Source: an uncultured Candidatus Bathyarchaeia archaeon
GTDB lineage: Archaea > Thermoproteota > Bathyarchaeia > Bathyarchaeales > Bathyarchaeaceae
Assembly: GCA_964618695.1 (NCBI GenBank)
Contig: CAZUDX010000001.1
Location: 268,886 to 332,885 of the forward strand
Direction: 5' to 3'
DNA length: 64,000 nucleotides
Part shown: piece after piece, positions 1 to 64,000 of the stretch
Layout of the letters: every line of letters begins with the position of its first letter
Position numbering within the stretch: position 1 is the stretch's first letter
Made by a program: the position numbers and the translations under genes
The notes under the pieces: generated by a model
Databases searched by the model: none
Seen by the model: the letters and a program-made list of their open reading frames with translations, nothing else
What the model was told of the DNA's origin: nothing

Positions 1-1
1 A

Positions 2-397
2 ATTGTAAAAGTTTTTGAGGATTACAACGCAGATGTGGTATTTTTAGTTGAAGAGGTTAAGGACCCACGAAGATACGGGGTCATTATTGGAGACGAAGTG
101 AAGCAGGGCGTGTTTGAGGTGAAAAAGATCTTCGAAAAACCTCAGGAGCCGCCATCTAATTTAGGTGTAATCGCCTTGTATATTTTTAAACCAATAATTT
201 ATCGGGCGATTGAGAAGGTTGAGGCGGATAAGAGTGGTGAGGTTCAGTTGACGGACGCGATTAGTCTTCTTTTGGATTGGAAGTTCAAGGTTTATGCTGT
301 TAAGCTAAAACCTAGTGAAAGGCGTATCGATCTGGGAACGCCCGAAACTTATTTAGAAATTCTGAAGACAATGCCATATACTACACATGCATCCTAG
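2..397 (+). CDS. Sugar-1-phosphate nucleotidyltransferase (RmlA/GalU-like), C-terminal part; 5' end outside the window
   Basis: The frame is open from nt 2 with no stop. Motifs RYGV, EKPQEPPSNLGVIALYIF, GEVQLTD and IDLGTPETY match the C-terminal half of NTP_transferase-family enzymes. Stop codon at 395-397. Confidence 0.75.
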   Translation: MVKVFEDYNADVVFLVEEVKDPRRYGVIIGDEVKQGVFEVKKIFEKPQEPPSNLGVIALYIFKPIIYRAIEKVEADKSGEVQLTDAISLLLDWKFKVYAVKLKPSERRIDLGTPETYLEILKTMPYTTHAS

Positions 398-523
398 TGG
401 GATGCCATCACAGCCCATTGGATAGGTCGTCCAGACCTAGCCAACAGCGTGGCAGCATTTACGCCTATGAAGCAAAAAAACGGTTCCATTCAAAGAACAG
501 TCAAGAGCAGATTTGTTTTAGGT

Positions 524-1276
524 TTATGCAAGTTTTTCGCCCTTTGCGATTAGAAATATTCCCTTATCATTCTTTGAAAGAGCCTCTTTTCCAATCAACA
601 CTAAATAGTATAAAAAGAATTTTTTACCATACCTAAAACAGTTTTTTATACCCTTTATGAAGAGTTTCCTTGAAAATTCACTCCTGAAAATAGGATAGAC
701 TTTGACGTTCTTGAAGCCGGATGTTTCTAGAATATTTCTTAGTTCATCTGCTTTGAAGAGCTTTATTACATAGTTGTCTTTCTTATGTTTCTGGAGGAGC
801 TTTTGATCCTGTATAGTTTCAAGGCAATCTACAGATAATAGGAATTTGCCTCCGGGTTTTAGTATCCTGTAAATTTCTTTGATGGTTTCCTCGTAGTTTG
901 GGATATGCTCTATGGTACAGATGCTGAAGACTTTATCGAAATAGTTGTCGCAGAAATTCTCTTCTTCCAGTTTTCCACATCTAAACTCGTTTAATATGTT
1001 CAGGCTTCTACATTCTGAAGACAACTTTCTGGCATGACCTATTGCGCTCTCGTTGGGGTCTACGCCTATGATTTGCTTACATTTCTTTCCTATGTGAAGA
1101 GTTTGCAAGCCTGTTCCACAACCCAAATCTAGAACTACATCTTCTTTTGAGAATTTTTCTCCCTTTATGAGCTGCTTAAATTCGTATATTTTGAATGGGC
1201 TGGAATACAAATAGACGCTGGGAAAGATTCTGAAGCGAATAAGCATTTTCCTAACAAATTTTTTCAGCTCAACCAT
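524..1276 (-). CDS. Class I SAM-dependent methyltransferase
   Basis: 250-aa ORF with SAM-binding motif I (VLDLGCGTG), a following acidic loop (GVDPNE) and ILKPGGKFLL. Confidence 0.8.
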   Translation of the reverse strand: MVELKKFVRKMLIRFRIFPSVYLYSSPFKIYEFKQLIKGEKFSKEDVVLDLGCGTGLQTLHIGKKCKQIIGVDPNESAIGHARKLSSECRSLNILNEFRCGKLEEENFCDNYFDKVFSICTIEHIPNYEETIKEIYRILKPGGKFLLSVDCLETIQDQKLLQKHKKDNYVIKLFKADELRNILETSGFKNVKVYPIFRSEFSRKLFIKGIKNCFRYGKKFFLYYLVLIGKEALSKNDKGIFLIAKGEKLA

Positions 1277-1323
1277 TCAATTACCACCCACCTAGTTCAC
1301 CCACTGAAAAATCGTAAAATTAG

Positions 1324-2463
1324 CTATAATGGATTAAGCAAACATTCATAAAATTTCAGATGTAATTGTGAAATCCGTTTCCATGAAAATTCTTCTGTAT
1401 ATTGAAGCGCATTAGTCGCTAAGCTTTTCTGCAATTCTCTGTCCTTATAGACATTCAGAAGAACATTTAGCAAACTGCTTGGTTCGTTAACGTCAAATGG
1501 CATGAAATGCTTTTTCGGAACTATATATGGCATATCTTTGACAGCATCTTCTGTGGCAACTACTGGTTTTCTACTAAGAAAAGCGTACATTGTCTTTACA
1601 TGAGGTCCACTGTATGAAGGCGTATGCGGAAGTATCATTACATCGGGTAACGACATTAATTCGTCGAGTTTTTTTACGAACCCTAGCGGGACAAAGTATT
1701 CTGTTTTTGGAAGAGTTTTAGAACCGATGCCCGCCACAACGAAGACAAGCTTTTTTTCCGTAATTTTTTCGAACTCGTTAGAAACAAAATTTGAGATTTT
1801 GTACAAGTTCATGGCGTCGTCGTAATTTGGTTTGAAAGCCATCGAGCCGAAAAATAGAACAGCAAATGTTGGATGTACCCCATATTTTTCGCGAATACGT
1901 GAGCAATCAACGTTTTCTTCAATTTTTAGGGTGGGTGCCCCATTCGGTATCACTGCCATTTTTTCATGTGCAAGGTTCCCATGTAATTCTTCAAACCACT
2001 TCTTCACGCTTAGTCCTGGGGTTATCGAGGCGTCAAAAAGAGTTAGCACAATTCTTTGAAGTATTAGATGAAGTCGTCCAGTAACGCTTTTTCGAGGATC
2101 AGATTTGAATCGCTTGTCGTGAAAAACAATTACGAATTTTTTAGTGAAGGGGCGCATAAGTAGAAACAGAGCCAGAGTTTTAAGAGGAGAGAAGCATTCT
2201 ATCTGAACCATATCATATTTGTGAGTTAATCCGCTTGCAACAAGTTGTGCAATCCAGCTGAAAACTTTAAGAAAATTTAGTAACCTAGGAATAGTAATCA
2301 CACACAAATTCGCGATGTTTGCCCTTTTCACCTGATGTTCTATACTGGCTGAAAGTGTTACCTGAATACCCTGATCGGCTAGTCCGTTTGCAACTTGAAG
2401 AACTCTCTCATCAGTGCCGTTGACCCTTGAAATGAGACCGGAATACAAAATCGCTACACGCAA
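1324..2463 (-). CDS. GT-B fold glycosyltransferase (GT4-like)
   Basis: 379-aa ORF. The N-terminus MRVAILYSG...NGTDERVLQVANGLADQGIQVTL is typical of the GT4 N-terminal Rossmann domain. C-terminal motifs are weaker. Lies inside the glycosyltransferase cluster. Confidence 0.6.
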   Translation of the reverse strand: MRVAILYSGLISRVNGTDERVLQVANGLADQGIQVTLSASIEHQVKRANIANLCVITIPRLLNFLKVFSWIAQLVASGLTHKYDMVQIECFSPLKTLALFLLMRPFTKKFVIVFHDKRFKSDPRKSVTGRLHLILQRIVLTLFDASITPGLSVKKWFEELHGNLAHEKMAVIPNGAPTLKIEENVDCSRIREKYGVHPTFAVLFFGSMAFKPNYDDAMNLYKISNFVSNEFEKITEKKLVFVVAGIGSKTLPKTEYFVPLGFVKKLDELMSLPDVMILPHTPSYSGPHVKTMYAFLSRKPVVATEDAVKDMPYIVPKKHFMPFDVNEPSSLLNVLLNVYKDRELQKSLATNALQYTEEFSWKRISQLHLKFYECLLNPL

Positions 2464-2476
2464 GAACGTCTCACAT

Positions 2477-3700
2477 CTAAACCAAAAGGTCTACGCACGG
2501 CTTTTGCGTTTCCATGATGCCTAAAGATTCTTTCCAGATGCCCAACAATTTATCAACTTCTTTATGAACATTAAAGTCTGCTTCGATTTTTTCTCTTCCA
2601 TTCTCGCCTATCCTGACACGTAAGTTTTCGTCATCTAACAAGGTTTTAATCACGTTCGCTAATTGTTCAACGTTTTTAGGCTCTACTAAAAGTCCTTCTT
2701 TTCCAGTTTCTATAAGCTCGGGTACTCCCGAAATATTCGTAGAAACGGTTGGTACCCGAAGATACATGGATTCCATTAAAGCCACGGGGATTCCATCCAT
2801 ATCTCCATTTTTTCCTTTTACGCACGGTAGAACGAAAATCGTTGCTTTACGTAACTCTTCAAGTAGAGAATCGTCACTTAAATTTCCCAAAAACTCAACA
2901 TTCTCTTGCAGATTCAAAAATTCAACCATTTTCCTTAATTCTTTTTCAAGAGGACCGGAGCCTACAATTACATAACGAATTTTTGGATAATGCTTTATCA
3001 ACTCGTTAATTGCAATAATCCCATATCGTATTCCCTTTTTTTCCACCAGTCTCCCTATCGTTAGGATTCTGAAAGGTTCCGGGTTACTTTTTACGAATTT
3101 GAGTTTAGCAAGATTAGAGCATGCTCTAACTACGTGAATTTTGTCTTTGTCAACACCTGTAATTTCATGCAAATAATCTCTGTTGTATTGAGAAATGGTT
3201 ATTATCGCTGATGCCAGCTCCATCCGTTGTTGTAATGCTTTTTTGTTAGGATTCACAAAGATGTCCACTGCGTGACCTGTGAAAGTAAAAGGAATTCCAA
3301 GTTTTTTCGACATCAACATCGCCGTATGTGCAGCCATATCACTAAAATGAGCGTGTAAAACGTCTATTGGCAAATCTTTCGCGATTTCAGAAAAGTATTT
3401 TGCTGCAGCGATGGATAGTACCTTAGTACTCAATTTTTCGCAAGAATGTTTCCACCCGAACGACCCAAAAGATTGCAGTGCTATTTTTATCTGGTTCAAT
3501 CTCAATCTTGGATTTTGAAAATAGTGAACATTGCTCCACAAGTTGAACTCGTCGAGTTCTTCGTGAAAAATACCGTTTTCGGGAGGAAAAATAGAGAATA
3601 CATGAACATTGTGACCTTCTCTTACAAGCTCTACAATTTCGTTTAGAACAAACGTTTGAGTAAGTTGCGGAAAAGTAGAAAGCACATATGCTATATTCAT
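2477..3700 (-). CDS. Glycosyltransferase family 4 (WcaL-like)
   Basis: 407-aa ORF. GRLVEKKG...VGSGPLEKEL...DGIPVALMESMYLRVPTVSTNISGVPELIETGKEGLLV matches the GT4 EX7E-type C-terminal domain. Confidence 0.85.
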   Translation of the reverse strand: MNIAYVLSTFPQLTQTFVLNEIVELVREGHNVHVFSIFPPENGIFHEELDEFNLWSNVHYFQNPRLRLNQIKIALQSFGSFGWKHSCEKLSTKVLSIAAAKYFSEIAKDLPIDVLHAHFSDMAAHTAMLMSKKLGIPFTFTGHAVDIFVNPNKKALQQRMELASAIITISQYNRDYLHEITGVDKDKIHVVRACSNLAKLKFVKSNPEPFRILTIGRLVEKKGIRYGIIAINELIKHYPKIRYVIVGSGPLEKELRKMVEFLNLQENVEFLGNLSDDSLLEELRKATIFVLPCVKGKNGDMDGIPVALMESMYLRVPTVSTNISGVPELIETGKEGLLVEPKNVEQLANVIKTLLDDENLRVRIGENGREKIEADFNVHKEVDKLLGIWKESLGIMETQKPCVDLLV

Positions 3701-4428
3701 TGGGGCACCTTTAGCTGGTCAATGGGCTTTTGTGGATGTTTTAATTGTTTTGAACATGCGAAATACCAGCCGCTAGACATAAAATGTGGCAGATTGTCGG
3801 CTAGTCGGCAGTCTAAAGTAGCTAAGAAGGTGTCACGCAAAAAGGGTAGAAACATTATGAAGTCTGAGTTTTGGATGAACAAAATCTGGAACCCTTTCTT
3901 GCCCAATAGCCTTTTCAATCGTCCGATAGTGAAGTTTGTTTTGTGTGCTTGACCCTGTCGTTGTTTTTTCTGCAAACCAATTCGAACAAACAACTTTCTG
4001 GAGAGTCTTTGCGGAGTCTCCGAAAACACTTCGTAAGGTCCCAGTCCATTAGGAACTGTAAGGAAAAGAACCCCACCACGTCGGATAGCCTTAGCGAGCT
4101 GATTGATGACGGTTTCTGGATTGTCAACATGCTCAAGCACTTCAGAACATATTATAACATCAAACTTTCTTTGTAGCTGGTCAATCTTTTCAGCCTCAAG
4201 AAGCATGAAAGAGGCGTTACTGTTTTTATTACTCTGTGACGCAAGTTGAATGCGATCTGGATTAATATCAATTCCCAAGACGTTGTGACCTAGTTTGGCT
4301 AATTCCAAAGCTACAGGTCCTTCACCACAACCAACATCAAGGATATCTAGAGCTCCTTTTTTTCTTGCCATAAATTCTATAGCAGTGAATATGGATCTTA
4401 GCCTCTTTACGTCAAGTGGTCTCTTCAA
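3697..4428 (-). CDS. Class I SAM-dependent methyltransferase
   Basis: 243-aa ORF with ILDVGCGEGP motif I, GIDINPD, and VIICSEVLEHVDNP (Methyltransf_11-like). Has 4-nt overlaps with both neighbouring genes. Confidence 0.8.
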   Translation of the reverse strand: MKRPLDVKRLRSIFTAIEFMARKKGALDILDVGCGEGPVALELAKLGHNVLGIDINPDRIQLASQSNKNSNASFMLLEAEKIDQLQRKFDVIICSEVLEHVDNPETVINQLAKAIRRGGVLFLTVPNGLGPYEVFSETPQRLSRKLFVRIGLQKKQRQGQAHKTNFTIGRLKRLLGKKGFQILFIQNSDFIMFLPFLRDTFLATLDCRLADNLPHFMSSGWYFACSKQLKHPQKPIDQLKVPQ

Positions 4429-7400
4429 TCTTGAACTTGCCCTTCCAAAATTCCTAAGTAATAAAGCTCAAGCGTCTCTTCAGTAGATCTCTGATAATAG
4501 TACAGTTTTAACTTCGCACCATTTTCGAGTAGTTCCGATGGGATTGCAATCAAGTTGTTACCGGTAGTTAAAACGCCCGTCACTATATCTCCTTTATCAG
4601 AGATTAATTCAAAAAGAATAGGTGATTGTAATGAGAGACTGTTAATGGAAATTGCCAGATTCTTCTCAGGGGGATTTCCAGTTATTGCAGGTATCACTCC
4701 TTCCACGCCAACAAGGTGCATTTTCAATTCGACTTGGTCTAGGTAGTAAGTGCATGAGCCGCCAGTGAAGCTTATTTCTACATAGTCGATCTTGCCCCAT
4801 GTGGGATTCCCAACACTTTTGAATGAGCTTAACGGAATTGTGAAATGTTTCCATCCAACAAAATCATCAGTTATTGAAGTGAGATACAAGTCTTCCCAAG
4901 TGCTCTCTTCCACGGTATGAAAACTTATCTGAATAGGATTGGTTGTGTTTGCACCATAAAGGTAAAAGCTTAATCCGCCGTAAGACCTCCAGTCTTGGGA
5001 TTCGCTATAACGATGTTTAAGTGCTACGCCCTCCTCCGCGTCAATGTACACTTTTAGAGAATTGGTTCCATGTTCTTTTATTGACTCCTCGTTGCTCAAG
5101 GTTATTTCGTCTTCTTGGTTAATCTTGTCGCCATACCAAAATGCGTCCTGATAGTCATCAGCAATCACGTTGAAGTTCTCCACTAGAGGACTTACACTTA
5201 TGCCTCCATCAAGACCGCTGACATTAGTATAATCATTTAAAGGAACCCAGCCATACTCAAAGGAAGCCAAATATTTGTAAGTCTGTTCAGCCTCGTCTTG
5301 CGTTATTATCGTATAAAGATTAAACTTTGAAAATTCTTTTGACGACAGTACATAAGGAGATCTGCTGAGTAAATCGATATTTAGTGCTGGGAGTTTTTCA
5401 CTAAGATCTTCAAAGAATTCATAGTATGTATGATTGGAGTTTGGGAACAACAAATAGCGTATGTTACGATCAATGAGACCGTTTTTTAAGTCTTCTACAC
5501 TGTCGCCATTAAGATTCTGCAAGTTGATCACTCCATAAACACTGGTCACCTCAATTACAGGGTGCTTAGTAAAGTACGATAAGTGATGAGCGTGACATGT
5601 AATTATCGTGTAATCATCTTGTAGCTCTTGATTGAAATAGGGTATAACCTCATCGAGATTGTTCTGCCAACCCTCAGGAAGGTAGTAAACATTTTCTTGA
5701 ACATTAATAACAGCGTTCAATGACACAGGCACCAATGAAAAAGAAAGCAGTCCTATGAAGATGAAAGGAAGAAACGAATGAGAGTGATGAAGTAGTTTCC
5801 CAAATATTCTACGAGTCGACTTAAGATTGGGTATAGGAAGTAGAAACAACACTACAAAGAAGAAGGCAAAAACTATCAGCATTTCAACACCAGCAACACC
5901 TAACGAGCGAAACAATCCATCATTTATGTGTGGAATGCCAGAAGCGCCAATGTTGAACTTAAACGCCCATAAATAAATAAGAGCTAAACAATCGAAGATT
6001 GCGAAGCGGGCTACTAACGAATGCATAGTGCCTGTAGCTTCAGCTATCTTTTTTATTCCCATTGCAATGAAAATTGCGAATAGTGGAGCGAAGTAATATA
6101 GTCTCCGCAATTCTGGTCCCTCATATTTGTTATAGAAGGCCCAAGACCAGAAAACAAGCAACATCAGAAAGAATGACAACAAAAGAAACGATTTTTCAAT
6201 ATTTCTCTTCTTGAAAAAATCATGGATAGAAGTAAATAAGCCTGTGAGACTCGGAATCACGAAAATAGCGCCTAGACTAATAGCACTGAATAAAACATCC
6301 CATCGCAGAATATCCAAAATAGTGGGCAGATTTCTTAGAGCCCCAACTTCTGCAGTTATTGAAGGCATCAAAGCCCCAGCTGCAATATAATTTTCGTCCA
6401 ATAAAATGAGAAGCGGGATAGGTATTCCACCAACTAGGAAATTTCTAGCACAATAAAAAATGAAAACGATTAAAGGAACACTAAAACAGATCAGGTGGCG
6501 CACGCTAATTATTTCTGACAAGGAATTAGCTGCCAACATTTTGTAAAATAATGGTAGAATTAGCACGAAGACCACAAGAACAGGTAATTGTCTAATTGCA
6601 TAACCAAACAATAGGTGAATGGGGAAATGAAACAGGTCCCAGATAAGAAAAACGTTGTAAGAGATAACAAAAATAATTGATAAGCCAATTGCTGAGACTA
6701 TGGTTAATTTTTTTGCACGTGAAAGAAGAAGCAAGAGGCCCAACGCGAATAGCGAAGGCAAGAGTATGACACTTACCTCTTTTACTAGCAGCAACAGGCT
6801 GATTGTTGATCCTAACATGAACCACCAAAAGTTGGCATTTTCATATTTTCGGTAAATTTTTAGCAGAACGAGTCCTGCTGAATAGAAAAGAAATGTGAAG
6901 GGCACATCCAAGTATAGACTATAGTTAGAGCTTACCGCTAAGACAATTGGCATCGAAATAAAAGAGATGGCTCCTATGATGGAAACTTTTGAATCCTGTG
7001 AAATTTCCTTCGATATGAGATAAACTACTATACTGGTTAGAACGATGTAAATAAATGGAAAAACTCTTACAGCAAGGTCAAAAGTAACTGCGCTGTTGCA
7101 AAGAAAATTGAACCACGCATACACTAACGGTATTCCTGGAGGGGTCGGCGACAACATATCGGTTTGCATGTAATAATTGTATTCTAGTCCAGCTGTTTTC
7201 ACTATAGATTCTGCTTTGGGCAGATAATAAAAAAACGCATCATATTCTGCGAAAATAGAGTGTGATGTTGTGAACGCAAATATGACTAGCAGCAAGAGTG
7301 CACATAAACTCAGCAGGATAAGGTCTTTTGTGCTGGGGCGAGGGAAAGGTTTGTTTTTTCTGACAAAGATGAAGTAAACGGAAGATGCTAAGATCACCAA

Positions 7401-7589
7401 GCTAATTATCGTAAAAATCAGGAAGAAATCCAATATTACGGAAGAAACAGCGCTAATTATGTAACTGAAACCTATGAGCAAGAAATTCCAAATGAGACTG
7501 CCAAACACTATAACTTCCAAGGATGATAATTTGATCCTGTACTTTGATGAAAGCCAGTACAGTAGTACTAACCCGGGAAGAAAAGCCAA
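4425..7589 (-). CDS. Large polytopic membrane protein, GT-C-like, with a C-terminal extracytoplasmic beta-rich (carbohydrate-binding-module-like) domain
   Basis: 1054-aa ORF. About 620 aa of repeated hydrophobic helices include an acidic loop (AEYDAFFYYLPKAE) early on, as in GT-C enzymes. The soluble C-terminal ~400 aa ends in a CBM/CIA30-like pattern (SLKVYIDAEEG...WRSYGGLSFYLYG...WKHFTIPLSSF...IDYVEISF). Confidence 0.55.
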   Translation of the reverse strand: MAFLPGLVLLYWLSSKYRIKLSSLEVIVFGSLIWNFLLIGFSYIISAVSSVILDFFLIFTIISLVILASSVYFIFVRKNKPFPRPSTKDLILLSLCALLLLVIFAFTTSHSIFAEYDAFFYYLPKAESIVKTAGLEYNYYMQTDMLSPTPPGIPLVYAWFNFLCNSAVTFDLAVRVFPFIYIVLTSIVVYLISKEISQDSKVSIIGAISFISMPIVLAVSSNYSLYLDVPFTFLFYSAGLVLLKIYRKYENANFWWFMLGSTISLLLLVKEVSVILLPSLFALGLLLLLSRAKKLTIVSAIGLSIIFVISYNVFLIWDLFHFPIHLLFGYAIRQLPVLVVFVLILPLFYKMLAANSLSEIISVRHLICFSVPLIVFIFYCARNFLVGGIPIPLLILLDENYIAAGALMPSITAEVGALRNLPTILDILRWDVLFSAISLGAIFVIPSLTGLFTSIHDFFKKRNIEKSFLLLSFFLMLLVFWSWAFYNKYEGPELRRLYYFAPLFAIFIAMGIKKIAEATGTMHSLVARFAIFDCLALIYLWAFKFNIGASGIPHINDGLFRSLGVAGVEMLIVFAFFFVVLFLLPIPNLKSTRRIFGKLLHHSHSFLPFIFIGLLSFSLVPVSLNAVINVQENVYYLPEGWQNNLDEVIPYFNQELQDDYTIITCHAHHLSYFTKHPVIEVTSVYGVINLQNLNGDSVEDLKNGLIDRNIRYLLFPNSNHTYYEFFEDLSEKLPALNIDLLSRSPYVLSSKEFSKFNLYTIITQDEAEQTYKYLASFEYGWVPLNDYTNVSGLDGGISVSPLVENFNVIADDYQDAFWYGDKINQEDEITLSNEESIKEHGTNSLKVYIDAEEGVALKHRYSESQDWRSYGGLSFYLYGANTTNPIQISFHTVEESTWEDLYLTSITDDFVGWKHFTIPLSSFKSVGNPTWGKIDYVEISFTGGSCTYYLDQVELKMHLVGVEGVIPAITGNPPEKNLAISINSLSLQSPILFELISDKGDIVTGVLTTGNNLIAIPSELLENGAKLKLYYYQRSTEETLELYYLGILEGQVQD

Positions 7590-7656
7590 CAGAGGAAGCA
7601 GATAATAAAGTATCGTTGCTAACTACGCTCTAATTGATTCAACTTGTTCGCTACGA

Positions 7657-8814
7657 CTAAAGTAAGGTATCATAAATCGCTAGATATTTCTTGATTATCT
7701 TGTCCCATCGATATTCTTTTTCAACAGACATTCTAACATCTTGAGAAAATTTGCTTCTCAAGCCTTCATTATCTAATAAAGTCAACATTTTTTCGGCTAA
7801 CTCTTCCGGATTGTTAAATGAAGTTATGAAACCATTTTTGCCATCATCAATCAAGTCCGTTGCTACACCTACTGGGGTCGAAATTATTGGCAGGTCAGCG
7901 GCAGCAGCCTCCAGAATCGCCTGTCCAAAGTTCTCGTATAAGGAGGGGCAAACAAAAATGTCACCTGACTTGTACGCCTTAATTAGCTCATTTCCATATA
8001 AAGGTCCAGTAAATTCTACTTTATCAGCTAAATCCAAACGAGCGACCTTGCGTTTTAAAGCCTCTAGGTGACCTAACTTGTCAGTGAGAGTGCGCCTTTC
8101 ATCACCACCGACTATGGTTAATCTTGCGTCGTCGTTTTTTTGAGCCACGGTCTTAAATGCGTCTAACAATAGCTCCAGATTTCGGTCTTTTGTTATTCTA
8201 CCGACGAAAAGAATTCTCAAGAATCTTTTATCTCGATTAGCTTCTATTGCGTCATATTTAGCTAGGTCCACCCCTACGGGTATAATTTTTATTTTATCTT
8301 TTTCCACGCCAAATCGCACTAATTCATCAAACTCTTGTCTCGTTGAAGCTACAACATAATTAGCATGCATCAGCACGGTCTTCCGCGTGACTGCGTCATA
8401 AAAAACGTAAGGTAACTTTAGATGCGCTTTTTTAATTATTATTTCGTGTGCCACTGCGCATCCGTGGTTACTAACAACAAACGGAACATGCCTCATTTTT
8501 GAAATAAAGCAGGAGACATCAGCTTGGAAACTGCGATAACCATGCAAATGAATTATGTCCGGATGTGCTTTCAGCAATTCATGCATAATTTGAGGCGTGA
8601 ACTTGTAGGATAAGAAGCTGCCATATACCGGGAATCTGTTAACTCTTATGCCATCCATTATTTCGAAGGCAGGTGATTCTTCAGCTCCGAAGTTGGTGGT
8701 GTAGATGGTAGAATTCATCCCCGCTTTTTCACATTCTAGAGAGATTCGGTAGGCTTGGTTTGCTGGTCCAGTGACTCGTGGATAGAAACTAGGTATTACT
8801 CTGGCAATTTTCAA
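7657..8814 (-). CDS. Glycosyltransferase family 4
   Basis: 385-aa ORF. VGRITKDRNLELLLDAF...LTIVGG...FVCPSLYENFGQAILEAAAADLPIISTPVGVATDLIDDGKNGF is the canonical GT4 C-terminal domain. Confidence 0.85.
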   Translation of the reverse strand: MKIARVIPSFYPRVTGPANQAYRISLECEKAGMNSTIYTTNFGAEESPAFEIMDGIRVNRFPVYGSFLSYKFTPQIMHELLKAHPDIIHLHGYRSFQADVSCFISKMRHVPFVVSNHGCAVAHEIIIKKAHLKLPYVFYDAVTRKTVLMHANYVVASTRQEFDELVRFGVEKDKIKIIPVGVDLAKYDAIEANRDKRFLRILFVGRITKDRNLELLLDAFKTVAQKNDDARLTIVGGDERRTLTDKLGHLEALKRKVARLDLADKVEFTGPLYGNELIKAYKSGDIFVCPSLYENFGQAILEAAAADLPIISTPVGVATDLIDDGKNGFITSFNNPEELAEKMLTLLDNEGLRSKFSQDVRMSVEKEYRWDKIIKKYLAIYDTLL

Positions 8815-8841
8815 GTTAAGGCTACAATCCTGTTCGCATGT

Positions 8842-9633
8842 TTATTTCGTGCATGTAGCTTCCAGTTTCTCAGGGACAACCTGCTCTTTTGTTCTAGCGA
8901 TGGCGACTATATTTGAGTTCAAGTGATTGAATCCCGGAAGTTTTTCCATCATGCCCTCGAAAAAGTAGGTTAGCTTAATAAGCGAATTAGGAGGGTTAAT
9001 CTGCATTATTTTCGAGAATCGTGCAGCAGGAAAAGCGAGGAAGAACATGGCAAAGCATTTTTGCACATTAAAACCAGCTAAACTTAACGCGGATTTTAGG
9101 TATCCTGGGGTGTAGGGTTTTTCTCCTTCAGTGTGTGCTTCCATCGGGAAGAACTTTCGTCCAAACGCTGAGAGAGGGTTAAGCAAACTCGGCTCCATGA
9201 ACAAAAATACTGACCGAGGAAGAGAAACTCGTTTCAACCCGTCAGTTGCTTTTTTAATATCTAAGTGATGAAGGATAGAGATTCCTATGACAAAGTCGAA
9301 AATGTCTTCCTTAAACGGAAGCCTCATGGCGTCGCAAACTATGAAGTCAGCTTCAGGGCACACGAGTTTAGCGTTTTTAACCATGTTTTCGCTGATGTCC
9401 ACTCCAACAACGTTGAAACCCCATTTTAGCAACAGTTTAGAGAGCCATCCACCGCCACAGCCGTAATCCAGAATAAACTTCGGCTGCTCAGCCTTAAGCA
9501 CCTGTTTAATAAGTTCAAGTTCTCTTTTTCGTATAACATTAGGGAAGATGCTGTCATCGTAACTTTCGGTCTCGCCAGTCAAAGAAGAAACCTGCGCGGC
9601 GTCATAGACTTGTTTTTCATCAGCTATGCTCAT
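8842..9633 (-). CDS. Class I SAM-dependent methyltransferase
   Basis: 263-aa ORF with ILDYGCGGGW motif I, GVDISENM, and FDFVIGISILHHL. Confidence 0.8.
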   Translation of the reverse strand: MSIADEKQVYDAAQVSSLTGETESYDDSIFPNVIRKRELELIKQVLKAEQPKFILDYGCGGGWLSKLLLKWGFNVVGVDISENMVKNAKLVCPEADFIVCDAMRLPFKEDIFDFVIGISILHHLDIKKATDGLKRVSLPRSVFLFMEPSLLNPLSAFGRKFFPMEAHTEGEKPYTPGYLKSALSLAGFNVQKCFAMFFLAFPAARFSKIMQINPPNSLIKLTYFFEGMMEKLPGFNHLNSNIVAIARTKEQVVPEKLEATCTK

Positions 9634-9658
9634 AGATAAGGCTCGCTTATTTCCGTCT

Positions 9659-10867
9659 TTATGTTACTGTTTTGAAGATTTCTATCATTTTTGAGCCAAT
9701 AGCCTCAATGGAGGCTTCATGCTCAACGTATTTTCTTCCGTTCTCGCCCATCGTCTGTGCTAGGCAAGGATTTTGTTTCAGCTCGATCACTGCTTTAGCC
9801 AAAGCTTCATAATCTCCGGGACAAACGATTAAACCCGAATTCGTTTCTTGCACGTAAGCCCTAGGCAAGCCTCTACTACAACAAATTATCGGCTTTGCCA
9901 CTGCCTGATATTCATAAAGCTTAGAAGACATACCACGATAAGGCGTTTTAAAATTTGCGAGTGGCAAAATCAACACGTCAGCTTGACCTAAAAACTCACT
10001 CACGGCTTCCCTAGAAAAGAGTTCGTCAACAATTCGCACGTTCCCCACGTTCAACTCTTTAACCTTAGAACGCATAGAATCCAAAAGTTCACCCTTCCCT
10101 TGGACAACAAACTCCACGTCATCATCTAAATCTTCAATTATCTTGGCGGCTTTGAAAATCTGCTCAAAATCATACGCTATCGAAAAACCTCCCGAGTACA
10201 ACACAACAAATTTTCTATTATTATCTCTCTTTAAGTTGTGAGGCTTGAACACGTCTAAGTCCACGCCGCCCCTTACTACCTGAATTTTGTTTTTGTTCAC
10301 TCCATATCTTGCTATGGTTGCTATGTATCCTGGGCTTATTGGCGTCGCTGCCTTAACTTTAGCAAAGAGCACTCTCGCAAAGAATTCAGCAATTTTTGAT
10401 ACGATCGAGCCTCTTTTCACCAAATCTAAATCGTATAAATCTTCAATTATCAAATCGTCTACATTGGACACTACGCTCCTTTTCTTCAGCATGCTGTAAG
10501 CTAGAGAGGGAAAGAGTGAAAAAACGTCAGGGTTCATAGCCCAAATCACGTCGATTTTTCCAATTATCGGTAAGACAGACAAAGATGACAACGCAAATGA
10601 ACCGAAGGTCAAGAGCCTCTTAAACAAGCCCTTTGATTCTAAAGGAAGAACGAAAGTTCGGATAACTCTGATTTTGCCAAACCACTCCACTTTGAAAGGC
10701 TTATGTTTGTATTCCTTCGGTATCTTCCCATGTGGATAGTGAGGAAAAGCTGTAACAACAGTGACATTGCACCCATTCATGGAAAGACCTTTAGCAACGT
10801 TATATGCTCTTGTTGCAGCCCCTCCAAGGTCAGGAGGAAAATATTGTCCGATTATGAGCACATTCAA
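9659..10867 (-). CDS. Glycosyltransferase family 4 (WcaI/WbuB-like)
   Basis: 402-aa ORF. The N-terminus MNVLIIGQYFPPDLGGAATRAYNVAKGL...VVTAFPHYPHGKIP is characteristic of the WcaI/WbuB subgroup. The C-terminus has a GT4-like PLANFKTPYRGMSSKLYEYQAVAKPII. Confidence 0.8.
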   Translation of the reverse strand: MNVLIIGQYFPPDLGGAATRAYNVAKGLSMNGCNVTVVTAFPHYPHGKIPKEYKHKPFKVEWFGKIRVIRTFVLPLESKGLFKRLLTFGSFALSSLSVLPIIGKIDVIWAMNPDVFSLFPSLAYSMLKKRSVVSNVDDLIIEDLYDLDLVKRGSIVSKIAEFFARVLFAKVKAATPISPGYIATIARYGVNKNKIQVVRGGVDLDVFKPHNLKRDNNRKFVVLYSGGFSIAYDFEQIFKAAKIIEDLDDDVEFVVQGKGELLDSMRSKVKELNVGNVRIVDELFSREAVSEFLGQADVLILPLANFKTPYRGMSSKLYEYQAVAKPIICCSRGLPRAYVQETNSGLIVCPGDYEALAKAVIELKQNPCLAQTMGENGRKYVEHEASIEAIGSKMIEIFKTVT

Positions 10868-10938
10868 TTTGGTTTCATCAGTTCAAAAGTTTCATTTCTG
10901 GAAATTGTTGGCTCATTAGGATGATTTTGAGTGATTCG

Positions 10939-13002
10939 TTAAGAAAGCGGATGGAGTTTTGGTGCGGAATTGATTTTTTTAATGGCTTCGTTCATATCAA
11001 AATCAATTGCTTGTCCGTACCATTCAATAGATTTGAAGCGTGGCTTATTCTCTTCTATTATCAGCTCATAGGCTTCTTTTCTATCTAATTTGCCCTCACG
11101 TATTTGGTGGCTTCTGAAAATATCGAACTCTGTGAATCCCGCCATGGTCATGTAGATGTAATTGTAGAAGGATGCTGTGCCGTCGTCTATACGCCAGGTT
11201 GCTTTTGTGTCAGTTTCGTGTTCCCAATCAAATTTTTCAGTTATTTTTGACAGTATTTTCTTTTCGCGCCAGTCTATGTAATGGAACAAATACAGATAAT
11301 CATCAGGTATAACATACGTAGAATAGTAAGCGAACAGCGTATCTATGATTGATCTATTTATGTAAGCAGGATTTGCAAGGTATTGCTTTAGGTAATAAGA
11401 CATAATCTTCAACTTGTCGACGAATGAAATTCCGGTTAATCTACTCAAGGCTTTACTCTTGCCTTGATTTACATTACAAAAGCCATACTTGAAAAGCCCA
11501 GTGCCTTCCTCTGCCTCGTAACCACCACAGAAAACGAAAAGTTTGACGCCGGTTTGTTTCCGAATCTTGTGAAAGTAGTAGTAGAATTGTTTATCGCCCG
11601 CCATTAATAAGGGAACCATCCCCAAATCGGGCTTCCTCAGCCAAGCCCTCAGATTCTTGCGAATATATTCCCTCTTTGTTCTAATGTCTGCAGAAACAAC
11701 TATTTGTTCAACGCCCAATTTTCCGCATACCCGAGCTTGGTTTCTGCGGGCAAGGTCATTAACCATTCCCCAATCATAAGTGAAAGCAATCGGATGCATG
11801 TTCAGATGGTTTTTAATGTAATCCAATCCATAGGCACTGTCTCTTCCGCCACTGAAACCTACAATACAGTCGGGTTCACCCGAATCACTTCTGTACTTTG
11901 AAACAAACTCCTCCAAAGCTTTCTCGCCTTTGAGAAAACTGCCTCTTTGTTCATAGATTCTGCAATAATTGCAAACTCCTTCGTTGTCGAAACTGATGAA
12001 GGGCATAGTTTCTGGCAAAAGGCATCTGGAACATCTTTTCAGTTTATCGCTGTCTTTGTAAAGGTTCTCCCAAGTTTGCATCATAGATTTCTTCACAGGG
12101 TTTTTGAGCTGGTACGAGTCTACGTTAAGAGAATTAACAAGGCAGTTTTGGTCGTAGAGCTCAACAATTTTGACATTCGGAATTTGGATAGTGTCTACAT
12201 TACCATCAGTTCTCAGGTCCTCCAAAGCAAACATACACTTTTTCATCTGGTCAAAGTTTATCAAACATCCTTGCCTTGCTTTGACCTGTGTTACGCCATT
12301 ACCTTTGAACAAGTCTTTAACGTAATCGCTGTTGATGATGTTTTGGAGAATGTATTTTTCTGAAGCGAATATCAGCATTTCTTTATTTTGGCTCATGCTC
12401 GTATAGAGTGAACCGGTGTTTGTTGCTAGCAAAAAGTCATTGGTATCGTCAAATAGTACAGCTACAGACGCTGAACCCTCTATTTCCCCGAAAACACTTC
12501 TTGCCGCGCCTACTATGGATTCGCCTTTTTTTCTGTACATCTGCAGTAGACTAAGAAAAACTTCAGTGTCTACGTCATATTTTCTTTTGAGCGATGGAAA
12601 TGATTTCCAGAGTTCTTTGTCATTTACTATTATTCCATTATGAATTCCAACAGCTCCCTCTTTGACTACCGGTTGGTTGTTGCAATTGATTTCGCTGGGT
12701 CCATTAGTTTGTAAGCGAGAGTGCCCCAAGATTGCGAAGGGAATATTCAGATTACCGTTTGTATATCCTTCACTCGCTATTTTTTTCTTGAAAAGATTTC
12801 GGTATTTGTCTGACTTGACCAATTGGGAAGACGAAATAGGTTCCTTTAGAACATATACTGAATGGTTTACCCTAACTGCAAGTCCTGAGGCCTCTTTACC
12901 CCGCGATTCTGACAACCTGAACATACGATTGGTGAGGCTCGCGAGTTCGTGGGTAGATAGGTGAGTGTCTTTTCCAATCAGGGTGCCAAATATGCCACAC
13001 AA
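10939..13002 (-). CDS. Fusion protein: class-II (Ntn, Cys1) glutamine amidotransferase plus N-acetyl-sugar amidotransferase (WbpG-type PP-loop ATPase)
   Basis: 687-aa ORF. The N-terminus MCGIFG...GHSRLQTNG...HNGII is a GATase-II signature. The middle has a Zn-ribbon (CSRCLLPETMPFISFDNEGVCNYC), then the PP-loop GFSGGRDS and a WbpG-like C-terminal region. Confidence 0.75.
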   Translation of the reverse strand: MCGIFGTLIGKDTHLSTHELASLTNRMFRLSESRGKEASGLAVRVNHSVYVLKEPISSSQLVKSDKYRNLFKKKIASEGYTNGNLNIPFAILGHSRLQTNGPSEINCNNQPVVKEGAVGIHNGIIVNDKELWKSFPSLKRKYDVDTEVFLSLLQMYRKKGESIVGAARSVFGEIEGSASVAVLFDDTNDFLLATNTGSLYTSMSQNKEMLIFASEKYILQNIINSDYVKDLFKGNGVTQVKARQGCLINFDQMKKCMFALEDLRTDGNVDTIQIPNVKIVELYDQNCLVNSLNVDSYQLKNPVKKSMMQTWENLYKDSDKLKRCSRCLLPETMPFISFDNEGVCNYCRIYEQRGSFLKGEKALEEFVSKYRSDSGEPDCIVGFSGGRDSAYGLDYIKNHLNMHPIAFTYDWGMVNDLARRNQARVCGKLGVEQIVVSADIRTKREYIRKNLRAWLRKPDLGMVPLLMAGDKQFYYYFHKIRKQTGVKLFVFCGGYEAEEGTGLFKYGFCNVNQGKSKALSRLTGISFVDKLKIMSYYLKQYLANPAYINRSIIDTLFAYYSTYVIPDDYLYLFHYIDWREKKILSKITEKFDWEHETDTKATWRIDDGTASFYNYIYMTMAGFTEFDIFRSHQIREGKLDRKEAYELIIEENKPRFKSIEWYGQAIDFDMNEAIKKINSAPKLHPLS

Positions 13003-14042
13003 GGTTTCTTTTGCTCCTTAGAAATAACGCGGTTGTCTGTGAGCAGCAGGTCAGTGCAGGATCGAATGTTTTCTCGGTTTTCTATGAACCAGTTGTACAC
13101 TGATTCTAAACCTTTTTTGAATTCTGTGCTAGGTTCGTATTTGATGATATGCTTAGCCTTTTCAACTGAAGCGAGAAGCCTCGTTTTTTTGTCCCAGTTT
13201 CTTCTCTCTTTAAAAACTATTCCAGCATCATTGCCTGTTATTTCGTTGATCCACTTTGCTAGGTCTTTTATTCTGATTTCTCTGCCTGATGCCAGGTTGA
13301 TTGCTTCTCCAATAGCCTCCTTGTAATACGCCATCGCCAATAAACCATTGACAATGTCGCCAACATAGGTAAAGTCTCTTGTTTCATCACCAGAACCAGT
13401 GATTGGCAGAGGTTTTCCGTTAATTGACAGATAGAAAAAGTTGGGAATAACGTTCCTGTATTTTCCTGGGACTTCTCCTGGACCGTACGAGTTGAAAAAC
13501 CTCGCGTTCACAATTGGCAGGTGATACAGATTATGGAAATAGTTAGTGTAGAGTTCACCCAGCATTTTCGTAACTTGGTACGGAGTGTAAAGTTTCATTG
13601 ACACATCATGTTCTTTGAAAGGTATTGTAGAATCTGAACCGTATATTCCGCAGCCAGACGAGGCGTAGATGAAGCGGTCAACACCAAGCAAATGCGAGTA
13701 TTGCAGGATTTTTAGGATGCCCATGCCATTCACCATCAGATCAGTTTCAGGATTATCCACTGAGTTTTGGTTCGCAAAATGGGCTGCCAGATGGTACACG
13801 ATGTCGGGTTTATGCTTGAAAACCATCTTCACTTTTTCATCGTCGAGCACGCTGCCTTTTATGAATTGAATTTTGGGTCCAGTTGGAATATTCCATGTGT
13901 AAGATGAGGAGAGGTCATCCAGTATGATGATTTTTGCAGTGTCCAAAGCGTTCAAAGAGCGGACAAGATTTGATCCGATTGCTCCTGCTCCACCAGTCAC
14001 AAGAACGGTTTTTCCTTCAAAAGCGCTGTATTCTTCTTTCAT
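12978..14042 (-). CDS. NAD-dependent sugar epimerase/dehydratase (extended SDR)
   Basis: 354-aa ORF with the VTGGAGAIGSNL Rossmann motif, YASSGCGIYG, and a YxxxK motif (YQVTK). Overlaps the start of the downstream gene by 25 nt. Confidence 0.85.
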   Translation of the reverse strand: MKEEYSAFEGKTVLVTGGAGAIGSNLVRSLNALDTAKIIILDDLSSSYTWNIPTGPKIQFIKGSVLDDEKVKMVFKHKPDIVYHLAAHFANQNSVDNPETDLMVNGMGILKILQYSHLLGVDRFIYASSGCGIYGSDSTIPFKEHDVSMKLYTPYQVTKMLGELYTNYFHNLYHLPIVNARFFNSYGPGEVPGKYRNVIPNFFYLSINGKPLPITGSGDETRDFTYVGDIVNGLLAMAYYKEAIGEAINLASGREIRIKDLAKWINEITGNDAGIVFKERRNWDKKTRLLASVEKAKHIIKYEPSTEFKKGLESVYNWFIENRENIRSCTDLLLTDNRVISKEQKKPCVAYLAP

Positions 14043-14111
14043 TGCATTAGCCTACTTTTTCCGTGTGTTGCGTTTGATAATGTTCAAAACTGAATCCATA
14101 AGCAAAAGTCT

Positions 14112-15047
14112 CTAATTGCAGTAGGTTTTTCGCATCCATTCGACAGTTAACGGTATACCTTCTTCCAAAGGAACAGTGAGCGTGTGATTGAGGTCTCTAA
14201 CAGCCTTGCTAAAATCAGCTTTTTTATCCCTCGTAGTGAAGGGTTCCCCATCTTTGTAAGTAACATTAGAGTCACTTTTATCCAGATGCTCCAAAACTAG
14301 GTCTGAGACGCGTTTGATTTCGTATTGGCGTTCGCTTCCGAGGTTGTAGATTTCGCCGGGTTTGAAGTTGTCGATGATGTTGGCGAATGTTCTGCAGATG
14401 TCTTTAACGTATTCGAATGTTCTTTTGTGACCAAGATAGACCGTGTAGGGCTCATCATGTAAAGCTTTGTAGATGAATTGTGGTACAACGCCTCTGTATG
14501 GTGTGAAGTGTTCTCTTGGCCCGTAAACGTTGAACAATCGAACCCTCACTGATTCTGTTCCGTACATTGCAGCTGAGTTGAGAATCTGCAGTTCGTTGAC
14601 CCACTTTGCTATGGCATAGTCATTCATTTGTTTGATTGGGATGCGTTCCATGACATTCTCGCTCATGATACCATCGTAGTCGCCGTAGACTTCTGCGCTT
14701 CCAAAGAAGATCAGCCTGAAGTTTTGTTTTTCTTGGAGTTTTAGGATGTTTTTTGTGCCGACAGCGTTTGTTAGCCACAGGTTTTCATAGTATTCTTCGC
14801 CGTTCCATCTGCCGTATTCTGCGGCGGCGTGATAAACATAGTCAAAGGGGTGTTCATCAAACATTCTTTGGACTTGCCGAAATCTGCCCACATCGCATCG
14901 AATGTAATTTTTGGCTTCAGCATGTGTGAGGTCGCATGCCCAAACTTCGTGTCCCCGTTTTTTCAGCTCGATCACTAGGTTTGAACCGATGAAACCTCGT
15001 CCACCAGTCACCAACACTTTTTTCTGTGTTTCAGTCAAATTTTTCAC
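14112..15047 (-). CDS. NAD-dependent sugar epimerase/dehydratase (extended SDR)
   Basis: 311-aa ORF with VTGGRGFIGSNL, FGSAEVYG, and YAIAK (YxxxK). Confidence 0.85.
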   Translation of the reverse strand: MKNLTETQKKVLVTGGRGFIGSNLVIELKKRGHEVWACDLTHAEAKNYIRCDVGRFRQVQRMFDEHPFDYVYHAAAEYGRWNGEEYYENLWLTNAVGTKNILKLQEKQNFRLIFFGSAEVYGDYDGIMSENVMERIPIKQMNDYAIAKWVNELQILNSAAMYGTESVRVRLFNVYGPREHFTPYRGVVPQFIYKALHDEPYTVYLGHKRTFEYVKDICRTFANIIDNFKPGEIYNLGSERQYEIKRVSDLVLEHLDKSDSNVTYKDGEPFTTRDKKADFSKAVRDLNHTLTVPLEEGIPLTVEWMRKTYCN

Positions 15048-16107
15048 CCAATATTTTCATTATTTTTTTTCCAGCATGACCATTACCGAATGGGTTTTCC
15101 CAACAACTGCCTTGTTTTAGCATCATCTTGGCTTTGTTGAGGATTTTCTGAGGGTTTGTTCCCGCCAGCATGTTGGCTCCAACCTCTATTGTTTCGGGTC
15201 TTTCGGTGTTGTCTCGCAGGGTTACACATGGAACCTTTAGAATGCATGTTTCCTCTTGCACTCCACCTGAATCGGTGAGAACCAATTTTGCTTTGCTCTG
15301 AAGCTGAAGGAAGCTAAGATAGTCTAAAGGTTCAACAATCATGATGCCATTCGTTTTCAATCCAAAATTCTGAAGCTGCTTCTTAGCCCTAGGATGAATT
15401 GGAAAGATAATCTTAACTCCAAATTCTTCTTGAACCAGTTCCAATCCTTTCAGGATCGCGTTAAACCTCTCCGGATTATCAACATTTTCTTGGCGATGAA
15501 TGGTAACCACAAAATAATCTTCATTAAGGTCCAAACGGTCTTGCGGCCAAGTTTTTTTGTTGGCGATTTCTAGGTTTTGAAAAACTGCATCAACAATTGT
15601 GTTGCCTGTTACAAAAACTTTAGAGGAGGGCACTCCTTCGCCAAGAAGGATTTTTTGGGAAGTGTCTGTGGGTGCGAAAAGATAGTCTGAACAGTGGTCT
15701 GCTAAGATTCTGTTGATTTCTTCGGGCATGTTTTGATCATAACTTCTTAAACCTGCTTCCACGTGCCCAACTTTGATTCTTAATTTTGCTGCAGCCAACG
15801 CTCCGGCAAGGACAGTATTGGTGTCTCCCTGAACCAAAACTACTTCGGGCTCTTCTTTCCAGAGAACCTTCTCTAAGTCCATAAGCATCTTGCCAGTTTG
15901 TTCACCGTGGTTTCCTGATCCAACATCAAGATTGTATTTAGCACCTGAAAGGTCAAGCTGTTCAAAAAACACTCGGTCCATATTGTAGGAGTAGTGCTGT
16001 CCGGTGTGGAGAATAAAATAGTCTAATCCCAAATTGTTACATTCCCGGATGATAGGAGACATCTTTATGATTTCAGGTCGAGTGCCGAGGACAATAGCTA
16101 TTTTCAC
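15031..16107 (-). CDS. wecB: UDP-N-acetylglucosamine 2-epimerase (non-hydrolysing)
   Basis: KIAIVLGTRPEIIKMSPI...HTGQHY...QGDTNTVLAGALAA...HVEAGLRS...TDSGGVQEE are WecB signatures. I prefer the GTG start at 16107, which forms a GTGA overlap with the upstream stop. The track ORF extends to 16146. Confidence 0.9.
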   Translation of the reverse strand: MKIAIVLGTRPEIIKMSPIIRECNNLGLDYFILHTGQHYSYNMDRVFFEQLDLSGAKYNLDVGSGNHGEQTGKMLMDLEKVLWKEEPEVVLVQGDTNTVLAGALAAAKLRIKVGHVEAGLRSYDQNMPEEINRILADHCSDYLFAPTDTSQKILLGEGVPSSKVFVTGNTIVDAVFQNLEIANKKTWPQDRLDLNEDYFVVTIHRQENVDNPERFNAILKGLELVQEEFGVKIIFPIHPRAKKQLQNFGLKTNGIMIVEPLDYLSFLQLQSKAKLVLTDSGGVQEETCILKVPCVTLRDNTERPETIEVGANMLAGTNPQKILNKAKMMLKQGSCWENPFGNGHAGKKIMKILGEKFD

Positions 16108-16421
16108 TTGTCGGATTCTGCCCCTATGTCTCCGGTTTTCTTGCATCTAAAGATGACAGTGCCACCAGAGGTGTATGGTTCTCCAGGGTCTACGCATTGT
16201 ATGTACGCTTGTTCTTTGTCTTGTGGTTTTGTCAAACCGAGTTTTACTGGGTCAACTTTTTCATCCAACGCGATTACGTAATGGAGCAAAGAAGATAAGG
16301 CGTGAACACAAACAGCGTCAGTCTGTTCTAAGACGATTCTGGGACCAGCAATCACTATTTTATCGCCAATTTTGTGGACTGGACAAGTGCCTCTTATTTC
16401 GCAAACTTCGATTTCTAGCAA
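16104..16421 (-). CDS. Small cysteine-containing protein, TIGR04076-like
   Basis: 105-aa ORF. From memory, the pattern GTCPVHKIGD...AVCVHALSSLLHYV...QCVDPGEP...VIFRCKK resembles the TIGR04076 family. Translationally coupled to wecB. Confidence 0.45.
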   Translation of the reverse strand: MLEIEVCEIRGTCPVHKIGDKIVIAGPRIVLEQTDAVCVHALSSLLHYVIALDEKVDPVKLGLTKPQDKEQAYIQCVDPGEPYTSGGTVIFRCKKTGDIGAESDK

Positions 16422-16445
16422 AACATATCCCTATCAGCGATTTTG

Positions 16446-17396
16446 TTAATGTCCGTTATTTCCGTTTTTCTGTGTGTTCCTCGCAATTGCATAGAGTGTT
16501 ATCGACGTGAAAATGGCGAACATTCCAATTAAAATAAATGCGATTGAAGCCAAGGCAATATTGGTTTCAATGTGATGCTGCAATGTGTAAATTCTAAGCA
16601 TCCATACTCCAAAGAGGATTCCTATCCATAGACTGATGACTCCGGGAACCCCTAAGATTTGAAGGGGCATGTCTTCAACTACTAGTCGCATAATAGACAT
16701 CATTACACTCGTACCTTGCTCGATTGGTCCCATCTTTGAAGTCTTCTCCAATCCTTCGTAGTAAATTTTGGTAGGTACTTCAGCTACTTTGAATCCTTGT
16801 TTTTTTGCATCCATTAAAGATTCTACGCTTACGCCCATTCCATTCTCGAAAAGGTTCAATCCTTCTATGGCCTTTCGGCTGTAAACTCGAAAACCAGACT
16901 GGGCATCGCTGAAACTATGATTGGAAGCCACTCCAGTCAACTTGGTGATCAACTTGATGCCCCACTGCCTATGTTTTGGCACACCATTTTCTTTCTCTGG
17001 TTCAAGGAAACGTGATCCGATAACTACATCTACTTCGTTTTGAAGAACAGGCTTCAAAACAAAAGGTATAGCATTTGGATCATGTTGTCCGTCACCATCC
17101 AAGGTCACCAAGATGTCGGCATTAAGTTCTTTTGCCATTGTGAACAAAGTTTTGATTGCGGCTCCATATCCCAGATTCTTCTCATGTCTGATCACATCTG
17201 CTCCCATTCTTTCCGCAATTTCTGCCGTCATATCTTTGGAGCCGTCGTCACAGACTAAAACAACATCAACATGTTTCTGGGCTTCTAGCACTAGCTTCGC
17301 AATTGTTTTCTCTTCGTTATATGCCGGAATAGCGGCAACAATCAATGGTTTATGCTTATTCAAAGGAAGTTGATCTCTAACTTGAGTCAAAGTCAT
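16446..17396 (-). CDS. Glycosyltransferase family 2, polyprenyl/dolichyl-phosphate sugar synthase-like, with C-terminal TM helices
   Basis: 316-aa ORF with AIPAYNEEKTI, VCDDGSKD, DGDGQHDP, and two C-terminal hydrophobic helices (AglD/AglJ/DPM1-like architecture). Confidence 0.85.
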   Translation of the reverse strand: MTLTQVRDQLPLNKHKPLIVAAIPAYNEEKTIAKLVLEAQKHVDVVLVCDDGSKDMTAEIAERMGADVIRHEKNLGYGAAIKTLFTMAKELNADILVTLDGDGQHDPNAIPFVLKPVLQNEVDVVIGSRFLEPEKENGVPKHRQWGIKLITKLTGVASNHSFSDAQSGFRVYSRKAIEGLNLFENGMGVSVESLMDAKKQGFKVAEVPTKIYYEGLEKTSKMGPIEQGTSVMMSIMRLVVEDMPLQILGVPGVISLWIGILFGVWMLRIYTLQHHIETNIALASIAFILIGMFAIFTSITLYAIARNTQKNGNNGH

Positions 17397-17429
17397 TTAT
17401 TCAAACAGTCCTCGTTCGAGTGTACAAAG

Positions 17430-18992
17430 TTAAATCACTTGGAATACTGAGATTCTTCCGCTATCAAAGACTGAAACGCAATCCTGTGGCAATTCGAAGT
17501 TGTACCATCCACTGTCTTCATTCCACCACACAAAATATGCTGTTGTTGCACCGTTTGTGAATGCGAGGTTTGAAGCTTCTTCGAAATTATTATCGAAAAA
17601 GATGGCAGTATGGTTTTTTTCGAGGTATAGCATGGTCCAGAACTGGAAAACATCGTGTATAAGGACCGAAGAGTCACTTGACATATTTTCGTTCAACCAT
17701 CCGAAAGCTTCGATAGTGCCTTGGGTGTCTCTGAGTGGAACTGAACTGCTCTGCATCGTTGATGGGATATATTTGAAGGTGTTTTCTGTTCCAATTAGTC
17801 CGTACTTGCCATCTATCAATGGCCAGGACATGAAGAGAGTTCCAATCACAATGGATAATAGTGTCAGACCTAATGCGAATTTTCTCGTGAGCTTGAACCA
17901 CCCCAAAAATCTTGAAGTGGAAAAAGCTTCGCCGCGCTTTAAAATTTTCCACATGCCATTAACAGCGTAGAACGTGAAGGGGTAGACAAGCATTAACATC
18001 CACCTATTCCAATACAGCAAAGCAGAGAAAGGCATGATTAAGCAACCAAAGGAACCGATCATTAGAAGAAGAGTCCAAGAGCTGAGAACTCTGTCTCTGA
18101 AGTGTCCAACTGCAATTAGAGGCAACATCACCGCGTAGAGCAGAAGAAACAAAGATATAACATGGGAAAACAACTCAGAATAGCTGGCATAATGCTCAAT
18201 CGGATTTAATACCTTCAGATAATCCACCAGAAAGAACAAGCCTCCGGGATGAGGAGCAATTCTATCGCTCACTAACAAAATATTGGATTCCAAATTGATG
18301 TGAAGTGGAAAAGCTCGAAAATACAGGTTACCAAAGAAAACCAAAAAAGCCGGAGTCACAGCCACGAAGAGTCTGTAAGGTATTTGTTCTTTCTTGATTA
18401 AACTAATTGCTGTCAATCCGGCGACTGCAGCAAACAAAGTCACTGAAGCAAGTTCGTGTCCCCAAACAACCAATAAAGAAAGCGAGGACAACAAAGCAAT
18501 GTCTTTCCAGCTTTCATTCTTTTTCAGTAGAGGTATTGTGAAAAGAAGTATTGTTAAACCTAAAATGTTCCGGTAAAAGTGCCAGCTAATACCTAAAGCA
18601 GCTAACTGGACTGCAAAGAATCCAGAAGCCAGTAGACCCTTCGTAACATTCCAACCTAACCCTTTTGAAGCAAAGTAGTAAATTCCAGCTGCACTTCCAC
18701 CATACAACAATGGTGCAACAACCTTCAACAAAAGGAAAGGCTCAACTTTTGTCAAAGAGTATAATGGAATGAGCAAAGCGTAGATGAGCCAAGTATCAAA
18801 AACACTCGTCCAGTGGCTCCAGATTAGCCCGTTTTTCATCCTTGCAGCATAGTAGACTGTGTCAAAGCCAATTGGATTGGGATAGGAAAGAATTTCAGGA
18901 ATGAGTCTGAAGGCAAAGCCCACAAGAAACGCAAGAAATAATCCTTTCCGGAAACCAAGTTGGTCCAAGTTCAAATGCATGTTAGACGTCAA
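17430..18992 (-). CDS. Polytopic membrane protein, GT-C-like
   Basis: 520-aa ORF with about 11 hydrophobic helices. The early loop IGFDTVYYA carries an acidic residue as in GT-C enzymes. The soluble C-terminal ~130 aa tail would be extracytoplasmic. Confidence 0.5.
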   Translation of the reverse strand: MTSNMHLNLDQLGFRKGLFLAFLVGFAFRLIPEILSYPNPIGFDTVYYAARMKNGLIWSHWTSVFDTWLIYALLIPLYSLTKVEPFLLLKVVAPLLYGGSAAGIYYFASKGLGWNVTKGLLASGFFAVQLAALGISWHFYRNILGLTILLFTIPLLKKNESWKDIALLSSLSLLVVWGHELASVTLFAAVAGLTAISLIKKEQIPYRLFVAVTPAFLVFFGNLYFRAFPLHINLESNILLVSDRIAPHPGGLFFLVDYLKVLNPIEHYASYSELFSHVISLFLLLYAVMLPLIAVGHFRDRVLSSWTLLLMIGSFGCLIMPFSALLYWNRWMLMLVYPFTFYAVNGMWKILKRGEAFSTSRFLGWFKLTRKFALGLTLLSIVIGTLFMSWPLIDGKYGLIGTENTFKYIPSTMQSSSVPLRDTQGTIEAFGWLNENMSSDSSVLIHDVFQFWTMLYLEKNHTAIFFDNNFEEASNLAFTNGATTAYFVWWNEDSGWYNFELPQDCVSVFDSGRISVFQVI

Positions 18993-20274
18993 CTTTCAAA
19001 GGCAAATTTGTTGTTGTCCCTGTTTTCTTGGTTCTTTCCCATTTTCTAGGCCTTCGCAAAAGAATCTGCATTAGAGCATAGAACGCTATGAAATTTTGTG
19101 CACTCCAGTACACGTATATGAAGGGCACCCACAGTAGATTTCGAAGCTTACGCGGTTTTGTGCCATAAACCATAGCTACTCCAGCAGCTGCTAATAACAC
19201 GAGGATTAAGACAGAAGTCATGTTTGAAAAGAACAACGAGAAAAAGTCAGGTTTAATTGGAATCACAAGGGACAGTAGAGTGATTAGGTAACCGACTAGA
19301 CAAGAGATAAAGACGAATGGCCCCACTAAAGTGACTTCAGCATCAAAGGAAAGTTTGTTCAAGTTCTTTAGCAGTTTTCCGTATTTTATCCCAACTTCCA
19401 TCGTTCCTCTAAACCACCGCACCCGTTGCTTAAAGAAACCAGAAACTGAAGCAGGATACTCCTGCCAAGATCGCACATCAGAAGCATATTTGATCTTGTG
19501 ACCTTTATCCACCAATCGGGCAGCCAATTCCATGTCTTCAGAAAGAACTGCTGTATCCCAACCCCCAACATCTTCAATAACGGATCTTCTAACAAAATAG
19601 CAGCTCCCATTAAGGGGAACAAATAAGCCTAGAACTTCCTTGCCTCCCATAAAACCTTCATATCTCAGAGCTTCCTCTTGGGCAACAAATCTGGTTAATA
19701 TGTTCTCTTCAGCATTTATGGCGCAGACTCGCCCCTGAAGAGCAACCACCGAAGAGTCTTTGAAATAATGGACTGCTCTTAACAGAACATCCGGTTCAGG
19801 AACATTATCAGCATCAAAAATACCCACAACCTCACCACTAACATGTTTAAGAGCCTCCATCAAAGCGGAAGGTTTCCCGTCCGAAACTTGACGAGAAACG
19901 ACTTTGACCATTTCAGGATGCTCCTTCGCAAAGCTTCTACAGATATGTTCAGTATTATCAACCGAGCCGTCCTCAACGATGACGAGTTCTAGTTTTTCCT
20001 TTGGATATTTGATTTTCAGGAAAGAATTGAGGAAACGACCAACAACATTTGCTTCATTTTTCACTGGAACAATAACAGATACTGAAGGCAAATCATCTTT
20101 CGAATAAGAAACTTGCTTCCGTTTTTTATTCTTGGTCTGGCGAAGATGTTTGATACCAGCCACTACAATCGGCACATTGTAGAGTGTCCAAGCGTAGAGG
20201 AGAGAGATCACGAGAATAGCTGCAAAATACAACGGATTCATGTCATTTAAAACTCTTCGTAGTTTATGTTGCAC
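18982..20274 (-). CDS. Processive family-2 glycosyltransferase (NodC/IcaA/cellulose-synthase-like)
   Basis: 430-aa ORF with an N-terminal TM helix, VIVPVKNE, EDGSVD, DADN, SEDMELA, the QRVRWFRG (QxxRW) motif, and C-terminal TM helices. Confidence 0.85.
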   Translation of the reverse strand: MQHKLRRVLNDMNPLYFAAILVISLLYAWTLYNVPIVVAGIKHLRQTKNKKRKQVSYSKDDLPSVSVIVPVKNEANVVGRFLNSFLKIKYPKEKLELVIVEDGSVDNTEHICRSFAKEHPEMVKVVSRQVSDGKPSALMEALKHVSGEVVGIFDADNVPEPDVLLRAVHYFKDSSVVALQGRVCAINAEENILTRFVAQEEALRYEGFMGGKEVLGLFVPLNGSCYFVRRSVIEDVGGWDTAVLSEDMELAARLVDKGHKIKYASDVRSWQEYPASVSGFFKQRVRWFRGTMEVGIKYGKLLKNLNKLSFDAEVTLVGPFVFISCLVGYLITLLSLVIPIKPDFFSLFFSNMTSVLILVLLAAAGVAMVYGTKPRKLRNLLWVPFIYVYWSAQNFIAFYALMQILLRRPRKWERTKKTGTTTNLPLKVDV

Positions 20275-20682
20275 CTAAGTTTTGAAAGAGGATAGGTTGT
20301 TTATGGTCAAGAATTGGATGAACCCACGGTCTCTAGTCCAAGACCTTGCAGTTTTGTTTCCCCAGACTTGACCTATCATGGAGAGTTTTTCAGCGAGGCT
20401 TCGCCCCTTAGTTCTCATGAGGCGAATGATCTTGCTCTCCATGGCTTCACACAGTTTTCCAACTAGTCGGGAAACTACTTTGGCCAAGAGAAAGCTGCGA
20501 ACCTTTTCGACCACTCTTATCGTCAGTTCCAGAAGCTTTCTCTCTTCGCGCTTCAAATCCTTGAACCATATGCCTCTTCGTAGAGCCTTCAGCTTCAGCT
20601 TGGCCAATGCTTCCCTAGTTAGGGAGATAGGGCTGCGAGTTTTGATGAGATCTTTATTTGATCCTTCTGAGTTGGCATTCAA
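20275..20682 (-). CDS. Hypothetical basic helical protein
   Basis: 135-aa ORF with a TTG start. Directly abuts the GT2 start (no gap) and overlaps the upstream AbrB-type mini-gene by 29 nt in another frame. I recognise no motif. Confidence 0.5.
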   Translation of the reverse strand: MNANSEGSNKDLIKTRSPISLTREALAKLKLKALRRGIWFKDLKREERKLLELTIRVVEKVRSFLLAKVVSRLVGKLCEAMESKIIRLMRTKGRSLAEKLSMIGQVWGNKTARSWTRDRGFIQFLTINNLSSFKT

Positions 20683-20800
20683 CCAAATCTCCCTCCTTGA
20701 GATTGTAGGCGTCTCTGAGTTCTTTGGGAACGGTGACCCTTCCTTCTCGTCTCATGTAGACCGTGAAGTTGATCCCCGATTTCTCGTCATCCGCCACCAT
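20654..20800 (-). CDS. AbrB/SpoVT-type DNA-binding mini-protein (48 aa), below the ORF-track cutoff
   Basis: Hand translation gives MVADDEKSGINFTVYMRREGRVTVPKELRDAYNLKEGDLVECQLRRIK. The segment RVTVPKELRDAYNLKEGDLVE is the SpoVT-AbrB swapped-hairpin signature. ATG at 20800-20798, TAA at 20656-20654. Confidence 0.65.
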   Translation of the reverse strand: MVADDEKSGINFTVYMRREGRVTVPKELRDAYNLKEGDLVECQLRRIK

Positions 20801-21021
20801 TTTTCACCCCGAGACGCTGCATCGTTTTTCTATCTTTTTCGACATTTTTCCTCTTTTTTTCTCGAATATTATAAAGGCATTATGAATTTTGGATAAGTAA
20901 CAAATTCAAGCCCACTAGATTGTGTTTGTAACCTGTTTTCACCATGTCACTCCGACCTTTCCAAACAACATGCCTTTTGGTGAGGGGGTTGGGGTTGTCA
21001 GATTTAACTGATATGAAGGTA

Positions 21022-21052
21022 GAATATGTATTAGGAGTAACAATACATATTC
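21022..21052. repeat. Perfect 11-bp inverted repeat (GAATATGTATT / AATACATATTC) with a 9-nt spacer
   Basis: Read directly from the sequence. Lies in the intergenic region between the 3' end of the 21158..21673 gene and the upstream region of the AbrB mini-gene. Confidence 0.6.
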
Positions 21053-21157
21053 AGAATTCGAACATGCAATACAGCGCATGAGCAAAAATAGCAGCTGCAT
21101 TTGTGAATGAGTAGATAACTTGAAGCATTCAACTTCGATAAAATATACATTAAAAAA

Positions 21158-21673
21158 CTATTTTTTTCTGTTTCTAGCCAATGTGATATGTAGAAATTCT
21201 GAAACTCGATTGAAGAGCATTATTCTCTTCGCTTTCCAGATACCAAAGATTAACACCAAAAAGCTGAGGCTCCATATTCCCTGCAGCTTCCAATTCCAAG
21301 TTCCAATAAGGGAATACTGCCACATCCACGTCCATTCTCCCGCATAAACTTGACCTCCATTGTAGATTAGAAAGAACATCCAGTCAACCAATCCTCCTAG
21401 GTGCGCAAAAAAGAGGGTTGATCCTCTCTTCAATGCGACATTCATTGAATTTGTGTCTATGTAGCTTTGCCATCCAACAAGAAAGCAGATAGAGCATATG
21501 ATTGCTGAAAGCCCAGTTAAGTAGGGGATGTACCATGAGTAGCTGAAGTCTAAGCCGTGGGAGTAGAGGATGCTGTTTACGACAAAGTCAACTCCGGTGA
21601 TGCTTAGAAAGACTACCAGAACGAGTGAGAACCATACTTTAGATGTACTCGAACGGGACTCTTTTCTATTCAA
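21158..21673 (-). CDS. Small integral membrane protein (about 4 TM)
   Basis: 171-aa ORF with four hydrophobic segments rich in Trp and Tyr. No recognisable family. Confidence 0.55.
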   Translation of the reverse strand: MNRKESRSSTSKVWFSLVLVVFLSITGVDFVVNSILYSHGLDFSYSWYIPYLTGLSAIICSICFLVGWQSYIDTNSMNVALKRGSTLFFAHLGGLVDWMFFLIYNGGQVYAGEWTWMWQYSLIGTWNWKLQGIWSLSFLVLIFGIWKAKRIMLFNRVSEFLHITLARNRKK

Positions 21674-21893
21674 AGCAATCAGGAATATTCACTAGCGATA
21701 ATTACATAAGCATAGTATCTTCATCAGCAAATATTCTGCGTTAAGTAATACTCTCGGATTTGAACAGTTATTTTCATCGGTATATTTTGTGATTTCCCAT
21801 GGATTAATTCAATAGAAGAAGGATACTGAAAGTTTTATTAGTAATATTTGCGATTAATAGGCAATTAGAGAAAGGGCGCGGGGAGGATAATAG

Positions 21894-24869
21894 GTGAAAA
21901 TGAATAAAAAAGTAGTTTTAACTGTTCTTATAGCATTTTTAGGGTCATTATGTATTTTCAGTTCACTGTTTGTTGTGTTCGCAAATGCGGTCCCGGAAGG
22001 CACTGAGGTTGAAGAAAATTACTTGTCAAACCAAAATTTTGCTAATTCGATGAGTGGGTATAATCAGCAAATTTTTCCATTGAGCGAAAACGGAAAGATT
22101 AAACTTTCTGGTGCGGTACCAAGCCCAGCAGAGACAGAAATTTTCTACGATGACGGAACTGTTGAACACGGCTGGTATTGGCTTACGGTTGGAAGTAAAT
22201 GGGCGGTTAGGTTCACACCGCCATTCTCCGGTGCGCTCTTAGAATGCCGCTTCTACATAGTTAGTAACCCAGCCACGGTCATAGTGCACGTTTATGACTC
22301 AGATAAAATTGATATAATCACACCGTTCTCTGTAACTCCCACATCCACTGGTTGGTTCACCGTGGATCTGTCCACATATGGGATCACCGTAAGCGAGGAG
22401 GATGACTTTTACATCGGTATAGAAACGACAGAAGTAGCTATGCCAAGTTTAGGAGCCGATCACGACGCCCCAGACTTCCGAAGCTGGAGGCATGGTGGAA
22501 CAACTTGGGACTTGGTTACTGACAGAGACTATATGATTAGGGCTACGATCGAGTCCGATATTGATCTTGTGATAACAAATCTCTATTTGGATCCTGCGGA
22601 CCCAGATGAGGGCGACCTTACAAATTTTAAAGCTAGCGTAGAAAATCAAGGCACTGGGGATGCAAACGACTTTGTCGTACAAATGTATCTAGACGACGAG
22701 CTTTATGTAGAGGGTACACATTCTCTAGCTGCGGGAGACAGCATCACCTACTTCCAACCATGGACGGCGACCCCTGGGAGCCATACTTTAAGATGTGTTA
22801 TTGACGCAACAGATGTAATCGACGAGACAGATGAAAATAACAACGAAATGACTATAGACTTCGGAGTGGGGGAATATCTAACTGTAAATTCTCCGTACGG
22901 CACACCGGGCGGCGAGGACTGGTACAACCATGGCGCAACCGCATATGCTACCTTAGACACTGGCACGGTGGATGAGGGAAATGGAATCCGGAGAATCTTC
23001 ACGCATTGGAGCGGAGACGCCTCTGGAACAAATTTTGCACAAAGCAATCCAATCACTATGGACGGACCAAAGACCGCAATAGCCAATTGGAAGACCCAAT
23101 ATTATCTGACGATGGTTGCAGATTCTGGAACAGTTAGTCCAATGAGTGGTTGGTACGACGCCGGGGCAACCGTTTCCATCAGCGCCACAGCCCCAACCGT
23201 CACTGGAGACGAACAATATGGTTGGGATGGATGGACTGGAACAGGCGCTGGAAGCTATAGCGGAACAAACAACCCAGCATCCATAACCATGAACGCGCCA
23301 ATAACACAAACAGCAACATGGAGACGCGAATACTACTTAACCGTAACTTCTGCCTATGGCACACCCTCACCAGAGAGCGGATGGGTTGAAGCTGGAACAC
23401 CCATCACCATATCATCAGGCTCACCAGCCTCTGGACCAGACGGCACCAGATACTTATGCACCGGATGGACGGGAACCGGAAGCGTCCCAGCCACTGGAAC
23501 AGCAGCATCCGCAACCTTCACAATGGAAGAACCCTCAAGCATAACATGGAACTGGAAGACCCAATACTATCTAACCATGGAAACGAGTTATGGATCCGTC
23601 AGTCCAACGAGTGGTTGGTACGACGCCGGGGCAACCGTTTCCATCAGCGCCACAGCCCCAGCTGCCACTGGAGATGAACGGTATGGTTGGGCTGGTTGGA
23701 CAGGAACAGGTACTGGAAGCACCAGCAGCACAAGTAACCCCGCCTCTGTAACAATGAACGGGCCAATAACACAGACAGCAACATGGAGACGCGAATACTA
23801 CTTAACCGTAACTTCTGCCTATGGCACACCCTCACCAGAGAGCGGATGGGTTGAAGCTGGAACACCCATCACCATATCATCAGGCTCACCAGCCTCTGGA
23901 CCAGACGGCACCAGATACTTATGCACCGGATGGACGGGAACCGGAAGCGTCCCAGCCACTGGAACAGCAGCATCTGCAACCTTCACAATGGATCAAACTT
24001 CCAGCATAACATGGAACTGGAATACTCAATACTATCTAACCATGGAAACGAATAATGGAACAGTCACACCAGAGAGTGGTTGGTACGATCCTGGGTCAAC
24101 CGTTGTAATTACCGCAACAGCACCAACAGCCACTCCACAGGAACAATATTATTGGCTTGGATGGACCGGAACAGGCTCTGGAAGCACCAGCAGCACAGAC
24201 AACCCAGCCTCCATAACCATGAACGCGCCAATAACACAAACAGCAGCATGGAGATACGAATACACACCTATTGAAACTTACATCCAGGATTTTGGTGTTT
24301 CTTCAAATTCGATTGCGAAGGGAGGAACAATCATTGTTTCAGGCTCTATTTCGCTCGCTCAAGAAGTAACTATTACCTTAACTTACACGATGCCAGACGG
24401 GACGAAATTTAACAGAACAACTACCGCATCTGACGGAACGTTCAGCCACAGCTACACAGCAGACATGGATGGAGAATGGAGCGTACAGGCCAGTTGGCCA
24501 GGAGACAGCAGCTACGCCGGCTGCGAAAGCGGAACTATGTCATTCAAAGTGAAATCGCCTGGCATATTGGATGATCCAGATATTTGGCAAGTTATCTTAG
24601 CAGTAGTGGGAATCGCCCTCTCTGTCGCCATCATTGCAGGTGCATGGTACACTACTCATAGAAAAAGGGGACACGTCAAAGAACTGCTAGACCAAATCGA
24701 CGACGCTTTCTTCCGCTTCAAAAGAAACACCCGAAGATGCGAAGCAGAGCTTTACAGATTGCGGGACATTGTTTTAGAAAGTTACAAAAGCGGAGCAATA
24801 ACAGAAGCAAGTTACAGCATCTTAAATTCAAAGATAGATGATTACCTCAGTAAACTTGTTGAGTCCTAA
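21894..24869 (+). CDS. Cell-surface protein: signal peptide, CARDB domain, six InlB-B-repeat-like beta domains, Ig-like domain, C-terminal TM anchor and a short coiled cytoplasmic tail
   Basis: 991-aa ORF with a GGGGAGG RBS. Signal peptide is MKMNKKVVLTVLIAFLGSLCIFSSLFVVFANA. The CARDB-like region is ITNLYLDP...ENQGTGDA...NNNE. Repeated units follow Y(Y)LT(V/M)...G(T/S)V(S/T)P.SGWY..G..V.I.A.A...Y.W.GWTGTG. The TM segment is VILAVVGIALSVAIIAGAWY. Confidence 0.85.
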   Translation: MKMNKKVVLTVLIAFLGSLCIFSSLFVVFANAVPEGTEVEENYLSNQNFANSMSGYNQQIFPLSENGKIKLSGAVPSPAETEIFYDDGTVEHGWYWLTVGSKWAVRFTPPFSGALLECRFYIVSNPATVIVHVYDSDKIDIITPFSVTPTSTGWFTVDLSTYGITVSEEDDFYIGIETTEVAMPSLGADHDAPDFRSWRHGGTTWDLVTDRDYMIRATIESDIDLVITNLYLDPADPDEGDLTNFKASVENQGTGDANDFVVQMYLDDELYVEGTHSLAAGDSITYFQPWTATPGSHTLRCVIDATDVIDETDENNNEMTIDFGVGEYLTVNSPYGTPGGEDWYNHGATAYATLDTGTVDEGNGIRRIFTHWSGDASGTNFAQSNPITMDGPKTAIANWKTQYYLTMVADSGTVSPMSGWYDAGATVSISATAPTVTGDEQYGWDGWTGTGAGSYSGTNNPASITMNAPITQTATWRREYYLTVTSAYGTPSPESGWVEAGTPITISSGSPASGPDGTRYLCTGWTGTGSVPATGTAASATFTMEEPSSITWNWKTQYYLTMETSYGSVSPTSGWYDAGATVSISATAPAATGDERYGWAGWTGTGTGSTSSTSNPASVTMNGPITQTATWRREYYLTVTSAYGTPSPESGWVEAGTPITISSGSPASGPDGTRYLCTGWTGTGSVPATGTAASATFTMDQTSSITWNWNTQYYLTMETNNGTVTPESGWYDPGSTVVITATAPTATPQEQYYWLGWTGTGSGSTSSTDNPASITMNAPITQTAAWRYEYTPIETYIQDFGVSSNSIAKGGTIIVSGSISLAQEVTITLTYTMPDGTKFNRTTTASDGTFSHSYTADMDGEWSVQASWPGDSSYAGCESGTMSFKVKSPGILDDPDIWQVILAVVGIALSVAIIAGAWYTTHRKRGHVKELLDQIDDAFFRFKRNTRRCEAELYRLRDIVLESYKSGAITEASYSILNSKIDDYLSKLVES
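23091..24263 (+). repeat. Tandem repeat, period 465 bp (155 aa, two beta-domains per unit), about 2.5 copies inside the surface-protein gene
   Basis: Unit starts at 23091, 23556 and 24021 (AAGACCCAAT / AATACTCAAT). About 210 bp (roughly 23317-23526 vs 23782-23991) are identical except for about one base. The ORF track shows identical antisense ORFs 465 bp apart. Confidence 0.9.
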
Positions 24870-24984
24870 AAAGTCTAAAGAGAATAATAGGACTTGGAGT
24901 TTACCAAAAAGACTGCCCATCAACTAGCTTAATGTCCTCTCAGTATAAACAATACAGTAAACAATCGACTTCTCCAGTCGGAAG

Positions 24985-25284
24985 TTACTCTTTCATAGCT
25001 TTGGGAATCGCCCTATGCCTTTGGGACCTTTGAGTTATCAGACGCTTTTGGATGAATACGTAACCACAGTTACATCTAAATCCAATAACTTCCTCATTTT
25101 CTGTCATTAGACTATGGATACACGACGCAGTGCATCCTTTCTGCTGTTTGTGCAACTTCCAAGTTAATGCGAGGTCGTCTAGATCTAATGGTTGAACAGT
25201 TTTTGCTCTAAAAAAGAACCAGAGGCTATATGCTAACAACGATAACCAGGAACCCAACATCAACAAATCCAACAACATTTTCAT
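24985..25284 (-). CDS. Hypothetical small membrane-anchored Cys-rich protein
   Basis: 99-aa ORF with an N-terminal hydrophobic helix followed by CTASCIHS...FRCNCGY (possible Zn-binding). Confidence 0.4.
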   Translation of the reverse strand: MKMLLDLLMLGSWLSLLAYSLWFFFRAKTVQPLDLDDLALTWKLHKQQKGCTASCIHSLMTENEEVIGFRCNCGYVFIQKRLITQRSQRHRAIPKAMKE

Positions 25285-25988
25285 TAAACTCCATTTGTTT
25301 TGTTTAAGGTTCTAACAATGAAAACTTGTAGAGAAAGAGGATGCACAGAATTTCACCAGTTTTACAGTTCCTTTCCAGTCAAGGCTCTGGACATCTTGAG
25401 ATAAATATTGATCATCTTAGCTTTCCTAACCGGGTTTTCTTCGTAATCTATCCGCTGTCGGATTTTACGCAATTCATTTTCTAGTCTCCGAAGAATGCTT
25501 AGTTTGCTCTTCAAATCCACCAACTCCAGTTGATACACGATTCGTTTTTGCCTGATAGAAAAACGATGATGATACGTTTTAAGTCATATGAAGATAAACT
25601 ATGAATTGGTATTAACTATGTATATTCTGATTCCGAATTGAAATACTCAAATATTTTCTCCCTGCAACTCATGAACACAAAAAAAGGCGATCAAACTTTA
25701 CTTGTTCACAAAACGGTTGCAAGCACCTCTACAGACACGAGTCTTAGATGAAGTTAGAACGGTCGCTGTGGACCCGGTTGAGGTCTGATGGGATTCGGCG
25801 GTCCAAAAGGATTGGAGGGATCAACTGGATTAATTGGGTCAAAAAGTTGATTTGGTCCAAGTTTTCGTTTGTGCATGACTTCTCCACTCCACTTAAAGGT
25901 CAATCTTCCCTCGTTAGAGACTAACTCTCATTTATTATTACCTTATTAGCACTATTTGTTGACTGGGAATAGAAAAAGTCAGTCGTAT

Positions 25989-26618
25989 CTATGCTGACAA
26001 AGAGTATGGATCGAAATTGGCAAAATACGCCACTCGGTCACTTCCCAGCCCAGAATAGAGCTTAGATATATGACTCATAAGCTGGTAAGAAGCCCTAAAT
26101 GCAACATTTAGGTCCTTCTCCCACAACAACTTAGCTCCTATGTTAAGTTTACCGTAAGCAAAATTTGCAGTGATTATGGTTCCGCCATCTTCAGTAATCC
26201 ATTTTAGAGTGACGCCTTCGTCGCTTTCGGAGTAGCCTAACCAACGGAGCACACCAAACCATTTGCCCTTAAGATTTGCAACAACATGTTGGAGCGGAAC
26301 ATCGGGAGGTAGAAGAGTCCTAAGTATATGCACACTCGGAGCTCCAGCATTAAAAGAATGCAACTTGAGAAACTCCTTAGCCCTAGAGGTAACCTTGTAG
26401 CCTTCAGCTCCTTTTTCGATAATACCTTGATCTTCCAATCTGCAGAGGATTCTAGAAAGCGTTTCTGGATGCACCCTCAATCGTCTCTTTAGTCCCTCAA
26501 ACGTGAAACTAACTAAATCTTCTTCCTCTATCACGTGTAAAACATTCGTGTCCCTTTCGCTAAAAGGAAACTCCTGTATGTCGCACCAATCCGAGTCCAA
26601 GACTAAAGATTTCTCCAA
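25989..26618 (-). CDS. Winged-helix transcriptional regulator with an uncharacterised C-terminal domain
   Basis: 209-aa ORF. FTFEGLKRRLRVHPETLSRILCRLEDQGIIEK is a wHTH (MarR/ArsR-like) segment. The C-terminal ~110 aa are beta-rich. Confidence 0.65.
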   Translation of the reverse strand: MEKSLVLDSDWCDIQEFPFSERDTNVLHVIEEEDLVSFTFEGLKRRLRVHPETLSRILCRLEDQGIIEKGAEGYKVTSRAKEFLKLHSFNAGAPSVHILRTLLPPDVPLQHVVANLKGKWFGVLRWLGYSESDEGVTLKWITEDGGTIITANFAYGKLNIGAKLLWEKDLNVAFRASYQLMSHISKLYSGLGSDRVAYFANFDPYSLSA

Positions 26619-26694
26619 TTAATCACTTGATCGCGGCATCTATTGAATCTTACTCCTTAAAGAAAAAAGGGACATGAAAAATGGGAACTTGAGG

Positions 26695-27609
26695 TTACAG
26701 CTTAATTTTAGGGTTCTTCAGCAGCAAGTATACCCCTAGAGCCATCAGAGGTATAACCCATAACTCTCCGAAAATTATGAACCGTGTAATGCCAACGCCT
26801 GTAACATAAATCACATAAATTACTATATGTAAGCTGAGGAAGATGGATGACAGCCCCAACAACCTTGTGGCTTTATTTAGACCACGGTTTTTCAGAATAA
26901 ATAGTACTCCGACAACAGCAAAAACGACAGCTAAGGATTGAACGATAATCGTATTCAGGAAGCCCAAAATGCGAACAGAGAGAGCGCTAAACAAGTAAGG
27001 ATCAACAGCCATCATCTCTTTCCATTTCAGCATGTAGGTGACCCACAGGGCTATAACAAAATTCATGTAAGTCAAACTCGCCCATCGAATTAGCTTTGGT
27101 CTGTCCACTCCAGATTCATATTTCTTTACAACGAGTGCTAATTTTATAAGAAAAGGTGAGATCAGAAGGATTTGAATGAAGAATACTGTGGACAAGAGAA
27201 AGTTGGATACTGAAGGAAGTGCTGAAAAGCCCAGCAGAAGATAGATAGCGGGAACATAAGAAAGATAATGCAAGCCCTCAAAAAATAACGCTTTAGAGAC
27301 TTTGTTTCGGACTGCAGAGAAAGATTCATTTTTGGTTCTGAAGATTAGGAAAGCTGAGACTAAGGCACAAGAAGCGCCCACAACGCGAATTATCAACCCC
27401 AAAAAGCCTGAATACTCAATCAAATACCCAACTGATACGCTGTAAGAGTCAGTGAAGCGGAGACCAGTTGCAGGAGAATAGATTTCGGGTCTCAGCGTAA
27501 TTTCAACAATCCAAGGAATAGTTTTAACCAGCCAGTAGAGGGCGTAAGCAAAATAAGAACCCACAGTAATCAAAGTCAGAGTCTTTATGGCATAATAGTT
27601 GCGACCCAT
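26695..27609 (-). CDS. Polytopic integral membrane protein (about 8 TM)
   Basis: 304-aa ORF, hydrophobic throughout. No recognisable family. Confidence 0.6.
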   Translation of the reverse strand: MGRNYYAIKTLTLITVGSYFAYALYWLVKTIPWIVEITLRPEIYSPATGLRFTDSYSVSVGYLIEYSGFLGLIIRVVGASCALVSAFLIFRTKNESFSAVRNKVSKALFFEGLHYLSYVPAIYLLLGFSALPSVSNFLLSTVFFIQILLISPFLIKLALVVKKYESGVDRPKLIRWASLTYMNFVIALWVTYMLKWKEMMAVDPYLFSALSVRILGFLNTIIVQSLAVVFAVVGVLFILKNRGLNKATRLLGLSSIFLSLHIVIYVIYVTGVGITRFIIFGELWVIPLMALGVYLLLKNPKIKL

Positions 27610-27764
27610 CTTTCATCGCTTCTAGGAAGTTGTGAACCTATACAATAACTACTATTAATTTGATGGGTATTTGAGTTTAAACAATACTAATAAGATGAAA
27701 GATTGCGCGCTAGTTTTTGTGCTTATAAGAGAAACAACCAATAATTGTACATGAAGGGCTAAAA

Positions 27765-27986
27765 ATGGATGGTGACGAAAAAGAGGTGGAAAGGCTACCA
27801 ATGCCTTTAGAACCATTCCAGCCAAAGAGACCTTGGCCTACCCCAACTCCCGGAGTTCCTTTCCCTGCAGACAAAGATGATGAAACAAAGGTTTTGAAGC
27901 AGATATTAGAGAAGCTAGTTGAGATTGAAGGGAGACTTGAAAGAATCGAGAAAGTTCTCAAGAAAAAATTTGGAACAATTCCTTGA
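27765..27986 (+). CDS. Small protein with a proline-rich N-terminus and a coiled-coil C-terminus
   Basis: 73-aa ORF (PMPLEPFQPKRPWPTPTPGVPFP then VLKQILEKLVEIEGRLERIEKVLKKK). I prefer it to the low-complexity antisense ORF at 27710..27994. Confidence 0.4.
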   Translation: MDGDEKEVERLPMPLEPFQPKRPWPTPTPGVPFPADKDDETKVLKQILEKLVEIEGRLERIEKVLKKKFGTIP

Positions 27987-28149
27987 TGGGGCACAACTCT
28001 AGGGTTTCACAATGAAGGCTTGGTTATAGGAGCAGATTGTAGTACCTTATTCCCCGATAAGAAAAAAATAGGTTTTGGATTGAGACAACTGTCTAGCCAG
28101 AAGAAGAAACGTTAGTTGATCTGTTAATCGGTTTCAGTGTGGAGAAAAG

Positions 28150-28908
28150 TTATGCTTTAATTTTCTCTTTCTTGATTACATTTCTGAAAGTTTTGTCGCA
28201 GTTAACACATTTGTACAATCCAATCGTTAACTGGAGTCTTTCACCAGCCTTACTGGGTCTTCCAGCCATCTTCCATGTTTTGATCGGTTTTGATACGGTT
28301 TCACATTCAGGACACTCAGCTACCTCAGGGTTGCCTAAGGCGTTTAACAGTTTTAATCTGAGGTCTTCGCCAGTGCTGGTTGTCTTAGCGATTCTCTCAG
28401 CTAACTGGGTTTCTTTGAAAACGTCACGGATCCAGCGAGCAAAGTCTCCTCTGTTTTGGTGAAACTCTAGAGAAGTAACTGGAACTTTTCCTATCTTCTT
28501 CCTGAGGTCTTCTAGATTGAAGGCTGCTTCAAAGAGTGGTTTGTTGAATGCTTCGTAAAAGTAGAATCCCCATTCTGGGGTGACTTTTTCTTCCTGTTTT
28601 AAGGGATTGTTCAATTTCGGTATGTCTCCACAATCTTGTTTATATTTGTCAAGAAGCTTCTTAACTCTTTCTTCCCAGTTTATGACGGCCATTCTTCTGT
28701 AGTAGACGGTTTCACGTTTGCGAGGGTCGTCAGAGAAGTTTGTCTCTTGATAGCGGCTGAAGGTTTCTCGAAGGTTGGAGCTTCCGCCAATGTAAATTAG
28801 CATTCTGTTTTTGTCGTAAAAAGCGTAGACACCCGTCTCTTCTGGAACGCATTTCGCTCTCTCTCCCCACAGATACAGTTTACCTTGGATCGACATCTTA
28901 TCGCCCAA
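28150..28908 (-). CDS. GIY-YIG nuclease-domain protein fused to a DUF5752-like middle region and a C-terminal zinc ribbon
   Basis: 252-aa ORF. GVYAFYDKNRMLIYIGGSSNLRETF is the GIY-YIG motif. LEFHQNRGDFARWIRDVF resembles DUF5752 (from memory). CPECETV...CVNCDKTF forms a 4-Cys ribbon. Confidence 0.6.
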   Translation of the reverse strand: MGDKMSIQGKLYLWGERAKCVPEETGVYAFYDKNRMLIYIGGSSNLRETFSRYQETNFSDDPRKRETVYYRRMAVINWEERVKKLLDKYKQDCGDIPKLNNPLKQEEKVTPEWGFYFYEAFNKPLFEAAFNLEDLRKKIGKVPVTSLEFHQNRGDFARWIRDVFKETQLAERIAKTTSTGEDLRLKLLNALGNPEVAECPECETVSKPIKTWKMAGRPSKAGERLQLTIGLYKCVNCDKTFRNVIKKEKIKA

Positions 28909-28995
28909 GATAAATATTATAGTAGGGCATATTTATGAAGTCTTTGGCGCTTTTGCCTAGAAAGTAGATTATCGAAGACAAGAATTCCTGTTTTT

Positions 28996-29613
28996 TCACC
29001 GAATACGGTATGTATTCCAGCTGACTACGTCTTTGAGGTCCCTCTTAGGCACATGCAATACTCCATTTTTGTCAAGCCAGTATTTTGTGTCTCCATCCTT
29101 CACTGTGTCTATTACAGGATTTTCTGCGGGATACCCAAGCGCAACCACTAACTCGATAGTTATACCTTCAGGTACATTCAATACTTTGCTTAGTTTCTCC
29201 CTGTCAACTGATGCCATAATGCAGGAGCCTAAACCTTCATCGTAGGCAACCAGGGAGATGCTCATTGAAGCGATGCTTGCGTCGTGAACAGGAGTTCGAC
29301 CGTTCTTGTCTAACAGCAGGATAATGTAGGCTTGGGGCATCTCTTCTTCGTTAGGGTAGTAGTCGGGCAGATAAACAGCCCAGCTCAATGTGCCGAAGAC
29401 TTTTTTCAACATTTTTTGGTCATTAACAATAATATAGCGTAGAGGTTGAAAATTCACTCCAGAAGGCGAAAGTCTTGCAGCGTCTACACATTTCAGCAAG
29501 ACTTCTTCTGGAACAGCTTTCTGAAGATATTTTCTGATTGTTCGTCGGCTCTTTATCTTTTCGTATGTGGAAACTTTTCTCAATTTAGTTTTCCTCTGTT
29601 TGTTAGAACCCAT
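28996..29613 (-). CDS. Nitroreductase family protein
   Basis: 205-aa ORF with RRTIRKYLQKAVPEEVLLKCVDAARLSPSGVNFQPLRYIIV and ALGYPAE. Confidence 0.85.
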   Translation of the reverse strand: MGSNKQRKTKLRKVSTYEKIKSRRTIRKYLQKAVPEEVLLKCVDAARLSPSGVNFQPLRYIIVNDQKMLKKVFGTLSWAVYLPDYYPNEEEMPQAYIILLLDKNGRTPVHDASIASMSISLVAYDEGLGSCIMASVDREKLSKVLNVPEGITIELVVALGYPAENPVIDTVKDGDTKYWLDKNGVLHVPKRDLKDVVSWNTYRIR

Positions 29614-29685
29614 TGAATCATGTTGATAGCTTGGGATATAAGAACTTCTGGAGTTGATTTCCGAACTTACAGCTTGAGACGAATG

Positions 29686-30261
29686 CTAAGGTTTTAGGTA
29701 TTCGCTTATCTTATTTGCTATCAGGTTGTGGAGGTCTTCTCGGTTCTCGTAGGTTACTTTAAGAGTTTCTGCGTCTTCTCTATTTTTGATGTTGTTGATT
29801 AGGGAGTTCCTTAGCCTGTAATGGATTGTTCCAAACAGTGGTTTGTCGCTTTCCACAGCCTTGATTAAGGCGTTGCTGAAGGCTTTTGAAGAAAGTTCCA
29901 TGGGACCGATCTCGTCTATTGCTAGTACAGATGCGTTTTGAAGGGCGTCAAGAATGGAGGTTGCTCCTATAACATCTAGGTCAGTTAAGTTAACTCGATA
30001 CTTGCCTATTTGGGGACCTGTTGGCTGGCTTATGTGGGCTAGCCATCCTCTAGTTCCTGTTGCCAAATCCATGATTTCGAAACCCACTCGCACTCCACCC
30101 TCACGAACCTCACGACAAATCATGCCGCCGACCGCGTATTCTCGGCTCTTAAGTTCATTCACTGAACGACGAAGTACGCTTGTTTTGCCTATTCCTGGTG
30201 GTCCGGTTATGAGTAGGATTCGTTTCAGCGTGAACACCTTGCTTTCGGCTAGACGAACCAT
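29686..30261 (-). CDS. Nucleoside-triphosphatase, THEP1/MJ1559 family
   Basis: 191-aa ORF with the P-loop ITGPPGIGKTS, Walker B LAIDEIGPMEL, and family-typical size. Confidence 0.8.
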   Translation of the reverse strand: MVRLAESKVFTLKRILLITGPPGIGKTSVLRRSVNELKSREYAVGGMICREVREGGVRVGFEIMDLATGTRGWLAHISQPTGPQIGKYRVNLTDLDVIGATSILDALQNASVLAIDEIGPMELSSKAFSNALIKAVESDKPLFGTIHYRLRNSLINNIKNREDAETLKVTYENREDLHNLIANKISEYLKP

Positions 30262-30312
30262 AAATATCTAGTTTCGGTAATAAAGCTTCAGTGATTGCGG
30301 GAGTTGTGAAGT

Positions 30313-31524
30313 TTGAGTTTTGGTTTCCCCACTGAAACTATAGCGGAGGGCGAAGTTAAAGTGGTGGTGCCCAAACTTGCTGCTTACGTGAAAAAGCCTT
30401 GGGAGTACGCTCCTTCTAAGGCGCCCGTATTTTACAACCCAATCATGGAACTGAACAGAGACTTGGCAGTTTTAGCCTTGCAAACGTACCAAAAGATGTT
30501 GGAACGAGAGTTCTCAGTTTGTGAGCCTCTAACTGGATGTGGACTCCGTGGTGTAAGATTTGCAGTAGAGGTGGAAGGCGTCCGACAAGTTATTGTAAAC
30601 GACATTAACCCAAAAGCAGCCAAACTTGCTGCCTACAATGCCGAAGTCAACAAAGTGGATAGCAGGGTTGAAGTTGCCAACGAGGACGCAAACCTTTTTC
30701 TCAGCAAACATGCGGCGCCTCGAAAACGGTTTAACTATGTTGATGTTGACCCTTTCGGTTCTCCCGTTCCCTACCTAGATGCTGCTCTACGGTCTTTGCG
30801 CAGTGGAGGTTTGATTGCTTTAACAGCCACGGACATGGCTCCGTTGTGTGGAGTTCATCCCCGAGCCTGCCTCAGAAAATACGGTGGATACCCTTTACGT
30901 GCAGAGTATTGTCATGAACTGGCTGTTCGCCTCTTGGTCGGATGTTTAGTTATGGTGGCTGCTAAACATGAGATAGGCGTCGAAGTTTTGTTCAGCCACA
31001 GCGTTGACCATTATGTCCGAGCCTACGCAACAGTCAACTACGGTGCGAGACGAGCAGACAAGAGTGTGGGACTGATGGGTTACATTCTTCATTGCTTCTC
31101 GTGTTTTCACAGAGAAACATCGTTGGGAATAATTTCTCCCCTAAAACAGGTTTGTCCAGAATGCGAAGCGAAGTTGAGTGTCGCTGGTCCCCTGTGGCTG
31201 GGTGAGATTGCGGACAAAAACTTCTGTTTTCTGATGGAGAAGGAGGCGGAGGGAAGAAGTTTGAGACAGCAAAAGAGACTTCTCAAGCTGATATCGTTGG
31301 TTAAGGGCGAGGCTGAAGCGCCAGTCACCTATTATACTGTCGACAGAATCTGCGACAAGCTGAATCTGCCCATTCCAGCCCTAAAGAAAGTGATGGAAAA
31401 AATAAGAAAAATGGGGTTCCAAGCAACACCAACACATTTCAACAGCCGAGGCTTCAAAACAGACGCCCCAGCAAACAAGATAAAAGAGGTTATAACAGAC
31501 CTTGCAACCCAAAGTTCAGCGTAA
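30313..31524 (+). CDS. trm1: tRNA (guanine(26)-N2)-dimethyltransferase
   Basis: 403-aa ORF with FYNPIMELNRDL, EPLTGCGLRGVRFA, DVDPFGSP, and a Cys-cluster C-terminal domain. Confidence 0.9.
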   Translation: MSFGFPTETIAEGEVKVVVPKLAAYVKKPWEYAPSKAPVFYNPIMELNRDLAVLALQTYQKMLEREFSVCEPLTGCGLRGVRFAVEVEGVRQVIVNDINPKAAKLAAYNAEVNKVDSRVEVANEDANLFLSKHAAPRKRFNYVDVDPFGSPVPYLDAALRSLRSGGLIALTATDMAPLCGVHPRACLRKYGGYPLRAEYCHELAVRLLVGCLVMVAAKHEIGVEVLFSHSVDHYVRAYATVNYGARRADKSVGLMGYILHCFSCFHRETSLGIISPLKQVCPECEAKLSVAGPLWLGEIADKNFCFLMEKEAEGRSLRQQKRLLKLISLVKGEAEAPVTYYTVDRICDKLNLPIPALKKVMEKIRKMGFQATPTHFNSRGFKTDAPANKIKEVITDLATQSSA

Positions 31525-32118
31525 AGCTAGTTTTTTGTAGATTTTCTGTTTTTCTTTATCAGCTTTGGTTTGAATGTCTTGGAAGAGGTTGTTTCCGTGG
31601 GCGTCGATGGCTACTGTTAAAGGTCCGAAGTCCTCAACTTCCAATACCCACATGGCTTCCGGCATCCCCAAGTCACTCCACTCCACGCTCTTCACACCTT
31701 TGATGGTTTTGGCTGCTAGAACTGCGGCTCCTCCAGTGAAGGCTCCGTAGACCGCTCCATACCGTTTCATGGCGTCAACGGTCTTTTTGCCCATTCCTCC
31801 CTTTCCGATTACAACCCGAACCCTGAAATTCTTGATGAATTCGTCTTCGAACAGTTCCATGCGTGAACTTGTAGTTGGACCAGCAGCCACCACCTTCCAT
31901 TCGTCATCCTCCTTTTTTGTTATCGGACCACAGTGAAAAAGCGCTAATCCCTGTAAATTGAGGGGAAGGTTCTTTCCTTCTTTTTGGAACTCTAAGGCTC
32001 TTCTGTGGGCTGCATCCCGTGCAGTGACAACTGTTCCAGTAATATAGACGGTGTCGTTCACCCCAAGCTTTCTAACTTCTTCCTCCGAAATAGGGGTTCT
32101 AAGCTTGTAGACTGCCAT
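31516..32118 (-). CDS. Class I (Fe-S) fumarate hydratase / tartrate dehydratase, beta subunit
   Basis: GTVVTARDAAHRR...GPTTSSRME...GKGGM...GGAAVL are typical motifs. I prefer the start at MAVYKL (ATG at 32118), just 4 nt after the alpha-subunit stop. The track ORF extends to 32208. Confidence 0.85.
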   Translation of the reverse strand: MAVYKLRTPISEEEVRKLGVNDTVYITGTVVTARDAAHRRALEFQKEGKNLPLNLQGLALFHCGPITKKEDDEWKVVAAGPTTSSRMELFEDEFIKNFRVRVVIGKGGMGKKTVDAMKRYGAVYGAFTGGAAVLAAKTIKGVKSVEWSDLGMPEAMWVLEVEDFGPLTVAIDAHGNNLFQDIQTKADKEKQKIYKKLALR

Positions 32119-32122
32119 AATT

Positions 32123-33004
32123 TCACACCACGTCATGAGTAAGGTACTCAACTTTTCCTTCAGAACTGATTCGGGCTGAGGCTCTCCTTGCAGCCCAGCA
32201 CTGAACAACTACCGCCACTGGATACGATGCGGGGTGCCTGTGAGCATAGTCAACTTTCACATCCAAAACTGTGGTTTTGCCTCCTAGCCCCATGGGTCCG
32301 ATTCCTGTTTGGTTCGCAGCTTCACGCAGTTCCTGTTCAAGTTTTGCCAGTTCAGGATTGGGGTTAGGTTGATTCAAGGGTTTCAGAAGGTTTGCCTTGG
32401 CTAGTTTCAATGCTATGTCAGCTCCTCCGCCTACTGCAACACCTAAAATCGTTGGGGGACAAGGCTTTGCACCCGCATTAACCACAGTATCGATGACGAA
32501 CTTCTTGAGTCCCTTTAAGCCTTGGCTTGGACTTAGCATACCTAGGGCAGAAACGTTTTCGGACCCGCCTCCCTTGGGCATAACCGTGATTTCAAGTGCG
32601 TCTCCTGACGTCACTTCCCAGTGTATGTGGGGAATGAATCTTCCTGTGTTGTCTCCCGTGTTCTTTTGGGTGAAGGGGTCAACGGCGTTGGGACGAAGAG
32701 GCACCTCGCGGGTAGCCTTTACTGTGGCTTTGCGGAGAGCTTGCTCAACTTTGTCTAACCCCGCTACTTGGCTTCCGGCTTTCACATAGAAGGTGACGAC
32801 GCCAGTGTCTTGACACAAGGGAACCTGCTGTTTCTCAGCCAACTCGACGTTTTTTAGTATAACTTTGAGCTGAGCCTTTCCCACTTCGCTCTCCTCTTCA
32901 CGATACGCCCGCTGGAGAGCCTCCTTCACGTCTCGCGGCAACTCCGTGGCTGCCAGTTGCAACAGTTTGAAAGCTACGTTCTCTACAACCTTCCCCGTTA
33001 CCAA
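32123..33004 (-). CDS. Class I (Fe-S) fumarate hydratase / tartrate dehydratase, alpha subunit
   Basis: 293-aa ORF with PLCQDTG, MPKGGGSEN and CPPTILGVAVGG motifs of the Fe-S hydro-lyase alpha domain. Confidence 0.9.
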   Translation of the reverse strand: MVTGKVVENVAFKLLQLAATELPRDVKEALQRAYREEESEVGKAQLKVILKNVELAEKQQVPLCQDTGVVTFYVKAGSQVAGLDKVEQALRKATVKATREVPLRPNAVDPFTQKNTGDNTGRFIPHIHWEVTSGDALEITVMPKGGGSENVSALGMLSPSQGLKGLKKFVIDTVVNAGAKPCPPTILGVAVGGGADIALKLAKANLLKPLNQPNPNPELAKLEQELREAANQTGIGPMGLGGKTTVLDVKVDYAHRHPASYPVAVVVQCWAARRASARISSEGKVEYLTHDVV

Positions 33005-33151
33005 AACCGCTTCCTCTCCTTTCAGAGCAGAGTTAGACGATTAATCTTATACTTTTTGCTACCAATTCTCATCGAATGTTTTATCAGTTTCATGGTTCAA
33101 CTTAAATATGCACCACACTATTGCTTTTAAATCTGGAAATGAGACGCCAAA

Positions 33152-34132
33152 ATGAGTGAAGAGGCAACCATAGACAAAAAGAAGTATGAATGCTTGGAAG
33201 ACCTTGGTATAGGTCCAGCCATATCAAAGAAGCTTCGGGAATTAGGATTCCACACCATCGAAAATCTTGGAATGGCTACTGCTAAGGAGTTAGAGCAAGC
33301 TGGAATAAGCAAACAAAAAGCTGTGGAATTGATTCGCAAAGCACGTTCATGCATGCCCCTTCCCTTCATCCGAGGAGACGAACTGCTGAAGATGCGGAAA
33401 ACCGTTTCGCGTCTGACAACGGGAAGCAAAATGTTAGACAAACTGTTGGATGGAGGCATTGAGTCTCAATCTATCACAGAATTCTACGGAGAATTCGGGA
33501 GTGGAAAAAGCCAGATTTGCCATCAGCTGTGCGTAAACGTGCAGTTGCCTCCTGAACGAGGCGGTTTAGAAGGTGCAGCCCTCTACATAGACACGGAGAA
33601 CACTTTCAGAACAGAACGCATTATCCAGATGGCGAAGAATTTGGGCTTAGACCCGGAAGAGGCTATTAAGAACATCATTTTTGCTGAGGCGTACACGTCG
33701 GATCATCAGATGTTTCTGTTAGAGAATGCAGATAAGGTGATTAAAGAAAACGGAGTCCGCCTGATTATTGTGGATTCTTTGACTTCTCACTTCAGAAGCG
33801 AATATCTGGGCAGGGAGATGTTGGCTGAGAGACAACAGAAACTCAATAAACACCTTCACAGGTTGATTAGGCTGGCTCGCGCCTTCAATGCTGTAGCTGT
33901 TGTTACAAATCAGGTTATGTCCAAGCCAGACGTCTTCTTTGGCGACGCCATACATCCAGTAGGCGGTCACATAGTGGCGCATACTAGCCACACACGTATT
34001 TTTCTTCGAAAATCTGCCCGCGGACCAGTGAGAATCGCCCGACTTGTTTCCAGCCCTCACCTGCCGGAAGGGGAAGGAATTTTTATGGTTACTGAAAGAG
34101 GAATAGAAGATGCCAACCAAGAGGAGAGATAA
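33152..34132 (+). CDS. radA: DNA repair and recombination protein RadA
   Basis: 326-aa ORF with an N-terminal HhH domain ([19 protein letters not shown]), Walker [10 protein letters not shown], Walker B LIIVDSL, and VVTNQV. Confidence 0.95.
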
Positions 34133-34138
34133 AAACAG

Positions 34139-34504
34139 ATGCCCATTTCAAAGATTTTTGTAGCCAGATTCTTTCAGCTTGTGAAAGGAAGACGGTTCGC
34201 TGAAGCGGAGCGGGTACTCGAACGAATGAGATCAAAGACAAACGAAACCGAATGGAACAGCGGATACCTGCATGCTCTCGACGGCATGCTTTCTACCGAA
34301 AAATCAAGCGACTCCTACGCGTTTCTGAAGAACCTAAATCTCGATAACGAAAGTGAGCTAAAAAAATTCAGAAGAGAGTTTTTGAGGGAGTCAAGAAACA
34401 AGATTCACGCGGATTACGACCGGGGCTTCTATTCGGCTTGGGCAGATTACATGCGCATGTCAATAAAGACCCTAACAGACCAAGAAGTGCCCAAAAAAAG
34501 TTAA
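34139..34504 (+). CDS. Hypothetical protein
   Basis: 121-aa ORF starting 6 nt after the radA stop. Helical and charged, no motif recognised. Confidence 0.45.
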   Translation: MPISKIFVARFFQLVKGRRFAEAERVLERMRSKTNETEWNSGYLHALDGMLSTEKSSDSYAFLKNLNLDNESELKKFRREFLRESRNKIHADYDRGFYSAWADYMRMSIKTLTDQEVPKKS

Positions 34505-34604
34505 TTCTACGCGGTTAAAAGCTAAACAACTAAAACTGCAGAAGACTAGCGAAAAAGACCGTTAAGTCATAGTCCACATACGTGGAGCGGATCATGGTTC
34601 ATAT

Positions 34605-34835
34605 TTGAAGACTAATAACAGCAGTATGTTGAAAACAAAATTTTTCTATGAATTCTACAGAGAAGCAAAGAAAGATTATCCGATTCCCGAAAATGTTGAA
34701 ATACAATATAAAGAGTATCGAGAAAAATACAATGCTTTCTTAAGAGATTTTAGAAAACTGTGTCACAGAGTGAATGAAGAGATTGGAGAAACAACTCTTC
34801 CCGAATATGTTGGTGACTTCGCAAAAAAACTTTAG
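34605..34835 (+). CDS. Hypothetical small protein
   Basis: 76-aa ORF with a TTG start, rich in charged and aromatic residues. First gene of the more AT-rich islet. Confidence 0.35.
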   Translation: MKTNNSSMLKTKFFYEFYREAKKDYPIPENVEIQYKEYREKYNAFLRDFRKLCHRVNEEIGETTLPEYVGDFAKKL

Positions 34836-34938
34836 TTAGAGATTAAGAATTCTTGACTTCACTTGAAGTCAGGGCATGGGAAAAGGAATAGAAAAATCGT
34901 TTATATGACTTCAAATAATTTTAATTGGGGGAACAATC

Positions 34939-35685
34939 GTGACGAGTACTTTTACAATTTTTTGTCCTCATGGTATCGTTATGTCTGCTGATAGTCGTAT
35001 TACATACACCGATGCTATAACCAATGAAATATTAAGATATGTTGACGGAGTAGAGAAGGTTTATCATGTAAAAAAAGTAAATTTGGGTATTTCTTATTGG
35101 GGATTGGCGGAAATTCAAGATAAATCAATGCTAGATTTTCTAACTGAATTTGAAGAGACACAATTAGATGAGGGCGATTCTTTTGATGAGGTTGCAGAGG
35201 AATTAAAAAACCGTCTTGAACATGTAGTACCAAGAATCCGCATTAGAATGGGGTTGCACTTAGCGGGTTATGAAAAGAGGGGAGATGAATATACACCTAG
35301 ACTTCGACATATTTTTCATGAGCGATGGCATCCTTCAGGGGAATTCACTAATGAAGACAGTAACATAGAATGGCATCGAGAAGGCGAGCGAATACCCTTT
35401 CGGTCACGGAGGTTATTTCCAGTCCTATTTAATGGGGATAATGCGATAGCAAACTGTCTCTTCAACTACATACCAGCTATGACAAACGGAAGGCAGAGGA
35501 TAAGACCTGAAGTGTTGACACTTGATGAATGTTTAGAATTAGCTGAACTTGTCGTAAGTCTGTCAATCCAAAGACTCAATTATTACGTTGATACTAGACT
35601 TGAAAGAATCCCAAAAACAGTTGGGGGAAAAATTTTCGTTGCAAAAATAACGCCAACGAAAGGGTTTGAATGGGTCAAAAACTAG
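34939..35685 (+). CDS. Proteasome-beta/HslV-like N-terminal-nucleophile (Ntn) hydrolase-like protein
   Basis: 248-aa ORF with a GTG start. M-TSTFTIFCPHGIVMSADSRIT aligns by eye to archaeal proteasome beta TTTVGITLKDAVIMATERRVT. This places Thr directly after Met, an acidic residue at position 17 and Arg19. EKVYHV then matches the Lys33 segment (KKLFQI) after a 6-residue insertion. Confidence 0.55.
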   Translation: MTSTFTIFCPHGIVMSADSRITYTDAITNEILRYVDGVEKVYHVKKVNLGISYWGLAEIQDKSMLDFLTEFEETQLDEGDSFDEVAEELKNRLEHVVPRIRIRMGLHLAGYEKRGDEYTPRLRHIFHERWHPSGEFTNEDSNIEWHREGERIPFRSRRLFPVLFNGDNAIANCLFNYIPAMTNGRQRIRPEVLTLDECLELAELVVSLSIQRLNYYVDTRLERIPKTVGGKIFVAKITPTKGFEWVKN

Positions 35686-35830
35686 CTAGTCATATCTGAA
35701 GAACCAGTTTCTGCGGGTCTAACACAACAATAATTACTTTGTTTTCAATATAGACGCAATTCAGCACTAACAATGTTTCGAACACAAATCTTTTTACTTA
35801 TTAACTACGATTGTTTTTCGTTGTGAGTCC

Positions 35831-36301
35831 TTGAACATCAAGAAATATGTTTTCTTTGTTTCACACAGCACCGAAGACATGAAGGAAGAGGTTGGCGAGA
35901 TTTGTTACATTTTTAAAAAGTGTCACATCAGTAGTTTTGTGGCAGATAGAGATGCTCCAGTGGGTAAACCACTTCCTGATGAAGTCAAGAAGGCAATACG
36001 TGAAAGTGATTTATTTTTAGTATTTTTGACTGAGAAATCAGTAAAAAGTGCTTGGGTAAATCAAGAGATAGGATATGCTCTAGGAATTGGAGTTCCAGTT
36101 ATCCCTATTAAGAAAGAAGGCGTAAATCCCGAAGGTTTAATCGAATCAACAAAATATATCAACATGCAAGAAAATCCTTTAAATACTGTTCGGGAAATCT
36201 TTTCAAGACTCAAGGGTAACAAATTAAGTCCAAAAGCTAAGGCAAGCATCATTACATTCATAGGGGTATTGGAATTAAAAGAAAAGTATGGAGGTCATTA
36301 A
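35831..36301 (+). CDS. TIR-like domain protein
   Basis: 156-aa ORF with a TTG start. VFFVSHSTEDMKE...ISSFVADRD...IRESDLFLVFLTEKSVKSAWVNQEIGYA...PVIPI follows the TIR / DUF1863 pattern, including the conserved Glu after W-x-x-x. Confidence 0.7.
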   Translation: MNIKKYVFFVSHSTEDMKEEVGEICYIFKKCHISSFVADRDAPVGKPLPDEVKKAIRESDLFLVFLTEKSVKSAWVNQEIGYALGIGVPVIPIKKEGVNPEGLIESTKYINMQENPLNTVREIFSRLKGNKLSPKAKASIITFIGVLELKEKYGGH

Positions 36302-36773
36302 GTTGACTTTTAAAGTTTTTCTTGTTTCTAACATAGAAGACAGGCAACTAGCTAATGACTTGACAGAAGCTTTAGAACGCTATCAGATAAAAGTAGTTTC
36401 ACATTCGGAAATAACTCCGTTTCAATCCTACAGGTTACAAGTTGATAATCTCATAAGAACTAGTGACTGTGTTTTGGTATTTATAGGGCAGAGAGGAAGG
36501 CAAACTGATGATATGAATTATGAAATTGAAAGGGCTATAAAATCAAACCGCATAATTATTCCTCTTGTTGAGAAGGGGTCGGATGTACCAAGAGCCATTA
36601 GAAAAATGAAGTATATCGAAGTCAATAGAAGACAACCGCAAACGAGCTATGAACGAGCAGCAAAGTATCTTGAAGGATTAAAAATTGAAAAGGAAAGAAG
36701 AGATGCACTTGGAGGATTATTGTTACTTGGTCTAGGCATTCTATTATTGGCTGCTTTAGCTTCAGGAGATTAA
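36288..36773 (+). CDS. TIR-like domain protein with a C-terminal transmembrane helix
   Basis: 161-aa ORF overlapping the upstream TIR gene by 14 nt. FKVFLVSNIEDRQLA...IRTSDCVLVFIGQ...MNYEIERA...IIIPLV is TIR-like. The C-terminal segment ALGGLLLLGLGILLLAALASG is hydrophobic. Confidence 0.6.
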   Translation: MEVIKLTFKVFLVSNIEDRQLANDLTEALERYQIKVVSHSEITPFQSYRLQVDNLIRTSDCVLVFIGQRGRQTDDMNYEIERAIKSNRIIIPLVEKGSDVPRAIRKMKYIEVNRRQPQTSYERAAKYLEGLKIEKERRDALGGLLLLGLGILLLAALASGD

Positions 36774-36932
36774 CAATTGCTTTGTTTTTAATCCTGTTAA
36801 CAAAATTTTTCCTGAAAACAACAACCGAAAAGCAGATAGGAACTGCATTCAGATTTCCAATCCTTTTCCAATAAAGATATTAACTGAACCCGTCTCCACA
36901 CTAAATACCACAAAAATTTTCTTATTGGAAGT

Positions 36933-38474
36933 TTGAAGATGGCTGAACCGTTAATTCCAAGTTACAAAAAACTGCTCGAAAAGATGAAAGACATAGTTAC
37001 TCTTCATTCAGCAGCCTCGATTCTCCACTGGGACATGGAAACGAAGATGCCCCCAAAGGGAATCGTGATGCGAAGCCTGCAGCTTGCTATGCTTAGTCGA
37101 ATAGGTCACAAAATGAGCACAGACCCGGAGATTGGACGTTTGCTGGAAGAAACCATAAAAAGTCCAGAATACAGCCGACTTGAATCTGTTCACAAAAGGA
37201 ATCTTTACCTGATAAAGAAGAATTATGAAGAGCAAACTAAGCTGCCCGAAGAACTTGTCGTCGAAACTTCGAAACAGCAAGCCATAACAATTGACACTTG
37301 GAAGAAAGCGAAAGCCGCCAAAAATTTTCTCAAATTCAAGCCTGAACTTGAGAAACTCTTTAACTTGAGGAAGAAGGCAGCTGAAATCTTGATGGAAGTC
37401 AAGGAGACCACTACGCCATACGATGCGTTGATAGATGTTTTCGAACCAAAAATGACCTCCAAATCAATCAGCAACGTTTTCAAAGAACTGAAAGAAGGTC
37501 TAATCTCTGTATTACGGAAATGCGAGGCATCAACGAAACAGCCGGACACATCAATCCTCGACTGCCGAGTCCCAATCGAAACGCAACAGAAAATTGGCAA
37601 ATTAATCGCTGAATTCATTGGATACGACACCGAATCAAAGGAGTCTGGAGGCAGAATTGACGAGACAGAGCACCCCTTCACAACAGGATACTACGATGAC
37701 GTGCGAATCACAACACACTATTATCCAAACAGATTCGCTTCTTCCATCTTCTCCATTTTACATGAAGGGGGACATGCCCTCTACGAACAAAACCTGAAAC
37801 CAGAATGGATATTCCAGCCAGTGGGAGACGCGTGTTCAATGGGGTTCCACGAATCCCAGTCCCGCTTCGTAGAAAACATAGTGGGAAGGTCACGAGAATT
37901 CTGGACCTATTTCTTGCCCAAATTGAAAAAGCTAACTGGCGGAGTCCTTTCCGACGTGAATCTGGATGATTTTGTCCACGCTGTTAACCACGTTATGCCG
38001 TCAAAGATTCGTGTTGAAGCAGACGAAGTAACCTACGGGTTGCACGTTATCATAAGATTCAACCTTGAAAGAGACCTTTTCGCAGGTAAAATAGTGGTGG
38101 ATGAGCTTCCACAGGTTTGGAACGAAAGTTACAGGGAGTTTTTGGGTGTGGAGGTTGAAGATGACTCTGAGGGTGTGATGCAAGATACCCATTGGGCTAG
38201 TGGATTATACGGTTACTTTCCAAGCTACGCATTGGGCAATATCTATAGCGGGCAGATATTAGCAAGTATGGAAAAAGAACTTCCGAAGTGGAAAAACCAA
38301 ATCTCTGAAGGCAACTTCAAAAACGTGAAACAATGGCTGGTCAAAAACGTTCACAGCTATGGAGACCTATACGACCCCCCAGAACTCATAAAAAATATCG
38401 CTGGAAAAGAACTATCCGTAGACCCATACATTAACTACTTACACGAGAAATATTCCAAACTTTACGAATTCTAG
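36933..38474 (+). CDS. Carboxypeptidase, M32 family (Taq-like metallocarboxypeptidase)
   Basis: 513-aa ORF with the HEGGHALYE zinc motif, HESQSRF, and DTHWA...GYFPSY. Confidence 0.9.
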   Translation: MKMAEPLIPSYKKLLEKMKDIVTLHSAASILHWDMETKMPPKGIVMRSLQLAMLSRIGHKMSTDPEIGRLLEETIKSPEYSRLESVHKRNLYLIKKNYEEQTKLPEELVVETSKQQAITIDTWKKAKAAKNFLKFKPELEKLFNLRKKAAEILMEVKETTTPYDALIDVFEPKMTSKSISNVFKELKEGLISVLRKCEASTKQPDTSILDCRVPIETQQKIGKLIAEFIGYDTESKESGGRIDETEHPFTTGYYDDVRITTHYYPNRFASSIFSILHEGGHALYEQNLKPEWIFQPVGDACSMGFHESQSRFVENIVGRSREFWTYFLPKLKKLTGGVLSDVNLDDFVHAVNHVMPSKIRVEADEVTYGLHVIIRFNLERDLFAGKIVVDELPQVWNESYREFLGVEVEDDSEGVMQDTHWASGLYGYFPSYALGNIYSGQILASMEKELPKWKNQISEGNFKNVKQWLVKNVHSYGDLYDPPELIKNIAGKELSVDPYINYLHEKYSKLYEF

Positions 38475-38631
38475 GCGAAGACGCCATTCGAGATGCTGTT
38501 TTTTGTGCGGGATGTCCTACCTGACCAGTTGATTAATCAAACTTTGAGAAGTAGTGAAATTTAGCCGATTCACAATAAGGTTTAAAAGAGATTTCCTGAA
38601 TAAAAGCTGTAAATTCGTTGGAGGACCTGAA

Positions 38632-38904
38632 ATGGTTGAATTTCCAGAGGAAGTTGTAAAGAAAGCGTTTGGCGCTGCAGACGGTAGATGCGAATGCTTG
38701 CTTGTAGAACATGGACATAAATACAATTCTATGTGCATGAGAGTACTCGATTGGACTAAACGAGGGCAGTCTTTCATTGCGGCTGATGGGCAAAAAGGCT
38801 GGGAAGCACATTGGATAGTAAGCCCAGAAAAAGGCGGGAAACCTACACAAGAAAACTGTGAGATACTCTGCTGGGACTGCTACACCAAAAAGAACAAACG
38901 CTAA
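38632..38904 (+). CDS. Small Cys/His-rich protein, HNH-nuclease-like
   Basis: I prefer the ATG at 38632, preceded by GGAGG. RCECLLVEHGH...GWEAHWIVSPEKGGKPTQENCEILCWDCY resembles an HNH/His-Me finger in which Tyr replaces the last His. Confidence 0.45.
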   Translation: MVEFPEEVVKKAFGAADGRCECLLVEHGHKYNSMCMRVLDWTKRGQSFIAADGQKGWEAHWIVSPEKGGKPTQENCEILCWDCYTKKNKR

Positions 38905-39118
38905 ACAATTGCGGCTCTCTTTTTCATTAATTGAATTCGTACAAATATTTTCTAAAACACAGAAGGTCTTGCAAAAACACCGCAGGTTGTTTTTTTCCTC
39001 ATTTTTACGGTTATATTTTGAATTGAGGATTGTGTGAACTTTTTAAGTTTAGTGAGACAATAGTTAGTAGTGTAGTTTCTAGGCTGAAAACACTTGATGA
39101 TGAGCTGGAGGTGAAATT

Positions 39119-39409
39119 GTGGATAAATTTGAGCAAGTTATGCAGATGATGTCTCAGATGACAGAGGAAGAGCGAATGAAGACAGTCGAATCCAACAAAA
39201 CTCTTTGCATCTGTCCTGACTGCCCCACATACAATGAATGCGCACAAGAAAAAGGCGAAATATTCTACTGTGCAATGGGTAAAAGCCCAACATGCATCAC
39301 CAAAGGATTAGGATGCATATGCCCGACCTGTCCAATAACGGAAAAGATGGGTCTCACTCACGATTATTTCTGCACAAAAGGAACAGAAAAAGAACAAAGA
39401 GAAATGTAA
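39119..39409 (+). CDS. DUF2769-like cysteine-rich protein
   Basis: 96-aa ORF with a GTG start after GGAGGTGA. It has the repeated pattern CICPDCPTYNEC ... CICPTCPI. Confidence 0.65.
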   Translation: MDKFEQVMQMMSQMTEEERMKTVESNKTLCICPDCPTYNECAQEKGEIFYCAMGKSPTCITKGLGCICPTCPITEKMGLTHDYFCTKGTEKEQREM

Positions 39410-39441
39410 AACAAAAAAAGGCGTGCTTCTCTTCCAGCAAT

Positions 39442-41445
39442 CTATTTCATTTTACCTCTGCCCAAGGGGATGAAACGCTGTATCTCCTCTAGGGGAATCT
39501 CTACAATTCTTTCTTTCATAGATTCAGAAACTTTTTTGGACAACTGATGCCGTATCTTTTTAGCAAGCTGACTGCTCTTCTGCTCTCCCGGAACAATCTC
39601 CACATAAACATCCGTCTGACAGGCGATAGCGTCCACCGGACCCCCAACCACCATAGTTTCTTCCTCATCAGTTATAGCTCCAACGGCGACCTGCAAAGAG
39701 ACACCACGAACAAAATTTTTTGATCCACGAATCATAAAGGAGCCTTTCTTGAGGAACTGCCCAGAGGGAGGAGATTTACTCACCTGAGCTGGATTCACCC
39801 AATAAACATTCACTGCACTCAACATCTCTCTCCAAGCTCGGGAGTAGGAGGCTGCGAGCTGTGCTGCTTCTTGGATAGTTCGTTCTGGTGGAGTTTTTCC
39901 CTCTGTCTTGATCAGAACGAAGGGTGCTCCCAATATTTCGGCGTGGAAAACAAGGTCTTTGGGTTCCATGTGCCGTTTGATGAGAATCTCGTTTGTGGTG
40001 GCGTCTCTGCCTCCTATCACGAGGAAACCGTCAGAGGAACGGAACCACCTGAACTTCTCAAACCACTCCCTTTTTTTCCGCTTGGCTAAGGGTCGATGTG
40101 TTGCTTTCACCAATCCAACCTTTTTTTCAAGTTCTTTGATCTTGGCTCTAGTCTCATGAAGGGTCTTCTCGGCGCCCTTGAGCTTCTTTTCAGCTTTCTT
40201 AGACCGCGAGTAATATTTGTTCGCGTTGGCTTGGATGGAATGGCGGAGGTTAAGCGAAAAAACTTGGTTTTCCACAGAAACATGAAGAACCTGATTTTTA
40301 GGTTCTAGCGAGTGGAAGTAAACCTCGGGAAGCTGATTGGTTCTCTTTCCCTCTTCGACGAGCGCGATTATTTCTTCCCAAGATTTGCCGCTGTTTTTCT
40401 TTTCCATAATCTTTTGGAGGAGAGATTGAAGCTCCCCAAAGTGCAGGTAAATCAGGTCTCCAATAGTCTTGTTTTTTACAATCGGTTCCTTCAAACTCTC
40501 CAAAGCTTTCTCTTGTCTCTGAAGAATCCGCTTGTGTCTAGCGACTTCGTCCTCAACTTCTTCGGTGGTCTCACTCTCCATCTCTTCAGAGGTCATCTTA
40601 GCGTAGTAGTCATCAAGGGCTTTGTTGAAGTTTTCATACTTTTCTTGACCGAATTTAACATGCTTTTTCAGCGGCACTGGAGTTACGTCAATCCACCTGT
40701 CATCTTCGCCAAATACGATACGAGGTTGCAGAGTTCCTGAGGCGATAAGGGAAAGAAGCATTTGGAGCTGGGTAAAGATGCTTTCAAGTTCCTGTTCTAT
40801 GAGAGATACACAGTCAGTTTTTTTGTCAACTTCTGCGCGGAGAAGGATTTCTTCGGCGTAAGTTCCGCTGATGCTCAAGAAATTAGTTAGAGCCCTCACT
40901 ATTTCAGTTTGCCCAAGCTCTTTTATTTCCATGAAATCTTCCAAGTTCATGTTGAGAGGGTTCCTACCTCTTGCAGGTGGATGCTGAAAGATTTCGCCAC
41001 GCAGAATGTTTCTGTCCCGCATTCTCTTATAGGTCATAGCCTGCAGAATCTTGCTTTCCGGATCAACCAAGATGACGTTTCCTCCACCGAAAAGCTCTGA
41101 AACCAACCGAAAGTCGCCTTGTCGCGTCCTAATTTCCACTATTGCTATCCGTTCGAATTCATGTTGCCGAACCTCTTTAACCACGCCGTTATTGAGATAT
41201 TTTCTGAGTGCCATGCAGAACGAAGAAGGCTTTTTTGGAGTCTCATGCACGTAGGAGGTTAGATGGAGCCGTTTTCCAGCTTCAATCAGCAGATGGAGTC
41301 GAGGCTGGTCTGGTTTCCGAAGCTTAAAGAGCAATGTGCGGGAGCCAATCTGATAAATTTTGGAGACATGCGCACCTTCAACTAATCCGTTAATTTCTTG
41401 GGTGACTGCAGCTACATCGAAGCTCGTCATTACTTCCTTCAACAT
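39442..41445 (-). CDS. NFACT-family ribosome quality control protein (Rqc2/FbpA homologue)
   Basis: N-terminal NFACT-N region (FDVAAVTQEINGL...SKIYQ), a long coiled coil, and NFACT-R/DUF814 (FRWFRSSDGFLVIGGRDATTNEILIKRH...DLVFHAEILGAPFVLIK). The start is probably MLKEV (41445). The track ORF extends to 41532. Confidence 0.85.
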   Translation of the reverse strand: MLKEVMTSFDVAAVTQEINGLVEGAHVSKIYQIGSRTLLFKLRKPDQPRLHLLIEAGKRLHLTSYVHETPKKPSSFCMALRKYLNNGVVKEVRQHEFERIAIVEIRTRQGDFRLVSELFGGGNVILVDPESKILQAMTYKRMRDRNILRGEIFQHPPARGRNPLNMNLEDFMEIKELGQTEIVRALTNFLSISGTYAEEILLRAEVDKKTDCVSLIEQELESIFTQLQMLLSLIASGTLQPRIVFGEDDRWIDVTPVPLKKHVKFGQEKYENFNKALDDYYAKMTSEEMESETTEEVEDEVARHKRILQRQEKALESLKEPIVKNKTIGDLIYLHFGELQSLLQKIMEKKNSGKSWEEIIALVEEGKRTNQLPEVYFHSLEPKNQVLHVSVENQVFSLNLRHSIQANANKYYSRSKKAEKKLKGAEKTLHETRAKIKELEKKVGLVKATHRPLAKRKKREWFEKFRWFRSSDGFLVIGGRDATTNEILIKRHMEPKDLVFHAEILGAPFVLIKTEGKTPPERTIQEAAQLAASYSRAWREMLSAVNVYWVNPAQVSKSPPSGQFLKKGSFMIRGSKNFVRGVSLQVAVGAITDEEETMVVGGPVDAIACQTDVYVEIVPGEQKSSQLAKKIRHQLSKKVSESMKERIVEIPLEEIQRFIPLGRGKMK

Positions 41446-41621
41446 CTTCCCCTCAACGGACACGAAACAAACTTTCCAACATAAATGGAGAGAACCTCGT
41501 TCATATTCCTTTTCCGTTACATACAACCGCAAAAAGGTGCCGTTTTAGCCCACGGAAGGGCATACAAAGAATTTCATAAAAGATTTTATCATTCAATGAA
41601 TATTAGTATTAATGAGACAGC

Positions 41622-42785
41622 ATGAAACTTATGTGGCCAATTCTCATAATTATCCTGCTACTTTCCGCCATTAGTTTACCCATTATCTATAACGCGCACA
41701 TCAAAGCTAATGCTGAGGATGATTTCTTTTTCGGCGTCTCCTTTGGGGGAAAAACAGCCAGCCAAGCAAAGCTTCTGATTGATAAGGTTAAGGGGTACAC
41801 AAATTTTTTTCTCATAAACAGTTGGGACATAGCCATTAACGAGACGGCTCTGAATGAAGTCAGCGAATACGCAGTAGACGCAGACTTGCATTTTATGGTG
41901 TTCTTCGATTTTATCTCCCGCGTTGTGTACCCGTGGCATCAAACATGGTTGGATACTGCAAAGGATAGATTTGGAGACAAATTCTTAGGGATTTACATCT
42001 ACGATGAACCCGGAGGAAAACAAATCGAGACTGGACAATGGGATGAGGGAGAATGGCTGAAGTCTGTATTCATGAACGTGTCAGACTACAGTGAAGCAGC
42101 AGAAGCATTTGTTTCCACTATGCCTCAAAGCAACAGTTGGGTTGATTTGCAGAGCAGAAATATAGCGATGTTCACTTCAGATTTTGCTCTTTACTGGTTC
42201 GATTATCTGGCAGGATATAACACTATCTTCGTTGAGCTAGGATGGAACCACAACCGAACCCAACACATAGGCCTAAACAGGGGAGCCGCAAATGTGCAAG
42301 AAAAAGATTGGGGAGCCATCATCGTGTGGAATGCAAGGGACCCAGAAGACGACGAGAGAGGAATCTACAAGACTGGACCCGAAATGCTTGAAGACATGAA
42401 AGTAGCCTACCAAGCGGGAGCAAAATACGTAATCGTGTTCAACTATCCTTACGATCAAACTTTTGGCATATTGGAAGATGAACACTTCGAGGCAATGGAG
42501 ACATTCTGGAATCTTACACAATCACCACAAGATTCTCTGGAAAAAGTGAAGGCGGAAGTAGCTTTTGTTCTCCCCAAAGATTACGGTTGGGGCATGCGAT
42601 GGCCAGAAGATAGAATTTGGAAACCAGAATGGGGTCCCGATAACAGTTCTCTGCTGATTTGGGAAAACATGAACAAACTGATCGAAAGATACGGTCTCAG
42701 GCTGGATATAATCTATAATGACACGAGATTCGATTTCACGGAGAAATACTTGGAAATCTATTACTGGAACAGCCAAATCCCCTGA
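41622..42785 (+). CDS. Exported/anchored protein with a glycoside-hydrolase-like (TIM-barrel-like) domain, paralogous to the N-terminal domain of the 1223-aa protein
   Basis: 387-aa ORF with N-terminal signal/anchor MKLMWPILIIILLLSAISLPII. FLGIYIYDEPGGKQIE and QAGAKYVIVFNYP parallel LLGIIVQEITGKQVDI and FYGAKYFFFEQG in the protein at 53068..56739. Confidence 0.5.
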   Translation: MKLMWPILIIILLLSAISLPIIYNAHIKANAEDDFFFGVSFGGKTASQAKLLIDKVKGYTNFFLINSWDIAINETALNEVSEYAVDADLHFMVFFDFISRVVYPWHQTWLDTAKDRFGDKFLGIYIYDEPGGKQIETGQWDEGEWLKSVFMNVSDYSEAAEAFVSTMPQSNSWVDLQSRNIAMFTSDFALYWFDYLAGYNTIFVELGWNHNRTQHIGLNRGAANVQEKDWGAIIVWNARDPEDDERGIYKTGPEMLEDMKVAYQAGAKYVIVFNYPYDQTFGILEDEHFEAMETFWNLTQSPQDSLEKVKAEVAFVLPKDYGWGMRWPEDRIWKPEWGPDNSSLLIWENMNKLIERYGLRLDIIYNDTRFDFTEKYLEIYYWNSQIP

Positions 42786-42860
42786 CAAAAACTATTTAGG
42801 AAACGAAAATAACTAAAGCAACATCACCTATCACTGAAAACCGTAAACGATCTGCAAGGG

Positions 42861-43406
42861 ATGAAAATGAAACCTCTTAAACTCATTTATTGGATTCGAG
42901 TCGTATTAGGCGTCGTTGCCGCCCTGATAACTACTCTTGTGATAGACCTCAAGGTAGGCGACCCCCTCATAAGCGGCATTTCCATCGGAATAATCTTCTA
43001 CATCATCACCTATTACATTCTTAAATGGCAGTTCCTGAATAAGGTAGAAAAGCCGCCCAAGATTTTCACAATGGGAATAGGCGCTTACTTTCTCGCATTC
43101 ATTCTATGCTGGACACTATTTATCACACCCTTTCTAACGCCCCCCACTGCTACTTTCACTATGACTCCAAACGAAAACCTCGAGGTTGGACAAAGCATAC
43201 TCTTTGACGCAAGCGCCAGCATTGATCCTGACGGAACAATAGTCAAGTATGTTTGGTATTTCGGAGACGACAACAAAGGAACCGGAGAGACAATCAATCA
43301 CACCTATGCCTCAGCTGGAGATTATATCGTTACACTTAGAATCAAAGATAATCAAGGAATAGGCAACGGAACTGAAAAGACTATTACAGTGAGCCCTGCA
43401 CCTTAG
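42861..43406 (+). CDS. Membrane protein (3 TM) with a C-terminal PKD domain
   Basis: 181-aa ORF. FDASASIDPDGTIVKYVWYFGDD...HTYASAGDYIVTLRIKDNQG is a PKD domain signature. Confidence 0.75.
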   Translation: MKMKPLKLIYWIRVVLGVVAALITTLVIDLKVGDPLISGISIGIIFYIITYYILKWQFLNKVEKPPKIFTMGIGAYFLAFILCWTLFITPFLTPPTATFTMTPNENLEVGQSILFDASASIDPDGTIVKYVWYFGDDNKGTGETINHTYASAGDYIVTLRIKDNQGIGNGTEKTITVSPAP

Positions 43407-43572
43407 TGGCAAACATTTCACTATTTCTTTCATACGGATGAGGACAGAAAAGCTAGGAGAACTGTAGGTCTAGAAAACGAAAAAATTTTGTTTTCAACAA
43501 TCTGCTGTTATTAGTCCCCTAATAGAAGCAATATTTGCTTCAGGTGTGTACCCTGTTGTTTGTGGGTGCACG

Positions 43573-44073
43573 TTACTTCATTGTTAGATACCATAGCACG
43601 ACTAGGGCTAGACATGTGAATAGGTCGGGCAACATAGCGAATGGCCCAAGGCCAATTCCTCGGAAACCAAAGATGCTTTGCATCAGCGGATTTGAGACAA
43701 GAGCGTAGAGAAGTAAAACCATTGAAAATATTATCAGTCCGATTGTGAATTCTGACTTTAGTTTTTTGTATATATCCACATATGTGATCAATAGAAAGAC
43801 TAACAGTGTAGCGTTGATTGTGGAAAGCACTGTTTTAGCGGTGTAGTACAATTCTATGTCTCCGCTGTTGAACCACTCTTGGTCCCAATCGCCATTATTA
43901 AATGGGGGTGGAAGAGGGTGCCTAGGTTCCCAAATTGGGGTTGGAGTATTGGTGGCGGCCCAGTAAGCTGAGAGCAGAGTCACCACTGCCAAAACCGTAA
44001 GCATTAACAAGACTTTCACTTTTCTATTCATAATAAGGTTCACTTCTTTTCCTCCCTTTTTTGCTTTTTCCAT
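43573..44073 (-). CDS. Integral membrane protein paired with the upstream wHTH regulator
   Basis: 166-aa ORF with 3-4 TM helices. Overlaps the regulator gene. An alternative start is MNRKV at 44031. Confidence 0.55.
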   Translation of the reverse strand: MEKAKKGGKEVNLIMNRKVKVLLMLTVLAVVTLLSAYWAATNTPTPIWEPRHPLPPPFNNGDWDQEWFNSGDIELYYTAKTVLSTINATLLVFLLITYVDIYKKLKSEFTIGLIIFSMVLLLYALVSNPLMQSIFGFRGIGLGPFAMLPDLFTCLALVVLWYLTMK

Positions 44074-44363
44074 AATTTGTTCATAATCTCCTCGAATAAA
44101 CCGTAATTTTCTTCCATATCTGGAGACAGGAAGTAGGTGGTGCCATACCCGTTTCCGGCGGATGTGATTATTCTGTTCTTCTGTAAGATTTTGAGATGAT
44201 GCCGTATCGTTCTGTAATCCATTTCAAGGCTGTTCGCCAATTGGTTTGCGTTTTGCGGGTTTTCTCGTAAAGTCTCGATTATTTTTGCACGAGTTACTCC
44301 GCCCCTAGTTCCAGCAATAAGCCAACCAAGCAAATATTTCAATTGACGAACGCGAACAGACAT
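44040..44363 (-). CDS. ArsR-type winged-helix transcriptional regulator
   Basis: 107-aa ORF. GGVTRAKIIETLRENPQNANQLANSLEMDYRTIRHHLKILQKNRIITS is an ArsR/SmtB-like HTH. Confidence 0.75.
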   Translation of the reverse strand: MSVRVRQLKYLLGWLIAGTRGGVTRAKIIETLRENPQNANQLANSLEMDYRTIRHHLKILQKNRIITSAGNGYGTTYFLSPDMEENYGLFEEIMNKLWKKQKREEKK

Positions 44364-44493
44364 CCATACCGCTCCAAGGAAACAACGGGCTTAATTGAAA
44401 TATTTTGACGTTTGTAATAAATGTCCCTATGCGCCTGATTTGTTGCGTATTGTTTGGTTACCCGTGACTTGAAGCTGTTAATTCCTTAAGATT

Positions 44494-44540
44494 AGATTTG
44501 GGTATAATTTTGGCACAATTCTGAAAAATCGTTTAATTAT
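44494..44540 (+). promoter_or_regulatory. Promoter/operator motif, copy 1 (ATTTGGGTATAATTTTG ... AATTCTGAAAAATCGTTTAAT)
   Basis: The 17-mer ATTTGGGTATAATTTTG is identical to one at 45217-45233. The A/T-rich TATA-like elements lie 40-85 nt upstream of the 44581 start. Confidence 0.4.
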
Positions 44541-44580
44541 CCGCCTTCAAGGTAGAGGTTAACAATTGAAGTGGAGGTGA

Positions 44581-45153
44581 ATGGCTTTAATGAGAAAAAG
44601 TAAAGCTTACGTGTTGCTATCCGTAGTGGTTGCAGTTGCAGTTTTTGGTGTCTTAGTCTTTTCGGTCTCCGCATCTGAAGAAGTGACAACTGAGGATGAA
44701 GAAATTCCACTTCCACTCTTCTGTGGATTCCGTAACCATTGGCTCGATAGTTTAGACGACGACCAGCTTGCCACATTGAAACAGATGATTGAAGAAAATA
44801 GAGCAGAGGTTCAGAATCAACTAGAAGAATGGGGAGTCGAAATTCATGAACTGGACGATGAACAGCGTGAAATATTGAAAACAATGATTGAGGAAAACCA
44901 TGCTGAGGTTAAGGAACAGCTAGAAGCTTGGGGAGTAGAAATTCCTATGCCCCACGGTCCAATGGGTTGGCTAGACAGCCTTACGGATGAGCAAAAAGAA
45001 GAACTGGAAACAATGAGACAGGAATACCTAGATTCGGTTAAGGCTAAGCTGGAAGAATGGGGTGTTGAACCACCAGAAGTTCAAGGTCCACGACCAGGCG
45101 GTATGGGATTCCGTGGAGGAGGAGCTAGAGGTTTCGGCCTACTCGAACCATGA
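44581..45153 (+). CDS. Secreted/anchored repeat protein with LTXXQ-like motifs (CpxP/Spy-like) and a Gly-rich tail
   Basis: 190-aa ORF after GGAGGTGA, with an N-terminal hydrophobic helix. Three repeats follow L(D/T)D(D/E)Q..L(K/E).M..E....V...LE.WGVE. The C-terminal tail is RPGGMGFRGGGARGFG. Confidence 0.6.
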   Translation: MALMRKSKAYVLLSVVVAVAVFGVLVFSVSASEEVTTEDEEIPLPLFCGFRNHWLDSLDDDQLATLKQMIEENRAEVQNQLEEWGVEIHELDDEQREILKTMIEENHAEVKEQLEAWGVEIPMPHGPMGWLDSLTDEQKEELETMRQEYLDSVKAKLEEWGVEPPEVQGPRPGGMGFRGGGARGFGLLEP

Positions 45154-45214
45154 CCTAAACAAAAAAATCCGTGAAGAACCGAAGCCAGCCACCTTCCCTC
45201 TTTTTTGAATATGC

Positions 45215-45253
45215 TAATTTGGGTATAATTTTGAAAAAAAGTTTAATAGTTAT
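45215..45253 (+). promoter_or_regulatory. Promoter/operator motif, copy 2 (ATTTGGGTATAATTTTG ... AAAAAGTTTAAT)
   Basis: Same 17-mer as copy 1. It sits about 290 nt upstream of the ABC permease start with no convincing ORF after it. A third partial copy (AATTCTGAAAAA) is at 45482-45493. Confidence 0.35.
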
Positions 45254-45544
45254 AGTCTAGACAAGGATGCAGAGGTCTTGGGAAGCGTCCATGCTCGGTG
45301 ACGGCGTGGGGGTTAAACATTTTTCCCTACCAACGCTTCCTCAACGCCTCAACAAAAATAAACAATGTTTTTGACTGCTCCGCTAACCATCACACAGGTT
45401 CTGAAGGGTTGAGCAATAAAGCTGGAAGAACATTATTGCATTTGAAGGAAGCCATCAAGCAACTAGAATGGATTTTGGTCTAATTCTGAAAAACTCTTTT
45501 ATAACGTACGAGACGATGGCTCAAACTCAGAGTATGTTCAACAG

Positions 45545-46987
45545 GTGAAAGATTTGGGTGTCGTCACCAGAGCATTGAGAAATGTTTCACGAAGAAAAGT
45601 CAGAGTGTTGCTAGTAGTGGTTGCTCTGAGTTTATCCATGGCAATCTTGGTCTCCATTCCAGCCGGCATAATGGCTAATCAGGAAGCTGCTGAGGAGCTA
45701 AAATCGGATTATGAAGAATATTTGGGAAATATAACGAAAGAGATCGAAGAAGCACACACACTATTGGAAGTTGGTTATACAGGCGGCGGTTCTCCGGGAG
45801 GTGGCGGCGGATTCCCCGAGGGCGGCGGAGGTTTTCCAGGAGATGGCGGAGGTCCCCCAGCGGGTTTCGAAGGCAGACCCCCAGGTTTCTTCCGAGGCGG
45901 CGAAAACTACCTCAATGAGAGCCTGATTCTTGAAATCGAAGCTCTTGAAGGTACAAGTGTTGCTATACCTTTTTTCGAAAAAACTGAAGGGACAAACCAA
46001 ACAGTCACAACCCCGTTTGGTATGAGTGTCGAAATGCTTGTTCCAGACTACACCATAGTAGGTGTGGTTCTAGATAACGAGGTTATCAATTACTATAATG
46101 TATTGCCGAATATCATTCTGGAAGGCAGAAACTTGGAAGAAGGAGATACTGAAGCTGTGCTTCTAAGTTTGAACAGCACCGACTATTTTGATGCAGGCGT
46201 AAACGACCAAGTGGACATATTAGGAAATACCTTCACGGTGGTGGGCATTTATGATGACGCAGATATTCTTGGATTGAACAGAGCGTACATGAGTCTCTCC
46301 GAAGCTCAGGCAATAACTGACCTTGAGGGACAAATAACGAGTATAGACGTTTACGCAAAAAACGAATCCATAGTAGACGAATTGGCGCTGGAAATATCCG
46401 CATTAGACGAAAATATCACAATTACCACATACGAAACCCGCTTAAGTTCAATCGAGTTCAGGGCAGAAATGGCTGAAGAAAACCTGGAGATGGCTGAAGC
46501 AACTCTCAGTCAAACCCAAGCCATTGCTTATCAGGAAATCGGCATAGCCGTTGTCGCCACATGTTTGATTGTGTTCTTCACAATGTTGTACACTGTGCGA
46601 GAGAGAACAAAAGAAATTGGCGTGCTCAAAGCTATAGGTTTCAGCAACGGAAACGTCATGAGCCAATTCATGCTTGAAGGGATAATAATAAGTGTAATCG
46701 CCGGGTTGATTGGCGTTGTATTAGGAACAATTGCTGCACCCGTACTATCGACCGCTCTGTTACCATCAACTACCCCTGTTAACAATGGTCCCATTAACAA
46801 CACACCATTTGGCGGTAGCCGAGTTAACATTCCAGGGGTATCTCTTCCATCAACTGTAGCTATCCCCAGAATTGAGCTTTTGGTGCTTGTTTTCACAGGC
46901 GCCATACTACTGGGAGCCTTAGGTACGCTTTACCCAGCGTGGAGAGCCTCAAGAACTAGTCCAATGGAGGCGTTGAGACATGAGTGA
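45545..46987 (+). CDS. ABC transporter permease, MacB/FtsX type, with a large extracytoplasmic domain carrying a Gly/Pro/Phe-rich insert
   Basis: 480-aa ORF with an N-terminal TM helix, a periplasmic-type domain, a C-terminal FtsX 3-TM bundle (RTKEIGVLKAIGFS) and PMEALRHE. The insert is GGGSPGGGGGFPEGGGGFPGDGGGPPAGFEGRPPGFFRGG. Confidence 0.85.
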   Translation: MKDLGVVTRALRNVSRRKVRVLLVVVALSLSMAILVSIPAGIMANQEAAEELKSDYEEYLGNITKEIEEAHTLLEVGYTGGGSPGGGGGFPEGGGGFPGDGGGPPAGFEGRPPGFFRGGENYLNESLILEIEALEGTSVAIPFFEKTEGTNQTVTTPFGMSVEMLVPDYTIVGVVLDNEVINYYNVLPNIILEGRNLEEGDTEAVLLSLNSTDYFDAGVNDQVDILGNTFTVVGIYDDADILGLNRAYMSLSEAQAITDLEGQITSIDVYAKNESIVDELALEISALDENITITTYETRLSSIEFRAEMAEENLEMAEATLSQTQAIAYQEIGIAVVATCLIVFFTMLYTVRERTKEIGVLKAIGFSNGNVMSQFMLEGIIISVIAGLIGVVLGTIAAPVLSTALLPSTTPVNNGPINNTPFGGSRVNIPGVSLPSTVAIPRIELLVLVFTGAILLGALGTLYPAWRASRTSPMEALRHE

Positions 46988-47759
46988 ATTAGCCCTTAAA
47001 ACAGAAAACCTAGACAAAATATTCAAACTAGGAAAACGCGAAGTTCGAGCATTATCGGACGTAAACCTTGAGATTAAGAAAGGCGACTTCGTTTCAATCA
47101 TGGGTCCTTCAGGGTCCGGCAAAACCACGTTACTCAATGTTTTAGGGTGCTTGGATAAACCAACCCATGGAAAAGTGAGTCTCGACGGAATTAACGTAAC
47201 AGCGGTTCCTGAAAAAGCACTCTACCAAACAAGAAAAAATAAGGTTGGATTTGTTTTTCAAACGTTCAACCTGATGCCTTGGCTAAACGCTATCGAAAAC
47301 GTGGAACTTCCAATGGAAGGCACAAAAAAGACAAAAGATGAAAGACAGAAGAGGGCCCGTGAACTATTAGGGATGGTCGGGCTATCCCAAAGAATGGAAC
47401 ATAGACCACACAAATTGAGTGCAGGAGAGCAACAACGAGTTGCAATCGCAAGAGCCTTGGCAAACAATCCAGCCATAGTATTGGCGGACGAACCCACAGG
47501 AAACTTGGACGTAAAAACCAAGTATGAAATCGTTAGACTGCTAGGCAAATTGAACAGCGAACAAGGAACCACAATTATTATGGTAACCCACGACAGGCAA
47601 GTAGGTTCACGGGCAGGCAGAATGCTCTTCCTAAACGACGGAAAACTGCTGAAAAAAGAGAGAAAAGGTGCACATTTTACGAAGCTCAAATGTTCCAATT
47701 GTGGAAAACCAGTCCAACTAGATGATACTTTCTGTGCGGGTTGTGGCAAGAAACTGTAG
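46980..47759 (+). CDS. ABC transporter ATP-binding protein (MacB/LolD-like) with a C-terminal zinc ribbon
   Basis: 259-aa ORF with Walker A GPSGSGKTT, Q-loop, signature LSAGEQQRVAIARAL, Walker B LADEPTGNLD and H-loop VTHD. The tail is CSNCGKPV...CAGCGKKL. Confidence 0.9.
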   Translation: MSELALKTENLDKIFKLGKREVRALSDVNLEIKKGDFVSIMGPSGSGKTTLLNVLGCLDKPTHGKVSLDGINVTAVPEKALYQTRKNKVGFVFQTFNLMPWLNAIENVELPMEGTKKTKDERQKRARELLGMVGLSQRMEHRPHKLSAGEQQRVAIARALANNPAIVLADEPTGNLDVKTKYEIVRLLGKLNSEQGTTIIMVTHDRQVGSRAGRMLFLNDGKLLKKERKGAHFTKLKCSNCGKPVQLDDTFCAGCGKKL

Positions 47760-48085
47760 AGGTGAAAATTCTGTCTCAGAAATCAAGGATGGATGCTCAA
47801 AAGGTGCCTAGAGCAATCGCTGTTCTCCTTCGAAACACCACTTGGAAATGTGGAAAAGTGGAGCGACTTGTTGTAAGCTACTTGCGACTACAGTTTCGCC
47901 GGTGTGGACGCGCTCGAACTTCGATAAAGGATATGTTAGAATATTTCAAGCTGAAGGGAGAACAAGGATGCGGGTTCCTTGAGGCGATAGAGAGGCTGGA
48001 AAGACGTCGCATAATCCAAATAGTCCCCTTTCATTTTTCCTCACCTCCTGAATTTAATGCGCTAATCAGAGAAGGGGGATTATAA
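47741..48085 (+). CDS. Hypothetical protein, possibly winged-helix
   Basis: 114-aa ORF, with MDAQK at 47789 as a likely alternative start. FLEAIERLERRRIIQIV resembles a wing/recognition segment. Weak call. Confidence 0.35.
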   Translation: MWQETVEVKILSQKSRMDAQKVPRAIAVLLRNTTWKCGKVERLVVSYLRLQFRRCGRARTSIKDMLEYFKLKGEQGCGFLEAIERLERRRIIQIVPFHFSSPPEFNALIREGGL

Positions 48086-49306
48086 TTGGAGCTTCCCCAA
48101 AAACCAGAAAAACAGCGCATCTCAACGCTTCTCGTAGTAACTATTGTAGTAGTCAGCCTATTTGCGGGAGGATTATTTGGTTACTTGATTAGCTATACAA
48201 TCACTTCAGAAGAAATTGATAACCTGCAAAATCAGGTGACATTACTCCAAGAACAAATTGGGGATTTTCAATCAACACAAAATAGCATATTCGTTTCAGG
48301 CGAAAACGTTTCAGTTTCACAGCTATACGATCAAGTTGAAGAGTCCGTCGTCGTAATCCGCGGGATGATAATAACACAATATGATCGTTGGGGGCGCCCC
48401 CAATACTCACAAGTTCAAGGCTCTGGCTTCGTCTATAACTTCCAAGAACAAATGGTAATTGTTACAAACTATCACGTAGTCAGCGATGCAACCAACATCA
48501 CAGTAACTTTCGCAAATGGAAACGGATATACAGCAACCATCCTAGGCTTAGACCCCTACGCGGAACTGGCAGTGCTTTCTACAGACGCCCCACAAGAAGA
48601 ATACGAACCTCTCGAAATAGGCAGTTCATCAACCCTAAAAGTCGGAGATCAGGTCATGGTAGTCGGTACCCCTTACGGACTAGCAGGATCAATGAGCACA
48701 GGATTCGTCAGCTCATTAGGCAGAACACTAACTGCAGAAACAACCGGCGGATACGTGATAGCCAACGTCATCCAAACAACTGCGCCCCTTAATCCAGGCA
48801 ACTCAGGAGGTCCAGTTCTGAACTATCAAGGACAAGTTGTAGGCATAGCCACAGCTATTGTACAAGATTCACAGGGAGTAGGATTTGCAATACCGTCCAA
48901 CACAATCTTGAGGGAAATCGAGGACTTGGTCAATACAGGCTCTTATGATGACCATCCTTGGTTCGGTGCAGCAGGAGTAGACATGACTTATGAAATTGCT
49001 GCAGAAATGGATGTTGACTTTACTTATGGTTGGATGATTGCTCAGGTTACAAGCGGAGGACCAGCTGACAAAGCAGGCTTACAGGCGGGAACCCATCAAG
49101 TTGAAATCGCGGAAAATTTGGTGATTATTGGCGGTGACATCGTGATAGCTGTCAACGGAAACCGAATAACCAGCATAGATGACCTCTCAGCTTACCTAGA
49201 AGAATACACTTTACCAGAGGAAACAGTCAACTTGACAATAGTAAGAGACAATGAAACAACCATTGTCCCGCTTGAATTGGGAAGACGCCCAACTACAAAC
49301 ACATAA
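48086..49306 (+). CDS. HtrA/DegP-family serine protease with a PDZ domain
   Basis: 406-aa ORF with an N-terminal TM anchor, the trypsin-like catalytic triad context (TNYHVV; DLAVL-like ELAVL; GNSGGPVLN) and a C-terminal PDZ (GPADKAGLQAG...GGDIVIAVNG). Confidence 0.9.
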   Translation: MELPQKPEKQRISTLLVVTIVVVSLFAGGLFGYLISYTITSEEIDNLQNQVTLLQEQIGDFQSTQNSIFVSGENVSVSQLYDQVEESVVVIRGMIITQYDRWGRPQYSQVQGSGFVYNFQEQMVIVTNYHVVSDATNITVTFANGNGYTATILGLDPYAELAVLSTDAPQEEYEPLEIGSSSTLKVGDQVMVVGTPYGLAGSMSTGFVSSLGRTLTAETTGGYVIANVIQTTAPLNPGNSGGPVLNYQGQVVGIATAIVQDSQGVGFAIPSNTILREIEDLVNTGSYDDHPWFGAAGVDMTYEIAAEMDVDFTYGWMIAQVTSGGPADKAGLQAGTHQVEIAENLVIIGGDIVIAVNGNRITSIDDLSAYLEEYTLPEETVNLTIVRDNETTIVPLELGRRPTTNT

Positions 49307-49366
49307 TAACCATTGAAGTTAGGAAATGCCAAACCCTTTTTTCTCGAAAAATTGACACAATTTAAT

Positions 49367-50221
49367 CTAAACAATTGTGTTTAGTAGGGCTAGAGAAGCA
49401 TACAGTGCCTCTTCGGTTCTAACAGTCTCGGTTCCCTGATCTGGAATAGTGTTAACAGTAAAATCTGTAACCTCGTCCAAGCTAAGGTTTTCTTGTGCCA
49501 CGATCTCATGAAGCCCCCGAGTTGGCGCACCAAAAGCCACCAAGATCCTATTAGATTTCTTCCAGCGTTCAGCCAACTCGTCAGCAACCTTTGTTAATGG
49601 AACTCCAAGCTTAGATGTGGCAATCACCAAATCGTAGTTCTGCGATTTAACCAGCTGCCCGAACGAAACTTTTGAGGCATTTACACTGTAGCCCCAATAA
49701 GCCTTAATCTCCTCCCGATTCGCCAAAGTAACTCTGGGACGCTTCCCAAGTTTGACAACCTTGATTGTGATTCGTTTGTTTATTGGCAATTCTTTCTCAT
49801 GGAAGAGGGCTGGACGTTCGACTCCAATGTCCACAAAAGATCCCGACTCCGAAACGGATACTATTGCTCCTTCGCGAATTTCTCCAACCTTCAGCTCTTT
49901 TGTTCTCTTTGCTAGGGGATGGTGAGGCGTTCGGAGGGGTGGAAGAATACCTGCGTATCGCAGTTCAGGTTTGATTTTGAATAGGCGTTTTCTTAGGTAT
50001 TGGGGCGTTTCCATGTACGAAAGAATTGATACAATCAGGTTCCTGTCCCGTTTTTGGTTAGCGTCTAGATTGTCTGGAAAAACGATGATTTCGTTGACGC
50101 GAAAGATGGCTGCTGCTCTGCCCACCAAACCGATTTTCAGGGTTTTCTCTCGAAGATGTGGAATGTCGGAGACTATGGAAGTTGGCATGGCTACGGCAAG
50201 CTTGCGTTCGCGCCTTCGCAA
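49367..50221 (-). CDS. SPOUT-superfamily putative RNA methyltransferase (DUF171/SPOUT1-like) with an inserted OB-like domain
   Basis: 284-aa ORF. LAVAMPTSIVSDIPHLREKTLKIGLVGRAAAIFRVNEIIVF and the C-terminal ILVAFGAPTRGL match my memory of PF02598. Confidence 0.65.
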   Translation of the reverse strand: MRRRERKLAVAMPTSIVSDIPHLREKTLKIGLVGRAAAIFRVNEIIVFPDNLDANQKRDRNLIVSILSYMETPQYLRKRLFKIKPELRYAGILPPLRTPHHPLAKRTKELKVGEIREGAIVSVSESGSFVDIGVERPALFHEKELPINKRITIKVVKLGKRPRVTLANREEIKAYWGYSVNASKVSFGQLVKSQNYDLVIATSKLGVPLTKVADELAERWKKSNRILVAFGAPTRGLHEIVAQENLSLDEVTDFTVNTIPDQGTETVRTEEALYASLALLNTIV

Positions 50222-50246
50222 CGTTTCACAGCTCCTTCAAGTACAC

Positions 50247-51848
50247 TCAGGAATTGGACAAAAATCTCAGTACATAAATATGCCGAGGATAACTTCCAAA
50301 CTCTGTCTCCAAAACGAAGCTTTCAGTATCAAGCATCATATCCAGCACATCATAAGATTTCCATTCTGAATTATAATACGTTACATCACCGTGTTCATAA
50401 AGTAACAGATATTTTACATTGTAATCTACACACTGTTCAATCACGAAAGTTCCATTAAAAACGGGCTCATAAGCATCAACAGCATCCGCAGGGTAAGTCA
50501 ACAGCTCTCTTTCACCGGGATCATGTATCTGCAAATAAAACCGCACCATATCTGTGCTAAAGTAATTTCCCGCAAACAAAACTACTGCAGCTTCATTTAA
50601 CGCCGAATTCTCACTCACATATTGGCTTGCCTCTTCAACAGGGATGTAAACGTGATCTTTTCCAACCCAATAATGGGCGTCACCCAAACTGTAAACCACC
50701 ATAGACCCCAGCAACAACACGAAAACAACAGCAGCAACAACCTTAGTAACAGTCGTTTTACTCAGATGCTGCTTACTTATTCTCAAGCCTTCTTTCATCT
50801 TATCCCAAATGAACAATATGAAATCCGAAGCGGAAACTGCTAGGATAGGAAAGACGGGCAAAACGTAACGCCAATTTCTGTTTGCGATGAGCGTGAAGGC
50901 TACGTAAACCACAATGAACCAAATTAGAGAAAATTTGTCCTCTGGTTTTCTTCGCCATGCCCAATAGCCTAACCCAAACAAAGAGAGGAGGTAGATGGGA
51001 AACGAGATGGGATGAATATCCATGTAGGGATAAGTCATCTCGATTAGGTAGAATATGGGAAGAGGAAATCGCCTACCATACTCGAATCTTTCTTCGTTGC
51101 CTACCTGAAGCGTATATAACCATGTTCCAAGCGTTTCTGAAGCGACTTGCTGGTACGCGAAAAAGATCCAAGGCGAAATAACAGCCACTGCTACTATGGC
51201 TAGTAGCACAATTTTTCCCATCTTCTTCACAATATTTTTTCTCCATATTAGGAGCCCGCTGACCAACATGACTGCACCGGCAATTATGATCTGATACTTG
51301 ACGATGAAACCTAAACCCAAAGTTACTCCGCTCAGAACCAGCAGTTTATCATTGTTTGTCTGTAACCAAATGAAGAACAAGAGTAGTGCTATAGAAAAAA
51401 AGAACACTAACATGGTTTCAATTAGCGCCATTCTGCAGAGGACAATGAAACCGGGCATTGTCGCCAGTAAGACGCTTGATAGGATAGCTTGTTTTGGTCC
51501 GTAAAGTCGATAGGCATACTCAAAAACAGCCCAAACCGAAAATACGCCGAAAATGAGGGCAACAAGTCTGGCTGCGAAAACGCTTGGACCTATGACATTG
51601 AAGGTTAATGCGGTGGTGACGTCGAATAATGGTGGATAATATGCATATTGCATGTACTCTTGGAACTGCCCGCGGCTTATCAAAAATCCACCAACTAGAT
51701 GTGGTGTTTCGTCCCATCGAATTGGCGCATAACCCAAGTCTACAAGTAAAAAGGCTGCATAAACTATTAGAAAGAGTACAATAGTTAAACGCCATCTGTT
51801 GAAGCGTCGCGCAATACGGGACAGAACTGAATTCAATTCTTGGATCAT
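50247..51848 (-). CDS. GT-C family membrane glycosyltransferase (ArnT/PMT-like)
   Basis: 533-aa ORF with about 11 TM helices. The first loop LGYAPIRWDETPHL carries the DE motif typical of ArnT/PMT-type enzymes. The C-terminal domain is soluble. Confidence 0.75.
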   Translation of the reverse strand: MIQELNSVLSRIARRFNRWRLTIVLFLIVYAAFLLVDLGYAPIRWDETPHLVGGFLISRGQFQEYMQYAYYPPLFDVTTALTFNVIGPSVFAARLVALIFGVFSVWAVFEYAYRLYGPKQAILSSVLLATMPGFIVLCRMALIETMLVFFFSIALLLFFIWLQTNNDKLLVLSGVTLGLGFIVKYQIIIAGAVMLVSGLLIWRKNIVKKMGKIVLLAIVAVAVISPWIFFAYQQVASETLGTWLYTLQVGNEERFEYGRRFPLPIFYLIEMTYPYMDIHPISFPIYLLSLFGLGYWAWRRKPEDKFSLIWFIVVYVAFTLIANRNWRYVLPVFPILAVSASDFILFIWDKMKEGLRISKQHLSKTTVTKVVAAVVFVLLLGSMVVYSLGDAHYWVGKDHVYIPVEEASQYVSENSALNEAAVVLFAGNYFSTDMVRFYLQIHDPGERELLTYPADAVDAYEPVFNGTFVIEQCVDYNVKYLLLYEHGDVTYYNSEWKSYDVLDMMLDTESFVLETEFGSYPRHIYVLRFLSNS

Positions 51849-51977
51849 TCCGTATCGATTTGTTCCATCTATCTTGTTAAGACATTACTTAAAGTTCTTT
51901 GCTTACTACACGAAAAATTGACATGAACAACGGCTCGACTTCCTTTGCTTTATTTCTCAAAATTAGCTGTTGGTGAA

Positions 51978-52697
51978 TTAGTTTGCTCTCTTTTCGTAAA
52001 GCGTACCTTTAAGCTTAATTAAGCCCGTTCCATGGATGAAAATGTCTGAAATCAATCTTTTCAATGCGGTGTTTTTTCGCTGTTTCTCTTTCCACTCCAC
52101 TGGAAACTCTACGACCTTGTAGTTCTTATGTACGCTGCGGACGATAATTTCTGTGTCCCAGAACCATCCGTCGCTCTTACAGTTGTTCATTTCATTTTTG
52201 ATCAGGCGCTTGGAAAACGCTTTGAAACCGGCTTGATGGTCAAAAATGTTGTCTTTAAACATCATTCTGATAATCTTGTTGTAAAATTTTGACGTTACAT
52301 TCCGTAAAAACGGTCTATTAACTTCAGCGCCTTTCATGTATCTTGATCCCGTAGCCAAGTCATTTCCTTCTCTGATTATACTAATTAGCTGAGGATAATA
52401 TTTCATGTCTGTTGCGAGGTCAGCATCAACGAAAACGTATATGTCAGCCTCTATCTTGTTCCAAGCCCGCTTCAACGCCAGTCCTCGCCCTAATTTTTGG
52501 GGTGAATGAAGATGGATGACTTGCGGGTTTGCGTCTGCTAGCTGTCTAGCTAGTACATCTGTTCCATCTGTGCTTCCGTCTTCAGCGATTACAATACGGA
52601 AATCCTCTTTGAGGGAAGGAGTTTCTTGTAGCAAAGTTTCGACGCATTTTTTTAGGTTTTTTGATTCGTTGTAGGCTGGTACCGTTACAACAATCAC
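51978..52697 (-). CDS. Glycosyltransferase family 2, polyprenyl-phosphate sugar synthase (ArnC/GtrB/DPM1-like)
   Basis: 239-aa ORF with VTVPAYNES, AEDGSTDGT and VDADLATD motifs. Confidence 0.85.
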   Translation of the reverse strand: MIVVTVPAYNESKNLKKCVETLLQETPSLKEDFRIVIAEDGSTDGTDVLARQLADANPQVIHLHSPQKLGRGLALKRAWNKIEADIYVFVDADLATDMKYYPQLISIIREGNDLATGSRYMKGAEVNRPFLRNVTSKFYNKIIRMMFKDNIFDHQAGFKAFSKRLIKNEMNNCKSDGWFWDTEIIVRSVHKNYKVVEFPVEWKEKQRKNTALKRLISDIFIHGTGLIKLKGTLYEKRAN

Positions 52698-52700
52698 TGG

Positions 52701-53078
52701 TTATCTACCTGCTTGTGTTGCAATCAGCGTGACTCCCAATAGAATGAAGAAGACGCCTACCCAGCTGGTTAATCCTACTGTCTCCTTGAGGAAAATTTTT
52801 GAGAATATAGTCGTCCAGATATAGGATGTGGCGATTATCGGGTACAGTATGGAAAGCTGTTCCTTGTTTAGAGCATAAACGTAAAGCACAGTAGAAACGA
52901 AATACACTAGGACTCCGAGGATTAGATGATAATTTGTTAACAGCAGTTTGATGTCGAACTGGAGGTTGTCTGCTCCTCGTTTAAATTCGAGTTGCCCAAT
53001 GCTTCCGACAAAAGCAGACAACGCGGTTAATAAGATAATTTTCCAATCCATCCTTAACCCCTCAACACTAAACCCCAT
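52701..53078 (-). CDS. Small 4-TM DMT/EamA-type protein (ArnE/ArnF-like putative flippase subunit)
   Basis: 125-aa ORF with four hydrophobic helices and an EamA half-domain pattern. An alternative start is MDWKI at 53051. It sits between the large surface-protein gene and the GT2 gene, 3 nt upstream of the GT2 start. Confidence 0.6.
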   Translation of the reverse strand: MGFSVEGLRMDWKIILLTALSAFVGSIGQLEFKRGADNLQFDIKLLLTNYHLILGVLVYFVSTVLYVYALNKEQLSILYPIIATSYIWTTIFSKIFLKETVGLTSWVGVFFILLGVTLIATQAGR

Positions 53079-56000
53079 TCAAGTCCGTAAGTTCAGTAGA
53101 TAAAAGCCTTGCGTTTGAAAGCATGTTTGAAGAATCGGATTCACGTTTAGGTTGTTTCCTCTTTTTACTCAACACAACAAACGTTACGGGAAACACAACT
53201 GCTAACACGATTACCACATACAATATGCTGTTTGAGAAATGAGCGTTTGACACGGTTTTTGTGGCTTGCCCAAAATTTGGAGACTCCACCTCGACAAAGA
53301 AACTCTGAAGTGGACCCCAGTCAGTTACCTCACACGCGTATATTCCAGATTCAAGTTCGCTACATGCTTCGCCATTTACTGAAACAGCGGCGTTGACAAC
53401 CGGATTCTGGGTGTAATTATAGTTCGCATAGACCTTTATGCTCGTCACCCCCAACGCTCCTGTCTCAAACTCCAGCTGAGATATCTCTATTTTGTCCCAG
53501 ATTATTTCTGTTTTTTCAGTTTGGTCGAGAATCACTGTTAGACCAAAAGCTTCGTCATAAACAGATGACACTTCGTATACTTGTGGACCGGGAATGTTTG
53601 AAGTGACAACGTATTCCCATCTTGAGTTTCGTGATGACCAAGTCATCGGTTCGCCATTTAGGTAAAGCATCCCTTGGGAATCATCAAAACGTACAGCGTC
53701 ATACTCGTATTCAGCATTTACCCATACAAGCTGTGACGAACCCGTCTGAACAATTTCATCGAAAATGATGGAATCTGTGACCTTTACCCTGTCCCAAATG
53801 ATGGTGGGATCGTTAACGGATTTGACGTATTCGGTCAAAGTATTGTATGTGACGCCTGTAACGTTCCAAACAACTCTCCCAACAGTATCATAGCTGGTGT
53901 CGAAACTGATCCACCCTGTCTCGTTTGTAGAATATTTGATGCCGTCAACATCAACGCTTGCTCCCACAACATCCGCACCATCACTCATCCACGACACGTG
54001 GAAGCCAACGGTCTGGACGCTACCGACGTCTGCCCTCGTATCACTGACGAATATATTGTCTATCTCGATTGGCGCGAAGCCTACCATAAGCTCAACCGTT
54101 TCCCCGGTTGGAACCGAAAAATCGGCAGATAAAACACTCGTTGAAGCATCAAAATCCCATGTTGAAACCTCTTCGCCATTGACCTTGAAGTAGTAAGGTG
54201 TTGATTCGCCAGTCTGCATCTGAATTGAGCCTTCTTGTCCAGCGTTTCCGTTTGCAGAAATCTTTAGAAGCTTTCGGGACGAGTTCCATGAAAATTCGGT
54301 TAAAGGAACGGTTGACGAGACCACAGTGAATTCAGTGGTGTTCTCCCAACTGACGGTGATGTCTGAGTTAGAAACAACTGTTAGAACCTTATTCTCCGAG
54401 TCATAAGCCTGTGTTAAATCATAAGGTGTTCCAAGGATATATCGTGGCCGCTCAAAATCTGCACAATAAATCCTAGTCGTATTTGTCGCTTCTTCAAGAG
54501 CCATGAGACCAACTGTCAAGCGCTGGCCAACAAAGAGCGGAGCCCTAGTTAAATGGGTGTCCGAGTATATCACCTGAGGATCACCATCATTTTCCAGTAA
54601 TACGAATATTTTGTCTTCTTTGGGTTGCAAAGTTACGTTTAGAAGTATCATGGGACCTTTATGGACGCCGTAGAACTCGTTGTTGACATAATCAAAGACA
54701 ATATACTCTTTATCGGCTGTTAAGTCTGCCTCCAACGGTCTGACGTAATATGTGAAGGTTTGAGGAGTTGTGGAATTGTCGTGCATAAGGTAGACAATTC
54801 TGTCAGCCTGTCCATGACTTAACCAATACTCATTTTCAGGATATAGTATGTACGACATAGGTCTCACATAATAGGCGCAGAGGAATTGGATGAAGTCAGT
54901 TAAAACATCCGTTAAAACACCATTCGGCAGAGAATATGGGTTCCGAGTGTTGACAACGTAAGTGTAGCCTGCACCCTTCTTGTTTTCAACGATAAAGGCG
55001 TTAGGCCAGCTTTGTTTTCCGTTAACCCAAGCTAACACGCGGGTACTTTCGCTAGACATTATGTCGTATTTGAATTTCCAGAACCAAGAACCAGTTTCTC
55101 CCAAGTCAGAGTAATGGTAGGTTTTTCCATTCCATGGATACCAGAAAGTGTCTTGTGTAAACTCAATATTGTGCAAAAAAGTATCCGCGGTTATATCTGA
55201 ATTACTGTTAGCATGGATTGGAACGTGAAGACCAAATAGTGAAACCAAACTTTTAGTCCACGCTTGTGGGTCTTCGAGGTTATCCACGTTTTCGTTGGTG
55301 TGGGTAAACGTTAGTAGCGAGAAAAAAATTCCACCGTTTTCTACGTAATTTTCAATGTTGTTGGCGATTGCGTCGCTCATGTGGCTCCAGCCCAAGCCAA
55401 TAATGACCTTATACTGACTCAGCACTTCCGGCGGAGCGTAAATGGAGATAATATCCACCATCCCAAAGGGCAACCCTGTAAATTCTTTCGCAATTAGGGC
55501 ACTGCCAATCTGCCAGTTGTCGCCAATTCCGGGGAAGAAGATGTTCAAAAGCCTGTAGTCGAAATCTCCGTACCTGTCGGACTGCAACCATAACCCCCAA
55601 TCGGGACCGCGACTACTCCAACCGCTCTGCCCAATCATAACCGCAATAGGGGAACGATAATTTGGCTGATGATACTCTATACTGTCTACGTTTTGCAGGA
55701 AAGCATAGAATCGTTGAATCACTTTTCCATATTCGGTTAGCTTTCCGTCTGGTCCAAGAATGATGTATTTGGTTGGCCAATCGCGGTTAAGTGTTCCGAA
55801 GAAGTTGCCTTGTTCGAAGAAGAAGTATTTTGCTCCATAGAACCATCCTTCGTAGAGTGCCCTTTCGACGTCGTTTGGGGTGAAAGCTGGAGGTTTTGTC
55901 CATTCTCTCCATGTGTCTACCCAGAGTCCCCATGCAGATATGTTGTAGCTGTTGACCATTCCTCGGGCTTGACCTATCATCAATTCTACGTTTGGGGCGT

Positions 56001-56739
56001 TGAAGACCTTGCTGACGAGAACATCGCAATAAGACGTATTCGCTGCGACATGGCTGATAACGTTTTCCTGAAGGAATATCCTAGCGCCGTTGTCTTTGAA
56101 TTCTGGCAACTGCATAGTAGAAGTGAGATTTTCAATTATTGTCCGTTCTGCTTCAAGTCGGGTATTGATTGTTCCAGTGGAGTTGTCTGCCCATATATTA
56201 ATGTCAACCTGTTTTCCAGTTATCTCTTGAACTATGATGCCTAAGAGACGGGGATATTTTGATTTCCAAGTTGCAAACTGTTCAGGAGATATTCTAACGT
56301 GATGGTCTGAAGCGTTGTAAGTTTCAAAAATGGTGTAAAGACCCAAATCGTTTGCTTCTTTGATTGCTTCTTCTACTAACGTTAGATTCCATGCTTGATC
56401 TAATGGGTGTAGTATGACCATGTTGCCGAGTTGAAGGTCTTTAACTTTTTTTATGCTGTCCAAAATCACCTGCTGCTGGCTTTCGAGGATTAAAATTCCC
56501 ATGAAAAATTCTGGTTCCTCTTCATCTGTTTCCTGAGCTAGGACTTGAGAAGTGGCGGATAAAAAGAAGACGGTGAGAAGAAGCGCTGTTAGAAAGAAGA
56601 ACAACAGCTTTTGCCTGTTTATTCCGATTGGTTTCAAGTTGGTTTCTCCGTCTTCGGATAGGTTATGTTGGTCCTTCAGAACATATGAAGAAGTGAAACA
56701 AAAATATAAGGGAACAGCACGGCTCTGAATCTTTCTCAC
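53068..56739 (-). CDS. Very large surface protein: signal peptide, GH-like TIM-barrel-type domain, multiple beta-sandwich domains, C-terminal TM anchor
   Basis: 1223-aa ORF. A probable TTG start at 56637 gives the signal peptide (M)KPIGINRQKLLFFFLTALLLTVFFLSATSQVLAQE. The C-terminal anchor ILYVVIVLAVVFPVTFVVL is followed by KKRK. Many N-x-S/T sequons are visible. Confidence 0.75.
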   Translation of the reverse strand: MRKIQSRAVPLYFCFTSSYVLKDQHNLSEDGETNLKPIGINRQKLLFFFLTALLLTVFFLSATSQVLAQETDEEEPEFFMGILILESQQQVILDSIKKVKDLQLGNMVILHPLDQAWNLTLVEEAIKEANDLGLYTIFETYNASDHHVRISPEQFATWKSKYPRLLGIIVQEITGKQVDINIWADNSTGTINTRLEAERTIIENLTSTMQLPEFKDNGARIFLQENVISHVAANTSYCDVLVSKVFNAPNVELMIGQARGMVNSYNISAWGLWVDTWREWTKPPAFTPNDVERALYEGWFYGAKYFFFEQGNFFGTLNRDWPTKYIILGPDGKLTEYGKVIQRFYAFLQNVDSIEYHQPNYRSPIAVMIGQSGWSSRGPDWGLWLQSDRYGDFDYRLLNIFFPGIGDNWQIGSALIAKEFTGLPFGMVDIISIYAPPEVLSQYKVIIGLGWSHMSDAIANNIENYVENGGIFFSLLTFTHTNENVDNLEDPQAWTKSLVSLFGLHVPIHANSNSDITADTFLHNIEFTQDTFWYPWNGKTYHYSDLGETGSWFWKFKYDIMSSESTRVLAWVNGKQSWPNAFIVENKKGAGYTYVVNTRNPYSLPNGVLTDVLTDFIQFLCAYYVRPMSYILYPENEYWLSHGQADRIVYLMHDNSTTPQTFTYYVRPLEADLTADKEYIVFDYVNNEFYGVHKGPMILLNVTLQPKEDKIFVLLENDGDPQVIYSDTHLTRAPLFVGQRLTVGLMALEEATNTTRIYCADFERPRYILGTPYDLTQAYDSENKVLTVVSNSDITVSWENTTEFTVVSSTVPLTEFSWNSSRKLLKISANGNAGQEGSIQMQTGESTPYYFKVNGEEVSTWDFDASTSVLSADFSVPTGETVELMVGFAPIEIDNIFVSDTRADVGSVQTVGFHVSWMSDGADVVGASVDVDGIKYSTNETGWISFDTSYDTVGRVVWNVTGVTYNTLTEYVKSVNDPTIIWDRVKVTDSIIFDEIVQTGSSQLVWVNAEYEYDAVRFDDSQGMLYLNGEPMTWSSRNSRWEYVVTSNIPGPQVYEVSSVYDEAFGLTVILDQTEKTEIIWDKIEISQLEFETGALGVTSIKVYANYNYTQNPVVNAAVSVNGEACSELESGIYACEVTDWGPLQSFFVEVESPNFGQATKTVSNAHFSNSILYVVIVLAVVFPVTFVVLSKKRKQPKRESDSSNMLSNARLLSTELTDLNGV

Positions 56740-56887
56740 TCATTTTAAAGTAGCCTGCCTTCAGGAATTTCAGCTATAGTCTTGGGCAGTTTCCATAAAT
56801 GCTTTTTCCAAGTTAGCCTTGTGCGCGCAAAAAACTGTTGAAGCTTATTGAAAGGGAATCACGAGTACCAGTGGTTATTTAACTTGT

Positions 56888-57550
56888 TCACCGTAAATCT
56901 GCGTCGTTGGGGTAGCCGCGTCTCTCCCAGTATCCCAAGTAGTCGTCGTTGTCTGATAGTTCAATTTGGGTTATCCATTTTATCCATTTGTATCCGTACT
57001 TGCTTTCGGCTACGAGTTGGAATGGAAAGCCTCTTTCGGGTGGAAGAGTTACGTTGTTCATTTTGTAAGCCATGATTATGTTGTTGTTGGTTATGTAGTC
57101 GAGTGGCACTGCAGTGGAATATCCATCATAAGCATAGAAAATCACTGTGGTTGCGTTTGGGTCAACTCCCGCCTCTTCAATCAAATCCTCAATCAATACG
57201 CCTTCCCAGAGCAGTGTTACGCTCCAGCCCTCAACGCAATGTAATGTGACAACTTTCTTGTAGAGCTGATTATTGCTGATAACGTCATCGTAGGTGTACT
57301 CTAATTCGTTATTCACAAGACCTGTAATGGCTAGCCTGTAAGTTTCATTGTCGACATATTGTGGTCCTTTAATCGAGTTTTCTCTGAAATCCTGAACCGA
57401 TGAAAGATCCATGCCTTCGTACTCTCTGATTTCGATGCCGTCGAGTTCAATCGGTCCAGTATTGAGCAAACGCGATGAAAAATAGGCGTACATTACTACC
57501 AATGTTATTACAAAAACTAAGAATCCTGCGAAAAGTTTCTTGTCAAACAC
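56888..57550 (-). CDS. Molybdopterin-dependent oxidoreductase-fold protein (sulfite-oxidase/YedY family), membrane-anchored
   Basis: 220-aa ORF with an N-terminal TM helix, LHCVEGWSVTLLWEGVLIEDLIEEAGV and PERGFPFQLVAESKYGYKWIKW. Confidence 0.75.
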   Translation of the reverse strand: MFDKKLFAGFLVFVITLVVMYAYFSSRLLNTGPIELDGIEIREYEGMDLSSVQDFRENSIKGPQYVDNETYRLAITGLVNNELEYTYDDVISNNQLYKKVVTLHCVEGWSVTLLWEGVLIEDLIEEAGVDPNATTVIFYAYDGYSTAVPLDYITNNNIIMAYKMNNVTLPPERGFPFQLVAESKYGYKWIKWITQIELSDNDDYLGYWERRGYPNDADLR

Positions 57551-57672
57551 GGGCAGTTCCTACAAAATATGACGTATGTCATGTTTATATACGTTTCAGT
57601 TCTTGGCATGCTAAAAACCAATTCTTTGTCCAACAAAAAGCCAAGCAAACAAAGGTTTGAAATAACTGGACA

Positions 57673-58224
57673 TTATTTTGACAGAATTAGGTCGATAAGC
57701 TCCTTTTGGTCAACTTCTGCTCTGGTTCTCCAGTCCAAGTATAGCATGTTGTTTTCGTCTTCAGCCAAGTAGCCGGAACGAATGTAACGGTTCATGTTCA
57801 TGTCAACCCTCCACCCTGGAAGCTTGATGCGAAGCAGGTCCTCCACCTCTTCGCGGGGAGCCTTCCCCTTCTTGGAGATAAGATAGGTGATAGCTGTCGC
57901 CAAACCTGCAATGTCATCTATGCGCCAGCCCATCATCTTAGCATCATCCGCAGGAAAACCACCTCTAAGAGTAACGAAGAACCTAGCCCTGTTCAACTCT
58001 TCAAGGGTCGGCTCTCCAGCAGGCTTTTCCCCCTCAAAGACGGTCCTCAGTTGTAAGTCCAGCTTTTCCAGATGGTTATCCAACACTTTGAGGATTTTAG
58101 GGTAATCAGAACCCAGCTTATTTTTCAGTTCCCATCCTTTGACGCCCGGTTTTCTGTGTCGTTTGTAAAACAACAGTTGAGCGGCCCTCTTGATTTTCCG
58201 AGCATAGTAAGCTTTTCTCTTCAT
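57673..58224 (-). CDS. Kite-like (ScpB/MAGE-like) tandem winged-helix protein
   Basis: I prefer the start MKRKAYY (ATG at 58224), which forms an ATGA overlap with the upstream stop. The track ORF extends to 58254. Two wHTH-like halves are visible (GVKGWELKNKLG..., and IAGLATAITYLISKKGKAPREEVEDLL). Third gene of the SMC-like operon. Confidence 0.5.
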   Translation of the reverse strand: MKRKAYYARKIKRAAQLLFYKRHRKPGVKGWELKNKLGSDYPKILKVLDNHLEKLDLQLRTVFEGEKPAGEPTLEELNRARFFVTLRGGFPADDAKMMGWRIDDIAGLATAITYLISKKGKAPREEVEDLLRIKLPGWRVDMNMNRYIRSGYLAEDENNMLYLDWRTRAEVDQKELIDLILSK

Positions 58225-59033
58225 TCTTGTTTCGCCTCTTTCCATCTTTTCCATTCTTCGGAGCTTACGGAGATTGGGACAGAAACCGTCTGCTTATCAG
58301 CTAGGTTAGACCGCGGTTTTTTGAAGGGTTTGATGAAAACCTCTTCTTCTAAGGGATGCAACTCTAATGTTGCGTAACCGTATGTTACTAAGAAACTGGT
58401 CATGTAAGCTCTGTCTATTGTTTCAGGGTAGGTTTCGGCGCCAACAAAGTCCCAATACAATATTTTTTCTGCGTCGCCCACCTTCTGTTGCAATTCCTTC
58501 CAGAAAACTTCTAACGTTTCCAAGAAGGTTTTTTCGGCTAAGATTCTTAGTTTAATAAGTTCTTCCCGTGAGGTAGCTCCAGTTTCCACCATTAGAGAAC
58601 CGTCTTTTTGCCATCTCTCGCTTATGGGAAGCAGGCTTTGCCAGTATTTCATGGCTTCAGTTAGGCTGGGAATGGAAATCTGTTCCAATTCGATGATGGG
58701 ATTCCAAGCCTGCATAAAAAGTTCGGCGAGCTCCTCTTTGTCCAACCTCTGAATCTTTTCTTCGAGGAGGAAGGGATCAGTGTAGAGGGAGGTTGACCGA
58801 TGTTTTACCCAGTCTCCTTGATTTTTAATCACAGAGGCGAGGCATTGAACAGCTTCTGCATCCAGAACCAGTTCTTCCGCCGATTCCCACTCAGGAAAAT
58901 GTTTTTGAAGCGTTGCAATGATGTCGTCCACGTCCAATGCGAATGGGTCTACACCCTTCTCTTCAACGGATTTGCATAATTCTATGACGCGTTGAAGGCG
59001 TTCACTGCTCAGCTTCTTCTCTTTTGTGGACAA
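58221..59033 (-). CDS. Kleisin-like protein (ScpA-like)
   Basis: 270-aa ORF whose TTG start directly follows the SMC-like stop codon. The C-terminal RAYMTSFLVTYGYATLELHPLEEEVFIKP resembles the ScpA C-terminal winged helix. The N-terminus is helical and acidic. Confidence 0.55.
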   Translation of the reverse strand: MSTKEKKLSSERLQRVIELCKSVEEKGVDPFALDVDDIIATLQKHFPEWESAEELVLDAEAVQCLASVIKNQGDWVKHRSTSLYTDPFLLEEKIQRLDKEELAELFMQAWNPIIELEQISIPSLTEAMKYWQSLLPISERWQKDGSLMVETGATSREELIKLRILAEKTFLETLEVFWKELQQKVGDAEKILYWDFVGAETYPETIDRAYMTSFLVTYGYATLELHPLEEEVFIKPFKKPRSNLADKQTVSVPISVSSEEWKRWKEAKQE

Positions 59034-61079
59034 CTATGTTACCTCTTTGATGAGTGAAGCTCCTTCCACATTCTGAACCGTAATTAAATGAACGTCTTTA
59101 TCGGTGAATGTAAGCTGACTTGGAGTGATAGCCAAGTATTGTGTGTTTAAACCTGTTACTGAAGAAACAAGTAGGTTTGCGATGATTTCCCTGTTTTTTG
59201 GGTCCATGTGAACGTCGTATTCGTCAACGGCTCGGAAAGGAGAATGAACGTGCTGTTGCAGCGCAAGGAGGAAGGTTACTGTGGCGGTGCTTCTTTCTCC
59301 TCCACTTTGGGTGTAGGAGTTAAGGGGAACTGGTTTTCCTCCTTTGAAGCCCACAAATATTTCGAGACCAGCCTCTTCGATGTCTTGTTCATTTATTACT
59401 TTGACTTCGCCAACTGCGTAGGCTTCGGAAAGGATTTTTTGGTATTTGGAGTTAACCTTGTCTAGAAGGTTGTGGATGACGGTTCGCCAAGCATCCATTC
59501 TTGCTTTCACTTCTTCTAGGGCTTTCTCGCGGTTTTCTGCAACTAAACGGGCTTTTTCTTTGAGTTCCAGATAAAGTTGGGAATATTTTTCGTACATCCG
59601 TTCGATGTCCTCGGAAACGTCTGCCAACGCAGCTAGGTGCCCATCAGTTACTCGAAGTTCATCCAGAATGTCCATGGTGTTTTTCATCGGCACAACTCTT
59701 GAACCTATCTCTTCAGCCTTCTTGACATATTCATCAAGCTCGACGAGTGCCAGTTGAAGCTCCTTCTCTAACTTCTTCACGGCTTTGGCGGATTGCTCCT
59801 TCTGATATTGTATTAGCGCTAGGTTGATCTTGCGGTCTAGAATGTTGTTGGTAGTGGTTTCGATGTTAAGATTGAGGGAATCTGACTTGCTTTTAATGTC
59901 TGAAATTTTGAGGTCCAATTTTGCGAGTTGTTCTTTGCAGTCTTCAGCAGATTCTTTCAAACTTGAGTTTCGTAGATTGAAGCGTTGGGTCCAAGCGTCT
60001 TCTAGAGTATCGTAGCTTGCTTTGATTTCGTCAAGTTGTGGTCTGAGGTCTATGGGGTTTGTTTTTTCGCGGAGAATCGTTTCAAGAGAACTGATTTTTT
60101 CTAGGACATTTTCCATCTCTTTGCGGTGGTTTTCGGTCCAAGATTCTGTTTCTTTCAAGGCTTGATCGGCTTTTGAGACAGTTAATTCAAGTTTTGCCCT
60201 TTCACGTTCCACGGCAAGTCTGTCTTCGAATAGGTTTTTCCATGCGGTCTTTGAGTGTTCCAGTTTGTTCTGAAGCACGTCTAGTTGTCCTGTGATGGTT
60301 TCAGTCTCGCTTTCGATTTTGGAGATTATGTTTTGTTTCTCTTGGTGCTGTTCCTTTAGTTTGTTAACAATTTTTTCTCTTTTCAGAACTTCAGCCCATG
60401 CTAGTTCTCGTTCAAGGAACCGTCTTTTTATTTTCAGCTGTTTTTTCTGTTGGTAACGGTCGTATTGTTGGCGCCAGTAAGAGAGGGTTTGCTGGGCTGA
60501 TTCTAGGAGTTTTTCGACTGAATCTCCTTGGCTTAGGATGCGGCTTAGCTTCTTTTGGGCTTTCAAAACGTTTTTTCTGTAGGATTCGAAGCCGACTGCT
60601 GCCTCTACCATTCTCAGTTTTTCTTGAGATGAAAGCACCGTAAACTGTTCAACCATGTTTTGGTGCATGATGATGAGCATGTTGTCTGGGTCAACTTCAA
60701 ATTTGGAGAGAAGCCTGCTGACGTCTGCCCTGTTTGCTGCCCTGTTTTCGAGTTCGAACCAGTATTTTCCATCGCGCCTCAGACTTCTGGTCAAAAAAAT
60801 CTGGTCTTTTCTGATTTTTTTGACGGGTCGTCGTCCGTTTCTTGGGGAGTTGTCTAGGACTAGGGTGACTCGGGCTTCGTCTTTTCCGTATCTGATTAGG
60901 TCGCTTAGTTTTTTGGAGCGTTCAGTGTAAGATTGTGCCAGTGCAACGGAGATTCCTATTAGTATGGTTGATTTGCCTGCGCCGTTTGGTCCGCAGACTA
61001 CGTTGACGCCCTTTTTGAAGGGTATCCTAGCGTATTCGTAGGACATGAAGTTTTCCAAGATAACTTCTCGAATCAGCAT
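59034..61079 (-). CDS. Short-armed SMC-family ATPase, Smc5/6-like (archaeal SMC-related protein)
   Basis: 681-aa ORF with N-terminal LENFMSYEY and Walker A GPNGAGKST. IMHQNMVEQF...SSQEKLRMVEAAVG resembles the SMC QGxxxxF/ER motif. About 400 aa of coiled coil lack an evident hinge. The C-terminal signature is SGGERS and Walker B is FRAVDEYDVHMD, resembling eukaryotic Smc6 FRCLDEFDVFMD. Confidence 0.75.
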   Translation of the reverse strand: MLIREVILENFMSYEYARIPFKKGVNVVCGPNGAGKSTILIGISVALAQSYTERSKKLSDLIRYGKDEARVTLVLDNSPRNGRRPVKKIRKDQIFLTRSLRRDGKYWFELENRAANRADVSRLLSKFEVDPDNMLIIMHQNMVEQFTVLSSQEKLRMVEAAVGFESYRKNVLKAQKKLSRILSQGDSVEKLLESAQQTLSYWRQQYDRYQQKKQLKIKRRFLERELAWAEVLKREKIVNKLKEQHQEKQNIISKIESETETITGQLDVLQNKLEHSKTAWKNLFEDRLAVERERAKLELTVSKADQALKETESWTENHRKEMENVLEKISSLETILREKTNPIDLRPQLDEIKASYDTLEDAWTQRFNLRNSSLKESAEDCKEQLAKLDLKISDIKSKSDSLNLNIETTTNNILDRKINLALIQYQKEQSAKAVKKLEKELQLALVELDEYVKKAEEIGSRVVPMKNTMDILDELRVTDGHLAALADVSEDIERMYEKYSQLYLELKEKARLVAENREKALEEVKARMDAWRTVIHNLLDKVNSKYQKILSEAYAVGEVKVINEQDIEEAGLEIFVGFKGGKPVPLNSYTQSGGERSTATVTFLLALQQHVHSPFRAVDEYDVHMDPKNREIIANLLVSSVTGLNTQYLAITPSQLTFTDKDVHLITVQNVEGASLIKEVT

Positions 61080-61290
61080 TGACTATCTGGCGCCTCTCTA
61101 TTTCTCAGGAATTAGGAGACAATTTCCCCTATTAAAGGAAATATACAGCATAAAAAGAGAGGAGTAAAATTAAGGTTCCGCTTTTGGAGAATTTTTAGGC
61201 GTTTCCACTAGCCAATTTGATGGAGTTGCAGGGAAATAGGATATAAGATACAGTAAAGATAGATTTGTTTGTAACACTGGAGGTTTTTAA

Positions 61291-61608
61291 GTGTCCATTC
61301 CGATGGAATTCAAAAGAAAAGTTGCTGACCTCTATTTAGAGAAGAAAACGAAGTTGGATGAACTTGACCCCGAATCTTTGGAGTCTTTTGCCTCTGAAAT
61401 ACTAAACATGATCCAAACAGAGAAGGACAATATTCTTGCGAAACACGATTTAGAAGTATTGGAGTCCAGCATGAAAATCCTCAAAAACCAAGCCAACAAA
61501 CTCAAAGGCTTTGAACCAGACACCGACGCCTACGATTTCACCCTAAACGACTGCAACAACCTCCTGAACTCCACCAAAAAATGGCTAAAACTAGAAGGAC
61601 TCCTCTAA
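61291..61608 (+). CDS. Hypothetical helical protein
   Basis: 105-aa ORF with a GTG start after GGAGG. No motif recognised. Confidence 0.45.
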   Translation: MSIPMEFKRKVADLYLEKKTKLDELDPESLESFASEILNMIQTEKDNILAKHDLEVLESSMKILKNQANKLKGFEPDTDAYDFTLNDCNNLLNSTKKWLKLEGLL

Positions 61609-61771
61609 ACAAAACCAAAAAAGCATAACCACAAAGCCGCATATTAGGAGCCTAATAATACTTCATTGTTGAAAAACAGCTTTTTTCAGCAAAACAAGAT
61701 TCTTTAATTGAAAAAACACATGGTTACAAAAAAATATAAAGCAATCCTGCAACCGTTTAAGTTTGGAGAAA

Positions 61772-61867
61772 GGGCCCGTGGTCCAGTTGGTTAACTCATA
61801 ATTGAGGCCAAAAGACGCTTCCCTCACGCGGAAGAGACCGCCGGTTCAAATCCGGCCGGGCCCACCA
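61772..61867 (+). tRNA. tRNA-Val (anticodon CAC) with a ~19-nt intron in the D-loop/D-stem junction and an encoded CCA
   Basis: Folded by hand. Acceptor GGGCCCG/CGGGCCC; D stem GTCC/AGAC interrupted by ACTCATAATTGAGGCCAAA (about 61794-61812); anticodon stem CTTCC/GGAAG with loop CTCACGC; T arm GCCGG-TTCAAAT-CCGGC; discriminator A, then CCA. Confidence 0.8.
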
Positions 61868-61899
61868 TCATGTAGAAACTTCTTTTGTTGGTTTTCCTG

Positions 61900-62334
61900 T
61901 CAGAGGTTTTCACGAATTTTCTTCGCTATCTCGTCCAAGTTTTTTCTTTCTGGTGTTTTGAGCCCGTGATGGCCTATCATGGCTCCTATAGTTTTTGATA
62001 TGGGGTCTCCTTTGTGTCTTGGTATAACGTGGACGTGAAAGTGCATCACTGACTGGCCAGCAGCTCTACCGTTTAGTTGTAGTATGCTGATTCCCTCGGC
62101 GCCAACAGTCTCTTTCACAGCAACACTGACTCTCTTCACCACCGAGAATACATCAGCTAAGACTTTCTCAGGAATCTCACAGATGTTCTCCCAATGTTCA
62201 CGGGGAACAACCAAAGTGTGACCAGTGTTGGTGGGATACAAGTCCATGAACGCTAGGACAGAAGCGTCTTCGTAGACAATGCTTGCCGTGGCTTTGCCGG
62301 AAGCTATCTTGCAGAAAGGACAATTGACATTCAT
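61900..62334 (-). CDS. HIT-family (histidine triad) nucleotide hydrolase/transferase
   Basis: 144-aa ORF with CPFCKI, DLYPTNTGHTLVVPREH, and the histidine triad HFHVHVIP. Confidence 0.9.
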   Translation of the reverse strand: MNVNCPFCKIASGKATASIVYEDASVLAFMDLYPTNTGHTLVVPREHWENICEIPEKVLADVFSVVKRVSVAVKETVGAEGISILQLNGRAAGQSVMHFHVHVIPRHKGDPISKTIGAMIGHHGLKTPERKNLDEIAKKIRENL

Positions 62335-62464
62335 TGTTTCCTTTCACTTCTTGTAATCAGCCTTGTTTTTGCAAGAGTTAAATGTTTATGGTTTCTTCTG
62401 ACGGTTTGCTGAGGGGTTTCTTCAAAAAGCTTAAAATACAATTTGTGGTTCATGTCTGTTTGGC

Positions 62465-62569
62465 GCCGAGGTAGCTCAGATTGGGAGAGCACCCGACTCG
62501 ACAATATTGTTGTTGAGGGTGAAGCTGAAGACCGGGTTGTCGCCAGTTCAAGTCCGGCCCTCGGCACCA
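62465..62569 (+). tRNA. tRNA-Phe (anticodon GAA) with a 28-nt intron at a non-canonical anticodon-loop position and an encoded CCA
   Basis: Folded by hand. Acceptor GCCGAGG/CCTCGGC; D arm GCTC-AGATTGGGA-GAGC; anticodon stem CCCGA/CCGGG; loop CT|intron (about 62499-62526)|GAAGA; variable TTGTC; T arm GCCAG-TTCAAGT-CCGGC; A73, then CCA. Two A-C mismatches (31-39 and 52-62) lower confidence. Confidence 0.65.
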
Positions 62570-62648
62570 CAATGTTATTTTGGAATAAACCGGCGACACT
62601 TTATTATTTGCGTTTTCGGAAAAGTTTAGCATCTTGGATTTCGAAGAT

Positions 62649-64000
<1,352 letters not shown>

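Follow-up and report, generated by a model that had tools for sequence, protein, structure and literature searches.

A horizontally acquired block in a Bathyarchaeia genome with two apparently separate candidate defence modules: a solitary proteasome-like hydrolase gene and a TIR gene pair

A low-GC block of 2.2 kb, horizontally acquired next to the radA region of a Bathyarchaeia archaeon, carries a gene for a proteasome-beta/HslV-like hydrolase of the Ntn class and, downstream of it, two genes for TIR proteins, here called TIR-A and TIR-B. The Ntn cassette and the TIR pair look like two separate candidate defence modules and not like one new system, and the block probably holds two independent, separately mobile units of conflict type. 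The defence repertoires of archaea are still poorly mapped, and neither module was found in the libraries of Pfam, NCBIfam, PADLOC and Rfam or in the papers searched. The window is the whole stretch of DNA that was analysed, 64,000 nucleotides in length, and all positions refer to it; loci and contigs from other sources are given as L numbers.

The inserted block

The gene order of the region is radA, p121, the islet and the gene of an M32 carboxypeptidase, the two outer genes being recognised by Pfam profile searches (Rad51, E 3e-91; M32, E 4e-182). An initial annotation, made from the sequence, had described four ORFs on the same strand between radA and the M32 gene. All four are present on the + strand at the positions it gave, and the two flanks are as described; its account of the neighbours is incomplete, since it leaves out p121, which separates radA from the islet. 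The features of the region are the following:

34139-34504: p121, ancestral gene and fifth gene of the region, between radA and the islet
34575..34648, + strand: conserved element of about 70 nt, 3' of p121, with an oligo-T run at its end
34605..34835, + strand: orphan ORF of 76 aa, of which ~41 nt at the 5' end come from the ancestral flank and the others from the insert
34634..34646, + strand: direct repeat AACAAAATTTTTC at the insertion junction, left copy
34647..36811, no strand: inserted block of 2,165 bp, made up of DNA specific to the insert and a single copy of the 13-nt repeat
34881..35711, + strand: Ntn module, defined by 90% DNA identity to L008 (blastn boundaries)
34939..35685, + strand: proteasome-beta/HslV-like N-terminal-Thr hydrolase by predicted fold, 248 aa, GTG start
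35831..36301, + strand: TIR-A, cytosolic TIR protein of 156 aa, with W75-V-N-Q-E79 as an invariant motif and a C-terminal helix that is conserved
36288..36773, + strand: TIR-B, divergent TIR protein of 161 aa with Glu79 and a hydrophobic tail anchor coded at about 36705-36761
36799..36811, + strand: direct repeat AACAAAATTTTTC at the insertion junction, right copy
43477-43550: second, inverted copy of the 70-nt element

The sister contig L064 has the order fumarase-radA-p121-M32, with a gap of only ~270 nt between p121 and the M32 gene and without the islet. Its nucleotide alignment to the window, at ~96%, covers positions 30815-34645 and 36799-38474, and the two alignment blocks overlap by 12 nt at the junction with nothing between them. 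Because this 96%-identical sister carries radA-p121-M32 without the islet, the block is recognised as an insertion of 2,165 bp. Its GC content is 35.8%, versus 46.9% and 43.2% in the 5 kb to its left and right, and versus 46.4% in radA and 43.5% in the M32 gene; the low-GC signal noted in the initial annotation is therefore real and larger than first estimated. The 13-nt repeat AACAAAATTTTTC has exact copies in the window only at the two ends of the block, and occurs once in the sister genome. When one mismatch was allowed, five matches were found in the window versus 0.67 expected, a number reached in 0 of 100 shuffles. With an empty site in the sister, an atypical GC content and a direct repeat at both ends, window 34647-36811 is a horizontally acquired block, which agrees with the earlier view of the region as an acquired islet of conflict type.

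The insertion lies at the 3' end of the 70-nt element, an intergenic sequence between the ancestral radA-p121 pair and the M32 gene that is conserved in the window, L064 and L065 and is shared by the copy at 43477-43550. The sister genome lacks all three genes at once, and no intermediate state was found. A donor that already had them side by side may have passed them on as a single block, which leaves room for a functional coupling in this lineage. The pair of a filled and an empty site, together with a defined 13-nt junction repeat, also offers a way to study the insertion of cassettes in Bathyarchaeia.

The Ntn hydrolase

The assignment of the 248-aa protein to the proteasome-beta/HslV-like Ntn hydrolases was confirmed by structure prediction. 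The AF2 model (pLDDT 92.7, pTM 0.90) has the four-layer alpha-beta-beta-alpha Ntn fold, and Foldseek places 20S proteasome beta subunits and Anbu on top with a probability of 1.0; there are 135 PDB matches at E <= 0.001, 20S beta subunits being first and Anbu (5nyg) among them, and the TM-score versus the Thermoplasma beta subunit is up to 0.64. Thr2 aligns with Thr1, and Asp18, which is invariant within the family, with Glu/Asp17 of solved archaeal and eukaryotic beta subunits, while the equivalence of Lys40 with Lys33 is based on motif position and not on structural superposition. The same residues are near-invariant in a superfamily of ~1,200 cluster representatives. Among the aligned sequences of 147 representatives, Thr is found in 80/81, Asp in 132/133 and Lys in 127/134, and 109 of 119 full-length proteins begin with Met-Thr, Met-Ser or Met-Cys. 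Every full-length member of the family itself starts with M-T-S-T, and a GTG or TTG start codon stands immediately 5' of ACG AGT ACT in four loci. As far as sequence can tell, the nucleophilic Thr and the Asp17/Lys33 pair expected of T1 Ntn hydrolases are in place, and once the initiator Met is cleaved off, Thr1 would become the exposed nucleophile.

The protein shares its fold with the T1 hydrolases (20S beta, HslV, Anbu and BPH), and its Thr directly follows Met, as in HslV. However, its identity to them is only 10-17%, it is ~50 residues longer and has a His-rich beta-hairpin insertion with an invariant cluster (H107, H124, H127, H131 and H142), and it has FNGDN where the GSGS loop is expected. 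It falls below the PF00227 and NCBIfam thresholds: there is no Pfam match, PF00227 included, and TIGR03634 (arc_protsome_B) gives 11.5 bits versus a cutoff of 224. For distant relatives, the PF00227 scores do not go beyond 14-17 bits. Since the curated T1 models are not matched, the protein represents a separate family inside the fold superfamily, which extends the proteasome/HslV/Anbu family tree. No PADLOC model was matched above threshold either; a weak PADLOC match to PDC-S09 (E 0.005) was rejected because only a single one of the 33 family members shows it, and none of 10 distant relatives. No signal-sensing domain of the SLOG, Macro, SAVED or similar kinds is recognised in the protein by Pfam, PADLOC and NCBIfam. 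The best structural matches of any library searched are phage proteasome-beta/HslV-like proteins, namely those of Siphoviridae sp. ct3o911 (BFVD A0A8S5LJV3, TM 0.64/0.71) and Gordonia phage Nymphadora (BFVD A0A142KAQ6, TM 0.59/0.52), with only 15-17% identity.

The Ntn gene is solitary, mobile and patchy in distribution, in contrast to the T1 hydrolase genes, and has no nearby alpha subunit, HslU-type ATPase or Anbu-operon partner. It was found in 48 loci, and in all 48 it is the Ntn gene alone that matches the window. Of these loci 36 are non-redundant; a flank of 1 kb or more is available on one side in 29/36 and on both sides in 19/36. The neighbours vary, and across the 36 non-redundant loci there is no conserved partner and no conserved ATPase or alpha-type neighbour. 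They include type IIG R-M (four cases), integrase (four), Cas1 (two), GmrSD (two), AIPR, AbiJ, a Cap17-like protein and DndB. Integrases are the commonest neighbour, the cassette recurs at the borders of defence islands and integrases, and many other neighbours are housekeeping genes such as aldolase, POR and TBP. The gene is low in GC wherever it is found. In L008, which holds an 88%-identical copy, the DNA homology is confined to 34881-35711, which takes in the TATA-like region and ends ~26 nt past the stop codon. Upstream of the gene stand a TATA-like TTTATATG (about 34902-34909) and, for ribosome binding, a G-rich stretch; this promoter-like region, conserved in the alignment with L008, L009 and L004, belongs to the Ntn gene itself.

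One homologue is carried by a tailed archaeal virus contig of IMG/VR (L063). It is intact and low in GC, and lies inside the operon that runs from capsid to tail-tube genes, flanked by gaps of 250 and 186 nt; it looks like an inserted moron and not like a core structural gene. Morons are frequently host-benefit or defence genes. The module is a solitary gene without a fixed partner that moves as a single-gene cassette, in at least one case on a tailed archaeal virus, and its product may be a self-contained protease or amidase for virus-host conflict. The cassette may point to an unrecognised class of proteases in such conflicts.

The TIR pair

Both small proteins, described earlier as TIR-like, are TIR proteins: Pfam TIR_2 (PF13676) gives 65.2 bits for TIR-A and 46.3 bits for TIR-B versus a gathering score of 28, and the TIR-A model matches the solved structures of RPP1, SPARTA TIR-APAZ, AbTir, SARM1 and SpbK. 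The Glu noted earlier in a W/M-x-x-E context is kept as W75-V-N-Q-E79 in TIR-A and M76-N-Y-E79 in TIR-B, so that by motif both would have the catalytic Glu of NADase-type TIR domains. WVNQE is invariant in 30/30 TIR-A sequences. The equivalent Glu is retained in 8/9 TIR-B sequences and replaced by Gln in the L059 orthologue; therefore, TIR-B catalysis may be dispensable. The C-terminal transmembrane segment proposed for TIR-B is present as the hydrophobic tail ALGGLLLLGLGILLLAALA (residues 140-158, mean Kyte-Doolittle 2.53), which is conserved among the orthologues. The overlap of 14 nt that had been described between the two genes depends on the start codon chosen: it exists with the start at 36288, but the orthologues begin with M-T-F-K-V-F, which makes TTG 36303, one base past the TIR-A stop, the likely start. 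From this codon TIR-B would have 156 aa and the genes would abut.

TIR-A has 33 close homologues, and in eight other contexts a TIR-B orthologue lies immediately 3' of it, usually with a start/stop overlap of 4 nt. TIR-B is the sole gene conserved with TIR-A across the nine contexts, whose neighbours include HEPN_AbiV, HEPN_Swt1, PIN, HsdR, integrases, IS110 and Fic, and ribosomal protein genes in L054. One copy of the pair is decayed (L057/58). The pair was seen only in Bathyarchaeia-type archaeal contigs, and a search of viral contigs with TIR-A gave no matches. Neither SLOG nor another effector was found beside the pair, either in the window or in the eight other contexts, and the absence of a separate effector gene fits a direct NAD+-cleaving role. 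The pair forms a tightly coupled operon, in which a cytosolic TIR-A and a membrane-held, divergent TIR-B may build a membrane-tethered hetero-oligomeric assembly that would cleave NAD+ upon a trigger, leading to depletion or to a signal. Such a unit could act in the manner of abortive infection without the need of a separate effector.

Relation to known systems

In Thoeris, a TIR gene is conserved in one operon with the gene of a dedicated effector that senses the TIR product; here, only TIR-B is conserved with TIR-A. The matches to ThsB models read as generic TIR similarity: the PADLOC ThsB models are hit at E 1e-9 to 1e-4 with partial model coverage, and Pfam ThsB_TIR gives 28.5 and 22.1 bits versus a cutoff of 21.2. 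Type III Thoeris is described as several TIR proteins plus a SLOG effector (as cited in 10.64898/2025.12.03.692087). The window resembles it in having more than one TIR protein per operon and in weak matches to NCBIfam ThcB4 (NF058526), but these reach 26.6 and 21.1 bits versus a cutoff of 220, and SLOG is absent in the nine contexts. The nearest precedent for the proposed pairing of TIR proteins with a protease is type IV Thoeris, presented as the TIR protein ThsB plus the caspase-like protease ThsE (bioRxiv 10.1101/2024.10.24.620036; introduction of 10.64898/2025.12.03.692087); here too, TIR genes adjoin a protease gene in an acquired islet. However, that protease is a caspase-like Cys enzyme and the one in the window belongs to the Thr-Ntn class; moreover, the window has two TIR genes, one of them for a membrane-anchored protein, its TIR-protease linkage was found in no other genome and a signal-binding domain was not identified. 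The pair is also similar to effector-less TIR NADases such as SpbK of B. subtilis, AbTir and the TIR of SPARTA TIR-APAZ, all of them matched by the TIR-A model, and the WxxxE motif is kept; it differs from them in being an obligate-looking pair of distinct paralogues, one tail-anchored. No description of such a TIR-A/TIR-B pair was found in the literature searched, where nothing relevant turned up either on proteasome-like proteins in anti-phage defence or on prokaryotic TIR-TM proteins. A translationally coupled two-TIR pair, with one tail-anchored member and no separate effector, would be a new architecture of TIR immunity and a simple test case for the assembly of different TIR proteins at a membrane.

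One system or two modules

The initial annotation had proposed that the TIR genes and the Ntn gene form one system of a pairing not described before. The second part stands, in that no description of the pairing was found in the libraries or papers searched. The first is not supported: conservation of the trio nowhere else had been named as the finding that would speak against it, and this is what was found. Relatives of the TIR pair occur in 0/36 non-redundant Ntn loci (29 with at least 1 kb of flank), and an Ntn gene lies near the TIR pair in 0/8 other contexts, even with the Ntn profile at E <= 10. Pfam and PADLOC scans show no recurrent TIR family among 139 Ntn neighbours. This check rests on those scans because local TIR-A and TIR-B HMMs failed a positive control, scoring an unrelated TIR_2 protein in L054 at only E 0.04-0.08; they are too insensitive to rule out a very divergent TIR protein near a single Ntn locus. 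The borderline TIR candidates among the neighbours are not TIR proteins; the best of them, near the Ntn gene of L038, is a Cap17-like nucleosidase. It is thus very unlikely that the three genes form one Thoeris-like system in which the TIR proteins sense infection and a nucleotide signal that they make activates the protease as effector, even if they are adjacent on the same strand and jointly absent from the sister genome, type IV Thoeris offers a precedent, and the invariant His-rich insertion could be a ligand site. Apart from the missing co-occurrence, this reading has to face the promoter-like region of the Ntn gene, the end of the L008 homology at the module edges, a spacer of 145 nt with T-runs between the Ntn gene and TIR-A, the lack of a recognised signal-sensing domain in the Ntn protein and the absence of proteasome or Ntn terms from the text of a paper with annotations for 29 putative types of Thoeris effector. 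The narrower version, in which a membrane-tethered TIR pair senses infection and makes an NAD+-derived signal that switches on the Ntn protease in this lineage only, as a pathway put together from two otherwise independent modules and moved in a single 2.2-kb block, has an equally slender chance of being right.

Somewhat less improbable, although still unlikely, is that the Ntn gene belongs first of all to viruses or mobile elements, coding for example for a virion-associated or counter-defence protease, so that the window copy would be cargo or a remnant of such an element and not a host defence gene, and the TIR pair an unrelated defence cassette beside it. The intact homologue between capsid and tail-tube genes in L063, the tailed-phage proteins with the same fold and the best TM-scores, the frequent integrases and the uniformly low GC argue for it. 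Against this, the homologue in L063 is moron-like and comes from the only Ntn-carrying contig among 2.9 million viral contigs, there were 0 sequence matches in 50,697 phage and 72,556 plasmid records, and virus structural genes are absent from the 25 commonest Pfam/PHROG families listed for the 139 cellular neighbours. Least probable of all is a role outside conflict, with the TIR pair as a membrane-associated housekeeping or regulatory unit for NAD+/nucleotide metabolism or scaffolding and the Ntn protein as a niche peptidase or amidase; that both lie in variable regions would then reflect only the turnover of accessory genes. This would agree with the fact that no match reached the thresholds of defence models and with the housekeeping contexts (ribosomal protein genes in L054; aldolase, POR and TBP near the Ntn gene). 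It is at odds with the patchy distribution, the absence of the block from the 96%-identical sister, the foreign GC, the decayed copy, the recurrence beside R-M, Cas1, Abi, HEPN, PIN and integrase genes, and a catalytic motif common to immune TIR NADases. Two independent modules remain the preferred reading, and there is a possible, if tentative, case that at least one of them, the tail-anchored two-TIR cassette or the solitary Ntn gene, is a new self-contained set for archaeal defence or counter-defence.

Minor features and gene calls

The 76-aa ORF was rejected as a system component: it starts in ancestral flank DNA and crosses the insertion junction, and it has no homologue, itself being the sole match among 5.8 billion proteins, with no relatives in the 48 Ntn loci. 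Its GC content is 31.6%. It is probably fortuitous or a remnant. The 70-nt element was rejected as a known RNA; Rfam gave no match at E <= 1 over 34000-44000, and the consensus fold is weak, with no covariation. A further direct repeat, D2 (35729-35749 / 36772-36792), brackets the TIR pair exactly. It was rejected as a cassette boundary, since the flanks of the pair vary across the eight other loci, and its core motif TTGAAAACAAA occurs at chance frequency (8 window matches versus 6.0 expected). Finally, the NCBI gene calls of this genome leave the Ntn protein without its catalytic Thr and TIR-A without its first strand; as a result of these shortened calls, both proteins would escape automated annotation.

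Insertion of the islet

Between radA (Pfam Rad51, E 3e-91) and an M32 carboxypeptidase gene (E 4e-182), the upstream and downstream neighbours of the islet, the four plus-strand ORFs described by the initial annotation are found at its coordinates, together with p121, an ORF which it had not listed.

ORFs between radA and the M32 carboxypeptidase gene (window positions)
34139-34504, p121, ORF of 121 aa, starting 7 nt after radA
34605-34835, plus strand, p76, 76 aa
34939-35685, plus strand, Ntn, proteasome-beta/HslV-like protein, 248 aa
35831-36301, plus strand, TIR-A, TIR protein, 156 aa
36288-36773, plus strand, TIR-B, TIR protein, 161 aa

The GC content is 0.34-0.40 over about 34250-37000 vs 0.45-0.53 upstream; by gene, it is 46.4% in radA, 44.5% in p121, 31.6% in p76, 38.3% in Ntn, 35.2% in TIR-A, 36.0% in TIR-B and 43.5% in M32. 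The islet (34647-36811) is a repeat-bounded, low-GC insertion. In a contig from a sister MAG (L064), reached via a relative of p121 with at least 90% identity, fumarase, radA, p121 and M32 follow one another, with a gap of ~270 nt between the last two. The window is ~96% identical to this contig over 30815-34645 and 36799-38474, and the two alignments overlap by 12 nt. The extra DNA amounts to 2,165 bp with a GC content of 35.8%. The sequence AACAAAATTTTTC is present as a single copy in L064 and twice in the window, at 34634-34646 and 36799-36811. These are the only exact sites of the 13-mer in the window; with up to one mismatch there are 5 matches vs 0.67 expected, a number reached by 0 of 100 shuffles. 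The p76 ORF starts in the ancestral flank and then crosses the insertion junction, and no homologues of it were found among 5.8 billion proteins; we treat it as a fortuitous ORF or a remnant.

The insertion point is the oligo-T 3′ end of a conserved element of ~70 nt (ending in GGTTCATATTTGAAGACTAATAACAGCAGTATGTTGAAAACAAAATTTTT) which, in three genomes, lies 3′ of p121. The window has another copy, inverted, which is also found just downstream of a gene.

Copies of the ~70-nt element
Window 34575-34648
Window 43477-43550, minus strand
L064 (sister MAG) 3761-3836
L065 (another contig) 3376-3448

The element had no match in Rfam and its predicted fold is weak and without covariation. It may represent a small RNA, a target for recombination, or a terminator or 3′-UTR element. 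The sister genome also differs by a second indel, in which window 38475-38569 (95 nt) corresponds to L064 5496-7098 (~1.6 kb); the extra DNA of L064 carries a 235-aa methyltransferase gene and a 198-aa PEMT-family gene between M32 and a small HNH gene. The whole stretch from radA to NFACT is a gene-turnover hotspot.

The Ntn protein

No Pfam, NCBIfam or PADLOC model matched Ntn above threshold, phmmer searches against PDB sequences gave no match, and its 54 close homologues, from Bathyarchaeia MAGs, bear no functional name (some are labelled 'hypothetical protein'). AF2 gave a confident model (pLDDT 92.7, pTM 0.90) and Foldseek returned 135 PDB matches at E <= 0.001, with 20S beta subunits first (Thermoplasma 6bdf: E 6e-8, TM 0.53/0.64) and Anbu included. 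The best structural matches overall are predicted phage proteins (TM 0.64/0.71). In a profile search of PDB sequences (E about 0.05), the family residues Thr2 and Asp18 fall on Thr1 and Glu17/Asp17, respectively, of mature archaeal/eukaryotic beta subunits. The Ntn fold anticipated for the 248-aa protein is borne out by this model and these alignments, which indicate an Ntn hydrolase of the proteasome-beta/HslV type whose family has no name.

The homologues share the N-terminus M-T-S-T-F-T-I-L-C-P-x-G-I-V-M-A-A-D-S-R, an invariant Asp18, a nearly invariant Lys40, and conserved GxSxWG, FNGDN and VGG motifs. When 1.84 billion cluster representatives were searched with a profile, 1,205 relatives were obtained; among the best 147, Thr is kept in 80 of 81 aligned sequences, Asp in 132/133 and Lys in 127/134, and 109 of the 119 full-length proteins begin with Met-Thr, Met-Ser or Met-Cys. 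At four loci, a GTG or TTG start codon lies directly 5′ of ACG-AGT-ACT; therefore, the NCBI call (Met15, 234 aa; window 34939-34980) drops the predicted nucleophile Thr. A cluster of histidines is also conserved (H107 and H124 invariant; H127, H131 and H142 at 90% or more), suggesting a site for metal or ligand binding that is absent from canonical proteasome subunits. The cluster lies in a predicted beta-hairpin insertion (residues 104-153) with invariant Trp130, Glu139 and Glu144 and the consensus LRHIFHExWHxxGEFTNENCHxExH.

TIR-A and TIR-B

Both small proteins are TIR proteins, as had been proposed: TIR-A (65.2 bits) and TIR-B (46.3 bits) pass the Pfam TIR_2 gathering score (28), and the AF2 model of TIR-A (pLDDT 79.9) matches the solved TIR NADases RPP1, SPARTA TIR-APAZ, AbTir, SARM1 and SpbK. 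Their matches to the PADLOC ThsB models and to the NCBIfam type III Thoeris ThcB4 (26.6 and 21.1 bits vs a cutoff of 220) are weak and partial. Catalytic residues are conserved in the TIR pair as well as in Ntn. The W75-V-N-Q-E79 motif of TIR-A is the same in all 30 family members. In TIR-B the motif is M76-N-Y-E79; 8 of the 9 orthologues retain the Glu, and the remaining one (L059) has Gln instead. TIR-B ends in a predicted tail anchor, with residues 140-158 (ALGGLLLLGLGILLLAALA) having a mean hydropathy of 2.53 and the C-terminus being nearly invariant among orthologues, as IGGLLLLGLGLLLLGALASSD.

Homology places the likely start of TIR-B at TTG 36303, one base past the TIR-A stop; the 14-nt overlap initially reported holds only if ATG 36288 is the start. 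The NCBI call of TIR-A starts at Met17 (140 aa; window 35831-35878), deleting the first beta strand, YVFFVSHS. Because of family conservation and the GTG/TTG starts, the longer forms of TIR-A and Ntn are favoured over the NCBI calls.

One system or two modules

The initial annotation had read TIR-A, TIR-B and Ntn as one candidate conflict/signalling system. An acquired conflict islet encoding real TIR and Ntn proteins stands, but a joint system is not supported. The Ntn gene and the TIR pair form two independent modules, each with its own evolutionary distribution. For Ntn, 48 loci were collected with homologues at 39-88% identity, 36 of them non-redundant (the flank reaches 1 kb or more on one side in 29 of these and on both in 19). 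None of these loci contains relatives of p76, TIR-A, TIR-B or p121; in each, the Ntn gene alone matches this region of the window, and neighbour clustering revealed no conserved partner. Conversely, the Ntn profile found nothing, even at E <= 10, in the 8 other distinct contexts examined among the 33 relatives of TIR-A. The single-system proposal thus fails its own test, conservation of the TIR and Ntn neighbourhood elsewhere. It is still conceivable, because the three genes are jointly missing from the sister genome, and type IV Thoeris, described as pairing a TIR with a caspase-like protease, offers a precedent for the concept (bioRxiv 10.1101/2024.10.24.620036).

Regarding the literature, the text of a Thoeris survey contains no proteasome or Ntn term; by design, this survey dropped TIRs unassociated with another gene type, and it describes some Thoeris types as rare in archaea (10.64898/2025.12.03.692087). 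In the literature searched, no link of proteasome-like proteins to anti-phage defence and no prokaryotic TIR/TIR-TM pair were described; both modules would therefore be new variants, of T1-type Ntn hydrolases and of TIR conflict proteins, respectively. As two modules, Ntn may be an active, partner-less Thr hydrolase acting in virus-host conflict, in defence or counter-defence, and TIR-A and TIR-B would together make up a hetero-TIR assembly, tethered to the membrane, which would cleave NAD+ and need no separate effector.

Genomic contexts of the two modules

The closest Ntn copy (L008; 88% aa and 90% nt identity) shares DNA homology limited to 34881-35711, that is, the gene flanked by 58 nt upstream, where a TATA-like TTTATATG is conserved, and by 26 nt downstream. 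The neighbours of Ntn genes include integrases (4), Eco57I/MmeI-type type IIG R-M (3-4), Cas1 (2), GmrSD (2), PLD (2), AIPR+Mrr, AbiJ, a Cap17-like nucleosidase, DndB/DpdB, HsdR/HsdM and Orc1/Cdc6, mixed with housekeeping genes. An intact homologue (46% identity, starting M-T-S-T) is encoded by a putative tailed virus of archaea, at 5986-6771 of the IMG/VR contig UViG_3300050336_000128, between cement/HK97-type capsid genes and a gene for the tail tube. This copy bears a moron signature: its GC content is 39.3% vs 48-51% in the structural genes, and in an otherwise tightly packed operon it is separated from its neighbours by gaps of 250 and 186 nt. Two other Ntn loci (L028 346-1410 and L047 867-1946) have a common three-gene neighbour block, encoding a ~355-aa protein, 31-33% identical to window ORF 46980-47759 (region 47034-47651), another of ~200 aa, and one that is cytidylyltransferase/NMNAT-like; the presence of NAD-salvage-type genes close to some copies of Ntn may be of interest.

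Wherever downstream DNA exists, TIR-A is immediately followed by a TIR-B orthologue, usually with a 4-nt overlap (ATGA or GTGA). The neighbours of the pair include HEPN_AbiV, HEPN_Swt1, PIN, HsdR, integrases, IS110, Fic and RelA_SpoT, and one pair is surrounded by ribosomal protein genes. A decayed pair adjoins HEPN_AbiV and PIN genes (L057/L058 5001-5790): TIR-A is without its N-terminal half, and in TIR-B a stop codon precedes the tail anchor, the tail still being readable downstream. In the window, a 21-nt direct repeat (18/21 identical; 35729-35749 and 36772-36792) brackets the TIR pair exactly, and part of the insertion-site sequence is reverse-complementary to the core of the repeat, TTTGTTTTCAA; this repeat is probably coincidental, as the flanks are unconserved at other TIR-pair loci and the motif occurs at chance frequency in the window. 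In L055/L056 (6225-8123), two genes lie directly 3′ of the pair, first one for a ParA/CbiA-like ATPase and then one with a RelA_SpoT domain (small alarmone synthetase-like); they may represent a further conflict module of that island.

Follow-up and report, generated by a model that had tools for sequence, protein, structure and literature searches.

The locus analysed here raises the question of what a proteasome-beta-like protein, encoded with neither a propeptide nor an alpha partner, might do in an archaeon of the Bathyarchaeia. Of the many orphan proteasome homologues, hardly any has been assigned a function; the characterised one, connectase, is a useful sequence-specific protein ligase. 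A catalogue of 22 such orphans, propeptide-less kinds included, was compiled by Fuchs, Alva and Lupas (2021; PMC8665760). In the 64-kb window, by which we mean the whole stretch of 64,000 nucleotides that was analysed, a first-pass annotation had picked out a candidate of this type. From sequence conservation and a structure model, we consider the gene likely to code for an N-terminal-nucleophile (Ntn) hydrolase of the proteasome-beta superfamily (MEROPS T1, clan PB) that is competent in catalysis and is made without a propeptide.

Results

The proteasome-beta-like protein is encoded on the forward strand at 34939..35685 (GTG start, 248 aa plus stop codon); the ORF was confirmed, and 54 close homologues were found. 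The first start codon after the in-frame stop is the GTG at 34939, which is followed directly by the ACG codon of Thr2 (34939..34944, forward strand), the predicted N-terminal nucleophile after Met removal; orthologues have TTG-ACG or TTG-ACA at this position. Residues 1-14 are conserved across homologues of 45-88% identity that have ATG, TTG or GTG starts, and codons 2-15 are constrained (pN 0.06 vs pS 0.44-0.56 in comparisons with the orthologous loci L014 and L010), while dN/dS over the whole gene is 0.14-0.21 for three orthologues. The ORF at 34939-35685 is a real gene under purifying selection, codons 2-15 included. A putative archaeal promoter and ribosome-binding region (34900..34932, forward strand) would consist of a TATA-like TTTATAT (34900-34906) and a GGGGGA (34927-34932), and the TTATA core and a GG-GA motif are kept in the four orthologous upstream regions compared. 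In the public annotation the protein (P0001, 234 aa) begins at Met15, as it does in many metagenomic gene calls, and the catalytic Thr2 nucleophile is thereby lost. Because gene callers choose the internal Met and delete the Thr, the family is invisible to searches that rely on active-site residues; the locus therefore exposes a systematic annotation error by which the catalytic threonine is removed from these genes.

The absence of a propeptide, claimed in the first-pass annotation, is borne out by the relatives. Residue 2 is Thr in 26/27 close homologues, orthologue start codons lie directly ahead of the Thr, and 134 of the 181 full-length relatives start with Met-Thr (98) or Met-Ser (36), so that no propeptide is present. 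One relative (P0187) has a signal peptide, with a signal-peptidase-like A-H-S|T-T site, as read from its sequence, exactly before the Thr.

The four residues that had been named for the protein were found as Thr2, Asp18, Arg20 and Lys40, or positions 1, 17, 19 and 39 after Met removal. The proposed match to the N-terminus of mature proteasome beta was reproduced by HMMER, which set family residues 2-46 against residues 1-39 of Archaeoglobus 1j2q_H (TTTVGLVCKDGVVMATEKRAT...KKIYQI) and introduced the same 6-residue insertion ahead of the Lys33 equivalent that had been postulated; a manual count gave 9 identities in the first 21 residues. The Arg19 equivalent stood only in part, as Arg20 is present in the window protein but is no feature of the family (Arg in just 14/29 sequences).

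Equivalents of Asp17, Lys33 and Gly47 are in register with both beta5 and beta1 in the family profiles. Asp18 (codon 34990..34992, forward strand) falls on D17 of beta5 and Lys40 (codon 35056..35058, forward strand) on the K33 strand, both being invariant in alignments of 29, 19 and 98 sequences. Gly55, the equivalent of the oxyanion-hole Gly47, closes a Ser52-Tyr53-Trp54-Gly55 segment (35092..35103, forward strand) that lies on the G47 region of beta5 and in which the close family shows no variation at S52, W54 or G55; across the 98 relatives Met1, Gly12, Gly55, Gly110 and Gly166 are each at least 90% conserved. Further along, Asn165-Gly166-Asp167 (35431..35439, forward strand) aligns to the G-S-G of beta1, the proteasome Gly128-Ser129-Gly130 loop, with Asn165 standing where the proteasome has Ser129; N165 and D167 do not vary, and 28/29 sequences have G166. 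The conserved G229 and G230, with the strand GGKIFVAKIT (35623..35652, forward strand), correspond to proteasome S169-G170-G171 and strand S9, and the wider-family pattern TVGGPIDIxVIT aligns to SGGCIRMASIT of beta1.

A 98-sequence family profile matched proteasome beta1 over its full length (E 1.6e-9) with Thr2 on mature Thr1, and since this alignment runs from beta1 Thr1 through the C-terminal S-G-G strand, the N-terminal similarity is not limited to ~20 residues, an outcome that would have told against the original assignment. A 19-sequence profile of the wider family matched proteasome beta5 (E 4.6e-7) with profile position 2 on mature Thr1, and the close-family profile by itself gave E 0.03 over 45 residues. 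Single sequences were less informative: 7/19 distant relatives matched PF00227 weakly (best 4.6e-4), the window protein alone had no Pfam match up to E 10 and so did not reach the PF00227 gathering threshold, and none of the 54 close homologues bears a Pfam domain. With the window protein as query there was also no sequence match in the PDB by phmmer and none to the NCBIfam HslV models, the TIGR03634 cut-off (224 bits) was missed at 11.5 bits (E 0.16, residues 2-46 only), and tblastn against 50,697 phage records returned no match. E. coli HslV was placed in the same register by hhalign over 67 columns, a weak alignment with a probability of 38%. Matches to ClpS (NF009563, E 0.06) and to PADLOC PDC-S09 (E 0.005, 15 bits; the window protein only, 0/18 relatives) were taken as noise. 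The kinship of the window protein with beta subunits is, as judged from the profiles and the structure model, greater than chance.

Structure prediction had been suggested as a check on the assignment and AlphaFold2 returned an Ntn-type fold (pLDDT 92.6, pTM 0.90). The element order of the model is that of the four-layer alpha-beta-beta-alpha sandwich of the proteasome, with strands, H1/H2 (64-75, 82-94), strands, H3/H4 (169-181, 195-215) and strands, and it ends in strands 232-238 and 242-247 without a C-terminal H5 helix. When the model was compared with the PDB by Foldseek, all 50 matches listed were 20S proteasome subunits, mostly beta (best match E 1.4e-7, TM 0.66 by target length), and the best viral-structure match was a phage 'proteasome beta' protein (E 3e-9, TM 0.63/0.70).

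At 248 aa the protein is longer than canonical beta subunits (about 200 aa), as had been pointed out, and the charged insertion noted at the outset, RWHPSGEFTNEDSNIEWHREGERIPFRSRR, occupies residues 129-158. It lies within a subfamily-specific, His-rich insertion of residues 124-160 (35308..35418, forward strand) between strands S7 and S8, which is predicted to form a three-stranded beta meander (DSSP strands 137-140, 144-147 and 150-153) and is missing from distant relatives. Invariant residues here are H124, H127, W130, E139 and E144, and H131 occurs in 28/29 sequences; the conserved cluster C9/H107/H124/H127/H131 may be a metal site. The HExxH-like string H127-E-R-W-H131 was considered as a metalloprotease motif and rejected, as 5/29 sequences have W, T or M in place of Glu128, the segment is predicted as a strand end and loop and not as a helix, and the string is missing from the wider family.

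The close family was found in Bathyarchaeia; distant relatives occur in Clostridia, Methanobrevibacter and phages, those of Clostridia and Methanobrevibacter being named only 'hypothetical protein' in cluster look-ups. Checking the neighbours with Pfam upheld the earlier statement that alpha subunit, HslU and PAN genes are not nearby. No other proteasome-like or alpha-like ORF was found in the 64-kb window, and the 149 neighbours at 34 related loci include neither an alpha subunit nor an AAA+ protein in their 25 commonest Pfam families. The accessory context proposed for the gene is evident from variation between loci, low GC and single-gene mobile behaviour. In the window the gene sits in a low-GC islet (34500..36900) between RadA and an M32 carboxypeptidase, together with a 76-aa ORF and two TIR genes, and the GC content of this islet is 0.34-0.40 against 0.43-0.53 in its flanks. 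There was no conserved neighbour in the first 8 loci, and among all 55 compared a small zinc-ribbon ORF is the only neighbour shared by many distinct loci.

Movement as a single-gene cassette is indicated by the limits of DNA similarity to an 88%-identical orthologue (L013), which coincide with 34881..35711 (blastn 90% identity, 831 bp). Outside this segment blastn found no similarity between the window and L013, the match ends 26 bp after the stop codon, and the neighbours of L013 differ, being Orc1/Cdc6-, MoaC- and MoaB-like as read from their sequences. Pseudogenised copies were found at three loci (L012, L011 and L038), the neighbours at related loci, often of the restriction-modification (RM), CRISPR or integrase kind, include RM, Cas1, GmrSD, Mrr, PLD and integrase genes, and one homologue lies within a tailed-virus structural module. 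In Bathyarchaeia and at least one of their tailed viruses, the gene is a single-gene unit that moves horizontally and is dispensable. Its genomic company suggests a part in virus-host conflict or mobile-element biology and not in housekeeping; no link between proteasome homologues and defence systems was found in literature searches.

Discussion

The data establish the ORF and how it is conserved, the fold predicted for it and its register in the alignments, whereas Met removal, catalysis, the oligomeric state and the substrate are inferred. Translation would begin at the GTG at 34939. Threonine is a permitted second residue for methionine aminopeptidase, so removal of Met1 would expose Thr2 with a free alpha-amino group. 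The O-gamma of Thr2 would then attack a peptide or amide bond, with Lys40 and Asp18 in the roles of proteasome Lys33 and Asp17 and the backbone of Gly55 as the oxyanion hole, and the Asn165-Gly166-Asp167 and Gly229-Gly230 loops would stand in for the proteasome G-S-G and S-G-G. Against activity stand the replacement of proteasome Ser129 by Asn165 and a concern from proteasome biology, namely that a Thr exposed without a propeptide could be N-acetylated and inactivated. Since neither an alpha subunit nor an unfoldase accompanies the gene, we think that the enzyme acts alone on a restricted substrate and not as a general ATP-dependent degradation machine.

The catalytic beta subunits of the 20S proteasome (PsmB, beta1, beta5; PF00227, MEROPS T1A) are the best structural and sequence matches and share with the window protein the predicted fold, the Thr1/Asp17/Lys33/Gly47 register and a similar C-terminal GG-strand motif. 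In contrast to them, the window protein lacks a propeptide and an alpha partner, has the 6-residue insertion before the Lys strand and the 37-residue His-rich insertion after S7, and is encoded by an accessory mobile gene, whereas 20S beta is a universal core gene. A PsmB would be expected to have an autocatalytically removed propeptide and an alpha partner; here the propeptide is absent and nothing alpha-like was found in the window. HslV also starts with Met-Thr-Thr but is about 176 aa long and is encoded beside hslU, whereas the window protein has 248 aa and no nearby HslU-like gene; the combination that would mark an HslV (about 175 aa, HslU linkage, recognition by HslV models) was not seen. 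Neither HslV, Anbu nor BPH is among the best 60 PDB sequence matches of the family profiles.

The first-pass comparison with Anbu/BPH-type outliers stands in so far as a stand-alone Ntn homologue is supported, but the 22 orphans of Fuchs et al. (2021; PMC8665760) are the better comparison set. Like the window protein, Anbu and BPH are proteasome homologues of the orphan kind that have Thr1 and for which no unfoldase is known; they are bacterial, whereas the window family is archaeal, and BPH is compact and without insertions. Anbu forms split rings and has a long C-terminal H5 coiled-coil helix, and neither that helix nor a bacterial origin applies here. Since propeptide-less homologues were catalogued in 2021, the window protein is a further member of a known group. 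A close description is that of the PMI homologues (represented by e.g. WP_115649681.1, WP_137109689.1, OGZ26396.1 and HDY66466.1), which are likewise without a propeptide, have an N-terminal Thr or Ser, the catalytic triad and Gly47, carry lineage-specific insertions, are in some cases phage-encoded and have neither a linked AAA+ partner nor an informative operon (PMC8665760). PMI, compared by description and distribution only, fits the wider family in its occurrence in Clostridia, Methanobrevibacter and phages; its clusters are tabulated in Euryarchaeota and no other archaea (PMC8665760), whereas the window family is from Bathyarchaeia. The S7/S8 insertion site is none of the four described by Fuchs et al. 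(PMC8665760), and the AlphaFold2 model fits neither WPH and ACC (C-terminal coiled coil) nor PHI, which has its helical insertion behind H2.

Connectase is an archaeal monomeric proteasome homologue and a sequence-specific protein ligase (PMC7980362). It shares with the window protein its stand-alone, propeptide-less nature in archaea and acts on one specific partner protein, and by analogy we would regard it as the most relevant functional model. The two differ in structure, as connectase has lost H1/H2 and carries a lid of two helices between S3 and S4 (PMC8665760), whereas the AlphaFold2 model has H1/H2 and no S3-S4 lid. Connectase is also confined to methanogens, whereas the window family is from Bathyarchaeia, and its family, DUF2121, gave no match in the Pfam results for the window protein or its distant relatives.

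An alternative to an enzyme acting alone is a self-compartmentalising ring protease of the HslV, BPH or 20S beta ring type, non-specific and perhaps fed by an unlinked housekeeping unfoldase. This possibility was raised for orphan homologues by Fuchs et al. (PMC8665760), and in the present case the nearest structures and sequences are ring-forming catalytic beta subunits and the model retains the core helices H1-H4, which make ring contacts in the proteasome. The same authors point out that insertions may block ring assembly (PMC8665760), and the model has the 37-residue insertion behind S7 and lacks a C-terminal H5 helix. With no linked alpha or AAA+ gene in the window or the 34 surveyed loci, and with a gene that is sporadic, mobile and repeatedly pseudogenised, we consider a ring protease unlikely.

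The Ntn protein could also be a component of a three-gene TIR anti-virus operon, for example as a protease that either switches on the TIR effectors or is switched on by them. In the window two overlapping TIR_2 genes (35831..36773, forward strand; 35831-36301 and 36288-36773), with Pfam TIR_2 matches of 1e-17 and 7e-12 and ThsB-like by PADLOC, follow it on that strand at a distance of 146 bp and share its low-GC islet. A Thoeris-like or other TIR defence system would be expected to show conserved co-occurrence, but the adjacency is seen in the window only: TIR genes, or homologues of either protein, adjoin the Ntn gene in 0/55 related loci compared, the L013 orthologue lies between Orc1/Cdc6-like and Moa-like genes, and DNA similarity stops 26 bp beyond the Ntn stop codon. 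We rejected the linkage because it is conserved in no related locus, and a role in such an operon is very unlikely. It is scarcely credible that the protein is a structural homologue devoid of catalysis, as are proteasome alpha and the inactive beta subunits, or that the Met15 start used for P0001 and in many metagenomic gene calls is right and there is no N-terminal Thr, as residues 2-14 are conserved at 45-88% identity under purifying selection, a start codon immediately precedes the Thr in nearly all relatives, and the Thr, Asp, Lys and Gly set is kept in 98 diverged relatives, which is not what would be expected of a dead enzyme.

The family adds to the orphan homologues a Bathyarchaeia and viral branch that bears a distinctive His-rich insertion, as well as evidence of single-gene cassette movement in variable, defence-rich regions. 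The small zinc-ribbon gene, which adjoins the Ntn gene in about half of the related loci, is a concrete candidate for a partner or substrate; examples of such pairs are those of locus L026 (Ntn gene 1134-1892, zinc-ribbon gene 839-1081) and, in a virus, of L058. Its product follows the pattern CPxCG ... [G/P]-G-[T/S]-[I/V] ... CxxCG with a conserved G-G-T loop, and it has no specific Pfam family, only generic zinc-ribbon models below threshold. This Gly-Thr loop is reminiscent of the Gly(-1)|Thr1 junction in proteasome precursors. One proposal, speculative and in our view rather improbable, is that the Ntn enzyme and the zinc ribbon form a mobile two-gene virus-host conflict module, toxin/antitoxin- or connectase-like, in which the zinc ribbon is the dedicated substrate, pseudo-substrate or inhibitor, and that the window copy is an orphan having lost its partner. 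The zinc-ribbon family HMM found nothing significant over the 64-kb window (best E 0.3 at 55412-55612, unrelated). If the proposal were true, the module would offer, for the first time, a clue from function and context to an orphan proteasome homologue, the 2021 survey having offered no comparable contextual clue for any of its families (PMC8665760), and the Ntn enzyme would be the first of the proteasome family to be implicated in prokaryotic immunity or counter-immunity. The Ntn/zinc-ribbon pair also occurs within a tailed-virus structural module, where it is a divergent insert.

A misannotated start codon conceals the predicted catalytic threonine

The open reading frame of the candidate proteasome-beta-like N-terminal-nucleophile (Ntn) hydrolase was confirmed at 34939-35685 (+); its GTG is the first start codon to follow an in-frame stop, and its product has 248 residues beginning M-T-S-T-F-T-I-F-C-P-H-G-I-V-M-S-A-D-S-R. 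Upstream of the GTG on the + strand are a GGGGGA motif, at 7 nt, and a TATA-like TTTATAT conserved in orthologues, at about 33 nt. In the NCBI annotation (P0001, 234 aa; cf. window 34939-34980) the protein begins at the internal Met15 and so is without the threonine, and many database entries and metagenomic gene calls for homologues likewise begin at Met15. Judged from the sequences, this start is an annotation error: the true starts are GTG or TTG, and the proteins as annotated would be without the catalytic Thr. Three observations show this: TTG replaces the GTG in 71-88%-identical orthologues, directly before ACG/ACA-AGT-ACT; codons 2-15 are constrained (pN 0.06 vs pS 0.44-0.56); and 181 full-length relatives start mainly with Met-Thr (98/181) or Met-Ser (36/181), the remainder being mostly obvious truncations at an internal Met. 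The whole gene has a dN/dS of 0.14-0.21 against three orthologues, and MTSTFTILCPxGIV(M/L)AADS at the N-terminus is among the best-conserved alignment segments of the close family.

Predicted proteasome-type fold and active site

Taken alone, the window protein found no match in Pfam (E up to 10) or in a sequence search of the PDB, and TIGR03634 (archaeal proteasome beta) gave 11.5 bits. Curated resources therefore miss it, and a claim of proteasome homology needs profiles and structure. Among 5.8 billion proteins searched there were 54 homologues, none with a Pfam domain (0/54), and an exhaustive profile search reached 1,229 clusters (50% identity) at E <=1e-3, mostly of 220-280 aa and with matches beginning at residue 1. 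A 19-sequence profile matched beta5 (E 4.6e-7), its position 2 aligning to mature Thr1, and a 98-sequence profile matched beta1 over positions 2-226 (E 1.6e-9) and Thermoplasma beta (1pma_B) over its full length (E 1.7e-4). In the latter profile's alignment GIVmAADS falls opposite GILIGADC, KIf opposite KLT, the NG(D) loop opposite G-S-G and TVGGpIdIlvIT opposite ASGGCIRMASIT, in a register that sets Thr2/Asp18/Lys40/Gly55 on proteasome Thr1/Asp17/Lys33/Gly47. Across the 98 sequences only Asp18 and Lys40 are invariant; Met1, Gly12, Gly55, Gly110 and Gly166 each reach a conservation of 90% or more.

An AlphaFold2 model built from a 29-sequence alignment was confident (pLDDT 92.6, pTM 0.90). It opens with six N-terminal strands, followed by helices at 64-75 and 82-94, a long hairpin (104-114, 117-127), additional short strands (137-153), another pair of helices (169-181, 195-215) and finally two strands at the C-terminus. 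Foldseek of this model against the PDB gave 79 matches at E <=1e-3; the best 50 of the 79 are all 20S proteasome subunits, with catalytic beta subunits at the top (E 1.4e-7, TM 0.66 by target length). Among viral models, the best match comes from a siphovirus and carries the name 'proteasome beta type-2 subunit' (E 3e-9, TM 0.63/0.70). The gene is thus conserved and constrained, and combines a confident proteasome-type model with a full-length profile match.

The first-pass annotation had aligned the N-terminus to proteasome beta by hand, and its placement of Thr2, Asp18, Arg20 and Lys40 was correct; HMMER independently reproduced the alignment (close-family positions 2-46 against residues 1-39 of mature Archaeoglobus proteasome beta), including the gap for a 6-residue insertion before the Lys strand. 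Its 'Arg19' (Arg20) did not hold as a family feature, with Arg in just 14/29 sequences. Lack of an Ntn-hydrolase fold, or similarity confined to about 20 N-terminal residues, had been named as grounds for abandoning the assignment; since the Ntn fold is predicted and the profile alignments span the whole protein, neither objection stands.

A family-specific insertion

In contrast to proteasome beta, the family carries, besides those 6 residues before the Lys strand, a 37-residue insertion (residues 124-160; window 35308-35418) that separates the S6/S7 hairpin from the NGD loop. This larger insertion is limited to close and mid-distance relatives (23 clusters at E <=1e-30); H124, F126, H127, W130, H131, F136, E139 and E144 are invariant within it, as are H107 and C9 in the core. 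C141/H142 is present in most family members and is replaced by Ser-Asn in the window protein and its nearest relative. The His/Cys/Glu cluster (C9, H107, H124, H127, H131, E139, E144) is a possible metal site. We note that an HExxH-like string at 127-131 is not credible as a metalloprotease motif, its Glu not being conserved.

Genomic setting and mobility

The Ntn gene lies inside a 2.4-kb low-GC islet (about 34500-36900; GC 0.34-0.40 vs 0.43-0.53 in the flanks). Upstream are housekeeping genes for Trm1, a fumarase subunit and RadA, the last directly followed by a 121-aa ORF without assigned function. The islet also holds a 76-aa ORF without assigned function and two overlapping TIR_2/ThsB-like genes (35831-36301 and 36288-36773), an adjacency unique to the window among the related loci; no ThsA-like partner adjoins them, and the product of the second seems to have a hydrophobic, probably membrane-spanning C-terminal end. 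Downstream of the islet is an M32 carboxypeptidase gene, and further on are a small HNH gene and an NFACT gene; the HNH gene, a stand-alone endonuclease of 116 aa (38554-38904), sits just beyond the carboxypeptidase. The 64 kb hold no second proteasome-like ORF.

The related loci come from Bathyarchaeia MAGs and unclassified metagenome contigs. DNA similarity to the 88%-identical orthologue (L013) is confined to 34881-35711, and that orthologue adjoins Orc1/Cdc6-, MoaC- and MoaB-like genes, as identified by reading their sequences. Because the similarity ends at these two points and the neighbours differ, we conclude that the Ntn gene moves as a single-gene cassette. Decayed-looking copies at L012 4072-4806 (a split ORF with a broken zinc-ribbon ORF upstream) and at L011 5137-5718 and L038 5378-5959 (both ending near residue 194) indicate that the gene is dispensable.

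When the first eight loci were compared all against all, no neighbour proved to be conserved. Elsewhere the gene lies near DndB, an SNF2 helicase, an integrase and type I RM genes; MmeI-like RM, Cas1 and PLD; SLFN/AlbA_2 and AAA_15; VRR_NUC; several RM genes with transposases; or a FokI/Mrr-like gene. The commonest families among 149 neighbours of 34 loci were N6_Mtase, Eco57I, integrase, aldolase, TBP, Cas1, GmrSD, PLD and Mrr, and neither a proteasome alpha subunit nor an AAA+ unfoldase was among the 25 commonest. As raw counts, these figures hint at variable regions rich in defence genes.

At 34854-34871, close upstream of the point where the cassette begins, is a perfect palindrome, TGACTTCA-CT-TGAAGTCA, and a third TGACTTCA copy (34906-34913) overlaps the end of the TATA-like box; the repeat could be an operator or a terminator.

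A viral copy and a recurrent zinc-ribbon neighbour

A full-length, 46%-identical homologue is present on the IMG/VR viral contig IMGVR_UViG_3300050336_000128 (L058) at 5998-6771, embedded in a tailed-virus structural module (3055-10597) with cement and major capsid protein genes on one side and tail tube and putative head-tail-connector-like genes, the latter a reading of the sequence, on the other. Directly upstream and divergent is a zinc-ribbon ORF (5732-5926, minus strand), the sole minus-strand ORF noted among the neighbours, and the two genes together resemble a module that has been inserted as a pair.

Across the 55 loci compared, a small zinc-ribbon ORF was the sole neighbour to recur in many distinct loci. 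Such ORFs (55-100 aa) occur within 450 bp of the Ntn gene in 31/55 loci (a redundant set), usually upstream and divergent, against a background of 0.077 per kb away from it. Examples are L026 839-1081 (-), L005 6278-6526 (+), L036 388-606 (-), L041 1398-1595 (-), L023 6765-6950 (+) and L013 185-328 (+), and others exist; the window has none. One family accounts for 26 of these neighbours (HMM E <=1e-3), with the pattern CPxCG ... [G/P]-G-[T/S]-[I/V] ... CxxCG, and matched generic zinc-ribbon models but no specific family. We speculate that this protein may be a partner, substrate or regulator of the Ntn enzyme. It is the most useful lead to function, since no informative gene context was reported for any orphan proteasome homologue by Fuchs et al. 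(PMC8665760). A second small protein of 84-87 aa is encoded near the Ntn gene at L004 5443-5697 (+) and L057 2624-2887 (-); the two are 46% identical and share a CxxC...CxxC pattern, and the loci are otherwise unrelated.

Relation to known enzymes and proposed activity

In its active site the Ntn protein appears to resemble a proteasome beta subunit, and in tests of membership it fell outside PsmB, HslV, Anbu and connectase. Fuchs, Alva and Lupas (2021; PMC8665760) have described the class to which it belongs, one of 22 propeptide-less, insertion-bearing orphan proteasome homologues, some of them phage-encoded. The wider family, in Clostridia, Methanobrevibacter and phages, is consistent in its distribution with their PMI group. 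Another proteasome homologue would by itself be no surprise to the specialist; what is new relative to the known class is the viral copy, the cassette behaviour and the zinc-ribbon neighbour, all of which are testable.

The catalytic triad of the proteasome is Thr1-Lys33-Asp17 (PMC4792962). Under the rules of N-terminal Met excision Met1 would be removed, the free Thr would, by established proteasome enzymology, serve as the nucleophile, and a peptide or amide bond would then be hydrolysed or transferred. One possibility is that the enzyme works as a general ring protease; we regard this as unlikely. Because no alpha subunit or unfoldase is linked to it, the gene is sporadic and mobile and the insertion is large, we favour, by analogy with connectase, a self-sufficient enzyme with a restricted substrate.

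Some distant relatives (P0187, P0102) have an N-terminal signal peptide, and in P0187 the Thr corresponding to Thr2 comes immediately after the cut of a signal-peptidase-like site (A-H-S|T-T), which suggests that secreted relatives may expose the nucleophile through signal-peptide cleavage.

Follow-up and report, generated by a model that had tools for sequence, protein, structure and literature searches.

The window (the whole 64,000-nucleotide stretch of DNA analysed, from an uncultured Candidatus Bathyarchaeia archaeon) contains on its minus strand three tightly packed genes encoding an SMC-family ATPase, a kleisin and a kite-like protein, in that order (Table 1). A sequence-only reading of the same DNA had reported these open reading frames (ORFs), a TTG kleisin start right after the TAG stop of the SMC gene, and an ATGA overlap between the kleisin and kite genes. 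All three ORFs were recovered where that reading had placed them, and both junctions were borne out on inspection, the overlap applying to the shorter of two possible kite ORFs (57673-58224, 183 aa, versus 57673-58254, 193 aa, both on the minus strand). Public gene calls record the 183-aa form, and most related loci show the same 4-nt overlap.

Table 1. Features of the three-gene operon, with positions counted from the first nucleotide of the window
Feature	Position	Strand	Remarks
SMC-family ABC ATPase, Smc5/6-related archaeal type, compact, hingeless	59034..61079	-	681 aa, ATG start
Walker A GPNGAGKST, residues 30-38	60966..60992	-	Read from the translation; invariant or nearly so in alignment A3
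Apex turn KTNPIDL, residues 339-345	60045..60065	-	Tip of the hairpin predicted by AF2, at the position of the hinge of other SMCs
ABC signature SGGERS, residues 592-597, preceded by Q591	59289..59306	-	QSGGER matches SMC5-type sequences
Walker B and D-loop FRAVDEYDVHMD, residues 615-626	59202..59237	-	DE[FY]DV[HF]MD shared with Smc6
ITP, residues 651-653	59121..59129	-	At the H-loop/switch histidine position by sequence comparison
SMC stop/kleisin start junction TAG/TTG	59031..59036	-	Reads ...ACA TAG TTG TCC
Kleisin	58221..59033	-	270 aa; its TTG start abuts the SMC stop codon
Nse4-type C-terminal winged helix, kleisin residues 200-268	58230..58436	-	Pfam Nse4_C
Kleisin stop/kite start ATGA overlap	58221..58224	-	Reads CAAGAATGAAG, for the 183-aa start
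Kite-like protein	57673..58224	-	183 aa, two predicted winged-helix domains
Two T5 runs	57613..57639	-	Possible archaeal oligo-T terminator, 35-60 nt past the kite stop

Conservation of the operon

Homologues number in the thousands, at 57-100% identity. Of 80 Bathyarchaeia species-level loci, 71-74 retain the order SMC-kleisin-kite, and in 3 the SMC gene lacks an adjacent kleisin or kite gene. Most of 74 loci have a spacing of 0 or -1 nt between the SMC and kleisin genes, and most of 71 have one of -4 nt between the kleisin and kite genes. A Shine-Dalgarno-like GAGGT lies upstream of the TTG start of the kleisin gene, with a comparable motif in 72 of 74 loci. Given the thousands of homologues and the kept order and spacing, the three ORFs are real genes rather than chance ORFs, and the operon is conserved across Bathyarchaeia, its two junctions recurring in some 70 species. 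Coupled translation would fit the way in which the stop and start codons abut or overlap. The genes flanking the operon (molybdopterin oxidoreductase, surface protein and HIT hydrolase genes in the window) are conserved in only 11-13 of the 80 loci, and neither the neighbours nor the 80-locus comparison of flanks revealed further conserved genes belonging to the unit.

The SMC head

Pfam SMC_N matches residues 3-664 of the ATPase with 108.7 bits. The head motifs that the sequence-only reading had described as Smc5/6-like (ILENFMSY, QSGGERS and PFRAVDEYDVHMD) are present, and they are nearer to those of Smc6 (SLKNFMCH, DEFDVFMD) and Smc5 (QSGGERA, PFR.VDEINQGMD) than to the canonical SMC motifs compared (NFKSF, LSGGEKAL, LDEVDAALD). 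The pattern DE[FY]DV[HF]MD at the Walker B/D-loop is common to the window SMC and Smc6, whereas canonical SMCs have DEV[DE]AxLD. At the H-loop, [ILVFM]TP occurs in 52 of 53 members of the family, in the Asgard protein P0458 and in 23 of 25 eukaryote-like SMC5/6-type representatives; canonical SMCs have ITH, VSH or ISH at this place and Rad50 has SHD.

Sequence searches rank the head in the same way. Smc5 and Smc6 are the top solved-structure matches of the SMC, and a head-only phmmer search of PDB sequences gave 127.7 bits for Smc5, 88.1 for yeast Smc6, 85.6 for Pyrococcus Smc and ~39 for Rad50. Smc5/6 leads canonical SMC by a modest margin, and the scores of yeast Smc6 and Pyrococcus Smc are alike (88 vs 86 bits). 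In an exhaustive search of 1.84 billion representatives, the next-best named matches past the protein's own archaeal family are an Asgard SMC and eukaryotic SMC5/SMC6, the taxa being read for those matches whose source names were looked up. Head identity is 27-34% to SMC5/6-type sequences versus 25-27% to canonical SMC. The sequence-only reading had also proposed a phylogeny of the head domains; in a rough neighbour-joining tree with Rad50 as outgroup, based on simple distances, five canonical SMCs (one of them archaeal) and eukaryotic sequences picked as best matches to the query, the ATPase falls on the Smc5/6 side and is split from canonical SMC and Rad50 in 174 of 200 bootstraps. The two rankings, the tree, the shared motifs and the TP at the H-loop, a discrete character, support a head of Smc5/6-like type.

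The kleisin and the kite

The kleisin is conserved at 50-75% identity across Bathyarchaeia. Its C-terminal winged helix, taken in the sequence-only reading for ScpA-like, is instead of Nse4 type: Pfam Nse4_C matches 24 of 27 members of the kleisin family (best E 2e-5), and a Pfam search of the same 27 gave no match to the ScpA and Rad21 families. On the window protein itself the Nse4_C match (E 0.0015, 19.2 bits) lies below the 26-bit cut-off, and the sole PDB profile match is a weak one (E 0.57) to human EID3/NSMCE4B in the winged-helix region.

The suggestion that the third protein is a tandem-winged-helix kite stands at the level of predicted fold and found no counterpart in sequence profile searches, which linked the protein to no kite family and gave no match to the ScpB family. 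Its AF2 model (mean pLDDT 75.3) has two winged-helix units, and the top Foldseek matches are 7dg2_A (Nse1-Nse3-Nse4 complex), 5hvq_D (MAGE-G1/NSE1), 2wa0 (MAGEA4) and MukE, with E about 5e-4 but a low TM-score of ~0.36 on a model of pLDDT 75. No RING-type or other zinc-finger Pfam match was found in the 183 residues. The strength of the three identifications falls from the SMC to the kleisin to the kite.

We therefore consider it likely, with a probability of about 0.8, that the operon is orthologous to the archaeal "SMC5/6-related" complex and is its Bathyarchaeia version, a tightly packed unit encoding one SMC ATPase together with a kleisin of Nse4 type and a kite of Nse1/Nse3 type.

A short arm without a hinge

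The stretch between the two halves of the SMC head is ~350 aa long, somewhat less than the coiled coil of about 400 aa in total proposed in the sequence-only reading, and holds 3 prolines and 4 glycines; P342 and P347 are the sole prolines in residues 132-463. In the AF2 model, helices 151-338 and 346-458 flank a non-helical segment of seven residues, 339-345, with pLDDT of 76-95 in the arm; the head region of this model is unreliable (pLDDT below 50). The modelled arm is an antiparallel hairpin of ~170 residues per strand, predicted to be roughly 25 nm long; the arm of canonical Smc measures 49 nm according to PMC5526789. Both the composition and the modelled hairpin bear out the earlier statement that there is no recognisable hinge.

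Orthologues of the SMC are 639-682 aa long. Conservation is 0.72-0.93 in the heads and neck and 0.32-0.62 in the distal arm and apex, so that the conserved parts, as judged from the alignment, are the heads and the head-proximal neck/joint. The sole cysteines of the window SMC are C29 and C381, and the protein therefore has no CxxC zinc hook.

The form of the arm tip differs within the family, a broad Thermoproteota family whose named members come from Bathyarchaeia and Conexivisphaerales. One relative, P0424, has a globular hinge, and the long-armed relatives P0379, P0385 and P0388 carry a Rad50-like CxxC "hook", a single CxxC near the centre of the arm (PQI[RK]CDKCGS). It is possible, at somewhat less than even odds, that an SMC of the Smc5/6 lineage with its kleisin and kite works naturally without a hinge and with arms of about half length, that this is apparently the commonest form in the Thermoproteota family, and that the tip has taken three forms, namely hinge, CxxC hook and plain hairpin.

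A different view of the tip, which leaves the identity of the complex unchanged, is that two arms pair apex to apex in the fashion of RecN or the Rad50 hook and that the resulting small SMC ring entraps DNA topologically, in which case the function of the hinge would be replaced rather than lost. The CxxC of the long relatives shows that apex-mediated pairing has been used in the family, and the apex is well conserved inside a Bathyarchaeum-level group. However, an alignment of 79 Bathyarchaeia orthologues shows the lowest conservation of the protein (0.32-0.36) and most of its indels at the apex, the Cys pair is absent from the compact forms among the family representatives compared, and apex sequences vary freely among these representatives. 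We regard apex pairing as unlikely.

Other readings of the locus

SMC-family ATPases that work with kleisin-like proteins are found in the Lamassu and Wadjet defence systems too, and an anti-phage or anti-plasmid module of the Lamassu LmuB/LmuC or Wadjet JetABC kind would resemble the present operon. The ATPase has weak PADLOC matches to mad3 (86 bits), LmuB (59 bits over the whole profile), AriA and the Wadjet model JetC (just 42.8 bits), and eukaryotic Smc5/6 restricts viral DNA, according to PMC9458440. The same protein scores far higher against SMC models than against these PADLOC ones, the kleisin and kite have no PADLOC match, and no nuclease or other effector (LmuA, JetD) is present in the unit or represented by the three neighbours named above. 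Moreover, most sampled Bathyarchaeia species carry all three genes in synteny, at 57-89% identity, which is the pattern of core genes and not of an island. A defence module is thus very unlikely.

It is also highly improbable that the operon is a degenerate or truncated canonical Smc-ScpA-ScpB set with no separate Smc5/6-type lineage behind it. The best NCBIfam match of the ATPase is indeed the archaeal SMC model TIGR02169, and the long family member P0385 scores about level against Pyrococcus Smc (108.9 bits) and Smc5 (101.5 bits). Yet the TIGR02169 score (167 bits) is far under the cut-off of 729, as is that of TIGR02168 (146 vs 567), the partners match neither ScpA nor ScpB families, the H-loop has TP instead of the His of canonical Smc, the tree separates the two groups, and a Bathyarchaeota genome with an orthologous operon holds a separate canonical SMC-kleisin-ScpB cluster.

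The ASRP/ClsN/Sph proteins, Rad50 and RecN are likewise ATPases of the SMC superfamily that lack a hinge and have coiled coils of short or moderate length, but they differ from the window SMC in the type of head, a zinc hook mediates pairing in ASRP and Rad50, and we know of no kleisin or kite partners for any of them. It is scarcely credible that the ATPase is an ASRP/coalescin ClsN/Sph or Rad50/arcadin-4 member with two unrelated small genes beside it: the missing hinge and a length in the ~600-700 aa range do resemble ASRPs, but its NCBIfam scores for ASRP (NF045487, 54.7 bits), Rad50 (at most 64) and Rkd4 (56.8) are far under the cut-offs of 300, at least 700 and 860 bits, no tested family member reaches the ASRP cut-off (best 107 bits), the zinc-hook motif that ASRPs carry (PMC9389158) is lacking, there is no Mre11 or other nuclease neighbour, and both small genes are co-conserved with coupled junctions.

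Relation to the published family

Archaeal "SMC5/6-related" SMCs, Bathyarchaeota included, were defined by Yoshinaga & Inagaki 2021 (PMC8665677), and operons of an SMC5/6-related SMC, an Nse4-related kleisin and an Nse1/3-related kite were described by van Hooff et al. (bioRxiv 10.1101/2024.01.07.573240). Supplementary Table 3 of the latter lists a Bathyarchaeota operon, SOJC01000029.1_1/_2/_3, in which SOJC01000029.1_3 is classed as Nse1,3-related, and the same genome has a canonical SMC-kleisin-ScpB set on SOJC01000109.1. That contig, SOJC01000029.1, is one of our loci (L045): its SMC (680 aa) is 59% identical to the window SMC, its kleisin (272 aa) and kite (184 aa) likewise match, and its junctions are 0 and -4. 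The window operon matches the published one in all three subunits and in their order and does not differ in kind; by sequence, it is a Bathyarchaeia copy of an already catalogued archaeal Smc5/6-type three-gene complex.

The sequence-only reading had been aware of no well-characterised example of a complete co-encoded complex with such short arms. The operon type is in fact published; protein length, arm length and the missing hinge are discussed neither in PMC8665677 nor in bioRxiv 10.1101/2024.01.07.573240. In the searchable literature, a library of incomplete coverage, we found no description of a natural hingeless compact Smc5/6-type complex, and the short-armed hingeless architecture is the part for which we found no discussion. 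A bearing on the origin of Smc5/6 had also been proposed. The descent of eukaryotic Smc5/6 from a second archaeal SMC complex has already been argued in print with the help of such operons, and the window instance consequently adds little there.

Comparison with known complexes

The unit resembles eukaryotic Smc5/6-Nse4-Nse1/Nse3 in its head motifs (NFM, QSGGER, DE[FY]DV.MD and ITP), its Nse4-type C-terminal winged helix and the predicted tandem winged-helix fold of the kite. In contrast to the eukaryotic Smc5-Smc6 heterodimer joined via the hinge, the unit has a single SMC gene and no hinge, so the SMC presumably forms a homodimer. The inter-head stretch of ~350 aa compares with ~690-720 aa in SMC5/6-type representatives, and instead of a RING-bearing Nse1, the Nse2 SUMO ligase and Nse5/6 there is one small kite without a RING, and the unit has no Nse2 or Nse5/6. 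The Asgard SMC5/6-related SMC P0458 (Ca. Freyarchaeum, 835 aa) has similar head motifs, with VTP at the H-loop. Its hinge begins at residue 341, so that the N-terminal arms are comparable in length, but P0458 retains a Pfam SMC_hinge at 341-452 where the window SMC has a turn of seven residues.

With canonical Smc-ScpA-ScpB the unit shares the SMC-kleisin-kite operon logic and the general ABC head; canonical Smc is about 1170-1190 aa long, has a hinge, and differs in its signature motif and around Walker B. MukBEF and Wadjet JetABC(D) also combine an SMC, a kleisin and a tandem winged-helix kite, and MukE is among the fold matches of the kite. Both are bacterial, order their genes differently and have far longer SMCs in which a small hinge is present; Wadjet also includes a nuclease.

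Proposed mechanism and significance

In an Smc5/6-type complex of this architecture, two SMC subunits would engage via their ATP-bound heads, one kleisin would join the first head at its neck to the second at its cap, and a kite dimer would sit on the kleisin. DNA would be held within the kleisin compartment, on or under the engaged heads, much as Smc5/6, MukBEF and Smc-ScpAB hold it in their DNA-clamped state. With neither a hinge nor a conserved apex, a large closed SMC lumen seems unlikely, and the complex would then act mainly via its head module. It most likely serves as a second housekeeping system of DNA maintenance or repair beside the canonical Smc-ScpA-ScpB set; a role in defence is improbable.

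In SMC complexes the hinge is usually regarded as the essential site of dimerisation and DNA interaction. A conserved and, to judge from that conservation, functional Smc5/6-type complex without one could therefore make the architecture matter more than the kind of operon. If the hingeless form is as we propose, the core function resides in the head-kleisin-kite module alone, the hinge is an accessory that can be exchanged, and structural work has a minimal natural Smc5/6-type holocomplex at its disposal. The hinge- and CxxC-hook-bearing relatives offer a natural comparison set for the contributions of the hinge and of arm length, and the small size of the complex (681 + 270 + 183 aa) should suit reconstitution and cryo-EM.

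Organization and conservation of the operon

Three minus-strand genes in the window (G+C ~42%) encode an SMC ATPase, a kleisin and a kite-like protein, and their back-to-back junctions, which a sequence-only reading had described, can be read directly: the SMC/kleisin junction is ACATAGTTG, where the kleisin start is the codon right after the SMC stop, and the kleisin/kite junction is AAGAATGAAG, an ATGA stop/start overlap. Public gene calls record the shorter of two possible forms of the kite (see table). Each of the three proteins has thousands of homologues, with identical or near-identical ones coming from Candidatus Bathyarchaeum and further Bathyarchaeia MAGs.

We scanned a genome collection, taking one genome per species; the scan yielded 80 loci, all from Bathyarchaeia, and the synteny counts refer to Bathyarchaeia only. 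Across these loci the SMC is 57–89% identical to the window protein, and the order SMC-kleisin-kite is conserved in 71–74. The spacing recurs as well, being in most loci 0 or -1 nt between SMC and kleisin and -4 nt between kleisin and kite, with a Shine-Dalgarno-like tetramer 5' of the kleisin start (72/74 loci) and of the kite start (60/71). The genes that flank the operon in the window (coding for a molybdopterin oxidoreductase, for a 1223-aa protein that matches no Pfam family and for the 105-aa ORF) are found again in only 11–13 of the 80 loci, and the conserved unit is therefore exactly SMC, kleisin and kite. There are exceptions: three species (L021, L029 and L036) have an SMC gene without adjoining kleisin or kite, one locus (L022) has a ferredoxin-like gene 3' of the kleisin and lacks the kite, and genes are inserted between SMC and kleisin in L033 and L038.

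Locations of the features discussed (window coordinates unless a locus is named)
Feature	Location	Strand	Remarks
SMC ATPase	59034-61079	-	ORF, 681 aa
Kleisin	58221-59033	-	ORF, 270 aa, TTG start
Kite	57673-58224	-	ORF, 183 aa; upstream ATG gives 193 aa
Divergent ORF upstream of SMC gene	61291-61608	+	105 aa, no Pfam match
Predicted surface/secreted protein	53068-56739	-	1223 aa, no Pfam match
Predicted surface/secreted protein	21894-24869	+	991 aa, CARDB and InlB B-repeat domains
Predicted surface/secreted protein	4425-7589	-	1054 aa, CBM_11
tRNA gene	62465-62569	+	unusually long, 96-102 nt
Catalase ORF	63063-63980	-	extends past window end
G+C-rich stretch	62001-64000		54.6% G+C, contains catalase ORF
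Exception locus with a PaREP1-family gene inserted between SMC and kleisin genes	L033:8047-10581
Exception locus with a 542-aa ORF without Pfam match inserted between SMC and kleisin genes	L038:2103-3928
Long CxxC-form SMC	L081:4843-8019		metagenome contig Ga0164321_10000024
Gamma-glutamyltranspeptidase	L081:8248-9924	+	two abutting ORFs

Affinity of the SMC ATPase

The Pfam family SMC_N covers residues 3–664 of the SMC protein, whose best NCBIfam match, the archaeal SMC model, scores 167 bits where the cut-off is 729. Rad50, arcadin-4, ASRP and RecN score far under their NCBIfam cut-offs, and Lamassu and Wadjet were also considered and rejected.

That the head is Smc5/6-like, as had been proposed from its motifs, is supported by several comparisons that agree with each other, with a modest margin over canonical SMC. 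When the full-length protein is compared with PDB sequences, yeast Smc5, human SMC5 and human SMC6 score best, ahead of Pyrococcus Smc. With the coiled coil removed, the scores are 127.7 bits for yeast Smc5, 97.9 for human SMC5, 88.1 for yeast Smc6, 85.6 for Pyrococcus Smc, ~56 for Smc3/Smc2 and ~39 for Rad50. An exhaustive HMMER search over 1.84 billion cluster representatives returned 130 proteins at E < 1e-30; the top matches belong to the protein's own family (35–71% identity), and behind them the matches that could be named come from Asgard archaea (an 835-aa SMC of Ca. Freyarchaeum), an insect (SMC5), yeast (Smc6) and lichen-forming fungi (one protein). For a neighbour-joining tree built on 317 columns of the head, annotated records supplied five SMCs of canonical type and two Rad50s from archaea. 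The family groups there with the Asgard and eukaryotic SMC5/6-type sequences, away from canonical SMC and Rad50, in 174 of 200 bootstraps, the method being crude and canonical archaeal SMC thinly sampled. Head identity is 27–34% to SMC5/6-type sequences versus 25–27% to canonical SMC.

The window protein carries the motifs NFMSY, QSGGERS and PFRAVDEYDVHMD, to be compared with NFMCH and DEFDVFMD in Smc6, QSGGERA and PFR.VDEINQGMD in Smc5, and NFKSF, LSGGEKAL and LDEVDAALD in canonical SMC. Its H-loop position reads QYLAITP, and the pattern [ILVFM]TP is shared at that position by 52/53 family members, the Asgard protein and 23/25 eukaryote-like SMC5/6-type representatives; the same position is ITH, VSH or ISH in canonical SMCs and SHD in Rad50.

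Kleisin and kite

The C-terminal winged helix of the second protein had been described as ScpA-like. A kleisin-type winged helix was borne out, but the Pfam match is to Nse4_C rather than ScpA: residues 200–268 match at E = 0.0015 and 19.2 bits, under the 26-bit cut-off. Among 27 diverse Bathyarchaeia family members (50–75% identical), 24 match Nse4_C, with a best E of 2e-5, and none has ScpA or Rad21 among its Pfam matches. Of two kleisin profiles compared with PDB, A1 gave no match and A4 a single one, in its Nse4_C region, to human EID3/NSMCE4B at a weak E = 0.57; the single sequence matched only PPR/TPR repeats, which we judged spurious. The N-terminal and middle parts of the protein yielded no assignment.

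Sequence searches with the kite, against Pfam and, as single sequence and profile, against PDB, gave nothing usable, nor did a Pfam scan of 26 kite members, one of which matched MAGE at E 0.19. The AF2 model (mean pLDDT 75.3) places two winged-helix units after a helix at the N-terminus, in keeping with the proposed tandem-wHTH kite. The best Foldseek matches in PDB are 7dg2_A (Nse1-Nse3-Nse4 complex), 5hvq_D (MAGE-G1/NSE1) and 2wa0 (MAGEA4), followed by 7dg2_C and then MukE entries, with E values of ~5e-4 to 5e-3 and TM-scores of only ~0.3–0.36; ScpB is absent from the top 50. A kite of the Nse1/3 type is only moderately supported by this predicted fold.

Arm architecture within the family

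The coiled coil had been described as short and hingeless. The absence of a hinge holds, but the stretch between the head halves is ~350 residues, not ~400 aa in total; it contains 3 Pro and 4 Gly and lacks a CxxC. The AF2 model is confident in the arms (pLDDT 76–95) and unreliable in the head (pLDDT < 50, shallow alignment), and it was used for arm secondary structure only and kept out of fold searches. It predicts a helix at 151–338, a non-helical segment at 339–345 (KTNPIDL) and helices at 346–458, 468–484 and 491–552, which together form a modelled hairpin with ~170 residues per strand. We estimate the arm length at roughly 25 nm, versus the 49 nm that PMC5526789 gives for B. subtilis Smc.

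The Bathyarchaeia orthologues have 639–682 aa, and their length differences stem from indels at the apex. Column conservation among 79 of them is 0.72–0.93 in the heads and head-proximal arms and 0.32–0.62 in the distal arm and apex. Because the distal arm and apex are poorly conserved and the apex carries indels, a conserved dimerisation element at the arm tip seems unlikely.

Most close representatives are likewise compact (532–685 aa, one of them from Conexivisphaerales), and four are long. P0424, a metagenomic protein of 982 aa with 47% head identity to the window SMC, has in its middle a Gly/Pro-rich stretch of ~170 aa that resembles a globular hinge in sequence and does not match Pfam SMC_hinge; in the head tree it is nested among compact forms. 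The long relatives P0379, P0385 and P0388 (1016–1047 aa) and the protein of locus L081 span 1016–1058 aa, with 51–56% head identity. They have long helical arms with a single CxxC near the arm centre (EKPQIRCDKCGSLL), reminiscent of the zinc hook of Rad50 or ASRP; its context in P0379 and P0385, both assigned to Bathyarchaeota by source names, is PQI[RK]CDKCGS. Scored as ASRP or Rad50, the long CxxC forms fall below both cut-offs. Downstream of the SMC gene in L081, the one long-form locus recovered, there is no kleisin or kite HMM match; the genes there are a gamma-glutamyltranspeptidase and unrelated genes. The abutting ORFs of the former match Pfam profile positions 2–188 and 192–512; the gene is interrupted by a frameshift or an in-frame stop, or else is naturally split.

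The Asgard SMC (P0458) keeps a Pfam SMC_hinge at 341–452, and its N-arm is therefore about as long as that of the window protein. Given these architectures, hinge loss looks derived within the archaeal lineage.

Proposed working of the complex

The three genes are co-conserved and tightly coupled, the SMC ATPase motif set is intact, and conservation is concentrated on the heads and neck. By analogy with known SMC-kleisin-kite structures, the heads of two SMC subunits would engage ATP-dependently, one kleisin would bridge the pair asymmetrically, a kite dimer would sit on the kleisin, and the head module would clamp DNA. The arms have neither a hinge nor a conserved tip, which makes a large closed SMC lumen unlikely; apex-to-apex pairing of the arm tips is a possible alternative. 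No effector gene is present in the operon or next to it in the window, which together with the core-gene-like distribution argues for a putative housekeeping role in DNA maintenance or repair over defence.

Relation to published work

Among archaeal SMCs a canonical type has been distinguished from an SMC5/6-related one; the SMC5/6-related type is found mostly in TACK lineages, Bathyarchaeota among them, and 44/80 of its carriers have a canonical SMC as well (Yoshinaga & Inagaki 2021, PMC8665677). For Bathyarchaeota archaeon E29_bin60, the example-cluster table of van Hooff et al. (bioRxiv 10.1101/2024.01.07.573240) gives both an SMC5/6-related set (SOJC01000029.1_1/_2/_3) and a canonical set (SOJC01000109.1_2/_3/_4); it also gives a ScpB-like kite for most Bathyarchaeia rows. 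SOJC01000029.1 is our locus L045, which encodes an SMC of 680 aa, 59% identical to that of the window, with the same kleisin, kite and junctions. The published set is thus an orthologue of the window operon. Already in the literature are this type of operon, its affinity to Smc5/6 and, as shown for the E29_bin60 genome, its occurrence beside a canonical set. The three-gene operon is confirmed and its Smc5/6-type reading supported; as a type, the operon is not new. Neither paper discusses the hinge or protein length of archaeal SMC5/6-related SMCs, and the only match in a literature search for hinge-less SMCs was an oceanic actinobacterial group. The value for follow-up lies in the compact hingeless architecture and the diversity of arm tips within the family.

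Other features of the window

ARAGORN calls the tRNA gene Asn with anticodon ATT, a doubtful assignment, and the gene probably carries an archaeal intron. The catalase ORF lies in the sole stretch with 54.6% G+C, versus ~42% elsewhere, and because of this composition the gene may have been horizontally acquired; no catalase homologue lies next to the SMC operon in the 80 related loci. G+C is also raised (0.50) at 22–24 kb. Of the 80 loci, 12 have a homologue of the 105-aa ORF close to the SMC operon.
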